Both the position numbers and the translations under genes were made by a program. From Synergistaceae bacterium (GTDB lineage: Bacteria > Synergistota > Synergistia > Synergistales > Synergistaceae), in contig JAISZL010000062.1 of the NCBI GenBank assembly GCA_031269245.1, positions 5,016-69,015 of the forward strand: a stretch of 64,000 nucleotides of DNA. The letters are read 5' to 3'. Of the stretch, positions 1 to 64,000 are shown in pieces. Positions within the stretch are counted from its first letter, which is position 1; every line of letters begins with the position of its first letter. The notes under the pieces were generated by a model that had not been told where the DNA came from, made no database searches, and was given only the letters and a program-made list of their open reading frames with translations.

Positions 1-40
1 CGCCCGTGGAGGCGTAGAACACGGCTATGCGGCGCGTCAT
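1..40 (-). CDS. 5' end (13 codons, MTRRIAVFYASTG) of an unidentified gene that runs out of the window
   Basis: ATG at 40-38 overlaps the TGA stop of the upstream DHH gene (ATGA coupling). Too short to assign a family. Confidence 0.3.
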   Translation of the reverse strand, partial: MTRRIAVFYASTG

Positions 41-1086
41 TGCATGGTCCCCTTGAGCAGGTCTCCGAGGGTCACGCCCATCCCGGACGAACTCTCGCTC
101 TTAGCGGCCAGCGCGGCCGCTATGCTCTCCCTTATGCTCTCCTCGTTGTAGTGGCTGGGGAAGTAGAGGGCCGCGGCGTCCCCGTGTCCCCCGCCGCGTA
201 TCTTGCGGCCGTCCTTGAGGAGCGACACCACGTGCCCGGCCAGGCCGCCGCGGCTCCGTAAGGACACGGCCCAATTGCCCCCCGGCTTGCGATACGATAT
301 GGCCGCAATGAGCGGCGCGGCGCCGCCCTCCGGCCTGTCCAGTATCGAGCCGCAGAAGTCCGAGGTGTCGCCGAACTCCAGGTATCCGTCCCCGAGGAAC
401 GCCAGCTCGCCGGATTCCCCGAGCCCTCTGACCGGGCTTCGCACCAGGTGTTCCCTCGCCCTATTGAACCTCTTTTCCTGTGACTCTATGAATTTAGTGA
501 CGACGGCCAGCTCCGGCTCGGTGAACGAGGCGCTCGGGTTGGTTATCAGCCGTGCCAGCGCCCCCCATTCGCCGCACAGGGTGACCATCGCCTGCCACAG
601 TCTGCCGTCCGGATTCTCGTTTATCCAGAGGTCCCTGTCGTTGGCCACCGACACCATGCCGCGCATCGGTTCTATCCGCTCCAGCGTCTCGTCGTCCGCG
701 TTCCCGTCCATGAGCCAGTCCCAGTACACCGCGGCTCCGCAACGGTTCATGTCCACTACAATCCAGGGGCGGTTGGAGTATCGTTCGAACGTGCTCTGAT
801 GGTGATCGAAGAGGAATGGCGCGCCGCCCTCCGGGAAATCCCTGTCGATCTCGTCGACCGTGGCCTGAAACTGCGGGGAGAGGTCGAGCGCGATCAGCCG
901 CTCCGATTTCCTGAACGCCTCCAGCATGAGGTTGTCGACCTCCCCGTATCCGGTGAGCGACACCTTGATGGGGTCCCCCGAGGAGTTGGCTCTCCATGCC
1001 AAAGCGGCGGCGACAACTCCATCCAGATCAGTGTGGCTGACGATGTTTAAGAGCCCTCGAAAAGAATTCAGGGCAACCCCTCCCAA
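37..1086 (-). CDS. DHH/DHHA1 family phosphoesterase (NrnA-like stand-alone)
   Basis: DHH motifs in order: HTDLDG, ALDLSP, FDHHQS. C-terminal GGGHGDAAA is the DHHA1 GGGH motif. Confidence 0.75.
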   Translation of the reverse strand: MGGVALNSFRGLLNIVSHTDLDGVVAAALAWRANSSGDPIKVSLTGYGEVDNLMLEAFRKSERLIALDLSPQFQATVDEIDRDFPEGGAPFLFDHHQSTFERYSNRPWIVVDMNRCGAAVYWDWLMDGNADDETLERIEPMRGMVSVANDRDLWINENPDGRLWQAMVTLCGEWGALARLITNPSASFTEPELAVVTKFIESQEKRFNRAREHLVRSPVRGLGESGELAFLGDGYLEFGDTSDFCGSILDRPEGGAAPLIAAISYRKPGGNWAVSLRSRGGLAGHVVSLLKDGRKIRGGGHGDAAALYFPSHYNEESIRESIAAALAAKSESSSGMGVTLGDLLKGTMQ

Positions 1087-1234
1087 TTTCGTTTTTTATC
1101 ACTTTGCAATGTCCGAATGATAACCACTATTCGACGATATGTACAGACTCGGGTTTATGCCGGATAATATACCGCACTTCTTATCCTGAGCGGGGAGGCG
1201 TTCCCACCTGAGTATCGTTGCCGGAGCTAAATAT

Positions 1235-2797
1235 TTGCGCGCCGCCCTCTCGCGGCTGCTTACGGTCAAGAGCGCGCGAGGGGTGTCGTTCGTCATATAC
1301 GTGATTACCATGTTGAGCAAGATCCTCGGCTATCTGAGGACGTTGATCGTTGCGTGGGCTTTCGGCACCGGGGCCGGCATGGACGCGTTCCACGTGGCGA
1401 ACGGGATCATAAGCCTGTTCGCGGGGAGCGTGGGGCAGACGCTGGAGAACGTCGTCCTGCCCGAGATCGTGCGCGTGAGGGAGACGACGGGTGACGTGCC
1501 GGCCTGCCGGCAGATAGCGGCCTTCATGTCATGCCTGCTGATACCCCTTACGGCGCTCTTCTGCGTTGCGGTGTTCATAGCTCCGGGCGTGCTGATCGGC
1601 TTTTTTGCGAGTGGGTTCGACGCGGAGCGGGTGCGCATGGGCGCGTCGATGCTCTGGTGGCTGCTGCCGTTTGCCGCCATAACGATGTACAAGCCGATGC
1701 TGGACTTATGGGCGCTCTTCACCGGGCGATTCACCCTGTCCGCCATATGCTCGTCCGTCTACAACCTAGTGGCCATCCCAACCCTGCTGCTCGGCATCCC
1801 TATGATAGGTGTCTACTCCGTCGGCCTCTCGACGAGCCTTGGTAATGGGGTGGCGTTCGCCCTCTTCGCGGCGGCGCTCGGCGGCGTGCCGCTGGTCTGG
1901 AGGATGAAAGATTTCCCGTGGCGGAGCATCGCCCGGATCGCCAAGAATTTCGTCTTCATGATGATCATCATCGCGGCGAGCACCATCTTCGTCATTGTGG
2001 ACAGGTATTTCGCATCACGTCTTCCCGGGGGGTCGGTGGCTGCGATCAGCTACGCCGCTGGGATAATGAGCATAGTCTCGCTCGCCGCCACGTCCCCGAT
2101 GAGTTTCTTCCTGTCCAGGATCAGTTCTCTCGCGGTTTCCAGCGCGGACGAGTCTCGCAGGACGGTCGAGAGCACGCTCGCGCTGGCCCTGGCATATTTC
2201 ATACCGGCGGGCGTTTTTCTGATGGTCTCGGCGAAACCCCTGATAGCGCTGGTTTACGGGTGGGGCAACTTCGACGCGAGGTCCGTCGGGATGACGTCGA
2301 CGTGCCTTTCGGCCTACAGCGTGAGCTTCGCCGTGTCCATAAGCGCCACGGTGATATACCGCTATGCGCAGGCGCTGCAGCGTCTTGGCACCATAGCCGC
2401 GCTGACCTACTGCCTGGTATTCGTCAACGCGTTTCTCGACTGGGCCATGGTGGGCCGCTGGGGCCTCATGGGCCTCGCGCTCGCCACGAGCATCACGCAG
2501 ACTCTGTCGTTCGTGCTGTACTACGCGGTGGTGATGAGGGGTTCCCCGCTGTCTTTCCTGATTCGCGTGAGGTTCTTTCACCAGATCGCCCTGGCGATGG
2601 TTTTCGCGTCCTCCGTATGGTATGCGGGGCGTTGGGGGTTAGCGGCCCAGGGCGCGTCCGCTCCGGCCGCCGCGGCGCTCTATCTCGCCGCCGCCGAGCG
2701 CCTTGGACTCATGCCGCGCGTGCCGGAGCACTGGCGTCCGTCGAGACTGGTGAAGTTTCTCGTGTCGGCCGCCGAGTCTTGCGTCAAAAGAAAATGA
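1235..2797 (+). CDS. murJ: Lipid II flippase MurJ/MviN family
   Basis: 520-aa polytopic membrane protein. N-terminus LSKILGYLRTLIVAWAFGTGAGMDAFHVA matches the MurJ signature (SRxLGxxR...FG....DAF). TTG start at 1235; alternative ATG at 1310. Confidence 0.8.
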   Translation: MRAALSRLLTVKSARGVSFVIYVITMLSKILGYLRTLIVAWAFGTGAGMDAFHVANGIISLFAGSVGQTLENVVLPEIVRVRETTGDVPACRQIAAFMSCLLIPLTALFCVAVFIAPGVLIGFFASGFDAERVRMGASMLWWLLPFAAITMYKPMLDLWALFTGRFTLSAICSSVYNLVAIPTLLLGIPMIGVYSVGLSTSLGNGVAFALFAAALGGVPLVWRMKDFPWRSIARIAKNFVFMMIIIAASTIFVIVDRYFASRLPGGSVAAISYAAGIMSIVSLAATSPMSFFLSRISSLAVSSADESRRTVESTLALALAYFIPAGVFLMVSAKPLIALVYGWGNFDARSVGMTSTCLSAYSVSFAVSISATVIYRYAQALQRLGTIAALTYCLVFVNAFLDWAMVGRWGLMGLALATSITQTLSFVLYYAVVMRGSPLSFLIRVRFFHQIALAMVFASSVWYAGRWGLAAQGASAPAAAALYLAAAERLGLMPRVPEHWRPSRLVKFLVSAAESCVKRK

Positions 2798-2802
2798 GGC
2801 GC

Positions 2803-2842
2803 AAAAAAAATCGAGGCCATGGACTGCCTCCGGGGCCTCGAT
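2803..2842 (-). terminator. Intrinsic terminator of nox (may also stop murJ read-through)
   Basis: GC-rich hairpin ATCGAGGCC...GGCCTCGAT, followed on the minus strand by T8 (A8 at 2803-2810 on plus). Confidence 0.55.
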
Positions 2843-2919
2843 TTCGCGATCAACAGGTTGGTTTTGATGCGGCTCCCGCGCTTGTCCAAACCTGTTTTAA
2901 CGCTTTACCATGTTAGACC
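2842..2919 (+). repeat. Copy A of the ATACCAATT-type structured repeat family (internal part only)
   Basis: Shares TTCGCGrTCAACAGG and AAACCTGTTTTAACGCTTyACC with 60414-60478, roughly three quarters identical by eye. Lies between the nox stop codon and its terminator. Confidence 0.7.
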
Positions 2920-4257
2920 TTACACTGGAGGCAGCGCCTGATGGGCCGCGCTGTTCAGGAAGTTCCACGGTTTGTTGAAGTGCGGCTGGAAGAAGAAGTC
3001 GACGAACGCCAATTCGTCCACCGTCATATCGTTCTGTACGCAGACCGATATGGTGTTGATGGCAGGCGTCAGATCCGCCTTCGATATAATTTGCGCACCG
3101 AGTATCCTGTGCGTGCCGCTCTCGTAGACCAGCTTGAGCTTTACCTGCTCGTAGGTCGGCATGAACTCCGGGCGGTAGTTGTCGCTGAACGTCACGGATT
3201 GCGCGTCGAAGCCGAATTTCTTGGCCGACTCCTCGGAGAGCCCGGTGCTCGCGATGCAGAGATCGTATATCTTTATCCCGCTCGTGGCCTGGGTGCCTAA
3301 GTACTTCGTCGTGTCGCGCTTCAGGTTTCTGGCGACGAGCAGCCCCATGCGGACCGCGTTCGTCGCGAGCGGTATGTAGTCGTGCGCGCGCTTGACGTTG
3401 TTCCACACCGTGGCGGAGTCGCCGGCCGCGAACACGTCAGGGCGGGACGTGTGCATGTACTCGTCGACCTTGATCGCCCCGTTGGGCAGCATGTCGAGCT
3501 TGTCGCGGAAGATGTCCGTGTTCGGGCGGAATCCTATGCAGAGGATCACAAGGTCCGCTTTGTACTCACCCTTGTCGGTCACTATCGCCGAGACCTTGCC
3601 GCCCTCGCCCTTGAACGATTTTACGCTCTCGCCCAAGGCGAATTTGACCCCGCGCTCCGCGAAGAGGCGGGTGGGCTCCTCCACGAACTCGCTGTCCAGG
3701 TATTTCGGCAGTATCTGGCGCTCCATGTCGACGACGATGACCTCCTTGCCCTGTACCTCGAAGGCCTCGATGAGCTCCGTCCCGATGTATCCGGCGCCGA
3801 CCACCGCCACCCTGCGCGCGTCCTTCGTCTTGGCCGCTATCTCCTGCGCGTGGGCGAAGTTCTTGCAGAGGAGGATGTTCTCCAGGCCGCTGTTCTCGAT
3901 CTTGGGCTGTATCGGCCATGACCCGGACGTGATGACGAGTTTGTCGTAAGTGTCGTCGAACTCCTCGCCCGTCATGAGGTTTTTGGCGCGTATTTTCTTG
4001 GCGTCGAAGTCCACGCTCAGGACGTCGTGCCTCATCCTCGCGGTGACGCCAAGCTCCGCTAGCTTCTCCGGGGAACAGTAGAAAAATCCGTTTACGTCCT
4101 TCACAATGCCCTCGACGTAGAGGGCGATGCCGCACGACAGAAATGAAATGTTGTCGTTGCGTTCGTACACCGTGATCTGCGCGTCCTTATGCAGATTTGC
4201 CGTGTTCAATATTGCCGCGGTTCCCGCGTGCGTGCACCCTATAACTATGACTTTCAT
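2920..4257 (-). CDS. nox: NADH oxidase / CoA-disulfide-reductase family flavoprotein (H2O-forming Nox type)
   Basis: MKVIVIGCTHAG dinucleotide fold, redox Cys in SFLSCG, second GxGxxG VAVVGAGYIG, AAGD motif. ATG 4257 has a GGAGG 8 nt upstream; the GTG at 4266 overlaps that SD. Confidence 0.85.
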   Translation of the reverse strand: MKVIVIGCTHAGTAAILNTANLHKDAQITVYERNDNISFLSCGIALYVEGIVKDVNGFFYCSPEKLAELGVTARMRHDVLSVDFDAKKIRAKNLMTGEEFDDTYDKLVITSGSWPIQPKIENSGLENILLCKNFAHAQEIAAKTKDARRVAVVGAGYIGTELIEAFEVQGKEVIVVDMERQILPKYLDSEFVEEPTRLFAERGVKFALGESVKSFKGEGGKVSAIVTDKGEYKADLVILCIGFRPNTDIFRDKLDMLPNGAIKVDEYMHTSRPDVFAAGDSATVWNNVKRAHDYIPLATNAVRMGLLVARNLKRDTTKYLGTQATSGIKIYDLCIASTGLSEESAKKFGFDAQSVTFSDNYRPEFMPTYEQVKLKLVYESGTHRILGAQIISKADLTPAINTISVCVQNDMTVDELAFVDFFFQPHFNKPWNFLNSAAHQALPPV

Positions 4258-4333
4258 TATACGCACCTCCTGGTTTGTTTTTTAGGACATGTCACTAATC
4301 TAAAATGATTATTATTATAGATATAATACCCCT

Positions 4334-5209
4334 ATGAGTAAATACCCCATTCTGCTAATATTTCGCGAAGGAAGATCAATTTATTTCATGTATTTCATGG
4401 GAGGCGCTAAGGTGGTGGATGAGGGAAAACTCATATTTCGCAGCATGATGGCGTTGTTCGGAGCGCTGGGCCGGTTTCCGCGGACTCGCTTTTCCGGCGA
4501 ATTTCCGGGATTGGCCCTTTTCGACAGCGGGGTGGGCTCGAGTTACGAGAACTACGCGATGCTTTCGCCTCGCGCGGCGCCGAGCGCTCTGGCGGACGCG
4601 GTGGAGTTCGGGCTGGATTTTTTCGCGCGCACCGGCCGGTCTCACGTGTGGCCGATATTCGAATGGATCCCGGATGATATATGCGCTATTTTGGAGAGGG
4701 CGGGGCTCAGGAGGGACGAGGATTTTTACGCGATGGCGGCCGACGTTCGCTTGGACAGCGGCTGCGGCGCGCCGTCCGGCGTAGTCGCGGACGCCTCTGT
4801 CAGGGAGGGTTGCGCCGTCCGCGAGTGGGCGTCGTGCGCGTGGTTCGGTTTCGAATCCGGCGAGCCCTTCCCTGAGGAGTACGTCGAGTACGCCCAAAAC
4901 ATGGCGAGCCTCGGCGAAATTTCCCTCATCGCCGCGCGCCTGGCGGCATCGGGAGAGGCGCCGCCAGGCGAGATTGCCGCTACGGGCATGTCGTTCGTCT
5001 CCGAGGGGATCTGGGGCATATACAACATATCGACGCTCCCGAAATATCGCAGGCGCGGTTTGGCCATGGCTGTGGTGCGCGAGGCGATGCGGCTGTCGCG
5101 GAGCTCCGGCGCGGAGCGAGCCGCCCTGCTCGCCACCCCGGAGGGACGGCCGCTCTATCTTCGCTGCGGCTTCGCGGATGAGGGCGCGGTGAAAATTTTC
5201 GTCCGATAG
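4334..5209 (+). CDS. GNAT family N-acetyltransferase
   Basis: C-terminal acetyl-CoA motif YRRRGLAMAVV...LLATPEGRPLYLRCGF. The true start is probably downstream of 4334. Confidence 0.65.
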   Translation: MSKYPILLIFREGRSIYFMYFMGGAKVVDEGKLIFRSMMALFGALGRFPRTRFSGEFPGLALFDSGVGSSYENYAMLSPRAAPSALADAVEFGLDFFARTGRSHVWPIFEWIPDDICAILERAGLRRDEDFYAMAADVRLDSGCGAPSGVVADASVREGCAVREWASCAWFGFESGEPFPEEYVEYAQNMASLGEISLIAARLAASGEAPPGEIAATGMSFVSEGIWGIYNISTLPKYRRRGLAMAVVREAMRLSRSSGAERAALLATPEGRPLYLRCGFADEGAVKIFVR

Positions 5210-5302
5210 GGTGTCCGGTCACGGCAATTTTAGATATGCCGCTTTTCCTCCGATAAATTATATGGAGCGAGGACTGCGGAGTTATCCAGGTTTTTTGAGG
5301 AT

Positions 5303-5722
5303 GTGATTGGTATGTACGGACAGCCCGGCGATTTGCCTAAGAATTTGCGCATTGACGCCTTTCATGAGGTGCCCTCCGTCTCGGAGGTGAACAGGGTGAA
5401 GAAAAAAGGCCGAAAGCGCGGTGCCGTCTCCGACGTCGCATGGAAGGACGCGCTGGCGGAGAGCGTGTGCGGCGCCAGTGTAGGGGCGTCGGAAACGGTG
5501 GAGGAGAGAGCCGAGGTGGTCGAGAAGGCTGCTTGGGAAGAGCCGCCGGACTCGATCAGCCCCGAGACCGTGCGCCGAGGCGGAGGGGATGAAGCGGAGT
5601 TCGACTCCATGCTGGAGGAGATTCGAAGGATGGCGGAGGTACCCGAAAAACTGCTGGAGTCGCACCTAGGCGTGTTCATCGAACCGGCGCCGCCCGGGAA
5701 GATATTGAACTCGCGGGGGTAG
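5303..5722 (+). CDS. Hypothetical acidic protein
   Basis: 139-codon ORF with G/C-rich third positions like neighbouring genes. No recognisable motif. Confidence 0.4.
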   Translation: MIGMYGQPGDLPKNLRIDAFHEVPSVSEVNRVKKKGRKRGAVSDVAWKDALAESVCGASVGASETVEERAEVVEKAAWEEPPDSISPETVRRGGGDEAEFDSMLEEIRRMAEVPEKLLESHLGVFIEPAPPGKILNSRG

Positions 5723-5830
5723 GCTGGGCCTGAACCATGACGCCTTGGCGAGCGTTTTACGCGATGTTTCATAAGGGAGGAGTTGCGCGATGCCGCCAGC
5801 ATCCTAGTGAGGTGAACCCTCGGGTATGCC

Positions 5831-6322
5831 ATGCGTGATGAGCCGGGCAGCCTTAGGAGATATCTGGCCGGCTCGGCGTACGCGAAAATTCAGGGCGGTG
5901 CAGCCGGCTCGGCGTGCCGTGTCACGATAACGGATGGCGACGCGGTAACCAGGATGCTGCGCGCCGACGCCGCGCTCTCCGTTATTTTGGACAGGCTTCA
6001 TGGTATGAGGGATTTGGCGGAGCGTTGCGCCTCCACGCCGCTCGCGGAGGCGCAGCGCCTGTCGTGCCAGGCCGATGTGGACAGGCTGAAGGACGACATA
6101 TCGAGGATATCCGGCGCAATCGCCAGGGCAGAGGGCTCGTTCGGCGGTTTGGCGGCGAGCGAAGAAATAGAGGAAAGCTTGAGGCGCATCGACAAGTCAG
6201 TCGACCGCGTATCACGGATGGCCGACTGCCTCTCCTCGAGAAAAAACGACGAGAGGATATCCGGATGGATGGACTCCATTTACGGCCCGCAAAAAATGGA
6301 GCGACCCAAATCCGCGGGTTGA
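5831..6322 (+). CDS. Flagellin N-terminal-domain-like protein, degenerate and C-terminally truncated (possible relic)
   Basis: KIQGGAAGSA aligns to the flagellin RINxAxDDAAGLA motif. ILDRLHGMRDLAERCAS...RLSCQADVDRLKDDISRIS aligns to ILQRMRELAVQAAN...RQAIQxEIxQLxxEIDRIA. There is no flagellin C-terminal domain. Confidence 0.35.
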   Translation: MRDEPGSLRRYLAGSAYAKIQGGAAGSACRVTITDGDAVTRMLRADAALSVILDRLHGMRDLAERCASTPLAEAQRLSCQADVDRLKDDISRISGAIARAEGSFGGLAASEEIEESLRRIDKSVDRVSRMADCLSSRKNDERISGWMDSIYGPQKMERPKSAG

Positions 6323-6348
6323 TGAATTTGAATCACAGTAGATTCCGT

Positions 6349-6483
6349 CGCGAGACCGTTTATCGCTTTGCGCAAGTCCGTGGCTCCGCACACTAGATAT
6401 ATCTTTGCTCCGAAAAACTTCAGCATAGCCCGCCGGCGCTCTTGGAACAGGTGACTGACTATTTGGCGCTTACCATTTGACAA
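6349..6483 (-). mobile_element. IS66-family relic (first ~26 codons of accessory gene tnpB/orf2)
   Basis: MLKFFGAKIYLVCGATDLRKAINGLA matches the IS66 Orf2 N-terminus (xIYLACGxTDMRKxIDGLA). Similarity stops abruptly after this, and there is no DDE transposase. Confidence 0.6.
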
Positions 6484-6501
6484 TGTCAGTTCGCCGGTTT
6501 G

Positions 6502-8697
6502 TCATTTCCGCGTCATCGTCCAAACGCCGTCCCAATTTTGCGGCGGGTTTTGCGCGAGTTTCATCGCGCGGTTGGCGAATATGCCATACAGAGTTCTTTC
6601 GGGATAGTCGCGGCTCATTTCGTTGAACGCCGCTTGGGCTTCATAAAAATTTCCAGCCAGGTAAATTTCCACCGCCGAGGACCATCTTTCGAACTCTTCC
6701 CCGCGCGTCCGCCATTCCTCCGACCGCATTGGGGCGTAGATTTTTATCGGCTCGCTCTTCCCTTTCACCCTTATCGTGTCGAGATACTGATACGCGAAGG
6801 ATTTCCCCGCCTCGCTCATGGTGCCACCGCTCGTCACTGCCGGCACGCCGTACTCGGGGCACAATCCCTCCAGGCGCGATGCGAGGTTCACGTTGTCCCC
6901 TATCAGTGTGTAATTCACCAGATCGCGCGAGCCCATGTTGCCGACATACGCCGTGCCGGTGTGTATGCCCGCTCCCATTCGCAACGTCAGGCCGAAATCC
7001 GCCTTCAGTTCGGCGTTCAGGGCTTCAAGGCGCTCGCCCATCGACAGCGCCGCCTCCAACGCGCGGCTGGCGTGATCCGGTGTCTCGACCGGGGCGTTCC
7101 AGAACGCCATCAGCGCGTCGCCTATGAATTTGTCCAGCGTGCCGTCGCTCTCCTGCACCAGCGCCGTCATCGGCGTGAAATAGCGGTTCAGCAGGTTCAC
7201 CGTCTGCCGCGGTGTGAGCCGCTCGGATATCGACGTGAACCCCCGTATGTCGGTGAAAATTATGGACAGCGTCCGTTCCTCGCCGGCCAGCAGATCGCCC
7301 TTCTCCAGCATCACGCGGTTCGCCACCCTGGGCGAGACGTAACGCGAGAAAGTCGCCTTGATGCGTTTCTTCTGCCTGTTTTCCTGCCAGAAGCGCAGGA
7401 CAAGGGTCAGCGCGCCGCTCATCGCGACCGTCAACACCGCGTACATCGGCGACACGAAATAGCCTTTCGTGAAAAGATACCTCGCGAGGCATATAGGCGT
7501 GCCCGCCATGCCCGCCGCGAGCGGGACGTACAGTACCGGGGAGGCGAACGCGAACAGCGCCGCGGAGAGGATTCCGGCCATGAAGATATACGCCAGTTGC
7601 ATGTCGGCCGTCCATGAGGGCATGACGATCGAATTTCCGGCGAGCAGCGCGTCAATGACGGCGGCGTGGACTTCCACTCCGGGATAGACTCTGTCCAGCG
7701 GAGTGGCGCGAATGTCGAGCAGTCCGGCCGACGATGTCCCGACGAAGGCGATCCTGTCCAGCAGTTTGTCGCTGGGGATTTTCCCCTTCAGCACGTCCGC
7801 GGCACTGTAGTAGGGATATGTCCTGCTCGGCCCGATGAAGGGGATATACATCTCGCCGCGCGGGTTCACGTTCGCGCCTAAGCGCCCCATTAGCACGGAT
7901 TCCAGTCCGTCGGGGCCGGACGTGACCATTATGTCGGACGTCCCGGCGGCGGTCATCAGGGCGCGCAGCGCGAGCGACGGGTAAATGTACTCGCCGGCCC
8001 GGAGTATCAGTGGGATTTTGCGCATGATGCCGTCGGGATCGGGATCGATGTTGATGAAACCCACAGCCGAGTTCGCCCTAAGGGATGGGAGAGGCAGGAT
8101 GGCTCCATTCGACGACGACAGGCGCGGTTCGTACGGAATCGCGCCAGGACGTTCCCTCAGATGGATTTTTAACGCGTGAGCCCCGTCAGGCGCTTCGGCT
8201 TCGGCGGCGGAGCTTGCGTAAGCCCCCAGAACGACGGGTGATTTTGCCGCCGCGTCCGCGAACAGGGCGTCATAATCGCGCAACTGGTCCGGCAATCCAG
8301 TGAAATCCACGCTTATGCCGCAGTCGCGCCTGAGATACGACGCCACCTGTGACGGCGAGGAGTTGTCGGATTCGGCGAAAATTATGTCTATGCCGATCGC
8401 CGCCGCGCCGTAATCACGGAGCGCGTTTACGAGGTCGGCGACGAGATAGCGCGGCCAGGGCCACTGGCCAAGCTCGGAGAGCGACGCCTCGTCTATGTCG
8501 ATTATGACGGGGACGTCCGACGGCGACGATGCCGCGCGCAGGGGGAGCAGCATGTCGTATATCCTGAAATCGAGCCGCGTGAGAGTGGCAGGCCGCGAGA
8601 CGCAGATCACGGCCATCGCCGCGATCACGAACGCGCCTACGGTAAACGCGGTGAAGGCTCTGCCGCGGAACTGTCCCGCCGCCATATATTCCGTCAT
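6502..8697 (-). CDS. CHASE2 sensor domain-containing class III adenylate/guanylate cyclase
   Basis: N-terminal TM, a large periplasmic domain, then 3 TM. Cyclase motifs IIFTDIRGFTS, DKFIGDALMAFWNAP, GDNVNLASRLE. TPR-like tail. The start overlaps the upstream stop. Confidence 0.85.
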   Translation of the reverse strand: MTEYMAAGQFRGRAFTAFTVGAFVIAAMAVICVSRPATLTRLDFRIYDMLLPLRAASSPSDVPVIIDIDEASLSELGQWPWPRYLVADLVNALRDYGAAAIGIDIIFAESDNSSPSQVASYLRRDCGISVDFTGLPDQLRDYDALFADAAAKSPVVLGAYASSAAEAEAPDGAHALKIHLRERPGAIPYEPRLSSSNGAILPLPSLRANSAVGFINIDPDPDGIMRKIPLILRAGEYIYPSLALRALMTAAGTSDIMVTSGPDGLESVLMGRLGANVNPRGEMYIPFIGPSRTYPYYSAADVLKGKIPSDKLLDRIAFVGTSSAGLLDIRATPLDRVYPGVEVHAAVIDALLAGNSIVMPSWTADMQLAYIFMAGILSAALFAFASPVLYVPLAAGMAGTPICLARYLFTKGYFVSPMYAVLTVAMSGALTLVLRFWQENRQKKRIKATFSRYVSPRVANRVMLEKGDLLAGEERTLSIIFTDIRGFTSISERLTPRQTVNLLNRYFTPMTALVQESDGTLDKFIGDALMAFWNAPVETPDHASRALEAALSMGERLEALNAELKADFGLTLRMGAGIHTGTAYVGNMGSRDLVNYTLIGDNVNLASRLEGLCPEYGVPAVTSGGTMSEAGKSFAYQYLDTIRVKGKSEPIKIYAPMRSEEWRTRGEEFERWSSAVEIYLAGNFYEAQAAFNEMSRDYPERTLYGIFANRAMKLAQNPPQNWDGVWTMTRK

Positions 8698-10715
8698 CCG
8701 CCGGCGGCGGTCTCCTGGAACCTTGCGTATATTTCGGCCAGCAGCGCCTTCATGCCAAGCATGTCATCCACGAGGGCCGGGTCGAAATGGCGTCCGGACT
8801 CTTTTTTCAGCAGGCCCAGCGCGTCGCCGAAACTCCATGGCTTCTTGTAACACCTAGGGGAGACCAGTGCGTCGAACACGTCCGCCACCGCTGTTATCCG
8901 CGCTTCCAGTGGGATGTCCCCGCCGGACAGTCTCCCCGTGTCGGACGAACCGGCGTAGCCTGAGCCGTCCCATCTCTGGTGGTGATGCAGAGCTATGTCG
9001 TAGGCGCTCCGCGCTATATCGCCGGGTTCTTCGGCCAGTATCGACGCGCCCTTTTCCGTATGTCCGCGCATTATCCTGAATTCATCGTCCGTGAGGCTAC
9101 AAGGTTTTTTCAATATCAGATCGCTAATCCCGACTTTCCCTATGTCGTGCAGCATGGCGGCGAGGCGTATCCGGCTCTTTCCCACGCGTATCTCGTCGAT
9201 GGGGCGTCCTTCGCCTTTCGCCCGGGCGTGGTACAATTCGGAGGCTATCGCCCCCACGCGCTCGGCGTGCGCGCTGGTCTCGCTGGGGTCATGGACGCTG
9301 GCCATACGCAGTATGCTGTAAATCTCGCGTTTTTCGGCCATGCTGCGCTCGATTATGCTTCCCACCTCGCGCGCGAGAATCCTGACGTTGTGCGCCATGT
9401 TCAGAGTGAAGGGACACGGGAGGCCCGTGCGCGGATCGATGCTGTTTATCACCTGCATCACGCCGGCCACGCCGCCCGTATTGTCGAAGAAAGGTATCAC
9501 GAGCATCGAACTAGTGTAATAGCCGCTCGCACGGTCAAACGAATCGTTGAAGGAGTACGGCGCGCCCGGCGGAAGCCTGTGAACGTCGTCGATCACGAGC
9601 GGAGTCCTCGTCGAGGCGACATAGCCCGCTATGGAAGTCTTGGAGATCTGTATCCTGATATTCGCGTAAATATGTTTGTGCGCGGTGTCCACCGGGAAGA
9701 GCGTGTCGTTGTGCGTATATGAAAATACCAGTTCGTCCTTGTCGCGCAGGTAGATAGTCCCCGCGTCCGCGTGAGTTATTTCGCGGGTTTTGGCCAAAAT
9801 CCTGTCGAGCAGCGCGTTCTCGTCGCTGTAGCGCGACAGTTCGTCCAGAAACAGCAGCAGCCAGTCGCTGCCGTGGCGCTTGAATGGTACCGGGCCGAGA
9901 GGAGTGAAGCGCATCCCTTCGCGCGCGACGTAGGCGTTTACGCCGCCGTCCTCCGCGATGAGCGCGAGCGTCTGATCGAGCCTGTCGAGTTCCTGGTCGG
10001 AGCGCACCGGGTCGTGGTGCGTCAGCACGAGATTGCGCACGCCGCTCACGTTCGCGGCTTCGATCCAGTCCTGCCAGCGCGAGTGTCCCCAGCCGGGGCG
10101 GTAATCGTTCCAGCCGTAGGCGGCGTCAACCACCGCTATGTCCGCGCCGCTCAAAAATTCCGCCGCCGCGGCGATGCTCTCCTTTCCGCTGTCAATCTCG
10201 TGATCGCCGCTGTAAACGAAGAGCGCTCCGTCCGCGCTCGCGCGGAAGCCAAGCCCACCGCCCGGATGGTTCATGGCCGCCGCCGCCACCGTTATCCCGC
10301 TCCCGCTGGAAGACGGCACGGTGGTCACGTCGCCCGGCCCTATGAGTTTTATCCTGACGTCGCCCGTCAGTTCGCGGAAAGGGACCGGGAAAAATCCGCA
10401 CTGGTACATATGTTCGGGAAGGTATTCGAGCCATGCGGGAAGATACAGATTTGTAACCCACTTAGGCGAATGTATCGGCATGAAGAACCACAACCCGAAA
10501 ATATGATCCGCGTGGCCGTGTGAGATGAAGACATGACACTCGCCGCTCTCCGGCAGGCGCGCCCCGGCCTCGCGGATGCCAGTGCCGGCGTCGAAGTAAA
10601 TCCGCGCGCCGCGCCCGGCATTAAGCTCGACGCAGGCCGTGTTGCCGCCATAAAAAACGGTATCCGGCGACGGATTGGCGATGCTGCCGCGCACTCCCCG
10701 CAGTATTACCTCCAT
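8694..10715 (-). CDS. MBL-fold hydrolase - GAF - HD-GYP three-domain protein
   Basis: HGHADH (HxHxDH) near the N-terminus, central GAF-like region, C-terminal HDIGKVGI ... HHQRWDGSGYAG (variant of HHExxDGxGYP). No TM segments. Confidence 0.8.
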   Translation of the reverse strand: MEVILRGVRGSIANPSPDTVFYGGNTACVELNAGRGARIYFDAGTGIREAGARLPESGECHVFISHGHADHIFGLWFFMPIHSPKWVTNLYLPAWLEYLPEHMYQCGFFPVPFRELTGDVRIKLIGPGDVTTVPSSSGSGITVAAAAMNHPGGGLGFRASADGALFVYSGDHEIDSGKESIAAAAEFLSGADIAVVDAAYGWNDYRPGWGHSRWQDWIEAANVSGVRNLVLTHHDPVRSDQELDRLDQTLALIAEDGGVNAYVAREGMRFTPLGPVPFKRHGSDWLLLFLDELSRYSDENALLDRILAKTREITHADAGTIYLRDKDELVFSYTHNDTLFPVDTAHKHIYANIRIQISKTSIAGYVASTRTPLVIDDVHRLPPGAPYSFNDSFDRASGYYTSSMLVIPFFDNTGGVAGVMQVINSIDPRTGLPCPFTLNMAHNVRILAREVGSIIERSMAEKREIYSILRMASVHDPSETSAHAERVGAIASELYHARAKGEGRPIDEIRVGKSRIRLAAMLHDIGKVGISDLILKKPCSLTDDEFRIMRGHTEKGASILAEEPGDIARSAYDIALHHHQRWDGSGYAGSSDTGRLSGGDIPLEARITAVADVFDALVSPRCYKKPWSFGDALGLLKKESGRHFDPALVDDMLGMKALLAEIYARFQETAAGG

Positions 10716-10716
10716 A

Positions 10717-11994
10717 TCAGAAACTCCATACGAGGCCTAGGGTGACGAGATGTCTGCCGTATTCGCGCAGAGATGAGTTGGACTCGTTGTGAGTATAGCT
10801 GTAATCCATCTCCGCGCTCCACACTTCGTTTATCCTGTATGCCGCTCTCAGCCCCGCGCGAAAGCGTCTGTCGCGGCGATCGGCCGTTTCGAGCACGGTT
10901 GCCGGCGCGCCGTAATTTTCCTCGGCGTAGAGCAGCGACGGGGAAATTTCCCAGCGATTTTTGAGCTTGAAGCGCATCGAGGTCGAAACTTCCCAACCGT
11001 CCCAGGACGCGCGGGCGGTTTCGGCGTCGGCCCACAGGCCTCGGGCGCCGACGATCAATTCGTGTCCCCGTTCGCCGAAAACGAACCGCGCGTATTGCCC
11101 TATGAAGGAATAAGTCCCGTCGTAATCGCCGTTGCGGACGTAGTCGCGCCGTTCGAGGCCGGCGCGCGTCACGAGATGGAACGAGCCGGAGAGTGCTTTA
11201 GTGTACGTGAGTTCGGCTCCTAAGGAGTAGACCGTGTTGTAAAAATCATAGTCGAAAACCTCGCCCTTGAGCCGCAGGTCGAAGAGTGATGCGGGCGCGG
11301 AGTGGCGAATTCCGCCCGCGATACGGTACCACTGCGAGTAATCCTGATCCAGCGAGCGCAGTCCGGCCGAATCGAGCGCGCGGATATAAAAGTGAGCGTC
11401 GCCAACGACCCACCAGGGACCGCCGCGCGATGTGCGGTACGCCGCGTCGTAGTCGCCGGCGATCCATCCGCCTAAGCCTCCCTGTTCCGTGGAGTCGCCG
11501 GGTATGGTGACGATGAAATTTCCCAGCGCCAGTCTGTCGGAGCCGGGGCCCTGATTGCCGTTGCTGTCGGACATGAGGCCGAAGCGGAGCTTGCCCTGGG
11601 ACTGGAACCTGCTGTACGCTTTTCCAGCTCGGGAAGCCCAAGCGGATATGTCGTCCGGCGCGAGGGACGCGTCGCGTGAGAGATATCGCGTCGCCATGTC
11701 GGAGTCGCCGATGGACATGTAAGCGTTCGCGATCTCGCGGTAGAGGCGAAATTCCGCCGGATATTTGGCGATGAGGCGCTCATAAGCCATTATGGCCTGA
11801 TACGGGCGTGAGGACGACGCGGACGCGCGGGCGAGGCCGAAGTTCACCTCGTCGCTGCCGGGGTCTTCTCGCAGGAGTGCGAGATATATTGGGTAAGCCT
11901 CCTCCGCGCGCCCCGCAAGCAATAATTCCGCCGCGCGGGCCAAGTCGGATGAAACATCCGCAAACGCCGGCACCGTAAATAGACACATAAACAA
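10717..11994 (-). CDS. TPR + C-terminal beta-barrel outer-membrane protein (Slam/DUF560-like architecture); 5' end disrupted by a homopolymer frameshift
   Basis: TPR-like N-terminal third. Alternating beta-strand pattern ending ...VTLGLVWSF (terminal Phe OMP signature). The TTG-start ORF keeps only a stub signal peptide, MFMCLFTVPAFA. Confidence 0.65.
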   Translation of the reverse strand: MFMCLFTVPAFADVSSDLARAAELLLAGRAEEAYPIYLALLREDPGSDEVNFGLARASASSSRPYQAIMAYERLIAKYPAEFRLYREIANAYMSIGDSDMATRYLSRDASLAPDDISAWASRAGKAYSRFQSQGKLRFGLMSDSNGNQGPGSDRLALGNFIVTIPGDSTEQGGLGGWIAGDYDAAYRTSRGGPWWVVGDAHFYIRALDSAGLRSLDQDYSQWYRIAGGIRHSAPASLFDLRLKGEVFDYDFYNTVYSLGAELTYTKALSGSFHLVTRAGLERRDYVRNGDYDGTYSFIGQYARFVFGERGHELIVGARGLWADAETARASWDGWEVSTSMRFKLKNRWEISPSLLYAEENYGAPATVLETADRRDRRFRAGLRAAYRINEVWSAEMDYSYTHNESNSSLREYGRHLVTLGLVWSF

Positions 11995-12020
11995 AAAAAC
12001 TAGACAAAAAAATTTAAGGC

Positions 12021-12037
12021 GGGGGGGGGGGGGGGGG
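12021..12037. repeat. G17 (C17 on the coding strand) homopolymeric tract
   Basis: Direct read: ...aaggc g(17) cacccc... Confidence 0.95.
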
Positions 12038-12094
12038 CACCCCTGGATATTTTGTCATTTTAAATAATTTATTCATCTCCATTGCCGCTCACCC

Positions 12095-13465
12095 CTAATT
12101 TACCGACGTGACGGAGCCGTCCGGCAGCGGGCCGTCAAATCCGACGGTATCGAATTCTACACGAAAACGATAGTCGGTATTGCCGTTTTGCTGCAAAATC
12201 AAAGCGCCGTGAACGGCGTCACCCACGTCCGAATAACCGGAAGGCGCGGATACTTCCAAAAGTGTTGCGTCTAGATCCAACATATCATGCTCTTCGACTG
12301 CCTCTTGTTGTGTCGTTATATGGCCGCCCGAATTCGAAGGGTCGAAACGGATCTCCGCGGTTCCGGAGTCAAACATGCCCTCGCCGCCGGTTAAATCGAA
12401 GAGCCCATACAACCCCGTCACGTAATCATCACCCTCAATTGATAGTATATGAAATTTTCCGCTCGCTACGCCGGAGGTAATAGCCCCGGAATTCAGATTT
12501 ACGTCGAAGCCGTAAGAGAAGCCATCAGATATCTCAACAGACACGACGAAAGACAAAGTCGAATTCATCTCAGTCAAAGGAATGTTGTGATACGTCGTCC
12601 CCGCGTTTGCGGAGAACTCCACATGCGCCAATTCCGGCCCCGCCGGGATCGGCGCCGGAATTGGCTCCGTCGGGACTGGGGCCGGAATTGGCTCCGGCTG
12701 GGAAACCGCGACTTCCGCGCCGAACGGGCGCTCCATGATATCTGCCGCCGGATTCACCGCGATATCCCCCTCCCCAGGCGCCGCGCCCTGCGCTTCCTGC
12801 CAGACTGGCGGCAGTCCCGAGACCTCGCCGCCGCTAGGCAAGACTATGGCGTTCGTGTCCTCCTCCTCCTCGCCGGGGGCGAGCGGCACGATTTCCGTCT
12901 CTCCATCTCGGAGCAGGGTTATCTTGAAGGTCTCGGGCACGGCGATGCCGTTCACTACGACCGTTTTGTCGCTGTTGAAAACTTTGACCGTGGTGTGCCT
13001 GTCGTCGGCCTCGACGTATAAAATCGTGCCGCGGATCCCGATCGTCGCGAGAGGCGTCGTGAGTTCGAAGCCCTCGGGGTTGCTCTCCGTGATCGTCCCT
13101 GTGATTATCCGCACCGCGCCCTGAAACAGATTTGCCGCGAAGTTGGACTCCGAGCCCGCGTCCGCGTATGAGGCCATGTCAAACGCCGACCCCGGCGCGA
13201 TGTTCACCGTGCTGCCGTCGCTGAAGAGAATCTGAATTTTTCCGCCCTCTCCCGTGAGTATGGAGTCCGACACGAAAACCGGGTCTTTGAGCGTCAGCGG
13301 AACGCGTGAGCCCGCGCGCACGACCTCGACCGGCCCCGACGCCGCGATCACGGTAGCTATCGGCTCGGGCGAGGCGCCAAGCGCCGGGCTCCCAAGCGCC
13401 GCCCACAAAACGCACGCCACGATGAAGAGACGCCCCAAAACAGTCGCAAGCAATTTTTCGTTCAT
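12095..13465 (-). CDS. FecR-domain secreted protein with Pro-rich linker and beta-rich C-terminal domain
   Basis: Signal peptide MNEKLLATVLGRLFIVACVLWAALGSPALGA. FecR-like VEVVRAGSRVPLTLKDPVFVSDSILTGEGGKIQILFSDGSTVNIAPGSAF. GGGAGAGAAG SD before ATG 13465. Confidence 0.75.
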   Translation of the reverse strand: MNEKLLATVLGRLFIVACVLWAALGSPALGASPEPIATVIAASGPVEVVRAGSRVPLTLKDPVFVSDSILTGEGGKIQILFSDGSTVNIAPGSAFDMASYADAGSESNFAANLFQGAVRIITGTITESNPEGFELTTPLATIGIRGTILYVEADDRHTTVKVFNSDKTVVVNGIAVPETFKITLLRDGETEIVPLAPGEEEEDTNAIVLPSGGEVSGLPPVWQEAQGAAPGEGDIAVNPAADIMERPFGAEVAVSQPEPIPAPVPTEPIPAPIPAGPELAHVEFSANAGTTYHNIPLTEMNSTLSFVVSVEISDGFSYGFDVNLNSGAITSGVASGKFHILSIEGDDYVTGLYGLFDLTGGEGMFDSGTAEIRFDPSNSGGHITTQQEAVEEHDMLDLDATLLEVSAPSGYSDVGDAVHGALILQQNGNTDYRFRVEFDTVGFDGPLPDGSVTSVN

Positions 13466-13938
13466 AAACTTCTCTCCCATCATACCCGATTTTCACTGCT
13501 ACGTAATTATAGCAAGTATAACATAAACCTACAATTCCCGCAAAAAACAACCTCCATATGATCAAGCATTAATCGGAGAAAGGATATTCTTCAAATAACC
13601 CCGAAATGTTTCAATAGAGTGCGTGTGGAGAGGTAAGCGGAGCGATTTTGGCAGAAAATATTTTTTTCCTCGACGAAAGCCCCTTATTGTTGTATTCTTA
13701 CGAAAATATGCGGCGCCTTTTGAGGGTATTTGAGTATTGACATGGCGCGCAGGGCAAAAGATCTGATTTTTACGGCGCTATCGCGGTCTTTTGCCAGTAA
13801 GTCAGAGGTATTTCGAGAAACGCAAGGGTTTCCTCCGTTTAGGCGTCGTTTCGGGCGGCGTGAATGCCGGGCGTGTTTGAAGCGGATGAAGCTTGAGTTT
13901 CGCCAAAATACAAAAATCTTTTGTTGGGGGGCATAGGC

Positions 13939-14325
13939 ATGTTGTGGACCAAGTCGCTGGAAACCGGGATAGAAGCTATAGACAATCAGCACAAGGAGCT
14001 CTTTCGTCAGATAGATATTCTGCTGGATCCAGGGAAGGCGAATAGGGTGAGGGACACGCTGGATTTTCTCGAAAAATACATAGCGAAGCACTTTTCCGAC
14101 GAGCAGGGTATGCACATCAAGGCCAAGTACCCTAAGGCCGCGGAGCACAAGAGCTACCACGACAGCTACATAGTGGTCTTCCGTAATTTGAAAGGGAAAT
14201 ATCTCAAGGAGGGGCCGAGCCCGGCGAACAACATAGCCGTCAATAAAAACGTGATAGGATGGCTCAAGGATCACATACTGGTTCACGACAAGGATTTCGC
14301 GGAATATTTTAAGTCGCTGCCGTAG
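13939..14325 (+). CDS. Bacteriohemerythrin
   Basis: MLWTKSLETGIEAIDNQHKELF ... HFSDEQ ... WLKDHILVHDKDF iron-ligand His/Asp pattern. Confidence 0.85.
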   Translation: MLWTKSLETGIEAIDNQHKELFRQIDILLDPGKANRVRDTLDFLEKYIAKHFSDEQGMHIKAKYPKAAEHKSYHDSYIVVFRNLKGKYLKEGPSPANNIAVNKNVIGWLKDHILVHDKDFAEYFKSLP

Positions 14326-14551
14326 ACCGTCTTTCGAGAGTGCGGCGTCTGACTCGTCAAAACTGCCGGGACGCAATCAGCGCGGAGTGGGAGGTTCTCC
14401 GCTCGATGAGGAATAAACGCGGTGCTTTGATAAAAAAATAACTAATTTTATCCATCGAATATTGCGTAAAAATGAATCTTCAGTTATCCTTTGTGGGTAA
14501 CGCGCAACTTGAAGGATTAGGTGAGCGTTTGTTCAGCAGGGAGGTGTCCTC

Positions 14552-16036
14552 GTGCCTGACTCGACGTACGAAAAGTGGATTGTGTCCGCGGCGGTTGGCA
14601 CCAACTCCGTCGAATTCAGCGGAGGAGACGGGTTGACGCCGGAAAGCGCATATGTCATAACGAATCACGCGCAGCTGCTGAAACTCTCTCGGGACGTTTG
14701 CGGCGGGACCTCGTACCGCGATACGCATTTCAAGCTGGACAACGACATAGACATGGGCGGCAAGCAGTGGCAGCCGATAGGCTATTGCACCGGGCCGTTC
14801 GACAAGCGGGAGTTTTGCGGCATATTCGATGGGTGCGGTCATACGGTAAGCAATTTCCGCATAACCGAGTCCGAGCTCAAGAGCGGCGGGTTGTTCGGCT
14901 ATATTGAGTACGCGCTGATCAAGAATCTCTACGTGAGGAACTTCTTCACGACCGGCGGCAGCTCAGTGGGCGGAGTGGCCGGTTACTCCGAGAGCAGCGC
15001 TATTGTCGGCTGTCTGGCTGAGGGCAACATAAACTCCGAGTCCTACCACATTGGCGGGATAGTGGGCCTTTCCTGCAACTCCACCGTCATGAACTGCATA
15101 TCCGTGATCAGCATAAGCTCGAAGGAGGGCAGGGGAGTGGGCGGCCTCTGCGGCTACGCCTACAACGGCAGCGTGATAAAGAACTGCGAGTCGGGGGGGA
15201 TGATGAGCGCATCGAATTCGTTCGACGTCGGCGGTTTCGTAGGTTTGTCGAAGGACAGCTCCATTGAGAATTGTTATTCCCTGGTGCGGATGACCGTTAC
15301 GGAGTGCTCGTTCATCGGAGGGTTTGCCGGAGCGGCGAGGAGCAGCGATGTGTTCTCGTGCTGCGCCAAGGGGGCCATCATCTCCGCCAATGACGCGGTC
15401 GATGGCTGCGTCGGCGGATTCGTCGGGTTCACTAACAGCAGGACGGCCTATTGCCTGTCCTCGGGCAACGTCTCCAAGAACGGCGCCGGAGGCTCGGTCG
15501 GTGGGTTCGCCGGGCATATCGCGAAGGGGAACGTTTTCTTCTCGTACTCGGCCGGGGACGTCAAGGGGGAGGGCAGCGTCGGGGGGTTCGTGGGCTCGGC
15601 TCGGTGCGCGGATGTCTCGGGGATCGCCATGGAAAACTGCTACTGCGCCGGCGCGGTCATATCCTTCGAGGAAGACAGCCTCGCCGGCGGTTTCATAGGG
15701 AACATGCGGAGGGATGTCGGCAACGTGGTGATCTCCAAATGTTATTCATATGGGAGGCTGTCTCTGAGAGTGAGCGGATTTGCGCACAAGAGCGCGAAGG
15801 GTAGCGTGGTGGACTGCGCATGGCGCAGGGATGAAAGGGGTGTCAACCAGAACAACTCCGACGGGCGCGGAGTGCCGTCCCTGTCAAGCGGCGAGTTCGC
15901 CGACGAGAATAAATTCGTCGAGCTAGGCTGGAGCTTCTTCGAAACGGACAACGTGTGGTACTATGACGACGCTGTCAACCCAGTGAGACCTCACCTGAAG
16001 GGCCTCGCTGTGGTCCAAAAGCAGGGCGTCGAGTGA
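14552..16036 (+). CDS. GLUG-motif repeat protein (beta-helix-like), no signal peptide
   Basis: Ten G-G-[LFIV]-x-G repeats (GGLFGY, GGVAGY, GGIVGL, GGLCGY, GGFVGL, GGFAGA, GGFVGF, GGFAGH, GGFVGS, GGFIGN). N-terminal F.G.FDGCGHTVSNF module. GTG start with an AGGGAGG SD. Confidence 0.7.
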   Translation: MPDSTYEKWIVSAAVGTNSVEFSGGDGLTPESAYVITNHAQLLKLSRDVCGGTSYRDTHFKLDNDIDMGGKQWQPIGYCTGPFDKREFCGIFDGCGHTVSNFRITESELKSGGLFGYIEYALIKNLYVRNFFTTGGSSVGGVAGYSESSAIVGCLAEGNINSESYHIGGIVGLSCNSTVMNCISVISISSKEGRGVGGLCGYAYNGSVIKNCESGGMMSASNSFDVGGFVGLSKDSSIENCYSLVRMTVTECSFIGGFAGAARSSDVFSCCAKGAIISANDAVDGCVGGFVGFTNSRTAYCLSSGNVSKNGAGGSVGGFAGHIAKGNVFFSYSAGDVKGEGSVGGFVGSARCADVSGIAMENCYCAGAVISFEEDSLAGGFIGNMRRDVGNVVISKCYSYGRLSLRVSGFAHKSAKGSVVDCAWRRDERGVNQNNSDGRGVPSLSSGEFADENKFVELGWSFFETDNVWYYDDAVNPVRPHLKGLAVVQKQGVE

Positions 16037-16062
16037 TTTGGTTGGGGTCATTTGGAATAAGA

Positions 16063-16088
16063 GCGTGGGGAACGAGTTCCCTGCCGAG
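16063..16088 (-). repeat. Copy 1 of the short palindromic repeat CGGCAGGGAACTCGTTCCCCrCGC (reverse orientation)
   Basis: GCGTGGGGAACGAGTTCCCTGCCGAG is the reverse complement of 56717-56741, with 1-2 mismatches. Confidence 0.75.
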
Positions 16089-16102
16089 CGCGGACATTAC
16101 CG

Positions 16103-16903
16103 TTAGAGGGCGTACTTCTCAACGGCCCACGCGACGCCGTCCTCGTTGTTCGACGGAGCGGTGACGTCAGCCGCATCTCTGACCGCCTCCCTGGCGTTCT
16201 TCATGGCCACCCCGATTCCGGCGAGCCGCAGCATTTCGATGTCGTTCTCACCGTCGCCCAGGGCCATCACCGACTCCAGGGGTACCCTCATTTCGCTGGC
16301 GAGGCGCGCGAGAGCCCTCCCCTTGTTCGCCGCCGGGTTCATCATCTCCACGAACTCGGAGTTCGATCTGGTCACGTACAGGCTAGGCCCGAAGAGCCGC
16401 GACAGCTCGTCCATGAGCCCGTGTGACTCCTCAGTCCCGCTCGTCACCGCTAGGAGCTTCGTCGGAGCGGTGCGCGGGTTGTATATCTCGTCCCCTACAG
16501 GGCTGCCCTCGACCCCATAGAATCGCATGTACCCGCGCGCTTCGTCCTCGTTCTGGTCCTTGACCAGAAGGACGTCGTCTATATACGACTGCACGTACAT
16601 GTTCCGCTCCCTGAATATCGCCAGAAGCCGCCTGGCTATGTCCATGTCGAGGGCCATGTGGGACAGCGTCTCGTCCCTGGGCCCCCGTATCATGGCGCCG
16701 TTGTAGCATATGACCGACGTGTCCAGCCCCAGCTCGGCAGAGAAGCGTTTGGCCGACGCGAACATCCGCCCTGTGTTGATGATTATGCCGATGCCGCGCC
16801 GTGCGGCCTCTCTGAGGGCCCCAACGTTGCGGGCGGATATTTCCCCCATGCTGTTCAGCAGGGTGCCGTCCAGGTCAGTCGATATTAACGTGACAGATGA
16901 CAT
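16103..16903 (-). CDS. Cof-type HAD-IIB phosphatase
   Basis: LISTDLDGTLL motif I, GDGENDIEM motif III. ATG 16903 is preceded by GAGGAG. Confidence 0.8.
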   Translation of the reverse strand: MSSVTLISTDLDGTLLNSMGEISARNVGALREAARRGIGIIINTGRMFASAKRFSAELGLDTSVICYNGAMIRGPRDETLSHMALDMDIARRLLAIFRERNMYVQSYIDDVLLVKDQNEDEARGYMRFYGVEGSPVGDEIYNPRTAPTKLLAVTSGTEESHGLMDELSRLFGPSLYVTRSNSEFVEMMNPAANKGRALARLASEMRVPLESVMALGDGENDIEMLRLAGIGVAMKNAREAVRDAADVTAPSNNEDGVAWAVEKYAL

Positions 16904-17044
16904 ATGCTCATTTCTCCTCACATGTGCGCTGTTGCGCAGCCGCTCGCGCGGATACCCTGATTATCCGGCAGGATGCCGTAAAATGGAAACGGCAAAAGTA
17001 CGTCTTGAAACAAGCGAGAGGCTGTGGGCGGCACCGGCGGCCCT

Positions 17045-17896
17045 TCACCCGATCGAGCACGCGGTGAGCGCCAATATCTCCCCAAGCACTGCCGAGGCTC
17101 CTAGGACGTCGCCGTTTGTACCCCCGAGGTTTTTATTCGCCCACAGCGCGATGCCGGCCGCCGACGAGGCGGCCGCGGCCATGCCTATGGCCCAGCCCAG
17201 CGGCGCCAATGGGAAGAACACGCACGACGCGGCGAACGCGCGGAAGAGCTGGTAACCCTTGAAACCCCGCACCGTGTCGCGTCCCAGCCCCGCGCTCCAC
17301 GGGTATTCGCCCATATATGCCGAGGTCACGGACGCGTATCTGCCCGCAGCTCCGGCGACCGTGGCCGCGTACAGCCAGCTTTCGACGCTTATTGACGACA
17401 GCAGCGCGGCGCGGGTTGACAGCGCCAATATGACGCCGGCGGCCCCGAACGTCCCCATCCTGCTGTCCTTCATCACCGCACGCATCTCCTCGCCCCTTCT
17501 GCCGGACCCTATCCCGTCCCAGAGGTCCCCCCACCCGTCTAGGTGAAGGCTCCATCCGAGAATGGTGTAAACGCCGCAGGCGATCCAAGCCGCCGCGGCC
17601 TGCGGGACGGCCGCCGTCAGCAGCCACGCCGGCATTGTGGCAGCCGCGGCCAGAACCCCTCCCACCAGGGGCATCGCGGCCATCGCGTCAGGGGAGGGCA
17701 TCGTCGGAGGGGAGGGGAGAAGTTTCTTTGGGAGAGGAATCCTCGTCATGAATATCCACAGCACGGTGAAGTGCTCGCTGAGTTTTTTGAAAAAACCGGG
17801 CTGGAGCGCCTCGTCCTTCAGACGTTCCGCGTATTCGAGGATTTTGCCGGCGCGCGCCGCCCCAGTCAATGCGACATACCGCCCTTCTTGACCCAC
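17045..17896 (-). CDS. cobS: Adenosylcobinamide-GDP ribazoletransferase (cobalamin synthase)
   Basis: FMTRIPLP motif in a polytopic membrane protein, directly downstream of cobU. Start uncertain; it overlaps the cobU end. Confidence 0.8.
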   Translation of the reverse strand: MGQEGRYVALTGAARAGKILEYAERLKDEALQPGFFKKLSEHFTVLWIFMTRIPLPKKLLPSPPTMPSPDAMAAMPLVGGVLAAAATMPAWLLTAAVPQAAAAWIACGVYTILGWSLHLDGWGDLWDGIGSGRRGEEMRAVMKDSRMGTFGAAGVILALSTRAALLSSISVESWLYAATVAGAAGRYASVTSAYMGEYPWSAGLGRDTVRGFKGYQLFRAFAASCVFFPLAPLGWAIGMAAAASSAAGIALWANKNLGGTNGDVLGASAVLGEILALTACSIG

Positions 17897-18447
17897 AGCG
17901 GCAGTCCGGCCACTATGAGGGCCACGCCGTCCGCTCGCCGCGCCGCGAGCTGGTTCACCCGCCCCTGCATGTCGCGGAATCTTCTGCCCATGAGATACGT
18001 TGGCACGAGGCCGTATCCGACCTCGTTGCTGACCACTATCAGATGGCTGCGATCATCGGAATGCGAGGCCTCGGCGAAGCTGGAGAATATCTTCTCCACC
18101 TGTCCCGTTATCCTGGCCTCGGCGGCGAGCCACGCCTCCTCGTCCTCGCGCTCCGCCTCAGGCGACGCGAGGAATAGCCGTGATATGTACATGGTGAGGC
18201 AGTCCAGCAGCATGACGCCGGATAATTTCTTTATATCGTCCGGCAGCGTCCAGACGTCCCCCTCCCATGTCCGCCACCCCTGCGGCCTGCGCGTCTTATG
18301 GATCTGTATCCGCGACTCCATCTCCGGGTCGAGCGCGTCGGCGGTCGCTATGTACGCGACACCCCCGCCGCTCGAGAGTTCCTCGGCTAGTTTCTCGGCG
18401 TAAGTGCTCTTCCCGCTGCGAGCTCCTCCAAGTATCAGCGCTATCAT
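17866..18447 (-). CDS. cobU: Bifunctional adenosylcobinamide kinase / adenosylcobinamide-phosphate guanylyltransferase
   Basis: MIALILGGARSGKS P-loop start and ~190 aa size typical of CobU/CobP. Confidence 0.85.
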   Translation of the reverse strand: MIALILGGARSGKSTYAEKLAEELSSGGGVAYIATADALDPEMESRIQIHKTRRPQGWRTWEGDVWTLPDDIKKLSGVMLLDCLTMYISRLFLASPEAEREDEEAWLAAEARITGQVEKIFSSFAEASHSDDRSHLIVVSNEVGYGLVPTYLMGRRFRDMQGRVNQLAARRADGVALIVAGLPLWVKKGGMSH

Positions 18448-18666
18448 GGAAGTGCCATCCCTGATACCGCGCGCCGCAATGTAACCCCTGCTGTCCTCCG
18501 CGTGTCATTCATTCTTAATTCCTCCCAGCGAGCTGTGGCCGCAAAACTATTGTATAATTATATACGATAAGAGCCGGACCAGAAATGGGTCCGGCTCCGC
18601 ATGGGTGAAGAAGAGCTTGTAAAGAGGAGATTTGGAGGTGTTTCGAACATCGTCGGTGAGCGATGT

Positions 18667-18704
18667 TAAAACCAACAAAAGAGGCGCCCTCGCGGGCGCC
18701 TCTT
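18667..18704 (-). terminator. Intrinsic terminator (expression platform of the cobalamin riboswitch)
   Basis: Minus strand AAGAGGCGCCCGCGAGGGCGCCUCUUUUGUUGGUUUU. Confidence 0.7.
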
Positions 18705-18739
18705 ACGTCTCACAGAGTAAAAGGTTGTGTCGTGCCCGC

Positions 18740-18900
18740 GCACTACAACGAAAACACCTTCTCGATCGGTCTCCTGACTCTCGTTCATCCTACTCCCGCG
18801 CCTTCCCGCCCATTGGGGCAGTGGCAAGCGTGCGGTTTCGTCCCGATTACAGTGGCGGGGCCGCTCTGGCTTTGCACCAGATTCCCGTTATCGAGAAATC
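18740..18900 (-). promoter_or_regulatory. Cobalamin (B12) riboswitch
   Basis: Minus strand reads AACGGGAAUCUGGUGCAAAGCCAGAGCGGCCCCGCCACUGUAAUCGGGA...GCCACUG...GGGAAGGC...AGUCAGGAGACC. That gives GGGAA/GGUG, CCCGCCACUGU and the B12 box, all in canonical order. Confidence 0.9.
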
Positions 18901-18922
18901 AAAATATCTTATTGCTGAGGTA

Positions 18923-18951
18923 AGACTACGCTAATACGGCTATTTTGTCAA
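18923..18951 (-). promoter_or_regulatory. Candidate promoter for the riboswitch-cobUS transcript
   Basis: Minus strand TTGACA - 17 nt - TAGTCT, about 20 nt upstream of the aptamer. Confidence 0.35.
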
Positions 18952-18981
18952 GCCGAAATTCAAATTTTTCAGGAATTTTAT

Positions 18982-19377
18982 TTAAAGAATTTTTTGCGGC
19001 GCCTCGGTCATCGAGTAGAGCACGGCGGACGGGCTCTCCAGGTAGAAGACCTCGAAGATGGGGTTGTCCGGCGACTGGTATATGTTTTTGAAGTTGGGGA
19101 ATACCTCGAACGCCTGTTTTTTCGCGGCCAGGCTGCCGTCGAAGATCGCCTTCCCCTCGACGCGTATCCACTTGCCCTCGTCGATCATCGCGGAAAACTC
19201 CACATTGGGATTTTTTTGGAGCTGCTTGTAGAAATTTTTCTGGTTCGCCGTGGTGAAGTACAACTTGTCCTCGAAGACCATTATGAACCCGAAAGGACGC
19301 ACTCGCGGATGGTCCCCGTCTATCGTCGCGATGTGGAAGACCCCTGCCTTGCGCACCAGGTCGACTACCTGCTTCAT
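18982..19377 (-). CDS. Pyridoxamine 5'-phosphate oxidase-family (FMN-binding split barrel) protein
   Basis: 131 aa. VFHIATIDGDHPRVRPFGF...KLYFTTANQKNFYKQLQKNPNVE pattern. Confidence 0.7.
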   Translation of the reverse strand: MKQVVDLVRKAGVFHIATIDGDHPRVRPFGFIMVFEDKLYFTTANQKNFYKQLQKNPNVEFSAMIDEGKWIRVEGKAIFDGSLAAKKQAFEVFPNFKNIYQSPDNPIFEVFYLESPSAVLYSMTEAPQKIL

Positions 19378-19550
19378 ATGAACTCCTCCTTAGTATATTG
19401 ATTTAGTGCGATATAACCAACGAGATTATATCACTGTCGGCGCAACGCGCAAATAAAATATAAAAGTCCCTGGTCAATTCGAGTCGCGCTAATTCCTCAG
19501 CCATAGTATAATAAAAGGGATTTTGAAAACATGGAGGATAGATAACCGTT

Positions 19551-21635
19551 GTGGAAGACGACAGCAGTGTGAAGTTCGAGTTGGTCTCCCCGTGGCCCGC
19601 GTCCGGCGACCAGCCTGAGGCCATTGAAAAACTGTGCGCGGGGTTCGAGTCGCGCGACAGTGCGAAACAGACGCTCCTGGGCGTCACGGGAAGCGGCAAG
19701 ACGTTCACTATGGCCAACATAATCGCTAAACTTCAGCGGCCCACGCTCGTGATGGCCCCCAACAAGACGTTGGCGGCCCAGCTCTACAGCGAGTTCAAGG
19801 ATTTTTTCCCCAGCAACGCCGTTCACTACTTCGTCAGCTATTACGACTACTACCAGCCCGAGGCATACGTCCCCGCCCAGGACATTTACATCGAGAAGGA
19901 CGCGTCGATAAACGAGCGCATAGAGAAGCTGCGGCTCGCCACGACCAAGGCGCTGATAGAGCGCAGGGACGTCGTGGTGGTGGCCAGCGTCTCATGCATA
20001 TACGGCTTGGGCAAGCGAAAGAATTACGAGGACGCGGTGTTCCGTTTCGCGGTTGGCGACCTGTGGCGCAGACGAGACTTCATGATGCGCCTCCTGGACA
20101 ACTACTACGAGCGAAACGACTCGGCGTTCGCCCCGGGCTTGTTCAGGTCACGCGGGGATGTCCTGGAGCTTTACCCGTCCTACAGCGACACGGCGCTCCG
20201 CATCTCGTTCTTCGACGACGAGATAGAGCGAATAGACGAGATAGACCCGGTCTCGGGACATACGCTCCTGACGAAGCGCACCGCATCGATATTCCCCGCG
20301 AAGCACTACGTGACCACTGACGACGCGATCCTGTCCGCGAGGGAGAAGATCGAGGCGGAGCTCGAGGAGCGAGTGAGCGAGCTCAACGAGAAAAACATGC
20401 TGCTCGAGGCGCAGCGGCTCGCGAGCCGCACGAGGTACGACCTGGAGATGCTGGCCGAGGTCGGTTACTGCTCCGGCATCGAGAACTACTCGCGATTTCT
20501 GGACGGACGCGAGCCGGGCGAGTCCCCTGGCACCCTCATGGACTTCTTCCCCGACGATTTTTTGCTGTTCCTAGACGAGTCGCACATGACCGTCCCGCAG
20601 ATACGGGGGATGTACAACGGCGACAGGGCGCGCAAGGAGGTGTTGGTGGAGCACGGTTTCAGGCTGCCGTCGTGCCTCGACAACAGGCCGCTCAAGTGGG
20701 ACGAGTTCAGCGCGTTCATGAAGAACGTCCTTTTCGTCTCGGCCACACCGGGCGACTACGAGATGGAGTGCTCGTTGATGGTGGCGGAGCAGCTCATCCG
20801 CCCGACGGGGCTGCCGGATCCGGACATCGAGGTCCGCCCCGCGACCGGCCAGGTCGACCACCTCCTAGCCGAGCTGAGGGACGTGATATCGAGCGGCGAG
20901 AGGGCGATCGTGACGACCCTCACCAAGCGCGCGGCCGAGGACTTGGCGAAGTACTACGCGGAGCTCGGCCTGAAGGTTCAGTACCTGCACTCCGAGATGA
21001 ACACCTTCGAGCGCGCGGAGATACTTCGCGACCTGCGCCTCGGGGTCTACTCCGTGCTGGTAGGGGTCAACCTCCTTCGAGAGGGGATAGATCTCCCGGA
21101 GGTGTCGCTGGTGGCCATAACCGAAGCCGATCGCGAGGGATACCTGAGGTCGTACCGCTCGCTCATACAGATGATAGGCAGGGCCGCGCGGAACGAGGCG
21201 GGGCGCGTCATACTGTACGCGGACAGGATGACGGACAGCATCGATACGGCGATTCGAGAGACGATGCGCCGCAGATCGGCACAAATGAAGTACAATGAGG
21301 AGAATGGTATCGTCCCCCAGACTATCAGCAAGACGGTCAAGGACCTGCTGCCCGCTGAGCTGGCGGGCGAATCGGCCGGCGGGATGCGCATATCGGCGGC
21401 CTCCGACGAGGAGGGGAACCAGGCGGCTCTCGACGCGCGGAGCGCGAGAGACCTGGAACGCCGCATGTGGGAGGCGGTCGAACGGCTCGACTTCGAGCTC
21501 GCGGCCGAGCTGAGGGACATCATCAACAGCAGAAGGAGTCATAATGATGGAGCTTCCGGCCCCGGATTGGATAAGAATAAACGGCGCTCGTCAACACAAT
21601 TTAAAAAACATAAACGTAGAACTGCCAAAAAATAA
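19551..21635 (+). CDS. uvrB: Excinuclease ABC subunit B
   Basis: [15 protein letters not shown] Walker A, DESH, C-terminal UVR motif FELAAELRD. Start is GTG 19551 or 19569. Confidence 0.95.
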
Positions 21636-24390
21636 ACTGGTGCTCCTCACCGGCCCCTCGGGGTCTGGGAAATCGTCGCTCGCGTTCGACACGATATACG
21701 CCGAGGGACAGCGCAGGTACGTGGAGTCGCTTTCGTCGTACGCGAGGCAGTTCCTGGGGATGCAGGACAAGCCGGACGTCGACGACATATCAGGGCTGTC
21801 GCCGGCCATCTCGATAGAGCAGAAGGGGACCAGCCACAACCCTCGTTCGACCGTTGGCACCGTCACGGAGATATACGACTACCTGCGCCTGCTCTACGGC
21901 AGGGCGGGGACCCCTCACTGCCCGTCCTGCGGCAAGCCCGTGCTGAGGTACAGCTTGGACGAGATAGTTGACAGGATATTCGGCGATTACAACGGGAGGG
22001 CGCTCGAGATAATGTCGCCCCTCGTTAAGGGGAAGAAGGGCGAGTACCGCAACCTGCTGCTACAATTGAAGCAGCAGGGGTATATGCGTGTGCGCGTTGA
22101 CGGGGAGACTTACTGGCTCGAGGAGGAGGTCTCGCTCGACCGGAAAAGGCGCCACTCGATAGAGGTCGTGGTCGACCGCATGAGGGTCAAGGACGAGAGC
22201 AAGTCCAGAATAGCGGAGGCGGTCGAGATAGCGCTTCGTCTTTCGGAGGGCTTCGTGCTGCTCTGCTCCGATGGCTTGGACGATCTGGAGCTGACCGAAA
22301 AGTACATCTGCCCGGATTGCCAGGTCAGCCTCCCCGAGATAGAGCCGCGCCTCTTCTCGTTCAACAACCCCTTCGGCGCGTGCCCCGATTGCTCCGGCAT
22401 CGGGGTGCATCAGCACTTTTCGCCGGAGCTGTCCGTGATAGACGAGCTATCCGTGCTGGACGGCGCGTTTCTGCCGTGGAGGAACTACAAATACATGATC
22501 GCCCGCGCGCAGATGATTGCGGAGCGCCACGGCTGGGACCTGTCGAGACCTTTCCGCTCCCTGCCCAGGGACGCGCGCGACTCGTTGCTCTACGGATCTG
22601 AGGAAAAGCTCACGCTAACGTTCGTCGACAAGCACGGCGAGAGCGAGTATCAGGGCCGTTACGAGGGCCTCATCCCTTGGCTGGCGAGGCGCTTCGACGA
22701 GACGGAGTCCGAGAACTGGCGGGAGGAGATGTCGCGGTATCGCGCCGAGGACGTCTGCGCGTCATGCGGCGGGAGGAGGCTCAAACCCGAGGCGCTCGCT
22801 GTTCGTCTCGGCGGGTACAACATAGCTGAGTTGACCGCCATGCCGGTCCTCGATCTCATGCCCGCGCTGGAATCCCTCTCGTTGACCGGCAATCAGCGAA
22901 AAATTGTCGGGCTGGCCCTCTCCGAAGTTCAAAAACGCCTCTCGTTCCTCATCGACGTAGGCGCGGGATACCTGTCGCTCGACAGAAGGGCGGACACACT
23001 GTCGGGAGGGGAGAGCCAGAGGATTCGCCTCGCGACCCAGATAGGCTCGAAGCTGACCGGGGTGCTCTATGTTCTGGACGAGCCGACGATAGGACTTCAC
23101 CCGAGGGACACGAACAGGCTGCTCGACACGCTTGCGGCGATACGGAGCATAGGCAACACCGTGATAGTGGTCGAGCACGACAGGGACGCCCTCAAATATG
23201 CCGACTACGTTCTGGAACTGGGGCCCGGCGCCGGCGAGAATGGCGGGCACGTCGTGATTCAGGGTACCCCGGACAAGATAGAGGCGTCGGACTCCCTGTC
23301 GGGGGCTTTTTTGCGCGGAGAGGTGACCGGCATAGTGAAGGCTGGCGGCGGCAGGCGCAAGCCCAACGGCTGGATAAAGGTCTCCGGCTGCCGCGAACAC
23401 AACCTGAAGGACATCGACATATCGATCCCTAAGGGGGTGCTGGCATCTTTGTGCGGTTTGTCGGGGTCGGGCAAGAGCACCTTCCTGTACGAGATACTCT
23501 ACAAGGGGCTTCGGATGAAGCTCGACCCGGAGTATCGCGACAGGCCGGGGAAGTTCGGCTCGCTCGACGGATACGAAGGGCTGCGCAACGTCGTGCTTGT
23601 GGACCAGAGCCCCATCGGCCGGACGCCCCGCTCCAACCCGGCGACGTACACGGGGGTGTTCACGCCGATCAGGGAGTTTTTTGCCGCGCTCCCCGAGTCG
23701 AAGCTGAGGGGCTATCTCCCCGGGCGCTTCAGCTTCAACGTGAAAGGAGGACGCTGCGAGGCGTGTTCCGGCGACGGCGTCATAAAAGTGTCGATGCTCT
23801 TCCTCCCGGATGTATATGTAAATTGCGACATTTGCCGCGGCAAGAGGTATAATAGGGAGACTTTGGAGGTCGCGTACAAGGGCATGTCCATAGCCGACGT
23901 GCTCGACCTGACGGTGGATGAAGCTGTCGCGCGTTTTCGCGATATACCGAGGATAGCGTCCCGCCTCGCGGTCATCCAGGAGGCGGGGCTGGGGTACATA
24001 AAGCTGGGGCAGCCGGCTACGACCCTGTCCGGCGGCGAGGCGCAGCGGGTGAAACTTGCGACGGAGCTTGGCAAACGCTTCAGGGGCAATGCTCTTTACC
24101 TGCTCGATGAACCGACTACCGGGTTGCATTATACTGATGTGAGGCAACTGCTGTCGCTTCTTCATAAATTGGTGGATCAGGGGAATTCCGTTCTTTTGAT
24201 AGAGCATAACATGGACGTGCTCACCTCCTCGGATTATCTCGTCGATTTGGGGCCGGAGGGCGGGGAGCAGGGCGGTCGCGTCGTAGTGTGCGGGACGCCG
24301 GAGCAGGTGGCGAAGGCCGGAAAAGGGTATACGAGCGAATATTTGGGCGAATACATGAAAGAACTGAAGGCAGGCGGCAGGAAAAAGTGA
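21544..24390 (+). CDS. uvrA: Excinuclease ABC subunit A
   Basis: [14 protein letters not shown], two ABC modules ([18 protein letters not shown]), LSGGE signatures, Cys4 zinc modules. AGAAGGAG SD. Confidence 0.95.
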
Positions 24391-25175
24391 GCCGTCCCAC
24401 GAAGAGCGGGTCGGATTTCAAAGGGGAACCGAGCCATCCCGGCGGGGAGTATTGCTGGGGTAAAAATGGCGTTATCGCGTTGCTCGAAGGGGCGTCCGCG
24501 CGTTGCTTGAAAGTTATGATATCGAAGTCTATGCATGGCGGGGCTTCGGGCAGGATAATTGATTTGTGCAGAGCCTCGCGGATCCCTTACGTCATAACCT
24601 CGTCTCAGGCGCTGGATTCTCTGTTGGGCGGCGAAAGCCACCAGGGTGTCGCCGCCAGGGTGGCCCCATCAAGTTTGTTGGCGTTGGAGGACGCGACGGC
24701 GCTTCTTCCTCCTCCTCCGGGTCCTGTGTTGGCAGTGCTGTTGGATCATGTCCAGGATCCTCATAACCTCGGTGCGATGATACGCAGCGCGGAGGCGGCG
24801 TCGGCGTCGTTTGTCGCCCTGCCCCGGAGGAGAAGCGCGCTGCCGACTGGGACGGTGGCGAAGACGAGCGCGGGGGCGTCCCTGAGGTTCCCTGTGGCGT
24901 CGGCCGGCAACGTCGCGAACGCCGTCAGGGACATGCAGAGCGCCGGGCTGTGGGCCGTCGGGCTGGACATGGATGCCCCCGGAACGATATACGATGCCCC
25001 TCTGCCAAAGAGGTGTCTATTGGTGGTCGGCGGCGAGAGCGAGGGCGTCGGGAGGACCGCCTTCAAGGCGTGTGACGAAACGCTTCGCATACCGATAAGC
25101 GGCAGGGCCGGAAGCCTGAACGCCTCCGTGGCGCTGTCGATAGCGATGTTCGAGTGGGCGAGGGTAAACTTGTAA
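24387..25175 (+). CDS. rlmB: TrmH/SpoU-family 23S rRNA 2'-O-methyltransferase (RlmB-like)
   Basis: HQGVAA, DHVQDPHNLGAMIRSAEA, LVVGGESEGV, GSLNASVA motifs. GTG 24387 overlaps the uvrA stop (GTGA). Confidence 0.7.
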   Translation: MSRPTKSGSDFKGEPSHPGGEYCWGKNGVIALLEGASARCLKVMISKSMHGGASGRIIDLCRASRIPYVITSSQALDSLLGGESHQGVAARVAPSSLLALEDATALLPPPPGPVLAVLLDHVQDPHNLGAMIRSAEAASASFVALPRRRSALPTGTVAKTSAGASLRFPVASAGNVANAVRDMQSAGLWAVGLDMDAPGTIYDAPLPKRCLLVVGGESEGVGRTAFKACDETLRIPISGRAGSLNASVALSIAMFEWARVNL

Positions 25176-25219
25176 TATTTATCGATAATGTTGAGGCATT
25201 CAACGGAGTTGAGAAAAAC

Positions 25220-26374
25220 ATGAAATCAGAAGAAGGCAGGAGCTCTGTCCTTATAGTCGATGACACCGACATCAACGTGGACATACTGGTCGACGCCCTG
25301 GGGGGTCTGTACGACATCAAAGTCGCGATGGACGGGGAATCTGCCCTCGAGCTCGTTAAGCAAAACCCTCCGGACATCATCCTGCTGGATGTGGTGATGC
25401 CCGGCATGAGCGGTTACGATGTGTGCATAGAGCTGAAATCCGATCCCAAGACATCTGACATCCCGGTGATATTCCTGACTGCAATGACCGACATAAACGA
25501 CAAGGCGCGCGGGTTTGACCTGGGCGCGGTCGATTACATGGTGAAGCCGTTCGATATCAGGGAGGTTCAGGCCAGGATAGACGTCCATCTCTCGCTCCTG
25601 AACGCCAAAAAAGCTCTGAAGCAGCAGAACGAACTCCTGGAGATCAAGGTCAAGGAGAGGACGCAGGAGCTGTCGGTTACCCAAAGCGTGATAATAGAGG
25701 CGATGGCGAGCCTTGCCGAGACCAGGGATCAGGAGACGGGGGACCACGTGATGCGCACGAGATTCTACGTGCAGCTGCTCGCGGTCAAACTCGCGTCTCA
25801 CCCGAAGTTCGAAAATTTCTTGAGACAGCAGGACCCGGACGACCTGGGCACCGCTGCGACGCTCCACGACATAGGTAAGGTGGGGGTTCCCGATCACATT
25901 CTGCTGAAACCGGCCAGGCTGACCCCCGAGGAGTTCGAGGAGGTCAAAAAGCACACCATATACGGGCACAATATTTTGAACAAGCTGGCGCATCGCCTGC
26001 CCGGCAATTCGTTTCTGAAACTGGCCGACGACATCGCGTGGTCACACCACGAGAAGTGGAACGGCTTCGGTTACCCCAGGGGGCTCAAGGGCGACGACAT
26101 ACCCATCCCAGGGCGGCTGATGGCCATCGCGGACGTGTACGACGCCATAATAAGCCCGAGGGTCTACAAGGGCCCCATGACCAACGGCGAAGCTGTCGAG
26201 TTCATCCTGTCCCAGAGCGGTACTCACTTCGACCCCGACGTAGTCGCGGCCTTCGTGGAGCTCGAGGACACTTTCAATTTCGTGGCGAATGAGCTGACCG
26301 GAGCGTCAATGGAGGAGGTATTCGGGTCGAAGGCGTCTCTGTCTGAGTGGCTCGGGGAAAAGTTTCCGGTTTGA
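25220..26374 (+). CDS. Response regulator with HD-GYP output domain (RpfG family)
   Basis: Receiver VLIVDD...ILLDVVMPGMSG...KPF. HD-GYP motifs HDIGKVGVPD and HHEKWNGFGYPRGL. Confidence 0.85.
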   Translation: MKSEEGRSSVLIVDDTDINVDILVDALGGLYDIKVAMDGESALELVKQNPPDIILLDVVMPGMSGYDVCIELKSDPKTSDIPVIFLTAMTDINDKARGFDLGAVDYMVKPFDIREVQARIDVHLSLLNAKKALKQQNELLEIKVKERTQELSVTQSVIIEAMASLAETRDQETGDHVMRTRFYVQLLAVKLASHPKFENFLRQQDPDDLGTAATLHDIGKVGVPDHILLKPARLTPEEFEEVKKHTIYGHNILNKLAHRLPGNSFLKLADDIAWSHHEKWNGFGYPRGLKGDDIPIPGRLMAIADVYDAIISPRVYKGPMTNGEAVEFILSQSGTHFDPDVVAAFVELEDTFNFVANELTGASMEEVFGSKASLSEWLGEKFPV

Positions 26375-26395
26375 CGGCATCCGCGGATTGATCGC

Positions 26396-26447
26396 GCTCG
26401 CATCAGCCATTTAGTATGCTTCGGTTGCGAGCATCCCCCTTTTTTTT
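26396..26447 (+). terminator. Candidate intrinsic terminator
   Basis: GCTCGCA...TGCGAGC stem followed by CCCCC T8. Confidence 0.5.
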
Positions 26448-26566
26448 ATTAGGATACGTTATATTACTGGTTGTCATTTCATACATTTATCACGTCCTAA
26501 AATTCCTCTCGCGTGGTATCTCTGTACGGGCAACGCGAACGGATTCATCCAAATCGCGCAAAATAT

Positions 26567-26595
26567 TTGACAAGATATTTTGATTTTGGTATTAT
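26567..26595 (+). promoter_or_regulatory. Near-consensus sigma-70-type promoter upstream of rpoB
   Basis: TTGACA (26567-26572), 17-nt spacer, TGg-TATTAT extended -10 (26587-26595). Confidence 0.6.
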
Positions 26596-26652
26596 CTACG
26601 ACTGTACATGTCGTACTATCTAAAAAATTCAACCAGGGAGGTAGTTCTCCCC

Positions 26653-29600
26653 ATGTCGGCGACAGCCCCTTCGGAGAAAGCGCAGGAACGGATAATATTT
26701 GGCACGGAAAAGGATTTGTTGCCTCTTCCCGATTTGGTCGAAGTTCAAAAGAACTCTCACGACTGGTTCTTCCAAAAAGACACGGACCCGATGATGCGGG
26801 CAAAACAAGGGCTTCAGGAGCTTTTCGGAGAAATTTTCCCCATAACGAGCTATGACGGTTCGTTCGCTCTGGAGTTCGTCAGCTATAAGGTGGAGCCTGA
26901 AGCCATCAGCTTGGACGAGGCCCGCAGCAGGGATCTTACGTGGTCGAGGCCGATACGGGCCACAATACGCCTTCGCAACCTCAAGAGCGGCGAGATCAAG
27001 GAGGAGGAGATCTACCTAGGGGATTTCCCCATAATGACGTCGCGGGGGACGTTCATCATCAACGGCACGGAGCGCGTGGTGGTAAATCAGCTGGCGCGCT
27101 CAGCTGGCGTCTATTTCAGCGCGGACCGTACTCCAGGCCAGGAAGTGTACTCGGCCAAGGTGATACCAGACCGGGGGGCGTGGATGGAGTTCGATCTCCC
27201 CAAGGGCGAGCCGCCCATGAAGATAGAGCCTATATCCGTCAAGGTAGACAGCAGGAAGAAAATTCCGGTCACGATGCTACTCAAGGCGTTCGGGGTTAAT
27301 TCTGACGACGAGGTACTGAAGCTCTTTGACGCGAAGGAGAAGGAGGTTGACTTGTCAGAGGAGGACGTGAAGGGCATGCTCCTAGCCGAGAACATCGTCG
27401 CCTCCGACGGGACCGTTCTCATAAAGAAGAACGAGCGCATCTCGAAGGAACACCTCGAGACCCTGTGGAACCAAGGGCGGACCAGGCTTTGGGTATGGGA
27501 CGTCGACCCCGTTATCGCGGCGACAATCGAAAAGGACGGTGTTTCGAACAGCGACGACGCCATTATGGAGCTGTTCCGCCGTCTCAGGCCGAACGAACCC
27601 GCCCGCATGGAGAACGCTCGCGAGTACGTGCACAGCATCTTCACCGACACCAGACGTTACAGCCTGGGGCGGGTTGGGCGCTACAAGGTCAACAGGCGCC
27701 TCGGCGTGGACATGCCGCCGGATGAAAGGCTTCTCACGAGCAGCGACATAGTAGCTATTTCGCTTGAGTTGCTTCGCCTGAAGAACGATGAAACTTACGA
27801 GGGCGAGGACGATATCGACCATCTCGGCAACCGCCGTGTCCGCGCGGTTGGGGAGCTGCTCCAGAATCAAGTGCGCATTGGCTTGCTGCGGATGGAGCGC
27901 ATAGCGAAGGAGCGGATGACCACCATTCCGGACCTCGCCACCTCAATGGCAAAGGATCTCATAAACGTAAGACCGGTGTCCGCTGTGTTGCGGGAGTTCT
28001 TCGGCTCCGGTCAGCTCTCCCAGTTCATGGATCAGACCAACCCTCTGGCGGAGCTGACTCACAGGCGCAGGTTGTCCGCGCTCGGGCCGGGCGGCCTTTC
28101 CAGGGAGCGCGCTGGTTTCGAGGCTCGAGACGTCCACTACACACACTATGGAAGGGTGTGCCCTATAGAGACGCCTGAGGGACCCAATATAGGGCTGGTC
28201 ACCTCTCTTGCCACCTATGCAAGGATAAACGAATACGGTTTTCTGGTTCGCCCCGTCAGGAAGGTGGAGAAGGGCATGGTTACCAACGAGGTCATTTACC
28301 TGTCGGCGGACGAGGAGGACGCGTACAACGTTGGCAGGGCGGACACTCCGCTCAGTCCCGAAGGAGAACTGGTCGGGCACGCTATATACGTCAGGCACAG
28401 GAACGATATCAAGGAAGTCCTTCCAGACGAGGTTCAGTATCTGGACATTTCGCCGAAGCAGATAGTCTCGGTCTCTACGGCGCTGATTCCGTTCCTGGAG
28501 CACGACGACGCCAACAGGGCGCTGATGGGCTCCAATATGCAGCGCCAAGCCGTTCCTCTGGTTCAGGCCGAGGCGCCGCTCGTCGGCACGGGCGTCGAGC
28601 ACCGCATCGCCAAGGATTCCGGATCGTGCGTCGTGGCCGTGCGATCGGGTTGCGTGTCGTATCTCGACTCCGACCTCATTAAAGTCGTCACTGACGACAA
28701 TCATCTGGACACGTACAGCCTGACGAAATTCCGCAGATCCAACCAGGGGACGATCATACATCAGAGGCCTATCGTAAACAACGGGGACAGGGTCGCTGAG
28801 GGACAGATCATAGCCGACGGGCAGTCATGCGACGGCGGCGAGCTGGCACTAGGCAGGAACGTTTTGGTTGCCTTCGTCTCGTGGGAGGGCTATAACTTCG
28901 AGGATGCCATCCTGCTCAGCCAGCGTCTCGTGAAGGAGGATTTCTACACCTCCATACATATAGAGGAGTATGAGGTTGAGGCGAGGGAGACGAAACTTGG
29001 GCCTGAGGAGATAACGAGGGACATCCCCAACGTCGGGGAGGATGCGCTGAAGAACCTCGACGAGGACGGCATCATACGTGTGGGGGCTGAGGCCAACGCT
29101 GGCGACATACTGGTTGGCAAGGTGACTCCCAAGGGGGAGTCTGACCAGACGCCGGAGGAAAAGTTGCTGCGCGCCATATTCGGCGAAAAGGCCCGCGAGG
29201 TCAGGGACACAAGCCTGCGGGTTCCTCACGGCGAGGGCGGCAAGGTAGTCACGGTCAAGCGCCTGACCCGCGCCGAGAACAGCGAGGACATGAGCGCCGG
29301 AGTGAACGAGGTCATCAAGGTCTATGTGGCGCAGTTTCGCAAGATAATCGAGGGCGACAAGATGGCGGGACGCCACGGCAACAAGGGAGTCGTGTCGCGC
29401 ATTCTGCCGGAGGAGGATATGCCTTATCTCTCGGACGGCACGCCCGTCGACGTCGTGCTGAACCCCCTGGGGGTCCCGTCCAGAATGAACTTGGGGCAGG
29501 TTCTGGAGACGATAACGGGCTTTGCCGCGCACCACAACGGCTGGAAGGTCTCCACGCCGGTGTTCATGGCTGCTCACGAGGACGAGATACTGTCGCACCT

Positions 29601-30327
29601 TGACGATGTGAGAAGGGACAAATACCCGGAGCTGACCCCGGACTGCAAGATAACGCTCTGCGACGGCAGGACCGGCCTTCCGATGGACGGCAAGGTCACG
29701 GTCGGCATAATGTACATGCTCAAGCTGATACATCTCGTGGACGACAAGATACACGCGCGCTCGATCGGCCCGTACAGCCTCATAACGCAGCAGCCTCTCG
29801 GCGGAAAGACTCAGTTCGGAGGCCAGCGCTTTGGGGAGATGGAGGTCTGGGCGCTGGAGGGCTACGGAGCGGCTCACATGCTCCAGGAGATGCTCACCGT
29901 CAAGTCCGACGACATACACGGCAGGCTCAGGACTTACGAGAGGATCGTGAAGGGCCAGAATCTCATAAAGCCCGGCGTGCCGGAGAGCTTCCGCGTCCTT
30001 ATCAAGGAGCTTCACGGGTTGGGGCTGGATGTCGAGATCAAGTACAGCGACGGGTCTTTCGGCGAGCTGATAATGGGCGACGAGGACGTGTCGGGGCGCC
30101 GCATCGCCTCGCTCCGTCCAGACGCGTCCGTCGACCGCGAGAGCGACTCGGACGACGGCTTGTTCGACTCCAAGGATCAGCCTGACATCTTCGGGATGTC
30201 GCCTGAGCACAGCGGGCTGGACCTGACGGTGATAGACCCCGAGATGCAGGAGAAGTCCGACGAGCTGTTCTCGTCGGAAAGCGATTTGTTTGAAAAAAAC
30301 GAGCTCGACGAGGAGGGTGACGGGTAA
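26653..30327 (+). CDS. rpoB: DNA-directed RNA polymerase subunit beta
   Basis: Full-length collinear RpoB motifs ([33 protein letters not shown]). ATG 26653 preferred over 26608 (AGGGAGG upstream). Confidence 0.95.
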
Positions 30328-33300
30328 TGGCTGAAAATCGCCATATCTCAGGCGTGCGTATGAAGCTCTCCTCTCCAGAGAGAGTTAGGGAACTCTCCAG
30401 CGGGGAGGTGAAGAAACCGGAAACCATAAATTACAGGACACTCCGCCCGGAGAAGGACGGTTTGTTCTGCGAGCGCATATTTGGCCCCACGCGCAGCTTC
30501 GAGTGCGCCTGTGGGAAGTACAAGCGCAGCGGACCTAAGTTCAGGGGCGTCGTCTGCGACAGGTGCGGTGTGGAGGTCACGGACAACAGGGTCAGGCGCG
30601 AGCGCATGGGACATATAGAGCTGGCCGCCCCGGTCGTGCACATATGGTATTTGAGGGGCATCCCGAGCCGGCTCAGCCTTCTGCTAGGGACGTCGACCAA
30701 GGACCTTGAGAAGGTCGTCTACTTCGCCCCTACGCGCAAGAGGGAGCAGAAGTACAAAGTTGTGGCTGACGGCAAACGCTTGGATTTGGTCAGGAGGGGT
30801 GACCTCGTGACCTCCGGGGAGGAGCGCATACACAGGCACTACGACCCCAAATTCAAGGCCGAGGAGGCGTATCGGATAACAAAGGTCGAGGATATACCGG
30901 TTGACGCGGGCGACATCATAAGCGCCTCTCAGGCCAAGCGCATCAAGGATGACTTCGGCGAAGGGCTGTTTCAGGTCGAGAGGGCCTTCCGGGTGGTGCA
31001 TGAGAGTGCGGGCGACACGGGGGAGGTATTCCCCGAGTCCCAGTTGGAGAGGATGAGGGAGCTGATGCCCGCCGCTGGGTTCACGCCCGTCACCGCGCAG
31101 AATCAGGAGGCGTATTTCGTTACGTCGGTCATCCATCTTCCGTTCGGCAAAGGAGACGTCGTCTCCGAGAGCGAGTATAGGCTCTATCACCAGAAGTACC
31201 CCGGCAGGTTCACCGTGCAGCCCGAGACGGAAACCGTGGAGGATCCGTGCTCGATAGTGATAGATGGGGGCGACTCCCCCTTCGAGCGCGCCGATATCAT
31301 CCTCGAAAGGGAGGAGAAGCTCTGCTCCTCTTACGACAAAGGGTTTTCCGGGGGCATAGGCGCCGAGGGCGTGTTCTCCCTGCTTCAGAAGGTGGACCTC
31401 TCCGATCTCGTAAGCACCCTTAGAGAGGAGATAGCGGAGAGCTCCGGTCAGAAGAAGCGCAAGCTCGTCAAGCGCCTCCAGATAGCCGAAGATTTCCGCA
31501 AAAGCTCCAGCAGGCCCGAGTGGATGATCCTGTCGGTGCTCCCGGTGATCCCGCCCGATCTGCGCCCTATGGTGCAGCTAGACGGCGGCAGGTTTGCCAC
31601 GAGTGACCTCAACGACCTCTATCGCAGGGTCATAAACCGGAACAACAGGCTCAAGAAACTGCAGGAGCTGAGAGCTCCTGACATCATCATCCGCAACGAG
31701 AAGCGGATGTTGCAGGAGTCGGTGGACGCCCTTATAGACAACGGAAGGCGGGGCAAGGCGGTGCTCGGCGCTGGCAACAGGCCGCTGAAGAGCCTCACGG
31801 ACCTTCTTCGCGGAAAGAAGGGCCGGTTCCGCCAGAACCTGCTCGGCAAGCGCGTTGACTACTCCGGCCGCTCCGTCATAGTGATTGGCCCAACACTTAA
31901 GATATACCAGTGCGGGCTTCCGAAGCAGATGGCGCTTGAGCTGTTCAAGCCGTTCGTGATGAATAAGCTGGTGGAGAACGGGATGGCCCCCAACGTGAAG
32001 AGCGCCCGCCGCTTCATAGAGAGGGGGCGCGATGAGGTTTGGGCTATACTGGAGGGCATCATCAAGGACCATCCCGTCATGCTGAACCGCGCTCCTACTC
32101 TCCACAGGCTTGGAATACAGGCGTTCGAACCGGTGTTGATAGAGGGAAAGGCTATAAGGCTTCACCCGCTCGTTTGCACGGCTTTCAACGCGGACTTCGA
32201 CGGGGACCAGATGGCGGTGCACGTGCCCCTCTCGATAGAGGCGCAGACCGAGGCACGGATATTGATGCTGTCGTCCAACAACCTGCTCTCGCCGGCCAGC
32301 GGCAAGTCGGTAGTGACGCCGACGCAGGATATGCTGTTGGGCATTTATTATCTCACCAGCATGTGGGATGGCAGGAAGGGCGAAGGGTCGTATTTCAGGG
32401 ATCCCGATGATGTGGACTCGGCTTTGGACCACGATCTGGTGCATATAAACTCGAAGATCAAGATCAAGGCGCTGCCCGAGTGGAACATACCGGAGGGCGA
32501 GGTTGACGAAAGGGGCTACTTCGAGACGTCTCCCGGCAGGGTCATATTCAACAGATCCCTGCCAGACAAGCTGCGCTACATAAACCGCTCCATAACGAAG
32601 AAGGATTTGAGCGCGCTCTTGGACGACACATACGATCGTATCGGGCAGCATGCCATGGTGGACATGCTGGACTCGATCAAGGTCCTTGGGTATAAGTGGT
32701 CGACCAGGAGCGGGATCAGTCTGGGCATCGGGGATATCACGGTCCCCGTCGAAAAGAAAGAGATAGTTGATTACTCATTGGAAAAGGAGGAGGACCTCTC
32801 CGAGCAGCACGAGATGGGTCTTCTCGACGACGAGGAGTACATGAGGGAGAAGGACTTCATCTGGTCCGAGGCCGGCAGAAGGATAGCCGACAGCATAATG
32901 GACCACATGGAGAGGTCGAACCCGCTTCGGATGATGGTCGACTCAGGCGCCCGGGGCACGCGTGGGCAGGTCGCGCAGATGGCCGGCATACGCGGTCTTA
33001 TGGCCGATCCATCTGGGCGCATCATAGACTATCCGATCGTCGCCAACTTCCGCGAGGGGCTGAACATGCTCGAATATTTCATCTCCACTCACGGAGCGAG
33101 GAAGGGCCTCGCGGACACCGCTCTACGCACGGCCAAGTCGGGGTATCTCACGCGAAGGCTGGTGGACGTGGCGCAGGACCTCATCATCACGGAGGACGAC
33201 TGCCAGACTGACCAGGGCGTGGAGGTGCGACCGCTCATGGCGGAGAGCAAGGTGATAATATCGCTCGCGGAACGCCTCGACGGACGGATTTTGCTGAATG

Positions 33301-35339
33301 ACCTGCATGACCCTGAGACAGGGGGCCTTCTTCTGAGCAGGGGTGACGAAATTTCGGCTAAGATGGCGTCCCGTATAGAGGAACTGGGCATCAAGTCCGT
33401 GTGGGTGAGGAGTCCGCTCACGTGCGGTCTCAGGCATGGAGTCTGCCGCACTTGCTATGGAAGGGACCTCGCGACCAGAAAGAGGATCGCGGTCGGCGAG
33501 GCAGTGGGAGTCGTCGCGGCTCAGTCGATAGGAGAACCGGGCACCCAGCTCACCATGCGGACGTTTCACACCGGGGGTGTTCGCCAGTTCACCGGCGAGG
33601 ACATCACTCAGGGCTTGCCGAGGATAGAGCAGTTGTTCGAGGTGCGCCGTCCGAAGAAGGTCGCGATGCTGGCCGACCGCGATGGCGTGATAATAGAGAT
33701 CCGAGAGACAGAGGGGAAGCGCAAGATAATAGTTGAGACGGACGGCAAGGACGGAGCCGAGGAGAGGGTAGCCTGGAACGTGCCCGCGGCTCAGAGCCTG
33801 AAATCCGACATTCTCGTCGGGTCGCGGGTGAATGCTGGTCAGGAGCTGACCGAGGGCTACAAAGATCCTCAGCAGCTTCTCGAGGTTGAGGGACTCGAGG
33901 AGGTTCAGCGCTACCTCCTGGATGGCATTCAGGAGGTCTACAGGACTCAGGGTGTCTCCATAAACGACAAGCATATCGAGACCATACTCCGCAAGGTCGC
34001 CCCTGTGAACCGAGTCCGCGTGGCGGAGGAGGGTGACAGCGCCTTCGTCGCGGGAGAGCTGGTCTGGCGGGAGGATTTCAACGACGAGGTGGAGGCGATA
34101 AAGCGCGACAACGACCTCTACTCCGCGGAGGCGCTGGAATTCCTGACTGGCTACACCCTTATAGACGTGATTGGCAGCGGGGTGGGTGACATAGCCAACA
34201 AGTACAGGGGCGTCGATCTGACTGAGGGCATGGTCATGGATATCCTGACGCCGGGGCGCGCCATATCGGAGATAGTGCTTCAGGATCAGGGCGAGTCCCT
34301 GAGAGTCGTCGTCGGAGAGGCGGCGTTCAGGCATATGCTGGAGTCGCTGCTCCTCATAGAGGATTTCGTTGAGAATGGAGAGGTCCTGGCAGCGGCGGGC
34401 AAAACCCTCACCGCGGCCAGCTTGCTTTCGATGGTTAAGCTCAAACCTAGACCGGTGCTAGTCTGCGACACCGAGGCCCTTGCGTCGATGGAGGAGAACA
34501 GGTATCTGGCGGAGGACATCGTCCTGGACGGGGAGGTCATCGCCCGCCGCGACAGCATCCTCACTAAGGGGATCCTTGAAGTAATGCGCGACGGGTTCGT
34601 AAAATCAGTCAAGGTGTGGAAGTCGACGGAGCTGATAAATATACAGGATTCGATGCACCACATACTCATAGACCATTATTTCTGCAAGCCGCTCACACAA
34701 GCCATAGGGCGAGACGGCAACGCGCTCGAGAACGTACCGGTCATGGTGGACGGCGGAGTGGTCAGAGGACTGGTTGAGGGCTCGATAGTCGCGGTGGACC
34801 TAGAGGGCTCCATTCTGACTCATGACAAGCTGATCCAGCAGGTTTTGAGGGAAAAGGCGTCGGGCAAGATCCTCTTGGAAAATGTGGCGGACGCCGATGG
34901 GCGCATCGTCGCGGACGCCGGTTGCGAGATAAATCAGGATATCATATCGCGCATAGTCGACGCTCATCCCGCTCACGTGGTAGTGAGGGTTCAGTCCGCG
35001 CCAACGGAGGTGAAGCGCATCATCCAGCGCGTCTCATTCATCCACAGGCTGAGAGAGGTTCCCGAGAGCCGCCCCGTAGTGCATGGAGTGACCAAGGCCG
35101 CGCTCGCCACGGACAGCTTCCTCTCCGCGGCGTCGTTCCAGCAGACCGCCCAAATTTTGTCCGCGGCGGCAGTCAGGGGAGAGGTGGACGAGCTGCAGGG
35201 GTTGAAGGAGAACGTCATCATCGGCCTTCTCATCCCGGCTGGCACTGGAATCGAACGATACGCCAAGGTCAGCGTGGCCGAGAAACCGATGGAGTTCGAG
35301 GAGGAGCCGGCCGAGCAACACATTGCAAATCCTGAATAG
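30327..35339 (+). CDS. rpoC: DNA-directed RNA polymerase subunit beta' (1670 aa, with lineage-specific insertions)
   Basis: Zn-ribbon CxCGKY...[17 protein letters not shown] active site, [14 protein letters not shown] overlaps the rpoB TAA by 1 nt. Confidence 0.95.
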
Positions 35340-35365
35340 CGTCTGAAAAAAGAAGCGAAAGAACA

Positions 35366-35400
35366 GCGGGGAGCTCAATGAGCTCTCCGCTTCGAGTTTA
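35366..35400 (+). terminator. Candidate rpoC terminator
   Basis: GCGGGGAGCT-CAATG-AGCTCTCCGC hairpin, then a T-rich tail. Confidence 0.5.
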
Positions 35401-35503
35401 TCCAATTCCCTAAATAATATTCCCCAAATCCGGGTGCCATTTGCAAACGCGGCGCATATATTCTATTATATATATCCATTATCGAAAGTGGGTGGGGCGT
35501 TCG

Positions 35504-37072
35504 GTGAAAGCAAATTTGAATCGCGGCGGCGGCAAGGACCGCAACGCTAGGAAAGACTCCGGGGTATCAGGGGCCGCTCCGGGAGGCGCTGTTGGCAACG
35601 CGGCTCTGTCGGCAGCGTCGTTTCTCTGCGGGGCCTGCGTGATGGTCTTGGAGATGGCCGGCTCCAGGGTGGTAGCGCCGTACATGGGCACCTCCCTCAT
35701 AGTCTGGACGTCCCTTATCGGCATCATAATGTCCAGCCTCGCGCTGGGTTATTGGCTTGGCGGCGCGCTGGCGGACAGATGGCCCAGCCCCAGGACGCTG
35801 GCCCGCGTAATAGGCGGGGCGTCGGCCTCCACGGCCGTCGTCGCCCTGGCGGCGAACCCGTTGCTGGGGGCGCTCGCCGCCAATGTGCGCAACGTCTACG
35901 TCGCTTCGGTAATAGCGGCGCTTTTGCTGTTCGCGCTGCCGAGCTTCCTTTTGGGGATGGTGTCGCCGTTCATCGTGCGCCTCGCGATGCGCAGCCTCGG
36001 CTCCGCGGGGGCGACTGTGGGCAGGTACTCCGCCCTGTCGTCAGCGGGCAGCATACTCGGAACGTTTCTAGGGGGGTTCGTGCTCATCTCCTTCCTGGAG
36101 ACGCCGACCATACTATGGGCGGTAGCCGCGGCGCTCGCTTTGACCGCGCTCCTCGTCTATCAGCGAGGCGCAGCGCTGTTGGTGCCGGCGGCAGTCGTCT
36201 GCGCGGCGCTTGGAATTTTGAGCGAGGCAGGTGTCATGCCTATGAAAACCGAGGGTATAACCATCAACACGCGGTACAACAGCATAAGGATCATGGAGCG
36301 CACGGCCCTCGCCCTAAATCGCAGGGTCAGGATACTCCAGACCGACCCTATGGGCGCGCAGTCCCTGATGTACGTCGACGATCCGAACGAGCTCTACAGC
36401 GACTATACGAAATTCTACGACCTGGCCTTCCACTACAAGCCGGACGCCGAAACCGTCCTTATGCTGGGCGGCGGCGGATACTGCGTCCCCAAACACCTGG
36501 GGGAGACGAGGCCGGGCGTGAAGGTTGACGTGGTGGAGCTCGACCCCGGCATAACGGCGGCTGCGCGCGAATATTTCAACCTCGTCGACAGGCCGAGCAT
36601 GAGGATATTCCACGAGGACGCCCGCCAATTCCTGAACAGGGAGTCGGCGGCCGGCGAGTTGAAGTACGACGCGATATTCGGGGATGTCTTCGGGTCGTCG
36701 TACAACATCCCGTTCCACCTCACCACCGCTGAGTGCATGAGGAACGTCAGGCGGCTGCTCTCCGATGACGGTGTTTTCGTGGTCAATATAATATCCACCA
36801 TCGACGGGAAGCTCTTCAATGGGATATATTCGAGCATCGCCGCATCTTTCCCGACAGTGATGATATTCCCGGCGACCTATCCCAACAGCGTCTCGACCAG
36901 GCAAAACATCATGATAGTCGCCCTCGCGGCCGACACTCCCCCGCAGAGGGAGGCCGACAGCGAATACATCTCCTCGCTGCTGGGACACAAGTGGAGGGCA
37001 CCATTCGAACCCAACTCTCCGGCCTTTACCGACGCCTTCGCGCCGGTGGAGAGGTACTCGCTGGTCATCTAG
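35504..37072 (+). CDS. Membrane-anchored spermidine-synthase-like (polyamine aminopropyltransferase family) protein
   Basis: About 200-aa polytopic N-terminal domain fused to a SAM-MTase-like fold: VLMLGGGGYCVPKH, VDVVELDPGI, DAIFGDVF. Start uncertain (ORF opens at 35441). Confidence 0.65.
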   Translation: MKANLNRGGGKDRNARKDSGVSGAAPGGAVGNAALSAASFLCGACVMVLEMAGSRVVAPYMGTSLIVWTSLIGIIMSSLALGYWLGGALADRWPSPRTLARVIGGASASTAVVALAANPLLGALAANVRNVYVASVIAALLLFALPSFLLGMVSPFIVRLAMRSLGSAGATVGRYSALSSAGSILGTFLGGFVLISFLETPTILWAVAAALALTALLVYQRGAALLVPAAVVCAALGILSEAGVMPMKTEGITINTRYNSIRIMERTALALNRRVRILQTDPMGAQSLMYVDDPNELYSDYTKFYDLAFHYKPDAETVLMLGGGGYCVPKHLGETRPGVKVDVVELDPGITAAAREYFNLVDRPSMRIFHEDARQFLNRESAAGELKYDAIFGDVFGSSYNIPFHLTTAECMRNVRRLLSDDGVFVVNIISTIDGKLFNGIYSSIAASFPTVMIFPATYPNSVSTRQNIMIVALAADTPPQREADSEYISSLLGHKWRAPFEPNSPAFTDAFAPVERYSLVI

Positions 37073-37223
37073 CCTGCCTGTGGATTTGCCCCTGTATTCC
37101 CCATGAACGGAATGAAGAAATTTTTCCTGTACCGCACGATAATATCCGCCCTCGTTCTGATAGCGTTCGTCGTGCAGGCGGTGACGACGGTGCGCGGCAT
37201 CATCGAGGCGGCGGGGCGTGCTG

Positions 37224-37280
37224 ATACCAATTCGTGGTCAACAGGATGTTTTTGATAATGCTGATTTGATTTCAAAATGG
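37224..37280 (+). repeat. Copy C of the ATACCAATT-type repeat (internal-deletion derivative)
   Basis: ATACCAATTCGTGGTCAACAGGATGTTTTTGATAATGCTGA joined directly to TTTGATTTCAAAATGG. Both ends match copy B. Confidence 0.75.
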
Positions 37281-37379
37281 GTGACGGGGAACACCCCTGA
37301 CTACGTCGGATTTTAAGCGGCCGGGCCGTGCGGCCGCGGTTTTTGGTGCACGGGTCCCGAAATAAATCAGCGTTTTCTT

Positions 37380-38564
37380 TTAAGCCGCTTTGTTCGAAAC
37401 GTCCGCTGCGCCCTCCTTGCTCTTGATGAACGCCTCCTCCAGCAACGCGGAGAATATTCCGTACTCTATCCTGGACGCGCCGTTGTAGAAGAACATCCCG
37501 TACCGTACCTTCGGGTTGACCGCGTCGCGTATTTCCTCGTCGAAGACGTCCTGGGGCAGCGTGATGAGTCGGCTGAGCAACGTCTTCGCGCCAACCTGCG
37601 GCGTCTCCGGGAGCAGTATCTGCACGCGTCCGTCGCCTGTCAGAAAGCCGCAGTCGGTCGTTCGGAGCGTCGACTGAACTTTCATGTTGAACGCGTTGCG
37701 TAGCATCTCGCTCTGCTGCTGCGAGAGGTTGGTGTCGGTGCTGGGCTCGAACGTCAGGGAGATGAGCAGGCCGGAGAGCTGGCGCTTGTACCTCTGCGCG
37801 CGGCTGACCTCCTCCGGGCCCCTTATCTTCCGATATTCGTCGGTGTAGAGGTTGGTGGCCGGGTCGTATATCGCCAAGGCCGACAGCGGATTTTGTTCGG
37901 CGTGCGCGTCTATGCGGATCTTAGGCGCCTTTTGCGACAGCGCGAAGTAAAATCGCGCGCCCTCCTTCGCCTGACGAATGATCCAAGTCCCGGACTCGAA
38001 CACCGCCTCATCCACGTCCATCGGCAGCACCTCGTCTATGGACACCCCATACAGCTCTTCCCGATCCATTCCGACTGCTTCGGCGAACGCGGCGGTGGCG
38101 CCGGCTATCACCCCTCTGCTGTCCGCGTAGCACATGGGTAGCGAGAGCTTTTCGGACAGCGCGTCGATTTTCGTCTGCGCGGAGCCGGAGGTGTCGTCCG
38201 GCGAATCCAGGGCCCGCTGGGCGCGGAAGTCAGACGAAGCGCTCTGAGTGGCGTAGAGGAAAATCGCCGCGAGGCCGATCAAGAAGAGGATCAGCCCGGT
38301 GACGGACATGAACCCGACTCCGAACCGCAGGGACAGCACGGTGAGGAGCAACCCCTGCGCGAACATCGATATGCCGAAATTGTATCTGCCGTCGTCCCTC
38401 ATCATGAAGAAGAGCGATATCGCGCACATGCACACGTATGCGGAGATCGTCATGCCCCAGACCGCCGAGGGGACGAACATCGCGGATTCCCTTCTGCGAA
38501 GAAGCGCGGTCAGCAACAGGAGGAGGAAGGAAAAAACGGGGGGAAAATAAAGCCATCTCATCAA
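37380..38564 (-). CDS. Membrane protein with PAS-like and degenerate GGDEF-like domains
   Basis: Four N-terminal TM segments. PAS-like SLPMCYADSRGVIAGATAAFAEAVGMDREELYG. DPATNLYTD ... TGDGRVQILLPET replaces DPLTGLxNR ... GGDEF. Confidence 0.55.
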   Translation of the reverse strand: MMRWLYFPPVFSFLLLLLTALLRRRESAMFVPSAVWGMTISAYVCMCAISLFFMMRDDGRYNFGISMFAQGLLLTVLSLRFGVGFMSVTGLILFLIGLAAIFLYATQSASSDFRAQRALDSPDDTSGSAQTKIDALSEKLSLPMCYADSRGVIAGATAAFAEAVGMDREELYGVSIDEVLPMDVDEAVFESGTWIIRQAKEGARFYFALSQKAPKIRIDAHAEQNPLSALAIYDPATNLYTDEYRKIRGPEEVSRAQRYKRQLSGLLISLTFEPSTDTNLSQQQSEMLRNAFNMKVQSTLRTTDCGFLTGDGRVQILLPETPQVGAKTLLSRLITLPQDVFDEEIRDAVNPKVRYGMFFYNGASRIEYGIFSALLEEAFIKSKEGAADVSNKAA

Positions 38565-39300
38565 CTTTTACACCAGCCCCTTATGTCCACTTGTCGGCTG
38601 TGGAGCGTCGTCAGATAAGTCTGCAACCGACCTCGGTCATTATACATGATATACGCGAAAAACCTCCCTTGTCCGCTGGATGAATATGGATCATGGATAT
38701 GGATCTGTTACTGTTAAATAATAGCTTGCTATAAACCCAAAAAATCAAAATGCCCATTCGGTTTAGGATGGCGATCAAAAGAGCTTCAACCCGTGCATAA
38801 ACAACGCCCGCAATCCGTTTCGCCTTCGAATTGATCTGATTCGAATATATTTTTCCCCAACCCCTTGACACGGTAGTTATATTAAGCTAACACCATATTG
38901 GTGGCTGTGACGCACGATTTGAAGCGCGGGTAAATCTTTCTTTAGTGAGATATGCGATATCATGCCCGAGCTGGTGAGCAGTAAAAGTTACGGTCCACTA
39001 ATTATATTTATCTCATGCCTGGCGGCGTTCGCCGCCCCGTCCGCGGCTTTGGCGGCGGGTTCCGGCACGTGGAAGGATCTTGCTGTTGTCCTCACCTCCA
39101 CGGACCTGAGCGCCAAAATCAGGACCGCAAATTAGTGTTTTCAAGTAAGAATGGCGATGCGCAAATAACCCCCAGTTGCTTGCTTCACTCGCTCGAATGC
39201 TCCGGAGTTTCCGGGGCATTTATTATATGTACATGCGGCAACCCGTCCGCGAATCTCTGTCCGATCTCGCGGGGACAAAATCGTCCCCAAAACACGTCTC

Positions 39301-39326
39301 ATACCAATTTGAAATCAAAGGCCTAA
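39301..39326 (-). repeat. Copy E: 25-nt right-end fragment of the ATACCAATT-type repeat, reverse orientation
   Basis: ATACCAATTTGAAATCAAAGGCCTA is the reverse complement of 60481-60505. Confidence 0.8.
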
Positions 39327-39690
39327 TCGACGTCTGTCTCCGGCACTTCGACGACCACTGCGGGAACCTGAGGATCGCTCGTGTCTATTATAGGTCTCTC
39401 TACGCCAGTGCCGGGGGGTGGCGGCGTAGTTCCATCGCCGTCAGTGCCTGGGGCTGTGTACGCCGGGATAGCTATATCGTATACGCTCACGTTGCCCAAC
39501 GCGTCCTTTACGGCGATATAGACGACATACGCGCCAGGGGGCCGGTTTCAAGAAGCGCCAGCGCCGTTCCGTCCTCGAATTCCGCCGCTGTTTGCGAGAC
39601 GAAAGTATTAGTTAGGTTCTCAGCTCCGGCTGAGCCGTAGAAACGCTTCTCTCCAGAGCTATTGAGGTAATAAAATATTGGAAATGTTCT
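39323..39690 (-). pseudogene. Frameshifted 3' fragment of an unknown, probably surface-exposed protein gene
   Basis: Two minus-strand frames join at the G5 run 39537-39541. Reading is ...AAEFEDGTALALLETGP / PGAYVVYIAVKDALGNVSVYDIAIPAYTAPGTDGDGTTPPPPGTGVERPIIDTSDPQVPAVVVEVPETDVD*. No start codon. Confidence 0.4.
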
Positions 39691-39770
39691 AAACCCGGGC
39701 CTTGCGCTTGTCGGGTGGTATAATTGGAGGCAGCGAGGGGGCGCAAAATGTTGGGATGGTGTGAACGCGA

Positions 39771-40268
39771 ATGAAGCTCTGCTTGATGCGGCATGGAGAT
39801 GCCATGAGCGCCGTGATCGACTCGATAAGACCTCTTTCGGAAAAAGGGATGGCGGAGGCTGAGGTTGCGGGCGTGTTTTTGCGCAGGGTCGGTGAGGTTC
39901 CCGACGTCATAATACACAGCACGCTGCTGCGCGGCAAACTCACCGCGGAGTGCGTGGCCGCCGCGTCAGGGGCGGGTGACGTCTTGGAGCAATGGAGAGG
40001 ACTTGAGCCATACGACTCGACCGACGATTTTTTGTCTGAACTGCAATTGACGTTCGGCGCCTCCGAACGCAATATATTGGTGGTCGGCCATCAGCCGTTC
40101 ATATCGGAGTTCGCGTCGTTGCTGCTCGCCAGATCCGAGGCTGCGGTCTCGTTGAAATTCACCACTGGCTCCCTCTGTGGTGTGAAGAGCGAGGGCATGG
40201 GTAAATTTTGGACGCTTCGGTTTCACATCACGTCGAAGCACCTGCTTGGACTGATACAACTCGACTAA
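39771..40268 (+). CDS. sixA: Phosphohistidine phosphatase SixA
   Basis: MRHGDA (RHG motif), RPLSEKG, VVGHQP. About 165 aa. Confidence 0.8.
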   Translation: MKLCLMRHGDAMSAVIDSIRPLSEKGMAEAEVAGVFLRRVGEVPDVIIHSTLLRGKLTAECVAAASGAGDVLEQWRGLEPYDSTDDFLSELQLTFGASERNILVVGHQPFISEFASLLLARSEAAVSLKFTTGSLCGVKSEGMGKFWTLRFHITSKHLLGLIQLD

Positions 40269-40332
40269 ACCGCCTCGCCGCGTTCCGCGCGAGCACGGGA
40301 TCGCGGCGGAACGGCCAAGACGAAATTTTGTC

Positions 40333-41550
40333 CTAATCCAAGCGCGCGGGATTCCGCGATTGCCGCTCCAATCTTTCTATGTCCATGTTTAGTTTCGCGT
40401 TGTCCGCGTATACTTTTACCTCGTCGTCGGGGTCGAGCCTGTACGCCTCGCTGAAGCGCTCGTGCGCCCCCGCCCAATCCTTTTGCGTCCAGAGGGCACG
40501 TCCCTCCTTCACGAGCTGCGCGGCCCTCTTCCTGTTGTCTTGGGAAGCTGTGACGGCCGGGTTTTCAGCGACGTTCGCGCTCTCAGCCAGGGGAGCGGCG
40601 CCTTCGGAGCCGGGCGCCGTTCGTATCGCCGATGCCCGCGGCCCGGATGGTTCCGCTACGGACTGCGTGATTTTCAGATACCCGCCGTACACCCAGCCCG
40701 CCTCGCCGTCCGCGCCGACCTTGAACCAGTGAAACCTGTCGCGCCCCGAGGAGTAGCGTTGCGACGCGCCTAGCGCCGTCCCTTTTGCGAGACGGCGGAG
40801 TATCTCTGACTCGGTGTTCGGCGCGGAGCGCATCCGGACGTTGTCTGCCGTAACCTCGACCGGCAGCGAGGCACTGAGGACGGCCACGCCGCTTCGGTCC
40901 CGGACGTCAAGGTCGCTGTAGCCATCCGAGTCGGGGGTTGACCACGCGTATGCCCGTCCATCGGCGGTAGGCGCGCCCTCCTCAGCGGCGGGGTTTTGTT
41001 CGTCCGGCGAGGTCTGGGCGGACTGAGTTTCGGAATCGGCGTATGGAATGGGCCCCGCCATGACTATTGGGTCATTCCCCGAAGGCGTATTTTCGGCCGG
41101 CGCGGGGGCATGTGGTGCCTCAGAGTCCTCCGGCTCCGCCGTTTGTATCGCCGAGGCGCCTCCTCCGGAGGGGCCTGATACGCGCGGCGGGGTGTCCCCT
41201 GAAAAATATCTGTAGCTGACGAATCCGAAGCAGCCGAACATGAGGAAGAACGCGAGCAATGTCGCGACCTTAAGCATCGAGTCCCTTTCCTCATGACGTT
41301 CTCTGTCCCCCCCCTCTTGCGCGCAGTTCACTTTTTTGAGCTTGCCGCCCTCCGCCCCGCACTCGTCGCAGAATCTTGCGCCGACGCGCATCTCGTTTCC
41401 GCAGTACGCGCAGAACATCGTCGAATCCTCAGACGGCTCGGCTCCGGTTGCCGAAAGTGTATGAACGCCTGCCTTAGTGCCGCATTTTCGACAAAAAATA
41501 TAATTTTTCCCCATAAGGGCGCCGCATTTTTGGCAAAACCTCTTTCCCAT
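40333..41550 (-). CDS. Double zinc-ribbon - TM - SH3b - TPR-like membrane protein
   Basis: CQKCG...CRKCG and CAYCG...CDECG. One TM segment. SH3b-like VRMRSAPNTESEILRRLAKGTAL...WFKV...GWVYGGYL. GGAAGGAG SD before ATG 41550. Confidence 0.6.
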   Translation of the reverse strand: MGKRFCQKCGALMGKNYIFCRKCGTKAGVHTLSATGAEPSEDSTMFCAYCGNEMRVGARFCDECGAEGGKLKKVNCAQEGGDRERHEERDSMLKVATLLAFFLMFGCFGFVSYRYFSGDTPPRVSGPSGGGASAIQTAEPEDSEAPHAPAPAENTPSGNDPIVMAGPIPYADSETQSAQTSPDEQNPAAEEGAPTADGRAYAWSTPDSDGYSDLDVRDRSGVAVLSASLPVEVTADNVRMRSAPNTESEILRRLAKGTALGASQRYSSGRDRFHWFKVGADGEAGWVYGGYLKITQSVAEPSGPRASAIRTAPGSEGAAPLAESANVAENPAVTASQDNRKRAAQLVKEGRALWTQKDWAGAHERFSEAYRLDPDDEVKVYADNAKLNMDIERLERQSRNPARLD

Positions 41551-41748
41551 GCCCAACACTCCTTCCACCGCACCTGCCGTCTATTGTGGCCTGCCCCTGT
41601 TTCGCGCTCCGCGCCAGCGAGAAACGATTCATCGCCCAATATGATAACATTTTTTCGGAGGACGCGACATAAATAAACAATTTCTGAAACAATCGGCGGG
41701 TTGATATTATAATTTCCGCTGGCGCTCTTGAATGTGCGATCTTGAATG

Positions 41749-41776
41749 TTGACAGAGTTGTGTAGGAATGTACAAT
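41749..41776 (+). promoter_or_regulatory. Sigma-70-type promoter for gspG
   Basis: TTGACA - 16 nt - TACAAT. The direct repeat CTTGAATGT x2 (41727-41735, 41741-41749) abuts the -35. Confidence 0.55.
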
Positions 41777-41889
41777 GTCATGTTGCCCGAGGCGGGAATA
41801 TATTCCTCATGCGGATATGTTCGTTTGTCACGCGGGGCGAATTATAAACCGCTGACGTACCGCGAAATTATCGTAGGAGGTATCGAACT

Positions 41890-42324
41890 TTGGCAGAGAG
41901 AAAACGCAGGGGGTTCACGCTGGTCGAGATAATGGTAGTGGTCGTGATAATCGGCCTTTTGGCCGCGTTGGTCGCCCCCCGGCTCATAGGACAGTCCGAG
42001 GCGGCGAAGATAACGACTACGCGGGCGCAGATAAAGAACATACAGCAGTCGCTCGAGCTCTTTCACCTCAACAATGGATTTTTCCCCACGACGGATCAGG
42101 GCCTGGCTTCCTTGATAGAAAAACCGACGATCCCGCCTGAGCCAAAGAACTATCAGCGCGGCGGTTATCTCAACGCGAAGTCGGTCCCGAAGGATCCGTG
42201 GGGCAGCGACTACATTTACTTCTGTCCCGGCGACAACGGAGACTACGATATAATATCCTACGGCGCCGACGGCAGAGAGGGCGGAGAGGGGGGCAACGCC
42301 GACATCACCAATTGGGACGATTGA
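41890..42324 (+). CDS. gspG: Type II secretion major pseudopilin GspG
   Basis: Prepilin leader MAERKRRG|FTLVEIM with Glu+5. GspG body ...AKITTTRAQIKNIQQSLELF...PKDPWGSDYIY...DIISYGADG. TTG start with a TAGGAGGT SD. Confidence 0.85.
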   Translation: MAERKRRGFTLVEIMVVVVIIGLLAALVAPRLIGQSEAAKITTTRAQIKNIQQSLELFHLNNGFFPTTDQGLASLIEKPTIPPEPKNYQRGGYLNAKSVPKDPWGSDYIYFCPGDNGDYDIISYGADGREGGEGGNADITNWDD

Positions 42325-42384
42325 TAATAATTGATATTGACACAATAATTAGCCGCTGTTTATTGAGTCAGGGGGACAGCTCTT

Positions 42385-42948
42385 ATGCGCGTTGCTGAAA
42401 AAATCGAGAAGATGCTCGAAGTTATAAGGGACGAGGTACTGCCGCTCACGGAGTGCGAGGTGAAGAGGGGCAATCATGTGTTCGGCGGGGCCATACTTCG
42501 CCCGGACACATTGACCTCTGTGATGGTTGGTTCGAACAACAGGATGGAAAACCCGCTGTTTCACGGAGAGATAGACACGCTCAACAGGTTCTTCAAGCTG
42601 CCGGTGCGCCCGCGGGCAGACGAACTGATATTCCTGGCGACTCACGATCCGTGTCCGATGTGCGCTTCCGCCATAGCGTGGGCGGGTTTCCGCGAGGTCT
42701 GGCACCTGTTCGACTACAAGGGCGTGGAGGAGGGCTTCAACATGCCAGTCGACGCGGAGATGTACAGGGAGCTCTTCGGGGTAGACGGCGTCCGGTCCGA
42801 GAACGCGTTCTTCAAGAAACATTCCATCAGGGAGGCCATCACGGATTGTCCGAACAACGAGCCGCTCCTCGAGATCATGGACGAGATAGAGAAGCGCTAT
42901 GCCGCTATGGAGGTCTCCGATTTCGCGTACCCGGGAGCGGCGCGCTGA
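42385..42948 (+). CDS. CMP/dCMP-type zinc deaminase-fold protein (nucleoside/base deaminase)
   Basis: HGE ... PCPMCASAI zinc-ligand motifs. Confidence 0.7.
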   Translation: MRVAEKIEKMLEVIRDEVLPLTECEVKRGNHVFGGAILRPDTLTSVMVGSNNRMENPLFHGEIDTLNRFFKLPVRPRADELIFLATHDPCPMCASAIAWAGFREVWHLFDYKGVEEGFNMPVDAEMYRELFGVDGVRSENAFFKKHSIREAITDCPNNEPLLEIMDEIEKRYAAMEVSDFAYPGAAR

Positions 42949-42971
42949 ACGCGCCGAGCTCTAAACGCCGG

Positions 42972-44456
42972 TCATCCCCTGAATATGGAGATCTCTCCGA
43001 AACCCTTCTTCTCATGGGCCGTCCTCTCTCCGCAGGCCACACTAAGGATGTGCTCCCTCAACCGTTCGGCGGCTTCGTCCAAGGATTCTCCGCGCAGCAG
43101 CACGCCCGCGTCGAAGTCGATCCACCCGGGATGGCGCTCCTTGAGTTCGGTGACGGCGGATATCTTGACGGTCGGCACGACGCTGCCGAACGGCGTCCCG
43201 CCTCCGGTGGCGAACAGGATGATCTGGCAGCCGCTTCCCGCCATGGAAGTGCATGATATTGCGTCGTCGCCGGGCGCGAAGGCGATCTGAGCACCATGAG
43301 CGGGGTAAGCTCCTTCACCGTATCTCAAAACGTTGGTAACAAGTGATTTGCCGCCGATCTTCTCCAACGCCCCCAGCGATTTCTCCTCCGGGGTCGTTAT
43401 GCCAGGGGTGCCGTCCGGCTGGGGGGAAATTTTGCCCTCCGGCCGGTCTCGGGCGGCGGAGCGATCGTGAAACCAGCGGTAGAGCACCTCGAAGTCGTCA
43501 TATGCCCTCTTGTTCGCCATGCGCGGCAAGACTGCGTCGAGCGCGCGGCCCATCTCGGACGCGTCGGTCGTCACCACTGCGCCCCCATGCTCGACGAGAT
43601 AGTCCGAGAACCGTCCGATCAGGGGGTTGGCGGTGAGCCACGCGTATCCGACACCTCCACCGCACTTTACGCCGACGCAGAGCTGGGAGACCGGGAATTT
43701 CTCCCTCACGCGCGGCGCGGCGGCGGCAAGCTCGTCCAACATGCGGCATACGGAGCCCGCGCAGTCCGGCGCATCCTGAAGCGTCAGCTTCATCACGTTC
43801 AGATCCTTGCCGATGACGCGGGAGTGAATCTCCGAAAGGGATATGTTCTCGCAGCCCAGCCCGACTAACAGAACTCCCGCGGCGTTCGGATTTTCCGCGA
43901 GGCCCGCCAGTATGGCGGCAACCGTGCCAGTGTCCTCGCGGGGGTCCGATCCCCCGAGAGGATGCTCCAGCAGCTTCACCGAGCTTATCCAGTACGGCTT
44001 GCCGTAGTTTCCCAGTATCGACCTGAGCTCACCGTTCACGGCTCCGGACGTTGGAATGACCCACAGGTCGTTTCGCACACCGGGGCGTTCGGCCATCCTG
44101 CGATAACCCATAAAGCTCCCGCCCATCAAGCCCGGCATCGAGCTCTTGGCTCCCTCCCATTTCGGAAGCCGGGGCGCGCTTGCACCCGTCCCAGTGCGCG
44201 CGGCCAGGTTGTGCCGGTGGACCCAGTCCCCGCGCGCTATGTCCCGCGTGGCCGCTCCTATCGGGTGCCCGTGCTTTATCACGTGTTCGCCCTCGGCGAT
44301 ATCCCGGGAGGCGGCTTTATGCCCCGGAGGTATGTCTCCGTTCAGCATAAACACGCCGTTTCCCTCTCCGGAGGATCCCCCGAAGGGCAGGACGATGACG
44401 TTGTCGAGGTCGTTCAGGCGAATGAATTCCGGGAATTTCACCGATATTGGCCCCAT
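42972..44456 (-). CDS. UxaA-family sugar-acid dehydratase (altronate/galactarate dehydratase type)
   Basis: N-terminal SAF-like IPPGHKAASRDIAEGEHVIKHGHPIGAATRDIARGDWVHRHN. About 490 aa. Confidence 0.75.
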   Translation of the reverse strand: MGPISVKFPEFIRLNDLDNVIVLPFGGSSGEGNGVFMLNGDIPPGHKAASRDIAEGEHVIKHGHPIGAATRDIARGDWVHRHNLAARTGTGASAPRLPKWEGAKSSMPGLMGGSFMGYRRMAERPGVRNDLWVIPTSGAVNGELRSILGNYGKPYWISSVKLLEHPLGGSDPREDTGTVAAILAGLAENPNAAGVLLVGLGCENISLSEIHSRVIGKDLNVMKLTLQDAPDCAGSVCRMLDELAAAAPRVREKFPVSQLCVGVKCGGGVGYAWLTANPLIGRFSDYLVEHGGAVVTTDASEMGRALDAVLPRMANKRAYDDFEVLYRWFHDRSAARDRPEGKISPQPDGTPGITTPEEKSLGALEKIGGKSLVTNVLRYGEGAYPAHGAQIAFAPGDDAISCTSMAGSGCQIILFATGGGTPFGSVVPTVKISAVTELKERHPGWIDFDAGVLLRGESLDEAAERLREHILSVACGERTAHEKKGFGEISIFRG

Positions 44457-44478
44457 TGGCGCTCGGATCGGAAGTTTT

Positions 44479-47190
44479 TCAAGATCTGAGGTGTTTTTTC
44501 AGGGCTGACAACGTCTCCTCCAAGTTCAGAGGCTTGCTGATATGGTCGTCCATGCCGGCGGCTGTGTACTTTTCTATGTCCTCGCGGAACGCGCTGGCTG
44601 TCATGGCGATGATGGGCACGCGGCGGCGGCCTTGCGCCATTTCAAGCGCTCTGATGCGCTTAGCGGCCTCGCAGCCGTCCATCTCGGGCATCTGCGCGTC
44701 CATCAGAATGACGTCGTATTTGCCGGGGTTTGCGATGAACTTCTCTATGGCCTCCCTGCCGCTTTCCGCAAAATCTATTTCGAGCGACGTGGACTCGAGG
44801 AACGCGGCGGCTATCTCGCGGTTGATGGCCACGTCTTCGGCCAGCAGCGCCCGGAGCCCCTTGAAATCCGCTATCCCCGCGAAGTTTTTCTCGCCTGCGG
44901 GCCGGTCATCCTGGAGCTTGAGCGCGTTGTTTATGCATTCCGCGATCATGGACGGGAAGAGCGGTTTCCGCAAAAAATTGTCGGCCCCGGCCTCGCGGGC
45001 GATCGTGCCGGTGGAGTCCCACTCCGTGGACGGTATCATAATGATGACGGGGTTGAGTTTATCGCGGCTCTTTATCCTGCGGGTGAGCTCCAGGCAGCTT
45101 ATGCCGTCTATCTTCCAGTCCAGAAAGTACATGTCGTAAAACCCCTTCTCATCTATCAGCGCGCACGCCTCGCCGCCGTCCGATGCCACGTCGCAGGCGA
45201 GGCCGAACCGCTCCGCGGTCTCGCCGAAGTAAGCCCTTATGTCCATCGCGCCGTCCACGGCCAAGATGCGCGTGTTTTCCCGCCTGGCCGCTGAGTTCAG
45301 TATGGGATGCCTTTCGCTCGACACCCTCCTGGCCTCGATGGTGAAGGCGAACTTCGAGCCGAACCCCTCCTTCGACTCGACCCATATCTTGCCGCCCATC
45401 ATCTCCACGATGCGCTTGGAGACGGCCAGTCCCAGACCGGCTCCCCCAAATTTTTTCGACAGGGAGCGGTCACCCGGCTCCAGCGGGGTGAACAGGCGGG
45501 TCTGGTCCTCCCTGGATATGCCGATCCCGGAGTCCGTGACCTCTATAAGTATGGTGCAGATGCCGTTTTCCTCCTTTATCAGCGCGGTATCCAGCATGAT
45601 CGAGCCATACTCGGGGGTGAGCTTGATGGCGTTGCCGACGAGGTTCGCGATGACCTGCGCGAGGCGCTGCCCGTCGCATGAGATGACGCGCGGGATTTCC
45701 CCGCCGAGATGGACGGTGAACTGCTGATGTTTTTCCTCGATGCGGAAGTTGATCACGTTGGTGATTTTCTTGAGGATTGACTCGAAGCTAAAATTCGAGA
45801 ACGACAGATCGAGCTTGTTCACCTCGATTTTCGACATGTCCAGTATGTCGTTGATGACGCTCAGCAGGTGAGATGAGGCATCGTCGATTTTGCTGAGGCA
45901 GTAGTCCTTTTTCTCGATGTCCCGGGAAACTTTGGCGATGGACGTCATGCCCGCTATCGCGTTCATGGGGGTGCGCAACTCGCCGCTCATCTCAGACAAG
46001 AAGTCGTTCTTAGCCTGATTCGCCTCCTGGGCTAAGCGGAACATATCCATGGAGTGGGCGTACATCTCGCCCATCTTCTCCATCATCTTGTTCAGCCGGT
46101 CCTCCATGGAGCCGAACTCGTCCCGCTCCACGACGTCGATCCTCTTGGAGAAGTCCCCGGAAGCGGCCAGCCCGGCGAACCTGTTCACCTTGTTGATTAC
46201 CCCGCTCAGATGCCTGGCGACCGAAATCACGCTGAGTGTGGAGGCGAGCAGCACCCCGGTGAACGGTATGACGGCCAGGGCCAAAATCAAGCTCAGTGTC
46301 GAGCCCCTGATCTCACTGAGGTTCATCAGGGCCACGATTGTCCAGTTGTTCTCAGGGATGGCCCTGTAGCACGCGCGGTACGACTCGGACCCTATCTTGA
46401 CGTTGGCCGTGCCCTCTTTCTTCATCAGCGCGTTCTGCCCGAACTCGGACAGCTCGTCCTCCGCGTCGGTGATTTTTTCCCCGAATCCCCTGCTGTCGTC
46501 AAAAAAAGTTATGTATTCGCCCGCCTCTCCCAGGATGAACGCCCTTCCCGCCGCGCCTATGGAGATGCCGCGCATGATGTTCTGGATATCAGCCAGCGCC
46601 ATGTCGGCGGTGGCGACGCCGCGCATCGCGCCCTTGCCGTCGAAGAACGGGACAGTGGCGGTGACCATGCTGGTCTTCGAGACGCTGTCGTAATAGACGT
46701 CCGACCAGACGGCCTCCCCGCGAGACCCCTGTCCGTTGAGGTACCACTTCGAGTTATGGTAGTCGCCGCGAAGCTCGTAGCTGCCGTCGTACACCGGATG
46801 GCCGTCGGCCATGCGCACATAAGAGGAGTGATAGCGCTGGTTGTTGAAGGCGTAAGGACCGAACCAGATGCCGATCCCGTCCGTGTGTTTGCTTGACGAT
46901 GCCGTCCTGATCAAGAACTCCTTCATCTCGCCGCGCTTGATGGACTCGGGGCTGGACGTGGCGGCGTATATCGCGAGGCTTTTGGCTATGTCCGCGTTCC
47001 TGTCCAGCTCGCTTCGTATCTCGATGATCGCGGCGTCCAGGCTTTCGAGCATCATCCCGTTGACGCGCTCGTTGATCTGGGCGTCTAATATGCGGCTGAT
47101 TACGATAATGAATACGATCGTGGAGATGGCGGTGACAGGGACTATTGAAAAAATTATCCGCGACGCAATGCTCTTGAATTTCATCATCAC
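44479..47190 (-). CDS. Cache-HAMP hybrid sensor kinase-like protein with two receiver domains; H-box His replaced by Gly
   Basis: TM, extracytoplasmic Cache-like domain, TM, HAMP, DHp (FLSEMSGELRTPMNAI), N box LVGNAIKLT, G1 DSGIGI, G2 GGAGLGL, then two REC domains. Confidence 0.85.
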   Translation of the reverse strand: MMMKFKSIASRIIFSIVPVTAISTIVFIIVISRILDAQINERVNGMMLESLDAAIIEIRSELDRNADIAKSLAIYAATSSPESIKRGEMKEFLIRTASSSKHTDGIGIWFGPYAFNNQRYHSSYVRMADGHPVYDGSYELRGDYHNSKWYLNGQGSRGEAVWSDVYYDSVSKTSMVTATVPFFDGKGAMRGVATADMALADIQNIMRGISIGAAGRAFILGEAGEYITFFDDSRGFGEKITDAEDELSEFGQNALMKKEGTANVKIGSESYRACYRAIPENNWTIVALMNLSEIRGSTLSLILALAVIPFTGVLLASTLSVISVARHLSGVINKVNRFAGLAASGDFSKRIDVVERDEFGSMEDRLNKMMEKMGEMYAHSMDMFRLAQEANQAKNDFLSEMSGELRTPMNAIAGMTSIAKVSRDIEKKDYCLSKIDDASSHLLSVINDILDMSKIEVNKLDLSFSNFSFESILKKITNVINFRIEEKHQQFTVHLGGEIPRVISCDGQRLAQVIANLVGNAIKLTPEYGSIMLDTALIKEENGICTILIEVTDSGIGISREDQTRLFTPLEPGDRSLSKKFGGAGLGLAVSKRIVEMMGGKIWVESKEGFGSKFAFTIEARRVSSERHPILNSAARRENTRILAVDGAMDIRAYFGETAERFGLACDVASDGGEACALIDEKGFYDMYFLDWKIDGISCLELTRRIKSRDKLNPVIIMIPSTEWDSTGTIAREAGADNFLRKPLFPSMIAECINNALKLQDDRPAGEKNFAGIADFKGLRALLAEDVAINREIAAAFLESTSLEIDFAESGREAIEKFIANPGKYDVILMDAQMPEMDGCEAAKRIRALEMAQGRRRVPIIAMTASAFREDIEKYTAAGMDDHISKPLNLEETLSALKKHLRS

Positions 47191-47328
47191 TCACACTCCA
47201 CACATTCTTTTGACGATACCGTGTTTATGAAACTTGGCCCGCGGTTCGGGTTTTCTCAAGCCTCAATCTAAAAAAGTATAACACACCGCTGGAGGTTGTA
47301 TAATAGCGGTTTTAAGCGAGGTGATTTC

Positions 47329-49017
47329 ATGGCGTTGGGTCCGGAGCTGGTTTTTATGCAGGCCAGGGATATTTCGAGGGAGTTCGCCAAAAACAAGGTC
47401 AGGAGGGTCGACGCGCGGGACGATTGGCTCTGCCTGTCGTTTTCGCGCGACAGGGCGCTCTGTTTTTCGTGGAACGCCGAGAACTACGGCGCGTGCGGCA
47501 TCTCCCCTCAGGAGATCAGGTCATTGTCCGATGCCTCGCCGGCGCGCCCGACGATATGCGACGCGGTCAAGTCACACGTCGTGGGAGCCGAACTTGCGGG
47601 CGCGTCATCGCTGAACCGCGACAGGGTCTTGAGCATCGAATTCCGCAGGGCGATAGGGGCCGGATTCCATCAGACGAGGCGCCTGCTGTTCGAGCCGTCG
47701 GGCAGGTACAGCAACCTCATGCTGCTGGACGAGGAGGGAGTTGTCATAGAGGCCGCCAAGCACATATACCCCGACTCCAACAGATACAGGTCGGTGATGC
47801 CGGGCTTGCGATACTCGCCCCCTCCGGTCGTCAAAGGCGTCCCTCTGGACAGCTTCGACCCGTCGTCCGAGGGCGCGTTGCGCGAGCTGGACTCGCTCCG
47901 GGGAGTGGGCAAGCCTCTGATCTCCGCCGTAAAGGCCCATTGCGGCACGCGCGATGCCAGGGATTCGGACGAGGCGCTTCGCGGGCTCGAGTTCCTCAAG
48001 ACCGGGGAGGGAGAGGCGATATTCCAGGTCATAGGCGGCTATGTGACGCTCTACCCGATCTTGCTCGACTCCGCGAAGGCGATCATGGCCCGCGATTCGC
48101 TGGAGGCCGCTCGAATCGCGGTGGTCGCCCCGATGGTCGAAGGCCGCCTGATGGCGGCGCGCCGTAAGATAGCGGCGAGGATAGGAGAGATGTCGAGGGC
48201 GAACGACAGAAAAATAGAGGCGTATGAGAGGCTGGGCGATGGGGAAGGGGAGATAGCGCGCCTCAAACTGCACGGCTCGCTGATACTCGCTAACGCGTGG
48301 GCGATCGAGCCGCGCTCGAAGGAGGCCACCCTGTCCGAGTGGACTGAGAGCGGGGAGGTGCGGCACAGGATAGCGCTTGACCCCGAGCGCGACGCGCCGA
48401 GAAACGCCGAGGCGCTGTTCGCGAAGTACAAGCGGAAAAAATCAGCGCTGGAGAGGGCTCGCGCCATCCTGCCGTCGCTGTGCCTGAGGAGAGACGAGCT
48501 GGATGAGCAATTGGCGTTGTTGGAGTGCCACACGGACATGGCGACCCTCTCGAAGATGTGGGAGGAGATCGCGCCGGAGGGTGCTCGGACGCCGAGATTC
48601 AAGTCCTCGGGCGCCGTCTCGCCTCCGCACGCAAGGTACGAGTTCCCATTCGCCGGCGCGGTCGTCTTCTGCGGCCTGTCCGCGAAGGGGAACCACTACG
48701 TCACGTTCAGGCTGGCCCAAGGAGATGACATGTGGCTGCACGTGAAGGACATGCCGGGGGCTCACGTCATTTTGCGTTTCAACGAGCGCATGGCGCCCGG
48801 CGACGAGCGGCGTCCGCGAATGCTGAATATTGCCGCCGCGTGCGCCGTGTATCACAGCGGAGGCCGCGCCGGAGGGCGCGCTTTGGTGGACTGCGCGGAG
48901 CGCAAACACGTCAGGCCGATATCGGGAGGCGGGCTCGCCCGCGTGACTTACAGGGAGTTCCGCACGATATCGGCCGACGCATCCGCCTGGATTGACGAGG
49001 TCCGCAGAATCCAATAG
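47329..49017 (+). CDS. rqcH: NFACT-family ribosome quality-control protein (RqcH / FbpA-like)
   Basis: NFACT-N, coiled coil, and the NFACT-R (DUF814) motif WLHVKDMPGAHVILR. GGTGA SD before ATG 47329. Confidence 0.75.
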   Translation: MALGPELVFMQARDISREFAKNKVRRVDARDDWLCLSFSRDRALCFSWNAENYGACGISPQEIRSLSDASPARPTICDAVKSHVVGAELAGASSLNRDRVLSIEFRRAIGAGFHQTRRLLFEPSGRYSNLMLLDEEGVVIEAAKHIYPDSNRYRSVMPGLRYSPPPVVKGVPLDSFDPSSEGALRELDSLRGVGKPLISAVKAHCGTRDARDSDEALRGLEFLKTGEGEAIFQVIGGYVTLYPILLDSAKAIMARDSLEAARIAVVAPMVEGRLMAARRKIAARIGEMSRANDRKIEAYERLGDGEGEIARLKLHGSLILANAWAIEPRSKEATLSEWTESGEVRHRIALDPERDAPRNAEALFAKYKRKKSALERARAILPSLCLRRDELDEQLALLECHTDMATLSKMWEEIAPEGARTPRFKSSGAVSPPHARYEFPFAGAVVFCGLSAKGNHYVTFRLAQGDDMWLHVKDMPGAHVILRFNERMAPGDERRPRMLNIAAACAVYHSGGRAGGRALVDCAERKHVRPISGGGLARVTYREFRTISADASAWIDEVRRIQ

Positions 49018-49055
49018 AGGGAATCCCATCATTCGGCGGCGGGACAAAATTTCAT

Positions 49056-50408
49056 TCAAACGAACTGGTAATACGAGAGCCTTGCCCGGCACTCCTCACC
49101 GCCCATCAGACCCGCCATCTCGAACACGCCGGGGCTCACCTTGCGGCCGGAGAGCGCGAGCCGCATTGGCATCGCTATCTCCTTCAGCGAGACCCCGTTC
49201 TCCCCGCACCATTCGCGGGCGAACTCCTCGAGCTTTGCCGCCTCCCAGCCGCTTGTCCCGAACTTGTCGTAGAGCGCCCCGAAAAATTCACGGAGAGTCC
49301 CGCGATGCGGGCCGTCGGTCTCCGACGCGTCGTAGCGGGACTTGACGGGTTCGAAGTCCACGAAGTAGTCGCTGTACTCCGCGAGCTCCCTGGTCGTCCT
49401 GCCGCGCCCGCCCATGAGGGTCAGCGCGTTCTCGGTGTACTCCCTCGGATGCCTCTCATAGCGCAGCCCGAGATCGCGCCAGAAGGGCTCGACCGCCTCC
49501 CTGCGGGCGGCGGGGGACATCGCCTTGAGGTGCTCCTGGTTGACGTAGTTCAGCTTGTCCGTGTCGAACACCGCCGGTTTTTTCGTGACGTTGGAGAGCT
49601 CGAAGGCGCGGGCAGCCAGCTCCCGACCGAATATCTCGACGCCGCCGCCGGGCGTCCAGCCCAGCAGCGCGAGGAAGTTGAACACCGCGTCGGGGAGATA
49701 GCCCATGTCGCTGTACTCGAACACGCTCGTCGCCCCGTGGCGCTTCGACAGCTTTTTCTTGTCGCTCCCCAGTATCATCGGCAGGTGCGCGAATTGCGGC
49801 GTCTCCCAGCCGAGGGCGCGATAGATCAAAATCTGCTTTGGGGTGTTGGCTATGTGGTCCTCCCCGCGTATCACACAGGTGACGCCCATCGAGTGGTCGT
49901 CCACCACGACCGCGAAGTTGTAGGTCGGCATCCCGTCGCTCTTGATGAGCACGATGTCCTTGACCGACCCGTCCTGGTTGACGGAGGATTTTTCGCTGGC
50001 GACGTTTATCGCTCCGTATATGACGTCGTCGAGCAGTATGTTTTCGCCGGACGGGACGCGGAAGATAACGGCTCGGCCATCCATGTAGGCGCGGTCCGAT
50101 CGGACGAGCGCCATAGCGGCCTCCCTGTATCCGTCCATGCGCTCGGACTGCCTGTACGGGCCGTGGTCCCCGCCCTTGTCCGGTCCTTCGTCCCAGTCGA
50201 GCCCGAGCCACCTCATGCCGTCCATGATGGTGCGCTCGTACTCCGCGGTCGAGCGCTCCCTGTCGGTGTCCTCGATGCGAAGGATGAACGATCCCCCCGT
50301 GCGGCGGGCCCACAACCAATTGAAGAGGGCCGTGTGCGCCCCGCCTATGTGAAGCGCGCCGGTTGGGCTCGGCGCGAATCTCACCCTGACTTTTCCGTCT
50401 GCCCCCAT
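49056..50408 (-). CDS. gltX: Glutamate--tRNA ligase
   Basis: RFAPSPTGALHIGG (HIGH variant) and KLSKRHG (KMSKS). Confidence 0.9.
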   Translation of the reverse strand: MGADGKVRVRFAPSPTGALHIGGAHTALFNWLWARRTGGSFILRIEDTDRERSTAEYERTIMDGMRWLGLDWDEGPDKGGDHGPYRQSERMDGYREAAMALVRSDRAYMDGRAVIFRVPSGENILLDDVIYGAINVASEKSSVNQDGSVKDIVLIKSDGMPTYNFAVVVDDHSMGVTCVIRGEDHIANTPKQILIYRALGWETPQFAHLPMILGSDKKKLSKRHGATSVFEYSDMGYLPDAVFNFLALLGWTPGGGVEIFGRELAARAFELSNVTKKPAVFDTDKLNYVNQEHLKAMSPAARREAVEPFWRDLGLRYERHPREYTENALTLMGGRGRTTRELAEYSDYFVDFEPVKSRYDASETDGPHRGTLREFFGALYDKFGTSGWEAAKLEEFAREWCGENGVSLKEIAMPMRLALSGRKVSPGVFEMAGLMGGEECRARLSYYQFV

Positions 50409-50486
50409 TCACATAACCCTCCAAACATCTATAATGGAGAACACTATTTTTTTATTATACCTCAAAAAACTGCGGGGGGTTCCAAT

Positions 50487-53042
50487 ATGGAGGACAATGC
50501 GACAAACTCTGCGAAGGGGATGAGGATTCTGCTGGTCGACGGACACGGTCTGGCCTATCGCGCGTTCTACGCTCTTCCTCCGATGAACGCCCCGGATGGT
50601 GTGCCGACCAACGCCGTGCTGGGTTTTATGAACATGATGCTGAAGGCTCTGAGCGAGTGGTGCCCGGACGGCGTGGCGATATTCTTCGACCCGAAGGGGC
50701 CGACGGAGCGGAAGAAGATGTACGCGGCTTACAAGGAGGGGCGCAGGCCAACGCCCGACGAGTTCAGGGAGCAGATGCCCTACATCGCGGAGCTCTCCTC
50801 GGCGTTGGGATTCCCTGTGTTCACCAGGGACGAGGTCGAGGCCGACGACCTAATCGCGTCCACCGCCGCCGCGTCCGAGCGTGACGGGCACGATCCGCTG
50901 ATACTGTCGGCCGACAAGGACCTGTTCCAGGTCCTTTCCGGCAGGGTGAGGATGGCGCGGCCGACGAAGGGGGTCAGCGAGTTCAAGATGTACGACGCGC
51001 GCGGTTTCGAGGATGAATACGGGTTCCCGCCGGCGGTCATGGCTGACTACCTCGCGCTGGTGGGGGACGCTGTGGACAACATACCGGGCGTCCCAGGCAT
51101 AGGCGACAAGACTGCTCGCGGCATATTGGCGCGATGCGGCTCACTCGACGGGGTATACGGGTCGCTCGGCATCCTTCCGAGGGGCGTCAGGGAAAAGCTG
51201 GAGCGCGGCAGGGAGTCCGCGTACATGAGCTACGCCCTCGTGATCCCGCGGCACACCGAAGCGATACCGCCCGGCGGCATGGTCATGCGAGCCGCGGATG
51301 AGGCTGAGGTAGTAAGGCTGTGCGAGCGGCTGGGCCTGAAAAAACTTCTGGACCGACTGGGCCCGCGGATGAACGATGCCGCGGCGAAAACGCCAGCGGA
51401 GAGCGCTGAAATTCGCGAAAATGTCGAGACCCAGGATAATAACGAAAGGAATATTCCAACGGCCTCCGCCTCGCCGCCCGAGGAGATATTTTCGAACAGG
51501 GAGCTCGCGCTCTGCGGCGACCCGCCTCTCCTGACCGCCAGGGACGGCGGATGGACGGAGTGCGGAGAGGGCGTCGCGGCCCGCCTCGCGGAGTGGCTCG
51601 CTACGGGAGGTAACAATTTGCTGCTCGCTGGCTACAGGGAGTGGTGCGGGAGGATCCCGCGCCTCGCAAACCGCCCGGAGGCCATATTGGACGTGGATCT
51701 AGCGAACTACTTCTTCCACCCTGACGCGAGGCATCCCTTAGGCGAGCTCGACGCTAAGGAGCTCTACGCGCGGTGGGACGGTTTCATGTCGGACGAGCTG
51801 TCGGGCGACATGCTGTCGGTCGCGCGGGAGATCGACGCCCCGCTGACGCCGGTTCTGATGGATCTGCAGAGCCGCGGTCTCCGCGTGGACGTCGAATCCC
51901 TGCGAAGGCTCGACGCGGAGCTGGGGGCGCGGATCGCCCAGATAGAGGGCGAGATATATAGGGTCGCCGGGGGGGCGATCAACCTGAACTCGCCCAAACA
52001 GGTCGGCGAGCTGCTGTTCGAGCGCCTGGCACTGCCGGTCATAAAGCGGACCAAGACCGGGTACTCGACGGACGTGGGGGTGCTGGAGGAGCTGTCGCGG
52101 CTTCCAGATCCGTACAACGAGCTGCCCCTCAAGATGCTGGAGTTCCGCGAGTGCTCCAAGATGTCCTCCGGCTTTGTACAGCCGTTTATAAAACACGCGT
52201 CTGAGTCGCGCGACGGCAGGGTGCACTCGACGTTCCTGCACACCGTGACGGGGACCGCCCGGCTCGCGAGCAGGGATCCAAACGTCCAGAACCTGCCCGT
52301 CTTCGGCGACTGGGCCGTGAAATTCAGAAGGGCCATCGTCCCGAGCGAGCCCGACGGCGTGTTCGTCGCGGCGGATTACTCGCAGATAGAGCTTCGCGTG
52401 CTGGCGCACCTCTCCGGCGAGGAGCGCCTGGCCGACGCCTTTCTGAGGGGACGCGACATACATCTGGAGACGGCGTCCCTAGTCTTCGACATGAGCCCGG
52501 AGGATATAACGCCGGAGCAGAGGCGTTTCGCCAAGACCGTCAACTTCGGCCTCATCTACGGAATGGGCGCTCATGGGCTTGCGTCCCGCATGGGCATAGA
52601 GCGGGGGCAGGCCGCGAAGTTCGTCGAGAGGTATTTCTCCGTCCTGCCGAGGGTGAAGGCCTACCTCGACAGGAGCGCGAAGGACGCGCGCGCCGCGGGG
52701 CATACGCGCTCGATATTCGGGCGCATCCGCCCGCTGGCGGAGGTGTCGACGACGGAGGGCAGAGGAGGGTCTTCCATCGACAGGGTCGCCGTGAACACCC
52801 CCATACAGAGCGCGGCGGCCGACATAGCGAAGATAGCCATGATAAGGTTGAGCGAGGCGCTCCGGGGCGACACGGACACCCGCCTCGTCCTTCAGGTCCA
52901 CGACTCCCTGGTGTGCGAAACCAGAGAGCGGAGAGCCGATGAGATAGAGGCTCTGCTCGTTCGGACCATGGAGGGCGTGTGCCGCATAGACATACCGCTC
53001 AAGGCCGACCCCAAAAGAGACCGGTCCCTCGAGGGCGTGTGA
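50487..53042 (+). CDS. polA: DNA polymerase I
   Basis: 5' nuclease start ILLVDGHGLAYRAFYALP. Pol motifs RRFAKTVNFGLIYGM and QVHDSLV. The ORF upstream of ATG 50487 is antisense to gltX. Confidence 0.95.
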   Translation: MEDNATNSAKGMRILLVDGHGLAYRAFYALPPMNAPDGVPTNAVLGFMNMMLKALSEWCPDGVAIFFDPKGPTERKKMYAAYKEGRRPTPDEFREQMPYIAELSSALGFPVFTRDEVEADDLIASTAAASERDGHDPLILSADKDLFQVLSGRVRMARPTKGVSEFKMYDARGFEDEYGFPPAVMADYLALVGDAVDNIPGVPGIGDKTARGILARCGSLDGVYGSLGILPRGVREKLERGRESAYMSYALVIPRHTEAIPPGGMVMRAADEAEVVRLCERLGLKKLLDRLGPRMNDAAAKTPAESAEIRENVETQDNNERNIPTASASPPEEIFSNRELALCGDPPLLTARDGGWTECGEGVAARLAEWLATGGNNLLLAGYREWCGRIPRLANRPEAILDVDLANYFFHPDARHPLGELDAKELYARWDGFMSDELSGDMLSVAREIDAPLTPVLMDLQSRGLRVDVESLRRLDAELGARIAQIEGEIYRVAGGAINLNSPKQVGELLFERLALPVIKRTKTGYSTDVGVLEELSRLPDPYNELPLKMLEFRECSKMSSGFVQPFIKHASESRDGRVHSTFLHTVTGTARLASRDPNVQNLPVFGDWAVKFRRAIVPSEPDGVFVAADYSQIELRVLAHLSGEERLADAFLRGRDIHLETASLVFDMSPEDITPEQRRFAKTVNFGLIYGMGAHGLASRMGIERGQAAKFVERYFSVLPRVKAYLDRSAKDARAAGHTRSIFGRIRPLAEVSTTEGRGGSSIDRVAVNTPIQSAAADIAKIAMIRLSEALRGDTDTRLVLQVHDSLVCETRERRADEIEALLVRTMEGVCRIDIPLKADPKRDRSLEGV

Positions 53043-53122
53043 CGCTGGTTTGCCATTTGAGAAAATAATGATGTAGAATAGCGATTATTCTAAATATATA
53101 GGCTTATGGGAGGAATCATCGG

Positions 53123-56690
<3,568 letters not shown>

Positions 56691-56716
56691 AGGAGCGTGG
56701 GGTTCCACCCCACACC

Positions 56717-56741
56717 CCGGCAGGGAACTCGTTCCCCGCGC
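56717..56741 (+). repeat. Copy 2 of the short palindromic repeat CCGGCAGGGAACTCGTTCCCCGCGC
   Basis: Internal inverted repeat GGGAAC-TC-GTTCCC. Sits between the ligA stop and the gatC start. Confidence 0.75.
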
Positions 56742-56777
56742 CCTTTTTGGGAAAATAGGGAGGAATGCCAATTGAAA

Positions 56778-57071
56778 ATGACAGTTGATAGAGAGGTAAC
56801 GCTCCGAATGGCACGGGCCGCTCAGATACGCTTGGCGCCCGAGGATGTGGACCGCATGATGGACTCGATAAACGACATACTGTCGTTTTGCGCGCTGGTC
56901 GGTGATCTGGACTGCGCGGACACGCCGGACTTCACATGGAGGATGAAGAAACTTCCGTCGAGACGGCTCGACGAGGCTGGGGATTGGGCGGACAGGGACC
57001 GCTTCAAGTCCATGTCCCCGACGATGGAGGGGGATTTCTTCCGTGTCCCCCGCATACACGCGGAGGACTGA
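56778..57071 (+). CDS. gatC: Glu/Asp-tRNA amidotransferase subunit C
   Basis: 97 aa. VTLRMARAAQIRLAPEDVDRMMDSINDIL pattern. Immediately upstream of gatA. Confidence 0.85.
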   Translation: MTVDREVTLRMARAAQIRLAPEDVDRMMDSINDILSFCALVGDLDCADTPDFTWRMKKLPSRRLDEAGDWADRDRFKSMSPTMEGDFFRVPRIHAED

Positions 57072-57074
57072 CCA

Positions 57075-58556
57075 GTGGAAATCTACGAGATGACAGCTAG
57101 TGAGACCGCGGAGGGGATAAAGGCCGGGAGGTTCAGCGCCGTGGAGGCGGCGAGGTGCGGCCTGAGCCGCATAGCGAAGTTCGACGGCGAGGTGAACGCG
57201 TGCGTCACGGTGACAGAGGAACACGCCATCGCGACCGCCCGCAGGGTCGACGGGATGATCGCCAGGGGCGAGGACCCGGGACCGCTCGCCGGGGTGCCGT
57301 ACATCGCCAAGGACAACTTCTGCACGAAGGGGATCAGGACGACGTGCAGCAGCAGGATACTGGAGAACTGGATTCCGACGTACAACGCCTCGGCGATAAA
57401 TTTCATGAACGGAGCCGGGGCTGTGCTGATAGCGAAGTCGAACCTCGACGAGTTCGCGATGGGCAGCTCCACTGAGAACTCCATAATAGGTCCGACGAAG
57501 AACCCGCGCGACCTCGGACGCGTCCCCGGCGGCAGCAGCGGAGGCAGCGCGGCCTCGGTCGCGGCGGGATACGTGCCGCTCGCGCTCGGGTCGGACACCG
57601 GCGGGTCCGTCAGACAGCCGGCGGCGTTCTGCGGCATACAGGGGATGAAGCCGTCATATGGGGAGGTCAGCAGGTTCGGGATAGTTGCCTACGCGTCCGC
57701 GCTCGACCAGGTCAGCCCCCTCGCGCGCACCGTCGGCGACCTAGCGATGGCGCTTAACGTGATAGCGCGCCCAGACCCGAACGACACCACGTGCGACGCG
57801 TATGATCGGCCGGATTTCGCCGCATCCCTTGCGATGCGGGACCTCAGGGGGAAGAGGATAGGGGTGTTCGCCGGTTTCGAGGCGGAGCAGATGGACGCGG
57901 AGCTTTACGGCGCGCTGACCAAGGCGGCCGCTCTGTGCGAGGCCGCCGGAGCGACGGTCGAGCCGATAGACCTCCCGATAGCGGTCAAGTACGGCGTGGC
58001 CACGTACTACGTGACGGCGCTCGCTGACGCGAGCTCCAAGCTCGGCTGCTTCGACGGGATCAGGTACGGCACACACATCGACGGTCCGACGCTCACCGAC
58101 ATGTACGCCAATACCCGGACGGCGTCCTTCAGCGAGGAGGTCAGGCGCAGGATAATACTCGGCACGTGCCTTCTCACGGAGGGCTTCTATCAGAACTACT
58201 ACGGTCCAGCGCTGAAGGTGCGCACCAAGATGGCGATGGAGTTCGAGGAGCTGTTCAGCAGGATAGACGCCTATCTCCTCCCGACCTCGCCGTCCATGCC
58301 GTACCCCATGGGCACGAAGGAGACCGACCCGACGCGGCTCTACCTGGGCGACATATTCACGGTGCCGATCAGCCTCGGCGGGCTGCCAGGGATAAACATA
58401 TGCATGGGCTTCACGCCGGACGATCTGCCTCTCTCTGTGCAGCTCGTCGGGCCGAGGTACGGCGACGCGAGCCTGTTGGGGATAGCCGGCGTAATAGAGC
58501 GGGTGGTGGGCCGCCCCGGTGCGGCCGCGCCGCGCAAGCTGGAGGAGGTGAGGTAG
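57075..58556 (+). CDS. gatA: Glu/Asp-tRNA amidotransferase subunit A
   Basis: Amidase signature GGSSGGSAASVAAG...GSDTGGSVRQPAAFCG. Confidence 0.95.
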   Translation: MEIYEMTASETAEGIKAGRFSAVEAARCGLSRIAKFDGEVNACVTVTEEHAIATARRVDGMIARGEDPGPLAGVPYIAKDNFCTKGIRTTCSSRILENWIPTYNASAINFMNGAGAVLIAKSNLDEFAMGSSTENSIIGPTKNPRDLGRVPGGSSGGSAASVAAGYVPLALGSDTGGSVRQPAAFCGIQGMKPSYGEVSRFGIVAYASALDQVSPLARTVGDLAMALNVIARPDPNDTTCDAYDRPDFAASLAMRDLRGKRIGVFAGFEAEQMDAELYGALTKAAALCEAAGATVEPIDLPIAVKYGVATYYVTALADASSKLGCFDGIRYGTHIDGPTLTDMYANTRTASFSEEVRRRIILGTCLLTEGFYQNYYGPALKVRTKMAMEFEELFSRIDAYLLPTSPSMPYPMGTKETDPTRLYLGDIFTVPISLGGLPGINICMGFTPDDLPLSVQLVGPRYGDASLLGIAGVIERVVGRPGAAAPRKLEEVR

Positions 58557-60056
58557 ATGGCGGACTCTCCGCTCTCTTCGAAAAATTCCGCGGCCGCCAA
58601 ACGCCCCGTCGTAATAGGGCTGGAGGTTCACATACAGCTCAACACAAAGACGAAGCTCTTCTGCCCGTGTTCGACTGACTACATCGGCAGGACGCCTAAC
58701 ACCAACGTCTGCCCGATATGCCTGGCCGTGCCCGGCACGCTGCCGCTCCTGAATGACCTAGCGGTGGCGCTGGGTTCGAGGATGGGCCTCGGGCTTCACT
58801 GCGAGATACAGAACTACTCAAACTTCCACAGGAAGAACTACTTTTACCCGGACCTGTCGAAGGCCTACCAGATAACGCAGTACGGCCTCACCATCGCGGT
58901 CGGCGGCTACATAGACATCGAGCCGGAGGGCCGCCCGAAGAGGGTCAGGGTGCATCATCTGCACCTGGAGGAGGACGCCGGCAAGCTCGTCCATCCGACC
59001 GCCGACGGGCGCCTGACCGGCGCCGCGTACTCGCTGGTGGACTACAACAGAGGGGGCGTGCCGCTCTCCGAGATAGTGTCCGAGCCCGATATGTCGTCGC
59101 CCGCCGAGGCCAGGGACTACGTGATAAGGCTTCGCCAGCTCGCGCGGTATCTCGACGTGTCGGACGGCGAGATGGAGTCCGGGTCGCTCAGGGTCGACGC
59201 CAATATATCGCTCTCGAACCCGGACGGTTCGCTCGGCACGAGGGTCGAGATAAAGAACATGAACTCCCTAAAATCGCTGGAGCGCGCGCTGGAGTACGAA
59301 ATATCGCGCCAGAACAAGGTGCTGGACTCCGGCGGCAGGATAGTGCAGGAGACCCGCCTCTGGGACGACGCCGAGGAGGTCACTCGCTCGATGCGCAGCA
59401 AGGAGACCGCGTCCGACTACAGGTACTATCCGGAGATGGACCTGGCGCCGATAGTCATAACGGATGAACAGATAGAGGACTTCAAGCGCGCGATGCCAGA
59501 GCTGCCGTGGGAGAAGCGCGAGCGCTTCGCGCGCGAGTTCGGTCTCTCCGGTGAGGAGGTGGCGATCCTGACCGAGCAGAAGGAGCTGGCGCGGTACTAC
59601 GAGGAGACGATAGCCGCCGGCGCCCCGCCGGCGCGCGCCGCGAACTGGGTGCGCATGGAGGTTCTGAGGGTGCTGAACGAGACCGGGACGAGCATCTCGG
59701 ACTTTCCTCTAGGGCCATCCGTACTGGCGGAACTCGTGAAGAAGGTCGAGAGCAAGGAGCTGTCGAGCACGATAGCGAAGGACATACTGGACACGCTGTC
59801 GCGCGAGGACATCACCCTTGATGAGGCGGTAAAACGCTCCGGCGCGTCCGCCGTCCGCCTGACCGGATGCCTGCTCGACGAGGTGGTGGACAGGATATGC
59901 GCGGCGAACCCCGGCGTGGTGGAGACGATCAAATCCGGCCGGGATAAGAAAGGCGGTAAGATGAAGTTCCTTCAGGGTCTCGTGATGAAGGAGACGAGGG
60001 GGCAGGCGGACCCGTCCGAGGCTGCGGGCTCGCTGTCCAAAAAACTGGGAGCGTGA
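58557..60056 (+). CDS. gatB: Glu/Asp-tRNA amidotransferase subunit B
   Basis: VIGLEVHIQLNTKTKLFC, LHLEEDAGK, C-terminal YqeY-like tail. Confidence 0.95.
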   Translation: MADSPLSSKNSAAAKRPVVIGLEVHIQLNTKTKLFCPCSTDYIGRTPNTNVCPICLAVPGTLPLLNDLAVALGSRMGLGLHCEIQNYSNFHRKNYFYPDLSKAYQITQYGLTIAVGGYIDIEPEGRPKRVRVHHLHLEEDAGKLVHPTADGRLTGAAYSLVDYNRGGVPLSEIVSEPDMSSPAEARDYVIRLRQLARYLDVSDGEMESGSLRVDANISLSNPDGSLGTRVEIKNMNSLKSLERALEYEISRQNKVLDSGGRIVQETRLWDDAEEVTRSMRSKETASDYRYYPEMDLAPIVITDEQIEDFKRAMPELPWEKRERFAREFGLSGEEVAILTEQKELARYYEETIAAGAPPARAANWVRMEVLRVLNETGTSISDFPLGPSVLAELVKKVESKELSSTIAKDILDTLSREDITLDEAVKRSGASAVRLTGCLLDEVVDRICAANPGVVETIKSGRDKKGGKMKFLQGLVMKETRGQADPSEAAGSLSKKLGA

Positions 60057-60093
60057 TCTTTAGGGAGACGCTGAGAAGATCCGATTCCAGCGA

Positions 60094-60156
60094 TTCATAC
60101 CACTTCGCAATGGACACATCATTAACGTCATATTGAAATCGGATTGGTATCGATGG
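60094..60156 (+). repeat. Copy D of the ATACCAATT-type repeat (degenerate deletion derivative)
   Basis: TTCATACCACTTCGC ... TTGAAATCGGATTGGTATCGATGG parallels both ends of copy B. Confidence 0.55.
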
Positions 60157-60244
60157 TTCAGGAGGCCGCTTGTTATTTGAGCGGCCTCCTGAACGAGACG
60201 CCCCCCTCAAACCGCAGGATCAAAACCGCGGGCGCTGCCCGCAC

Positions 60245-60269
60245 CCGGCATGGAACTAGTTCCCCGCAC
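60245..60269 (+). repeat. Copy 3 of the short palindromic repeat (CCGGCATGGAACTAGTTCCCCGCAC)
   Basis: 3 mismatches to 56717-56741, with similar pyrimidine-rich flanks. Confidence 0.7.
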
Positions 60270-60404
60270 CCTTTCCCTATTTTTTATTTTCACCCGCAGG
60301 GTGAAAACAAAAAAATCAAACGGGGTCAAGGGGACTCAAGTCCCCTTGCGGGGTTCGGGGCAGAGCCTCGAGGTCTTGTTTGTGGTTTTGGGAGCCCTTG
60401 GTTC

Positions 60405-60505
60405 ATACCAATTCGCGGTCAACAGGCTGTTTTTGACAAGGCTGAATGGCTGATCAAACCTGTTTTAACGCTTCACCCTTTAGGCCTTTGATTTCAAATT
60501 GGTAT
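60405..60505 (+). repeat. Copy B: full-length (101 nt) MITE-like structured repeat
   Basis: Perfect 9-bp terminal inverted repeats ATACCAATT / AATTGGTAT. Internal stems GTCAA...TTGAC and AACAGG...CCTGTT. Confidence 0.8.
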
Positions 60506-60576
60506 CAGTTGGAGAAGGGGGGGGAACTCATGCTACAATGAACATCATTTTTTTGAAGGTGCGTTGTCCAGAATTC

Positions 60577-61917
60577 ATGAGCTCAAACGCCAAATCGAAG
60601 TACGACCTCACCGAAGGCCGGATATTGGACAAACTGCTCTTAGTCGCGCTGCCCATAATAGGTACGCAGCTTCTCCTCATGAGCTACAACCTCATCGATA
60701 TGTTCCTGCTGGGGCGCGTCAGCAGCGATGCGGTCGCGTCGTCGGGGATAGCGGGGATGTACGTGTGGATGTCGGAGGGGTTTCTTCTCATCGGTAAAAT
60801 GGGGGCGGAGATAGGGGTCGCGCAGAATTTAGGCAGGCAGGACGCGGCGCGCGCCGAAAGTTTCGCCAGAAACTCGATCTGCCTGGCGCTGTTGGTAGGG
60901 CTGATATACGGCGCGACGGTCGTCGCTTTCTCCAAAAACCTGATAGGCTTCTTTCGCGTGAGTGAGGAGTCCGTCTCCGCCGGGGCGCGGACATACCTTG
61001 TCATCGTGGGGCTCGCGGTCCCGGCGGTCTTCGTGGCTGGCGCCATCGCGGGGGTTTTTACAGGCGCTGGCAACTCACGGGCTCCGTTCGCGATAAATTC
61101 CCTGGGGCTCGTCCTGAACGTGGTACTGGACGTGTTTTTCATCTTCAAGCTGCGCATGGGGGTCGCTGGCGCGGCTGCGGCGACTTCGATTTCGCAGGCC
61201 GTCGTGTGCGCCGTATCGGTGGCGGCGATGAAGCGAAAGAGGGACCGCCCGTTCGAGAGGTTTTCGTTTTTCGAAAAACCAGACGCGGAAGTCATCATCG
61301 CCATTCTCAAGTGGACGGCGCCCCTCGCGCTGGTCAATTTTCTGTTCACGTTTTTCACCATGTTCATATCTAGACTCGCCGCCGGGTTCGGGGCGGGGGC
61401 CATCGCCGTTTGCAAGGTCGGAAGTCAGATAGAGTCGATCTGCTGGCTGACGGGGGAAGGGATAGCCACCTCCGTCGCCGCCTTCGTAGGGCAAAATTAC
61501 GGCGCGATGAAATTGGAGCGCATAAAGGGGGGCGTGAAAATAGCGCTCCTGTCATGGTGCTCCTGGGGCGCGGTCGTCGCTGTCATCCTCATGACGCTGG
61601 GGCGCCCGGTCTTTCGCTTCTTTCTGCCCGACCCGTCGCTCACAGAAATGGGAGCGTCCTTCCTGAGGATATTGGCCCTGTGCGAGATATTCGGATGCCT
61701 CGAGGCGATTTCATTCGGGTCGATGCGAGGCCTGGGCCGGACGATCCCCCAGTTTGTGGTTAGCATAGCCTGCAACGCACTTCGAATACCGATAGCGAGC
61801 TTCCTGGCTGGCGTTTTCGGAGTCAACGGCGTGTGGATGGGCATAGCGATAACCGCGTCCATGAGAGGTTTTTTCGCGTACATATGGTTTCTGAGAGAGC
61901 TGAAACGCTTGAAATAA
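60577..61917 (+). CDS. MATE-family efflux transporter
   Basis: 12-TM protein. N-terminus DLTEGRILDKLLLVALPIIGTQLLLMSYNLIDMFLLGRV is typical of MATE. Confidence 0.85.
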   Translation: MSSNAKSKYDLTEGRILDKLLLVALPIIGTQLLLMSYNLIDMFLLGRVSSDAVASSGIAGMYVWMSEGFLLIGKMGAEIGVAQNLGRQDAARAESFARNSICLALLVGLIYGATVVAFSKNLIGFFRVSEESVSAGARTYLVIVGLAVPAVFVAGAIAGVFTGAGNSRAPFAINSLGLVLNVVLDVFFIFKLRMGVAGAAAATSISQAVVCAVSVAAMKRKRDRPFERFSFFEKPDAEVIIAILKWTAPLALVNFLFTFFTMFISRLAAGFGAGAIAVCKVGSQIESICWLTGEGIATSVAAFVGQNYGAMKLERIKGGVKIALLSWCSWGAVVAVILMTLGRPVFRFFLPDPSLTEMGASFLRILALCEIFGCLEAISFGSMRGLGRTIPQFVVSIACNALRIPIASFLAGVFGVNGVWMGIAITASMRGFFAYIWFLRELKRLK

Positions 61918-61955
61918 TGCTATAACCAAACCCTCCCTTACGGGGGTGTCCCTCC

Positions 61956-62519
61956 TCATAAGTTCAAGCTCAAATAGGCGTAATCCATTGCCTCTCTATC
62001 GATGCCGATATAACTAAGCGTGACCCTGCTCGTCGAATGGTTCATCAGTTTCTGGACCAGCGCGAGGTCTCCCCCGGACTTTTTGTACACTTGATACCCG
62101 AATGTTTTTCTCAGCGAATGGGTGCCGATGTTTTCAAGCCCTATGGATTCCGCCGCTTTTTTCAAAAGCCGCCATGCCTGCGAGCGGCTCAAGGCTCCTC
62201 CTTTCTGCGATGCGAAGAGCGGTTCCGAGCGGTCGGCGCAGCGGCGTTGGGACAGGTAATCAAAAAGCGCGTTCTTGACGGCGGAGTTTAGAGGGAACCG
62301 TTTTGCCTTGCCCGTTTTTTGCTCCTTCATGTTCAACGACATGGAGATGTTCCCTTTTTCGTCAAGGACGTCCCCCACGGAGAGAGACAGCAAATCTCCT
62401 ATCCGCAGCGCAGTGTTGATACCCATCACGAACAGCAGCTCGTCCCTTCCCCCTCTGCCCTTTAACGCGGCCTTCATCTCGGCTATTTTCCCCAGGTCGC
62501 GGATCGCTTCGACTTCCAT
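61956..62519 (-). CDS. Short (187 aa) tyrosine site-specific recombinase, catalytic domain only (FimB/FimE-sized)
   Basis: ALRIGDLLSL (Arg I), HSLRKTF (HxxR), HSTSRVTLSYIGI (catalytic Tyr). No N-terminal SAM-like DNA-binding domain. Confidence 0.8.
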   Translation of the reverse strand: MEVEAIRDLGKIAEMKAALKGRGGRDELLFVMGINTALRIGDLLSLSVGDVLDEKGNISMSLNMKEQKTGKAKRFPLNSAVKNALFDYLSQRRCADRSEPLFASQKGGALSRSQAWRLLKKAAESIGLENIGTHSLRKTFGYQVYKKSGGDLALVQKLMNHSTSRVTLSYIGIDREAMDYAYLSLNL

Positions 62520-62726
62520 CTCTCTCTGTTCCCCCTTTTTTGATTTAACTAATCAGGGGAAAATTATATAATAACTAGAAAATATAATTACGGAAAATGA
62601 TTTATCATGATATACCCATCATATGAATGTCGTTCCGGCCACTTAATCAGCGCTTCCTTTGGCTTCGGGATAGCCAGGTTACCGTTATTGCCATGAAGAA
62701 GGCTAACCAGACCACCCCTCTCGCTT

Positions 62727-63578
62727 TTAATCAGTTTGAGGGACGCCGTGCCGTTCTTCGTCAGCGGGAGCGAATACCTTCCACTCGTCATAAATTGCCC
62801 GAAGTTCAGCGTCCAAATAGGCGAGGGCTTTCCCTTTAATGTCCTCCGGCACTCCGTAGTACGCCTCGGCGATCGCGCCGGTTATTGCTCCGATGGTGTC
62901 GCTGTCGCCTCCGAGGGATATGGCAATGCGGATAGCGTCCTCAAACGAAGCGGATTCAAGGAAGCACTCAATCGCCTGCGGCACGGTTTCTTGGCAGGTT
63001 TCATTGAATCGGTAGGTGGGACGAATGCTGTCAATCGTGAAGTCAAGCGAGTAATATTCTCCAGCGATTCGTTCGCGGATTTCACGTTTCGGCGCTCCCC
63101 GGCAAGCCATATAGATGGCTGCCGCCGTTGCTTTCGCGCCTTTAATGCCCTCTTCGTGATTATGGGTTACGGCGGTCACGGTTTCGGCGAGCCGCTCCGC
63201 GTCACGCTCTGACCTGGCGGCGAACCCCGCGGGGCTTACCCGCATTGCCGCGCCGTTGCCGAAACTGTTATATGGTTTCGGGTCGTCGCTGAAGACCCAC
63301 CGATAGAACATACCGCCGAAGCCGCTGTTCGGATACTTTCGCCCTATTTTCCGCATGTACTTGACGGTCAGTTTGGATAGCTTGACGTGAAAGTTGTGGT
63401 CACGGACATTCGGGGTTTTTGTCTTTGATGCTTCCATTATCGCCTTGGCTACAGCGAGGGACATAATGCTATCGTCTGTAGCAAAGCAACCATCTCCAAA
63501 GAGCTCAAAGTCCTTGCTTCTGTGATTATTGAATTCAAAACGCGATCCTACGATGTCTCCGATGATTGCTCCGAGCAT
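62727..63578 (-). CDS. ADP-ribosylglycohydrolase family protein
   Basis: MLGAIIGDIVGSRFEF N-terminus and GGDSDTIGAITGAIAEAYYG metal-site motif. AAGGAGG SD 7 nt before the ATG. Confidence 0.85.
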   Translation of the reverse strand: MLGAIIGDIVGSRFEFNNHRSKDFELFGDGCFATDDSIMSLAVAKAIMEASKTKTPNVRDHNFHVKLSKLTVKYMRKIGRKYPNSGFGGMFYRWVFSDDPKPYNSFGNGAAMRVSPAGFAARSERDAERLAETVTAVTHNHEEGIKGAKATAAAIYMACRGAPKREIRERIAGEYYSLDFTIDSIRPTYRFNETCQETVPQAIECFLESASFEDAIRIAISLGGDSDTIGAITGAIAEAYYGVPEDIKGKALAYLDAELRAIYDEWKVFAPADEERHGVPQTD

Positions 63579-63708
63579 TATGCCGCCTCCTTAGTTTCGC
63601 CGCGGCGGCCTTCGCATTTTCCCGAGCCGCCGCTACGCTGTTCCTGACCGGTTCTTTCAGTTCGTTCTTTATGGCGCCTTTGCTCAGATGTATAATCTTC
63701 TCGGACAT
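63535..63708 (-). CDS. Small basic/helical ORF (57 aa) overlapping the ARH start by 44 nt
   Basis: MSEKIIHLSKGAIKNELKEPVRNSVAAARENAKAAAAKL... GAGAGG SD 9 nt upstream. No family recognised. Confidence 0.3.
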   Translation of the reverse strand: MSEKIIHLSKGAIKNELKEPVRNSVAAARENAKAAAAKLRRRHNARSNHRRHRRIAF

Positions 63709-63976
63709 GGGGAATGACCTCTCTTCTGTAAGATTTTGTCTTGAAAACTTCATCTTAACAGACGGTCCTTACCTTGTTCTCCTTTTTGCGCATAATATTT
63801 TACGTTATCTTGCAAGGTTATGCCAAGGAATACATTGAGAAATACGGTTTGACAAAATATACAATGAAATCGACATGAGCTGGTAATACAAACGGAAGGC
63901 AAGGTTGGCGAATCATGCGGTTTTATGGTCGCGCTTCACGTAAACTGCGAAACTCGAGTTAGGAGAGGAACAACGT

Positions 63977-64000
63977 ATGATACCCAAACAGGTTGCAGAC
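63977..64000 (+). CDS. 5' end of an unidentified gene (MIPKQVAD...) running out of the window
   Basis: ATG preceded by AGGAGAGG. Only 8 codons visible. Confidence 0.3.

Follow-up and report, generated by a model that had tools for sequence, protein, structure and literature searches.

The window (the whole stretch of 64,000 nucleotides that was analysed) contained four open reading frames on the minus strand, at 12095–13483/13465, 10717–11994, 8694–10715 and 6502–8697, as claimed in the earlier note. The junctions described there were also present: a 1-nt gap separated the stop of the outer-membrane protein (OMP) gene from the start of the phosphodiesterase (PDE) gene, and the PDE stop and the cyclase start overlapped by 4 nt in ATGA. 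All the domain calls made previously held in a Pfam search of the four proteins, P0001–P0004 (Table 1). The longest reading frame of the FecR gene began at 13483, and its start was likely the ATG at 13465, which was preceded by a Shine-Dalgarno sequence, GGGAGAGAAG. The OMP gene had been taken to start at 11994, the TTG of the listed frame; instead, it opened at an ATG at 12082 with a Shine-Dalgarno sequence, AGGGGTGAG, and its frame was shifted by a C17 tract. The sigma-70-like match 5' of the FecR gene agreed at 9 of 12 positions, which did not exceed the level in shuffled sequences, and the hairpin 3' of the cyclase gene was not enriched relative to shuffles. A TATAAT-like box was also read in the sequence closer to the FecR gene start than the listed match.

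Table 1. Features of the four-gene locus (positions in the window)
Feature	Position	Strand	Remarks
Sigma-70-like promoter match (weak)	13586..13614	-	5' of FecR gene; consensus match alone
Gene 1, Sec-exported FecR-domain protein P0004	12095..13465	-	Pfam FecR, 54 bits
Gene 2, Slam/DUF560 (T11SS-type) OMP P0003	10717..12082	-	Frameshifted at C tract
C17 homopolymer (G17 on + strand)	12021..12037	-	Within signal-peptide coding part of gene 2
Gene 3 domain 1, metallo-beta-lactamase (MBL)-fold hydrolase, candidate cyclic-nucleotide phosphodiesterase	9876..10715	-	P0002 residues 1–280
Gene 3 domain 2, GAF, candidate cAMP-binding regulator	9357..9818	-	P0002 residues ~300–453
Gene 3 domain 3, HD-GYP phosphodiesterase	8694..9272	-	P0002 residues ~482–673
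Gene 4, CHASE2 receptor adenylate cyclase P0001	6502..8697	-	Pfam CHASE2, 199 bits; Guanylate_cyc, 85 bits
Terminator-like hairpin (weak)	6421..6435	-	67 nt 3' of cyclase stop; pattern match only

The FecR-domain protein was composed of a signal peptide, a FecR head (residues ~43–215), a proline-rich disordered linker (residues ~217–284) and a beta-rich tail (residues ~285–462), with a single hydrophobic N-terminal segment (residues 9–38). Its structure model had pLDDT values of 85–93 in the head. The head was matched to the PupR CCSSD (Z 16.1, rmsd 2.7, 134 aligned residues; Foldseek E value 6e-5) and to BDI_1681 (Z 15.4). For the tail, the model showed a small barrel of 8 strands at a low pLDDT of 40–78; its similarity to known barrels was middling, with Z scores of 8–9 against 8-stranded OmpA-like barrels and 6.4 against each of the Slam cargo barrels HpuA and NHBA. 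TbpBBD and Lipoprotein C were absent from the tail in the Pfam search, and weak NCBIfam matches to LipL45/Lsa33 and retention_LapA were found.

The head thus shares the fold of the C-terminal cell-surface signalling domain of PupR, whose binding partner is the signalling domain that an outer-membrane transducer exposes in the periplasm. Unlike the FecA–FecR–FecI and PupB–PupR systems, the locus has no TonB-dependent transducer, transmembrane anti-sigma segment or ECF sigma factor; a TPR domain takes the place of the STN domain as partner, and the output is a nucleotide cyclase. Residues 39–132 of P0004 also superposed on the cell-surface anchoring domain of MpIBP (5ix9) with a Z score of 8.2 and an rmsd of 2.0 over 74 of 76 residues at 30% identity. 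The LapA/MpIBP retention module, with its LapE pore and LapD/LapG c-di-GMP control, shares the concept of a cyclic-nucleotide-controlled periplasmic plug that holds a protein traversing an outer-membrane pore. However, LapE is TolC-like while the barrel here is Slam-like, and RTX repeats and LapG/LapD are lacking; the likeness is only a resemblance and not membership.

The outer-membrane protein contained a signal peptide, a periplasmic TPR domain (residues 14–126) and a 14-stranded beta-barrel (residues 130–424), and was modelled with a pLDDT of 90.7. In Pfam it matched TPR_19 and, weakly, several barrel families, including SlipAM/DUF560 (PF04575) at 20.4 bits, under the cut-off of 22. Within its family, PF04575 was found in 26 of 28 members and TPR_Slam (PF24575) in 9. 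The closest Atlas clusters were all SlipAM+TPR proteins (TM 0.69–0.80), and the PDB neighbours were BcsC, OmpG and CymA. The family matches and the Atlas neighbours answered the earlier suggestion of a DUF560/Slam check in the affirmative and place P0003 among the Slam/DUF560 (type 11 secretion-type) proteins.

A complex of the FecR protein with the TPR protein, one of the predictions that the earlier note had proposed, was modelled with an ipSAE of 0.78 (0.79, 0.78 and 0.78 in separate runs), and the best of three controls gave 0.00. Of 80 solved complexes, 58 attained the mark applied to such models, as did 2 of 110 mismatched pairs. The contacts agreed to at least 54%, and partner pLDDT was at least 66. 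The head contacted TPR residues 38–103, and the tail contacted the barrel loops L1 and L4–L7 on the outer side. Because the PDB contains no Slam complex, a score carried over from a solved structure is unlikely. By this model, the FecR protein is predicted to bind the OMP. The output of the tool consists of contacts without coordinates and ignores the membrane; the placement of head and tail at opposite faces does not prove passage of the linker through the lumen.

P0002 matched Lactamase_B_2 (62 bits), GAF (43 bits), HD (68 bits) and HD_5 (91 bits). In its MBL domain, the HxHxDH motif, H150, D171, H211 and H233/H234 were invariant among 11 orthologues, and all metal motifs were kept. The closest PDB matches of this domain were RNase Z/ElaC, with a weak match to Apyc1. 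The first PDB relative of the GAF domain was PmGH of Persephonella marina, followed by the cAMP/cGMP-binding GAF domains of CyaB2, PDE5 and PDE2, and cAMP is its candidate ligand. The GAF–HD-GYP part was aligned with PmGH (4mcw) at 159 bits (E value 1.6e-45), with E...H, HD, K, H, HH and D in register, and the metal-ligand positions of PmGH (equivalents of E185, H189, HD, K, H250, HH and D305) were all kept. The motif HHExxDGxGYP was replaced by HHQ(K/R)W(D/N)GxGY(A/P/T) in all operon-linked orthologues; with HHE changed to HHQ and GYP to GYA in a conserved manner, the substrate could be one other than c-di-GMP. PmGH and Tlr0485 share the GAF–HD-GYP architecture, to which P0002 adds the N-terminal MBL hydrolase domain. 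A conserved MBL–GAF–HD-GYP partner with the HHQ...GYA signature is new here.

The cyclase P0001 was composed of a transmembrane helix TM1 (residues 12–40), a periplasmic CHASE2 domain (residues 28–378), a transmembrane bundle (residues 366–436), a class III catalytic domain (residues 476–650; nt 6748–7272) and a helical tail. The catalytic residues noted earlier were present in the motifs FTDIRGFT, DKFIGD and NYTLIGDxVNLASR, and were invariant in orthologues. Lys of DKFIGD and Thr of YTLIG formed the substrate pair of class IIIb, and both metal Asp residues and the Asn/Arg pair were kept; these residues did not vary among 18 orthologues. They were aligned to Cya2/6fht, in which a Glu-to-Lys change makes an adenylate cyclase. 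By its residue set, P0001 is a class IIIb adenylate cyclase. It was the sole PF00211 match and the sole PF05226 match of the genome, and hence its only class III cyclase. One unlinked Crp-type regulator was present in the same genome.

The four-gene set was found in at least 16 of 38 fetched related loci from four phyla, far above chance. Carriers included two related genomes (G004 and G005), Synergistales MS499-57, Desulfovibrio (including D. desulfuricans SFAD67), Zoogloeaceae and Helicobacteraceae (L032). Gene order varied only between the pairs FecR–OMP and PDE–cyclase, which form two sub-modules. Comparison at the sequence level thus supports the four genes as one conserved module. The FecR–OMP pair was also coupled to CHASE2–SpoIIE and CHASE2–HD-GYP proteins and therefore accompanies CHASE2 irrespective of the domain that gives the output. 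Several loci (L015, L016, L025 and L030) had FecR–OMP pairs with no CHASE2 gene within 10 kb, and one genome (G024) had a CHASE2 cyclase without the pair; the coupling is thus frequent but not obligatory.

The earlier claim that no characterised system has this composition was overstated. NsrA–CyaK of Sinorhizobium meliloti (with CyaD1/CyaD2 and Clr) is a characterised fused analogue, in which FecR, TPR and barrel are followed by a CHASE2 class III adenylate cyclase in one operon, with nsrA overlapping cyaK by 1 nt. Experiments showed that without NsrA, an external protein signal (uL2) is not perceived and cAMP is not produced (PMC7529298, PMC13001267). The FecR heads of NsrA and P0004 are homologous (hhalign probability 96%). 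However, NsrA is a single 1200-residue polypeptide, whereas FecR and TPR-barrel are encoded here by two genes. Its barrel (residues ~600–1200) is about twice as large, was not matched by SlipAM and showed no detectable homology to the P0003 barrel. NsrA also lacks a separate beta-barrel-like tail and a homopolymer switch, and its operon lacks a phosphodiesterase gene. The clustering of CHASE2 cyclase, phosphodiesterase, FecR and TPR genes, the same four types as here, was noted in Campylobacterota by Mo et al. (mBio 2022; PMC9239204) as probably horizontally transferred among phyla; the Helicobacteraceae locus L032 is among the relatives. That note is a single bioinformatic paragraph, free of experiments, in which the TPR protein was not identified as a Slam/DUF560 barrel, the MBL–GAF–HD-GYP fusion was not described and the FecR protein was called an outer-membrane protein.

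We consider the locus, with a probability of about 0.5, to be an operon for cAMP signalling across the envelope that is shared horizontally and represents the NsrA–CyaK kind in split form, made up of two sub-modules. The first would be an outer-membrane sensor unit, in which Sec exports the FecR-headed protein, the head docks onto the TPR domain that the Slam/DUF560-type barrel protein has in the periplasm, and the proline-rich linker and small barrel-like tail engage the barrel, with the tail at the outer face as in the model. The pair would act like a type 11 secretion pore holding a retained, partly surface-exposed cargo. The second would comprise the enzymes of the cytoplasmic membrane and the cytoplasm. 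By analogy with NsrA–CyaK, the periplasmic CHASE2 domain of the cyclase would sense the state of the sensor unit and set cAMP synthesis. The GAF domain of P0002 would most likely take up the cAMP made by the cyclase, and the HD-GYP domain would then hydrolyse c-di-GMP, giving cross-talk from cAMP to c-di-GMP as in Tlr0485. The MBL domain may reset the signal as a cAMP phosphodiesterase, and the Crp-type regulator may be a second cAMP output.

The split-operon reading has to be set against type 11 secretion proper. In the Slam systems (Slam1/2, NilB, HrpB, HsmA), the OMP likewise consists of a periplasmic TPR and a 14-stranded DUF560 barrel. The cargo genes (TbpB, LbpB, fHbp, HpuA, hemophilin) directly adjoin the pore gene, and the cargo joins a head that varies, at the N terminus, to a C-terminal domain of the kind modelled here as an 8-stranded barrel. 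It is unlikely, however, that FecR–OMP is a plain secretion pair, with the FecR-headed protein fully exported, onto the surface or into the medium, to serve in adhesion or binding like LipL45/Lsa33, FecR-domain lipoproteins of Leptospira, and with the cyclase and phosphodiesterase only regulating it or co-regulated and passing no protein-level signal to CHASE2. The Slam family membership, the cargo-beside-pore gene syntax, the tail match to HpuA and NHBA, the weak LipL45/Lsa33 matches and the pairs without nearby CHASE2 would all suit such a pair. Against it, the FecR head of NsrA is fused N-terminal to TPR and barrel and so stays periplasmic, cyclase signalling depends genetically on NsrA (PMC7529298), and the P0004 head sits on the periplasmic TPR in the complex model. 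The three outputs of the linked CHASE2 receptors (cyclase, SpoIIE and HD-GYP) point to CHASE2 itself as the partner, and CHASE2 kinases without a Slam pore likewise have FecR-domain proteins as partners (PMC5192318). Type 11 secretion has been described from Proteobacteria (PMC8406197; 10.1101/2024.09.26.615229), in papers from which the words FecR, CHASE2 and cyclase are absent, while the present OMP subfamily also occurs in Synergistota, Desulfobacterota and Campylobacterota. The FecR head lies outside the described cargo types, the tail has no TbpBBD or Lipoprotein C match, and the pair, for which secretion is putative, is linked to a second-messenger enzyme. A different question concerns P0002. 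The earlier picture of one writer and two erasers stood for the cyclase, with its adenylate-cyclase residues, and for the MBL domain, which remains a candidate cAMP eraser, but is doubtful for the HD-GYP domain, which resembles the c-di-GMP hydrolase PmGH. Tlr0485 of Thermosynechococcus is a GAF–HD-GYP c-di-GMP phosphodiesterase activated when its GAF domain binds cAMP, which fits a P0002 gene adjoining an adenylate cyclase gene. From these two relatives, a role of the HD-GYP part as a c-di-GMP hydrolase under cAMP control, a receiver and output, is more likely than one as a cAMP eraser. That both MBL and HD-GYP hydrolyse the cyclase product (cAMP or cGMP), with the GAF domain giving product feedback, appears rather improbable, since the characterised HD-GYP enzymes all use cyclic dinucleotides (c-di-GMP, 3'3'-cGAMP), PmGH is the closest structure, six GGDEF proteins in the genome put c-di-GMP on hand, and two erasers of one messenger in a single polypeptide would be redundant. 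In its favour, each half separately adjoins CHASE2 cyclase genes: a stand-alone MBL homologue (hhalign E value 2.8e-59) overlaps one in Ensifer, and GAF–HD-GYP alone adjoins one in G020. The subfamily-wide HHQ...GY(A/P/T) motif leaves room for an altered substrate, and the Campylobacterota neighbour is termed a cAMP-hydrolysing phosphodiesterase in PMC9239204 by annotation, not assay.

The C17 tract bears on whether the module works in this genome. With 16 or 19 C residues, the OMP frame would encode 454/455 residues with a normal signal peptide, whereas 17 C residues brought a stop after 22 codons; the module may thus be non-functional here, the OMP gene being broken as assembled. The tract is a candidate slipped-strand ON/OFF switch, in the OFF state as assembled. 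A fixed inactivating mutation that made the OMP gene a pseudogene, or a homopolymer miscount, with regulated phase variation in neither case, seems a poor prospect, although the assembly is a 98-contig draft, homopolymers of length 17 are difficult to size, and the absence of the tract from the in-frame orthologues of G005 and G004 speaks against any conservation of it as a regulatory device. The other three genes were intact, the remaining OMP frame had 425 stop-free codons, and a one-base change gives back a full signal peptide that matches the orthologues. Several other G/C tracts of 13–19 nt were present, as is typical of contingency loci: tracts of at least 13 nt numbered five across the genome versus ~0.5 expected by our own arithmetic, and besides the C17 tract at least one more was no further than 24 nt from the 5' end of a long frame. 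Should the C17 tract be genuine, slippage would flip the sensor unit ON and OFF and, with it, the cAMP input. A candidate homopolymer switch in the pore gene is new relative to the known systems.

The operon was composed of four open reading frames on the minus strand of the window (13483–6502), which encoded a FecR-domain protein (P0004), an outer-membrane protein (OMP, P0003), an MBL-GAF-HD-GYP protein (PDE, P0002), and a CHASE2 cyclase (P0001). All of the domains that the earlier note had named from the sequence were confirmed by Pfam, with FecR in the first protein, TPR and a barrel with weak porin and SlipAM matches in the second, Lactamase_B_2, GAF, and HD/HD_5 in the third, and CHASE2 and a class III cyclase in the fourth. 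The packed junctions it described were also found, with 1 nt between the OMP stop and the PDE start and an ATGA common to the PDE stop and the cyclase start. Promoter and terminator scans around the operon gave no more sites than shuffled sequences, and the operon boundaries were therefore drawn from the gene spacing and the unrelated flanking genes, which encode a GLUG protein, a HAD hydrolase, a GNAT protein, and a flavoprotein. The source assembly is a 98-contig draft of 2.34 Mb with 59% GC, and the genomes close to it are MAGs of Synergistaceae. It holds one copy each of CHASE2, FecR, and the class III cyclase domain, and its second-messenger genes included six GGDEF proteins and one Crp-type regulator. 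Directly downstream of the operon, a 163-codon ORF (5831–6322, plus strand) showed a sub-threshold Flagellin_N match (22 bits; cut-off 26.6). The minus-strand ORFs at 13684–14376 and 5362–5832 gave no Pfam match.

The cyclase matched CHASE2 with 199 bits (residues 28–378) and Guanylate_cyc with 85.2 bits (Pfam cut-off 21.9). Its hydrophobic segments were located at residues 12–40, 366–398, and 415–436, so that a TM helix precedes the CHASE2 domain and a TM bundle follows it. The catalytic domain was best aligned with the guanylate cyclase Cya2 (2w01) and with its Glu-to-Lys adenylate-cyclase derivative (6fht). The metal Asp pair and the transition-state Asn and Arg, which had been read as intact, were present in these alignments in the motifs FTDIRGFT, DKFIGD, and GDNVNLASR, and the motifs were invariant in 18 orthologues. 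The Lys of DKFIGD was aligned with the Glu of Cya2 and the engineered Lys of 6fht, and the Thr of YTLIG with the Gly of Cya2. By the criterion that Lys with Asp or Thr specifies ATP and Glu with Cys, Gly, or Ser specifies GTP, the residue pattern (Lys/Thr) is that of a class IIIb adenylate cyclase, which predicts ATP rather than GTP as the substrate.

The GAF-HD-GYP part of the PDE was homologous to the GAF-HD-GYP enzyme PmGH (4mcw; E = 1.6e-45). In comparison with PmGH, the HD-GYP metal ligands (E...H, HD, H, HH, and D), the substrate Lys, and the Tyr of GYP were kept, with residue roles taken from 10.1101/2021.11.05.467447. The canonical HHExh(D/N)GxGYP was absent; the protein reads HHHQRWDGSGYA, which has Gln in place of Glu and Ala in place of Pro and retains the Tyr. 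The variant HHQ(K/R)W(D/N)GxGY(A/P/T) was common to every operon-linked orthologue, whereas the other HD-GYP proteins of the same loci had the canonical motif. After PmGH, the closest solved relatives of the GAF domain were the cAMP/cGMP-binding GAF domains of CyaB2, PDE5, and PDE2, and a GAF-HD-GYP enzyme activated by cAMP, Tlr0485, is known. In the MBL domain, the metal motif HxHxDH and the downstream His, Asp, and His residues (H66, H68, D70, H71, H150, D171, H211, H233, and H234) were invariant. Its nearest PDB profiles were RNase Z/ElaC-type phosphodiesterases (E = 1e-9 to 1e-6), and the match to the cyclic-nucleotide hydrolase Apyc1 was weak (E = 0.0016). The MBL domain reached no named cyclic-nucleotide PDE family, with NF041851 at 39 bits (cut-off 400) over part of the domain. 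The enzyme, conserved and always beside the cyclase, is a candidate cAMP/c-di-GMP junction with a variant HD-GYP motif.

The OMP scored 20.4 bits against PF04575 (SlipAM), just below the gathering cut-off of 22. Among the aligned members of its family, 26 of 28 matched PF04575 (best E = 6.8e-13) and nine also matched PF24575 (TPR_Slam), and one orthologue was annotated by NCBI as 'surface lipoprotein assembly modifier'. The predicted structure (pLDDT 90.7) was composed of seven TPR-type helices (residues 14–126) and a 14-stranded C-terminal barrel (residues 130–424). All ten of its nearest cluster types by structure in the Atlas were SlipAM/TPR_19 proteins, with TM values of 0.69–0.80. Because of the family matches, the NCBI name, and the Atlas neighbours, the OMP is assigned as a probable distant member of the Slam/DUF560/type 11 secretion (T11SS) family, whose published discussion has so far not included this phylum. 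In a Foldseek search of the model against solved structures, Slam was absent and the top matches were BcsC, OmpG, CymA, and general porins. A tblastn search of a plasmid collection with the OMP gave no match.

The TTG first listed as the start of the OMP gene was corrected. The gene opens with the ATG at 12082, 12 nt past the FecR stop and preceded by AGGGGTGAG, which places a long homopolymer in the 5′ coding region, where its length sets the reading frame. With 17 C, as assembled, the frame ends after 22 codons and the gene is OFF. With 16 or 19 C, the frame is open (454/455 residues) and begins with a normal signal peptide ending AFA/DVS. The orthologues in two genomes of the same genus (G004 and G005) contained no tract; the G004 gene was in frame and the G005 protein had the N-terminus MNKSFKDRKLPGRLKFFC..., and signal peptides were clear in all other OMP relatives. 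Since these two orthologues are in frame without it, the tract is an insertion specific to this lineage, placed in the signal-peptide n-region. Five G/C homopolymers of 13–19 nt were found in the 2.34-Mb genome, against about 0.5 expected from base composition. This excess and a second tract near the 5′ end of a frame favour contingency-locus behaviour, and suggest that this Synergistaceae genome contains several contingency loci. The OMP gene may accordingly be phase-variable through its tract; phase variation would then act at the input of a second-messenger pathway, which would be rare. Two to three of the tracts clustered on contig C69.

G/C homopolymer tracts in the source genome
Tract	Contig position	Window position	Strand	Setting
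C17	C26:17036–17052	12021–12037	−	Past the FecR stop, ahead of the TTG listed as the start of the OMP ORF
G/C tract	C11:36–52
G/C tract	C11:1189–1207
G/C tract	C69:3660–3673
G/C tract	C69:15515–15527			24 nt inside a 467-codon frame

The FecR protein scored 54.2 bits against a Pfam cut-off of 24. Its model consisted of a confident head (pLDDT 85–93), a Pro-rich disordered linker, and an all-β tail of low confidence (pLDDT 40–78). For the head, structural superposition gave Z = 16.1 with the cell-surface-signalling domain of PupR, which is periplasmic, and Z = 15.4 with BDI_1681; the first half of the head also superposed on an anchoring module of the MpIBP/LapA type (Z = 8.2; 30% identical). 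The low-confidence tail resembled 8-stranded barrels (Z = 8–9) and the Slam cargo barrels HpuA and NHBA (Z = 6.4), the latter a middling match that would indicate the general fold only. The tail had no Pfam match up to E = 1 and none in the Atlas by features, and by structure reached a TM of only about 0.4. A tail acting as a pure cargo tag on non-FecR heads was rejected at locus L041, where the upstream protein, which carries a homologous tail (probability 98.7%), had a weak FecR match of 23.5 bits. For the upstream proteins of loci L033 and L036, the probability of relation to the tail was 19–32%.

The OMP (residues 13–425) and the FecR protein (residues 38–462) were modelled as a complex in three runs with three controls. 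The ipSAE was 0.78 in the three runs and 0.00 in the best control; among solved complexes, 58 of 80 attained that mark, and among mismatched pairs, 2 of 110 did. The contacts agreed to at least 54%, and partner pLDDT was at least 66. The modelling of the FecR protein with the TPR domain that the earlier note had proposed thus gave a passing complex, in which the head contacted the TPR domain. The most confident contacts were formed between head residues 44–47, 84–92, 127–129, and 152–154 and TPR residues 38–103. Residues 275–289, 328–333, 371–374, and 413–424 of the linker and tail contacted the barrel at residues that belong, by the strand order of the model, to extracellular loops L1 and L4–L7. 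Because the head contacts the TPR domain and the tail contacts extracellular loops, the model places them on opposite faces of the pore. The modelling output contains no coordinates and ignores the membrane, and passage of the Pro-rich linker through the barrel lumen is therefore something that we infer rather than a modelling result. The FecR protein is a candidate T11SS cargo, for which pore-dependent surface exposure or secretion would be predicted. The complex model is concrete enough for mutant design.

The OMP-family scan returned 38 loci, onto which eight domains were mapped. The four-gene arrangement noted in the window recurred in relatives, the complete set being found in Synergistales, in many Desulfovibrio, among them D. 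desulfuricans with a complete genome, and in one Zoogloeaceae MAG; in a Helicobacteraceae MAG the set was present with the MBL domain reduced to a relic. In G004 and G005 the four genes had the identical order and 72–82% identity. The orders FecR-OMP-PDE-cyclase and PDE-cyclase-FecR-OMP and a divergent arrangement of the two pairs were all seen, and the pairs FecR-OMP and PDE-cyclase were never split in the mapped loci. Across phyla, identity was 57–68% in the cytoplasmic domains and about 40–45% in FecR and the OMP, which suggests horizontal spread of the module with faster change of its envelope parts. The FecR-OMP pair stood on its own in several loci, GAF-HD-GYP alone adjoined a CHASE2 cyclase in the related genome G020, and, on an Ensifer plasmid, an MBL homologue standing alone (39% identical; hhalign E = 2.8e-59) lay beside a CHASE2 cyclase. 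Cultivable carriers, such as Desulfovibrio desulfuricans SFAD67, make the module directly testable.

CHASE2 is among the commonest extracytoplasmic sensor domains. To our knowledge, no direct ligand of it has been established, and the only input route to have been studied is that of NsrA, from a single rhizobium. NsrA of S. meliloti was reached with the cyclase as query, not with the OMP. On pSymB, nsrA is located directly upstream of the CHASE2 cyclase gene cyaK with a 1-nt overlap, and the protein contains FecR (residues 66–160), TPR (residues 378–587), and a C-terminal barrel; this architecture was determined directly, with the barrel range taken from PMC7529298. The window likewise encodes a FecR domain, TPR, and an outer-membrane barrel beside a CHASE2 cyclase. 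The FecR head of NsrA was homologous to the family of the window FecR protein (probability 96%), whereas no relation was detectable between its barrel and the window OMP (probability 8%, TPR only). NsrA is a single polypeptide, whereas FecR and OMP are split genes in the window, and whole-length homology was absent. For CyaK and CyaD1/D2 to perceive a plant or ribosomal uL2 protein signal, NsrA is needed (PMC7529298, PMC13001267), and by analogy a requirement of the FecR protein and the OMP for cyclase activation is a candidate role in this operon. The Clr regulon contains a FecR-domain protein and a TPR protein (PMC5498481). Mo et al. (2022, PMC9239204) noted genes for a phosphodiesterase and for FecR-domain and TPR proteins as the usual neighbours of CHASE2 cyclases in Campylobacterota, with probable spread by horizontal transfer, and CHASE2 histidine kinases of Burkholderiales and Pseudomonas are also accompanied by FecR-domain proteins (PMC5192318). 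In the two T11SS papers searched (PMC8406197; 10.1101/2024.09.26.615229), FecR, CHASE2, cyclase, and NsrA did not occur, and a literature search did not find CHASE2 paired with DUF560/Slam.

The best-supported account of the operon is a split relay of the NsrA-CyaK type. Its outer-membrane unit would be a T11SS-type pore with a retained FecR-headed partner, the head of which may contact CHASE2, and its output would be cAMP. The fourth gene, the PDE, would couple cAMP to c-di-GMP hydrolysis by an HD-GYP domain under the control of GAF, and the MBL domain would probably remove cAMP; the ligands and substrates of the module are putative throughout. To this known kind, the operon adds an enzyme of three domains that is conserved and deviates in its HD-GYP motif, the recognition of the 'TPR protein' as Slam, a complex model that passes with the head on TPR and the tail on the barrel, and a C17 switch with putative phase variation. 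The operon suggests that the usual upstream partner of CHASE2 is a two-protein unit of a Slam/T11SS-type pore and a FecR-headed, barrel-tailed protein. This would extend T11SS-type proteins past Proteobacteria, and past nutrient capture and adhesion into signal transduction. A more specific reading, which we regard as rather unlikely, is that the Slam-like barrel is threaded by the FecR-headed protein, which would act as a signalling tether. The small barrel tail displayed on the cell surface would be the actual receptor, with the Pro-rich linker inside the pore lumen and the FecR head in the periplasm, parked on the TPR domain. Engagement of the tail would hand the head to the CHASE2 domain or withdraw it, so that a T11SS machine would have been recruited as a trans-outer-membrane signal wire setting cAMP and, through a cAMP-sensing GAF-HD-GYP, c-di-GMP. 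The C-tract would make this input stochastic, the whole of it being ON or OFF across the population in this species.

Several further loci showed other arrangements. In L006 (G007:C117, 1–4423), from the same genus, FecR and a Slam-like OMP were followed by a CHASE2 receptor in which the cyclase output was replaced by a SpoIIE/PP2C phosphatase, and the MBL-GAF-HD-GYP gene was absent. In L041 (Candidatus Adiutrix MAG, 4266–9172), a divergent FecR-tail protein and a Slam-like OMP were followed by a CHASE2 receptor fused directly to a canonical HD-GYP domain (HHEKWDGSGYP); by the account of a review of HD-GYP proteins, none that combines CHASE2 with HD-GYP has been characterised. L005 (G020:C194, 4136–12472), from another genus of the family, had two opposite-strand genes between FecR and the cyclase, encoding an SLH-domain protein and a DUF1565/Big_2 protein, and the 13 kb examined yielded no Slam-like OMP. 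L019 (Deltaproteobacteria MAG, 1809–11242) contained a separate MBL gene, a GAF-HD-GYP gene with a degenerate GYP region ahead of the cyclase, and, past the cyclase, a second GAF-HD-GYP gene followed by FecR and the OMP; here the PDE gene is duplicated or unfused. In L048 (Ensifer sp. PDNC004 plasmid, 1421–8890), genes for a small TPR protein and a FecR-domain protein stood in line with bacteriocin export genes of the NHLP family, while a CHASE2 cyclase and a stand-alone MBL hydrolase were encoded divergently from them; a secreted peptide system may thereby be connected with cyclases of this kind. L049 (Paracoccus aminophilus pAMI5, 212–8112) contained a TPR protein, a 655-residue FecR protein, and a CHASE2 cyclase, and a neighbour annotated as cyclic-nucleotide-binding and patatin-like phospholipase is a candidate local cAMP effector.

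Follow-up and report, generated by a model that had tools for sequence, protein, structure and literature searches.

A 17-nucleotide C tract in the signal-peptide codons of a Slam-like outer-membrane protein gene, a candidate contingency locus in a Synergistaceae CHASE2 operon

A homopolymer of 17 cytosines (minus strand, 12,021–12,037; G17 on the plus strand) lies in the n-region codons of the signal peptide of an outer-membrane protein (OMP) gene in an uncultured Synergistaceae bacterium, and the copy of the gene in the window is frame-broken exactly at this tract. By "the window" we mean the whole 64,000-nt stretch of DNA that was analysed, the source of which is a short-read metagenome bin. 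From sequence comparison, we consider it probable, though well short of assured, that the C17 tract is a simple-sequence contingency locus, that is, a functional slippage switch. An initial annotation of this DNA had described the switch as currently OFF; this part of the claim is provisional, as it hinges on the exact base count in a 17-nt homopolymer. In what follows, we detail the evidence for the frame break and for the gene that it affects, place the locus in its operon, and weigh the proposed switch against a length error in the assembly, gene decay and recoding.

The gene immediately upstream, which encodes a FecR-like protein, ends on the minus strand in TAG at 12,097–12,095, and the ATG of the OMP gene (12,082–12,080) follows 12 nt after it. 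A Shine-Dalgarno-like AGGGGTGAG (12,088–12,096) overlaps that stop codon and is separated from the ATG by a 5-nt spacer, CGGCA. The ATG and the 14 codons that follow it (12,038–12,082; MEMNKLFKMTKYPGV), which include a second ATG at 12,076, make up the 5' coding end of the gene and lead directly into the tract. At the assembled length of 17 C the frame continues through seven prolines and terminates at TAA (12,016–12,014), yielding a peptide of 22 codons. Downstream of the tract lies the remainder of what would be the signal peptide if it were in frame (11,959–12,020), comprising R-L-K, the hydrophobic core FFCLVFLFMCLFTV and PAFA, with cleavage predicted before the D encoded at 11,958–11,956. 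Re-reading and scripting of this minus-strand anatomy (Shine-Dalgarno, ATG 12,082, C17, TAA) bore out the initial annotation, as did scripted replacement of the run by other lengths, in which 16 C (also 13 or 19) joins the frame of ATG 12,082 to the 425-codon ORF beyond. More fully, runs of 13, 16 or 19 C give a continuous OMP ORF of 453–455 codons in silico, and all other run lengths from 12 to 21 C lead to a stop within 21–28 codons. At 16 C the N-terminus of the protein reads MEMNKLFKMTKYPGVPPPPPRLKFFCLVFLFMCLFTVPAFA|DVSS. As assembled, the OMP ORF can open only within the hydrophobic core of its own signal peptide; the annotation had allowed a start at TTG 11,994 alone, and this codon is indeed present, but ATG 11,988, two codons later, is also possible. 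The public calls for this protein are N-terminally truncated and carry no signal peptide (NCBI, 408 aa, "carbohydrate porin"; IMG, 423 aa), a consequence of the frameshift within the gene (10,717–12,082).

On comparative sequence grounds, the true start of the OMP gene is ATG 12,082, upstream of the tract, since four orthologous Synergistaceae loci (L001/L009, L002, L003 and L008), all read at the DNA level, can be followed in frame from the homologous ATG through to the shared hydrophobic core and AxA|D site; the annotation's placement of the start codon is thereby supported. The OMPs of these loci are 71–78% identical to that of the window. In each of the four, an ATG stands 10–12 nt past the FecR-like stop, the Shine-Dalgarno position is occupied by a purine-rich equivalent of AGGGGTGAG, and the frame proceeds unbroken through a Lys/Arg-rich n-region, the core and the cleavage site into the mature protein. 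The homologous n-region reads MNKSFKDRKLPG-RLKFFC and similar among the orthologues, and the N-terminus of L001, MGMNKSFKDRKLPG-RLKFFC, matches the MEMNKLFKMTKYPGV-(P)n-RLKFFC of the window on either side of the tract. At the tract position itself the four orthologues have a short, variable, C-rich linker with runs of C4–C6 or none (TGCCCCACGGCCCCCC in L002, CGCCCCCTGACCCCC in L008 and nothing in L001); judged by this alignment, the tract is a lineage-specific expansion within a poorly constrained linker. The gene body, for its part, is under purifying selection, with a dN/dS of ~0.2 against each of the four orthologues and no other lesion in 425 codons. The initial annotation had named orthologues without any tract as evidence that would speak against a switch. 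Formally, this is what the four closest orthologues, with their C4–C6, present, and the switch is therefore not conserved in the family; the objection is offset by tracts of 16–18 nt in two other lineages, to which we return below.

The length of the tract is far above chance expectation. A scan of the 64 kb found C17 to be the sole homopolymer of more than 8 nt, the next longest runs being of 8 nt. Dinucleotide-preserving shuffles give an expectation of 0.02 for a 12-nt G run, and a simple composition estimate gives ~1e-4 per window for a G/C run of at least 17 nt. Among the 8-nt runs, a C8 lies at 41,307–41,314 and a G8 at 60,517–60,524, the latter between GGAGAA and ATG 60,530 at the 5' end of a 472-codon ORF, in or beside its ribosome-binding site. 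G/C tracts of at least 8 nt are hypermutable in Neisseria, Campylobacter, Helicobacter and Bordetella, and by analogy a G/C run of 16–17 nt would be hypermutable whatever its exact count. It nevertheless counts against a switch that the 64 kb contain only one such tract, which does not suggest a genome with many contingency loci. The tract was also considered as the site of an internal promoter, a terminator or a structured RNA, and each was rejected: no promoter-like site was found near it, the sole terminator-like match nearby is on the antisense strand (terminator-like matches across the region being at chance level), no Rfam family matched at the tract, and the RNA fold there is no better than that of shuffled sequence (z-score +1.6).

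The 425-codon ORF (10,717–11,994, minus strand) is intact and its product is, as modelled, an OMP with a TPR domain of seven helices and a 14-strand beta-barrel, a distant relative of Slam/DUF560 proteins. The initial annotation had recognized a TPR/beta-barrel OMP from the sequence, and both the Pfam TPR matches and the AF2 model agree with that assignment. TPR_19 and TPR_14 score above cut-off in the window protein, and SlipAM (Slam, DUF560, PF04575) reaches 20.4 bits against a gathering cut-off of 22. Within the family, SlipAM is matched by all eight aligned members (E <= 0.01, best 1.1e-8) and TPR_Slam by three of the eight. The AF2 model, built from the eight-sequence alignment, has a pLDDT of 88.4 and consists of seven helices (residues 14–127) followed by 14 long strands; the PDB folds closest to it are those of BcsC, which combines TPR and barrel, and of OmpG, a 14-strand barrel, and Slam is not represented among the 50 PDB matches listed for it. 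Given a Sec-type signal peptide when in frame and the predicted barrel, the protein is probably surface-exposed and faces the environment. The family is sizeable: a protein search returned the window's own product, MDR1471966.1 ("MAG: carbohydrate porin [Synergistaceae bacterium]"), with seven relatives, and a full HMMER scan recovered 1089 cluster representatives at E <= 1e-10.

The genes that surround the OMP gene on the minus strand form an operon in the order FecR-like, OMP, MBL-GAF-HD and CHASE2 cyclase. The first gene (12,095–13,483) encodes a secreted FecR-domain (LipL45-like) protein, with a likely start at ATG 13,465, as follows from the length of the protein annotated by NCBI; the third (8,694–10,715) encodes an MBL-fold, GAF and HD(-GYP-type) phosphodiesterase-like protein; and the fourth (6,502–8,697) encodes a CHASE2 protein with a class III nucleotidyl cyclase domain. 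Pfam matches include CHASE2 (PF05226, 1e-58) along with Guanylate_cyc, and FecR (PF04773, 2e-14). Both genes downstream of the OMP gene are intact and, as had been noted from the sequence, tightly packed: the OMP stop TGA is followed after one base by the ATG of the MBL-GAF-HD gene (TGA-N-ATG), and the MBL-GAF-HD and CHASE2 cyclase genes overlap by ATGA. The FecR-like protein was considered as a lipoprotein, and this was rejected; its IVAC motif is not conserved across homologues, and a signal peptidase I site (ALG|A) is therefore more likely. No Pfam cargo domain was matched in the FecR-like protein, and its AF2 model, beta-rich in the C-terminal half, is unreliable at a pLDDT of 52. A hemerythrin-like ORF lies upstream of the operon (13,921–14,325, plus strand).

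Bins of the Synergistaceae, Burkholderiaceae, Zoogloeaceae and Helicobacteraceae share this gene order, as do metagenome contigs, and the arrangement of CHASE2 with a secreted FecR-domain protein is kept at the Synergistaceae, Burkholderiaceae and Helicobacteraceae loci and at the metagenome locus L027. Several features of these loci merit mention in their own right. Two of the Synergistaceae loci (L001, 534–1097; L003, 207–770) carry a divergent 187-aa tyrosine recombinase of the Phage_integrase family 95–120 bp upstream of the FecR-like gene; the gene is absent at the same place in the window, and it could be an invertase that acts on the operon promoter region. In a Desulfovibrio locus (L014, 7331–7453) all that can be detected of the MBL-GAF-HD gene after the OMP gene is its first 41 codons (71% identity), and in a Helicobacteraceae locus (L016, 2160–2252) its first 31 (84% identity), with the CHASE2 cyclase gene directly next; these stubs look like deletion remnants. 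Lastly, the MBL-GAF-HD protein of the window (8,694–10,715) is ~61% identical to its counterparts in a Burkholderiaceae (L013, 7363–9399) and a Zoogloeaceae (L015, 2548–4554) locus, as against 41–42% for the adjacent OMPs, which suggests either horizontal exchange or a constraint that differs greatly between the genes of the operon.

If the tract does switch, we envisage the following sequence of events. The C17 would have expanded in the C-rich, poorly conserved n-region linker of the Slam-like OMP gene, and slipped-strand mispairing during replication would shift the run by ±1, as at known G/C tracts. With 16 or 19 C (ON), ATG 12,082 would be joined to the full Sec signal peptide and a mature protein of 414 residues. 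With 17 or 18 C (OFF), translation would end after 22 or 27 codons, and the gene body could start only at TTG 11,994 or ATG 11,988, giving a product that would lack the n-region and would not be exported. The assembled and presumably modal state would be OFF, and the population would be expected to hold a mix of ON (16/19 C) and OFF (17/18 C) alleles. Some 1.3 kb of untranslated mRNA would then lie in OFF cells ahead of the two tightly coupled genes, which may lower the phosphodiesterase and the CHASE2 cyclase by lost coupling or by Rho polarity; such polar control of the whole module is something that we infer only, from the arrangement of the genes. The switch would in this way stochastically remove the surface component of a trans-envelope cyclic-nucleotide signalling or secretion module, and perhaps its output as well. 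The selective agent may be one that recognises the surface component, for example phage or grazing protists.

The strongest in-silico argument that such tracts would be selected switches rather than accidents is their recurrence across lineages. In a Burkholderiaceae MAG (L013, JAISAG010000100.1), a C18 at 4742–4759 occupies codons 7–12 of the FecR-like gene, the first in the homologous operon. The gene opens with ATG AAA ACA ACA TAT TAT A, enters the C18 and meets a stop after 14–15 codons, and a run of 17 or 20 C would instead lead through MKTTYYTPPPPPVLTDFRKRFALCFFFLSLIATSFAQA... into a 372-codon ORF, restoring the signal peptide and the full protein. In a Zoogloeaceae MAG (L015, JAISWQ010000098.1), a G16 at 194–209 lies mid-gene in the FecR-like gene, which is likewise out of frame and would be restored by G15 or G18; this locus has a further run, C9 (1087–1095), in the gap that separates the FecR-like stop from the OMP start, ~40 nt before the likely ATG. 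The OMPs of these two loci are only 41–42% identical to that of the window and the tracts lie in different genes or positions, and the three tracts therefore arose independently. These are the only G/C runs of at least 10 nt in ~252 kb (the window and 23 loci), and all three fall within the first two genes of the operon, which make up ~15–20% of the compared sequence; the chance of this is roughly p = 0.003–0.007. Four loci added later (L027–L030, ~18 kb) contain no G/C run of at least 7 nt, and no in-frame poly-P or poly-G N-terminus was found among 149 other OMP-family representatives and 17 FecR-like matches. Individual candidates were set aside: the GGGGG of P0023 is not a tract, as mixed codons encode those glycines, and P0026, P0075 and P0173, in which the signal peptides are truncated, have no tract, the starts of P0075 and P0173 being mis-called. 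The FecR-like gene of L015 also contains, just downstream of the G16 (280–577), ten tandem 30-nt units (82% matches), translated as a decapeptide repeat rich in Ser, Gly and Pro, which give this gene another source of variability.

One regularity in these tracts bears on every explanation of them. All three are assembled one base above an in-frame length (17 vs 16, 18 vs 17 and 16 vs 15), a pattern that a simple random switch does not predict and that therefore speaks against one. The chance of a shared +1 state is 1/27 if phases are random and 1/8 if all three are OFF with random sign. The coincidence could reflect chance, a systematic +1 bias in length, or a biological state that slippage can rescue.

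The alternative that survives best, although we think it unlikely, is that the tract is real but was assembled at the wrong length, the true modal length being 16 (or 19) and the gene being intact and expressed. This would chiefly remove the "currently OFF" from our reading, as a 16-C run would still be mutable. A gene body that is intact and under purifying selection is what a length error would leave, and a systematic +1 bias would explain why three tracts stand one base over their in-frame lengths (p = 1/27). The source of the data is compatible with such an error. The protein accessions of the window suggest that it belongs to the same project as its sister MAGs (JAIRJQ–JAITXW), which derive from termite-gut metagenomes for which 2x150 reads were obtained on a NovaSeq 6000 and each sample was assembled separately with MEGAHIT at k = 21–119 (PMC11257099); the assembly being from short reads, accuracy to ±1 at 17 nt is not guaranteed. 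Against a length error, the 17-nt run is below every k-mer size used, so that no graph loop would arise. Moreover, the stutter that PCR and cluster generation produce at mononucleotide runs tends towards -1, sequencing by synthesis takes the length from a count of cycles, and we know of no mechanism for a +1 length bias. A grosser artefact, such as a poly-G tail from two-colour chemistry or a chimeric join, is rejected, since the sequence on either side of the tract is colinear with that of the orthologues; homopolymer contig ends were also absent among the contigs of the fetched loci.

The search for length variants in public data returned a single assembly of the locus. A metagenome scan with the OMP protein found no second copy, the same scan with the OMP alignment found only relatives at 36–44% identity, no record was returned by exact look-ups of four proteins of the window, and a second, word-indexed homologue search with the alignment added no new proteins. 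A cluster look-up recovered only one and the same 72,165-bp contig, as deposited at NCBI and at IMG, and the two copies therefore provide no independent check of the tract length.

Less probable again is decay, in which the C-rich linker expanded by accident and left a young pseudogene with no adaptive switching; we rate this as a poor prospect. It draws on the facts that the closest orthologues have no tract, that the OMP gene is out of frame as assembled, and that parts of the operon have been lost in other lineages (the Desulfovibrio and Helicobacteraceae loci with their 31–41 remaining MBL-GAF-HD codons). A pseudogene would nonetheless have to be reconciled with a gene body that shows no second lesion in 425 codons and a dN/dS of 0.2, and with intact downstream genes. 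A 17-nt run, moreover, would be expected to revert at high frequency, which makes inactivation by this route unstable, and three independent tracts in the first two operon genes (p ~0.003–0.007) are unlikely to be unrelated accidents.

The weakest alternative, to which we give very little credence, is recoding, in which one base over the in-frame length is the working state and a low, tunable amount of full-length product is made by +1 slippage of tRNA-Pro on CCC-C (tRNA-Gly on GGG-G in L015) or by slippage of RNA polymerase: all three tracts need the same one-base-fewer correction, but three cases are too few (chance 1/8 if all are OFF with random sign), no stimulatory RNA structure was found at the tract (fold z-score +1.6, no Rfam match), the orthologues need no recoding, and the tract lengths differ (16, 17 and 18). 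The routes themselves are familiar, as CCC-C is a +1-prone site that is sensitive to EF-P and m1G37, and homopolymer runs longer than the RNA-DNA hybrid promote transcriptional slippage. Extended to the operon family as a whole, the idea that the three one-base-over tracts in termite-gut-type MAGs represent a selected recoding state, with the homopolymer as a rheostat for the cyclic-nucleotide module, is a long shot.

Were the tract to switch as we propose, it would be a clear contingency locus in the Synergistota and in an uncultured insect-gut symbiont; to our knowledge, none has been described in either. It would also place a whole envelope-to-cyclic-nucleotide module under stochastic control, which goes beyond the control of an adhesin or a receptor. 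That bins of the Burkholderiaceae and Zoogloeaceae have tracts of their own suggests that this uncharacterised module is under strong, fluctuating selection in its habitat, for example by phage or grazing, and offers a handle on its function. Added interest lies in the Synergistaceae host, in a Slam-like OMP within a CHASE2 operon, in the convergence of the tracts and in their regularity of one base over frame.

Frame switching by homopolymers at the 5' ends of envelope-protein genes is textbook biology, and the proposed switch is best appreciated against what is understood in other bacteria. In Neisseria, pilC undergoes phase variation through a poly-G tract in its signal-peptide codons. The likeness is close: in both genes a G/C homopolymer lies in the first codons of an envelope protein, in the signal-peptide region, where a change of ±1 toggles (in the window, would toggle) the frame. 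The window tract differs in being longer (17 nt), in belonging to an uncultured Synergistaceae bacterium, and in its operonic position upstream of signalling enzymes. Gardnerella nanH3 has a poly-C tract of 8–14 nt after the signal peptide in all strains, with heterogeneity documented by clone sequencing (bioRxiv 10.1101/2020.09.16.300947). Here too the poly-C adjoins the signal-peptide region, most lengths yield short truncated peptides, and an out-of-frame annotation loses the signal peptide, as in NCBI's 408-aa call for the window protein; by contrast, the window tract is inside the n-region and is absent from the closest orthologues.

With respect to the product, the nearest comparison is to the Slam/T11SS proteins (PMC8406197, PMC12282271, PMC5449769), which share with the predicted OMP a periplasmic TPR domain, a 14-strand barrel and a secreted protein encoded adjacent; SlipAM and TPR_Slam are matched within the OMP's family. 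The window protein itself falls just short of the SlipAM cut-off (20.4 vs 22 bits), and it differs in its host (Synergistota rather than Proteobacteria) and in its neighbours, a FecR-domain protein and cyclic-nucleotide enzymes taking the place of TbpB-like cargo or TonB receptors. Secreted FecR-domain proteins have been linked with CHASE2 sensors elsewhere (PMC5192318, PMC5498481). The Burkholderia operons of this kind (PMC5192318) resemble the window operon in pairing a secreted FecR-domain protein with a CHASE2 sensor, and differ in their histidine kinase and response regulator output and in having neither an OMP gene nor a repeat tract. Finally, Sinorhizobium meliloti NsrA is an outer-membrane barrel protein that is required for signal perception by CHASE2 cyclases (PMC7529298, PMC13001267). 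An OM beta-barrel needed by inner-membrane CHASE2 cyclases, with a periplasmic FecR-domain protein in the same regulon, is the likeness here; NsrA differs in its length of ~1200 aa and its architecture, and its system is without phase variation. Homology of the OMP to NsrA is not supported, given the differences in size and architecture (PMC7529298) and a tblastn search of the plasmid collection with the window OMP, which gave no match. As a functional analogy only, the NsrA system may serve as a working model for the operon.
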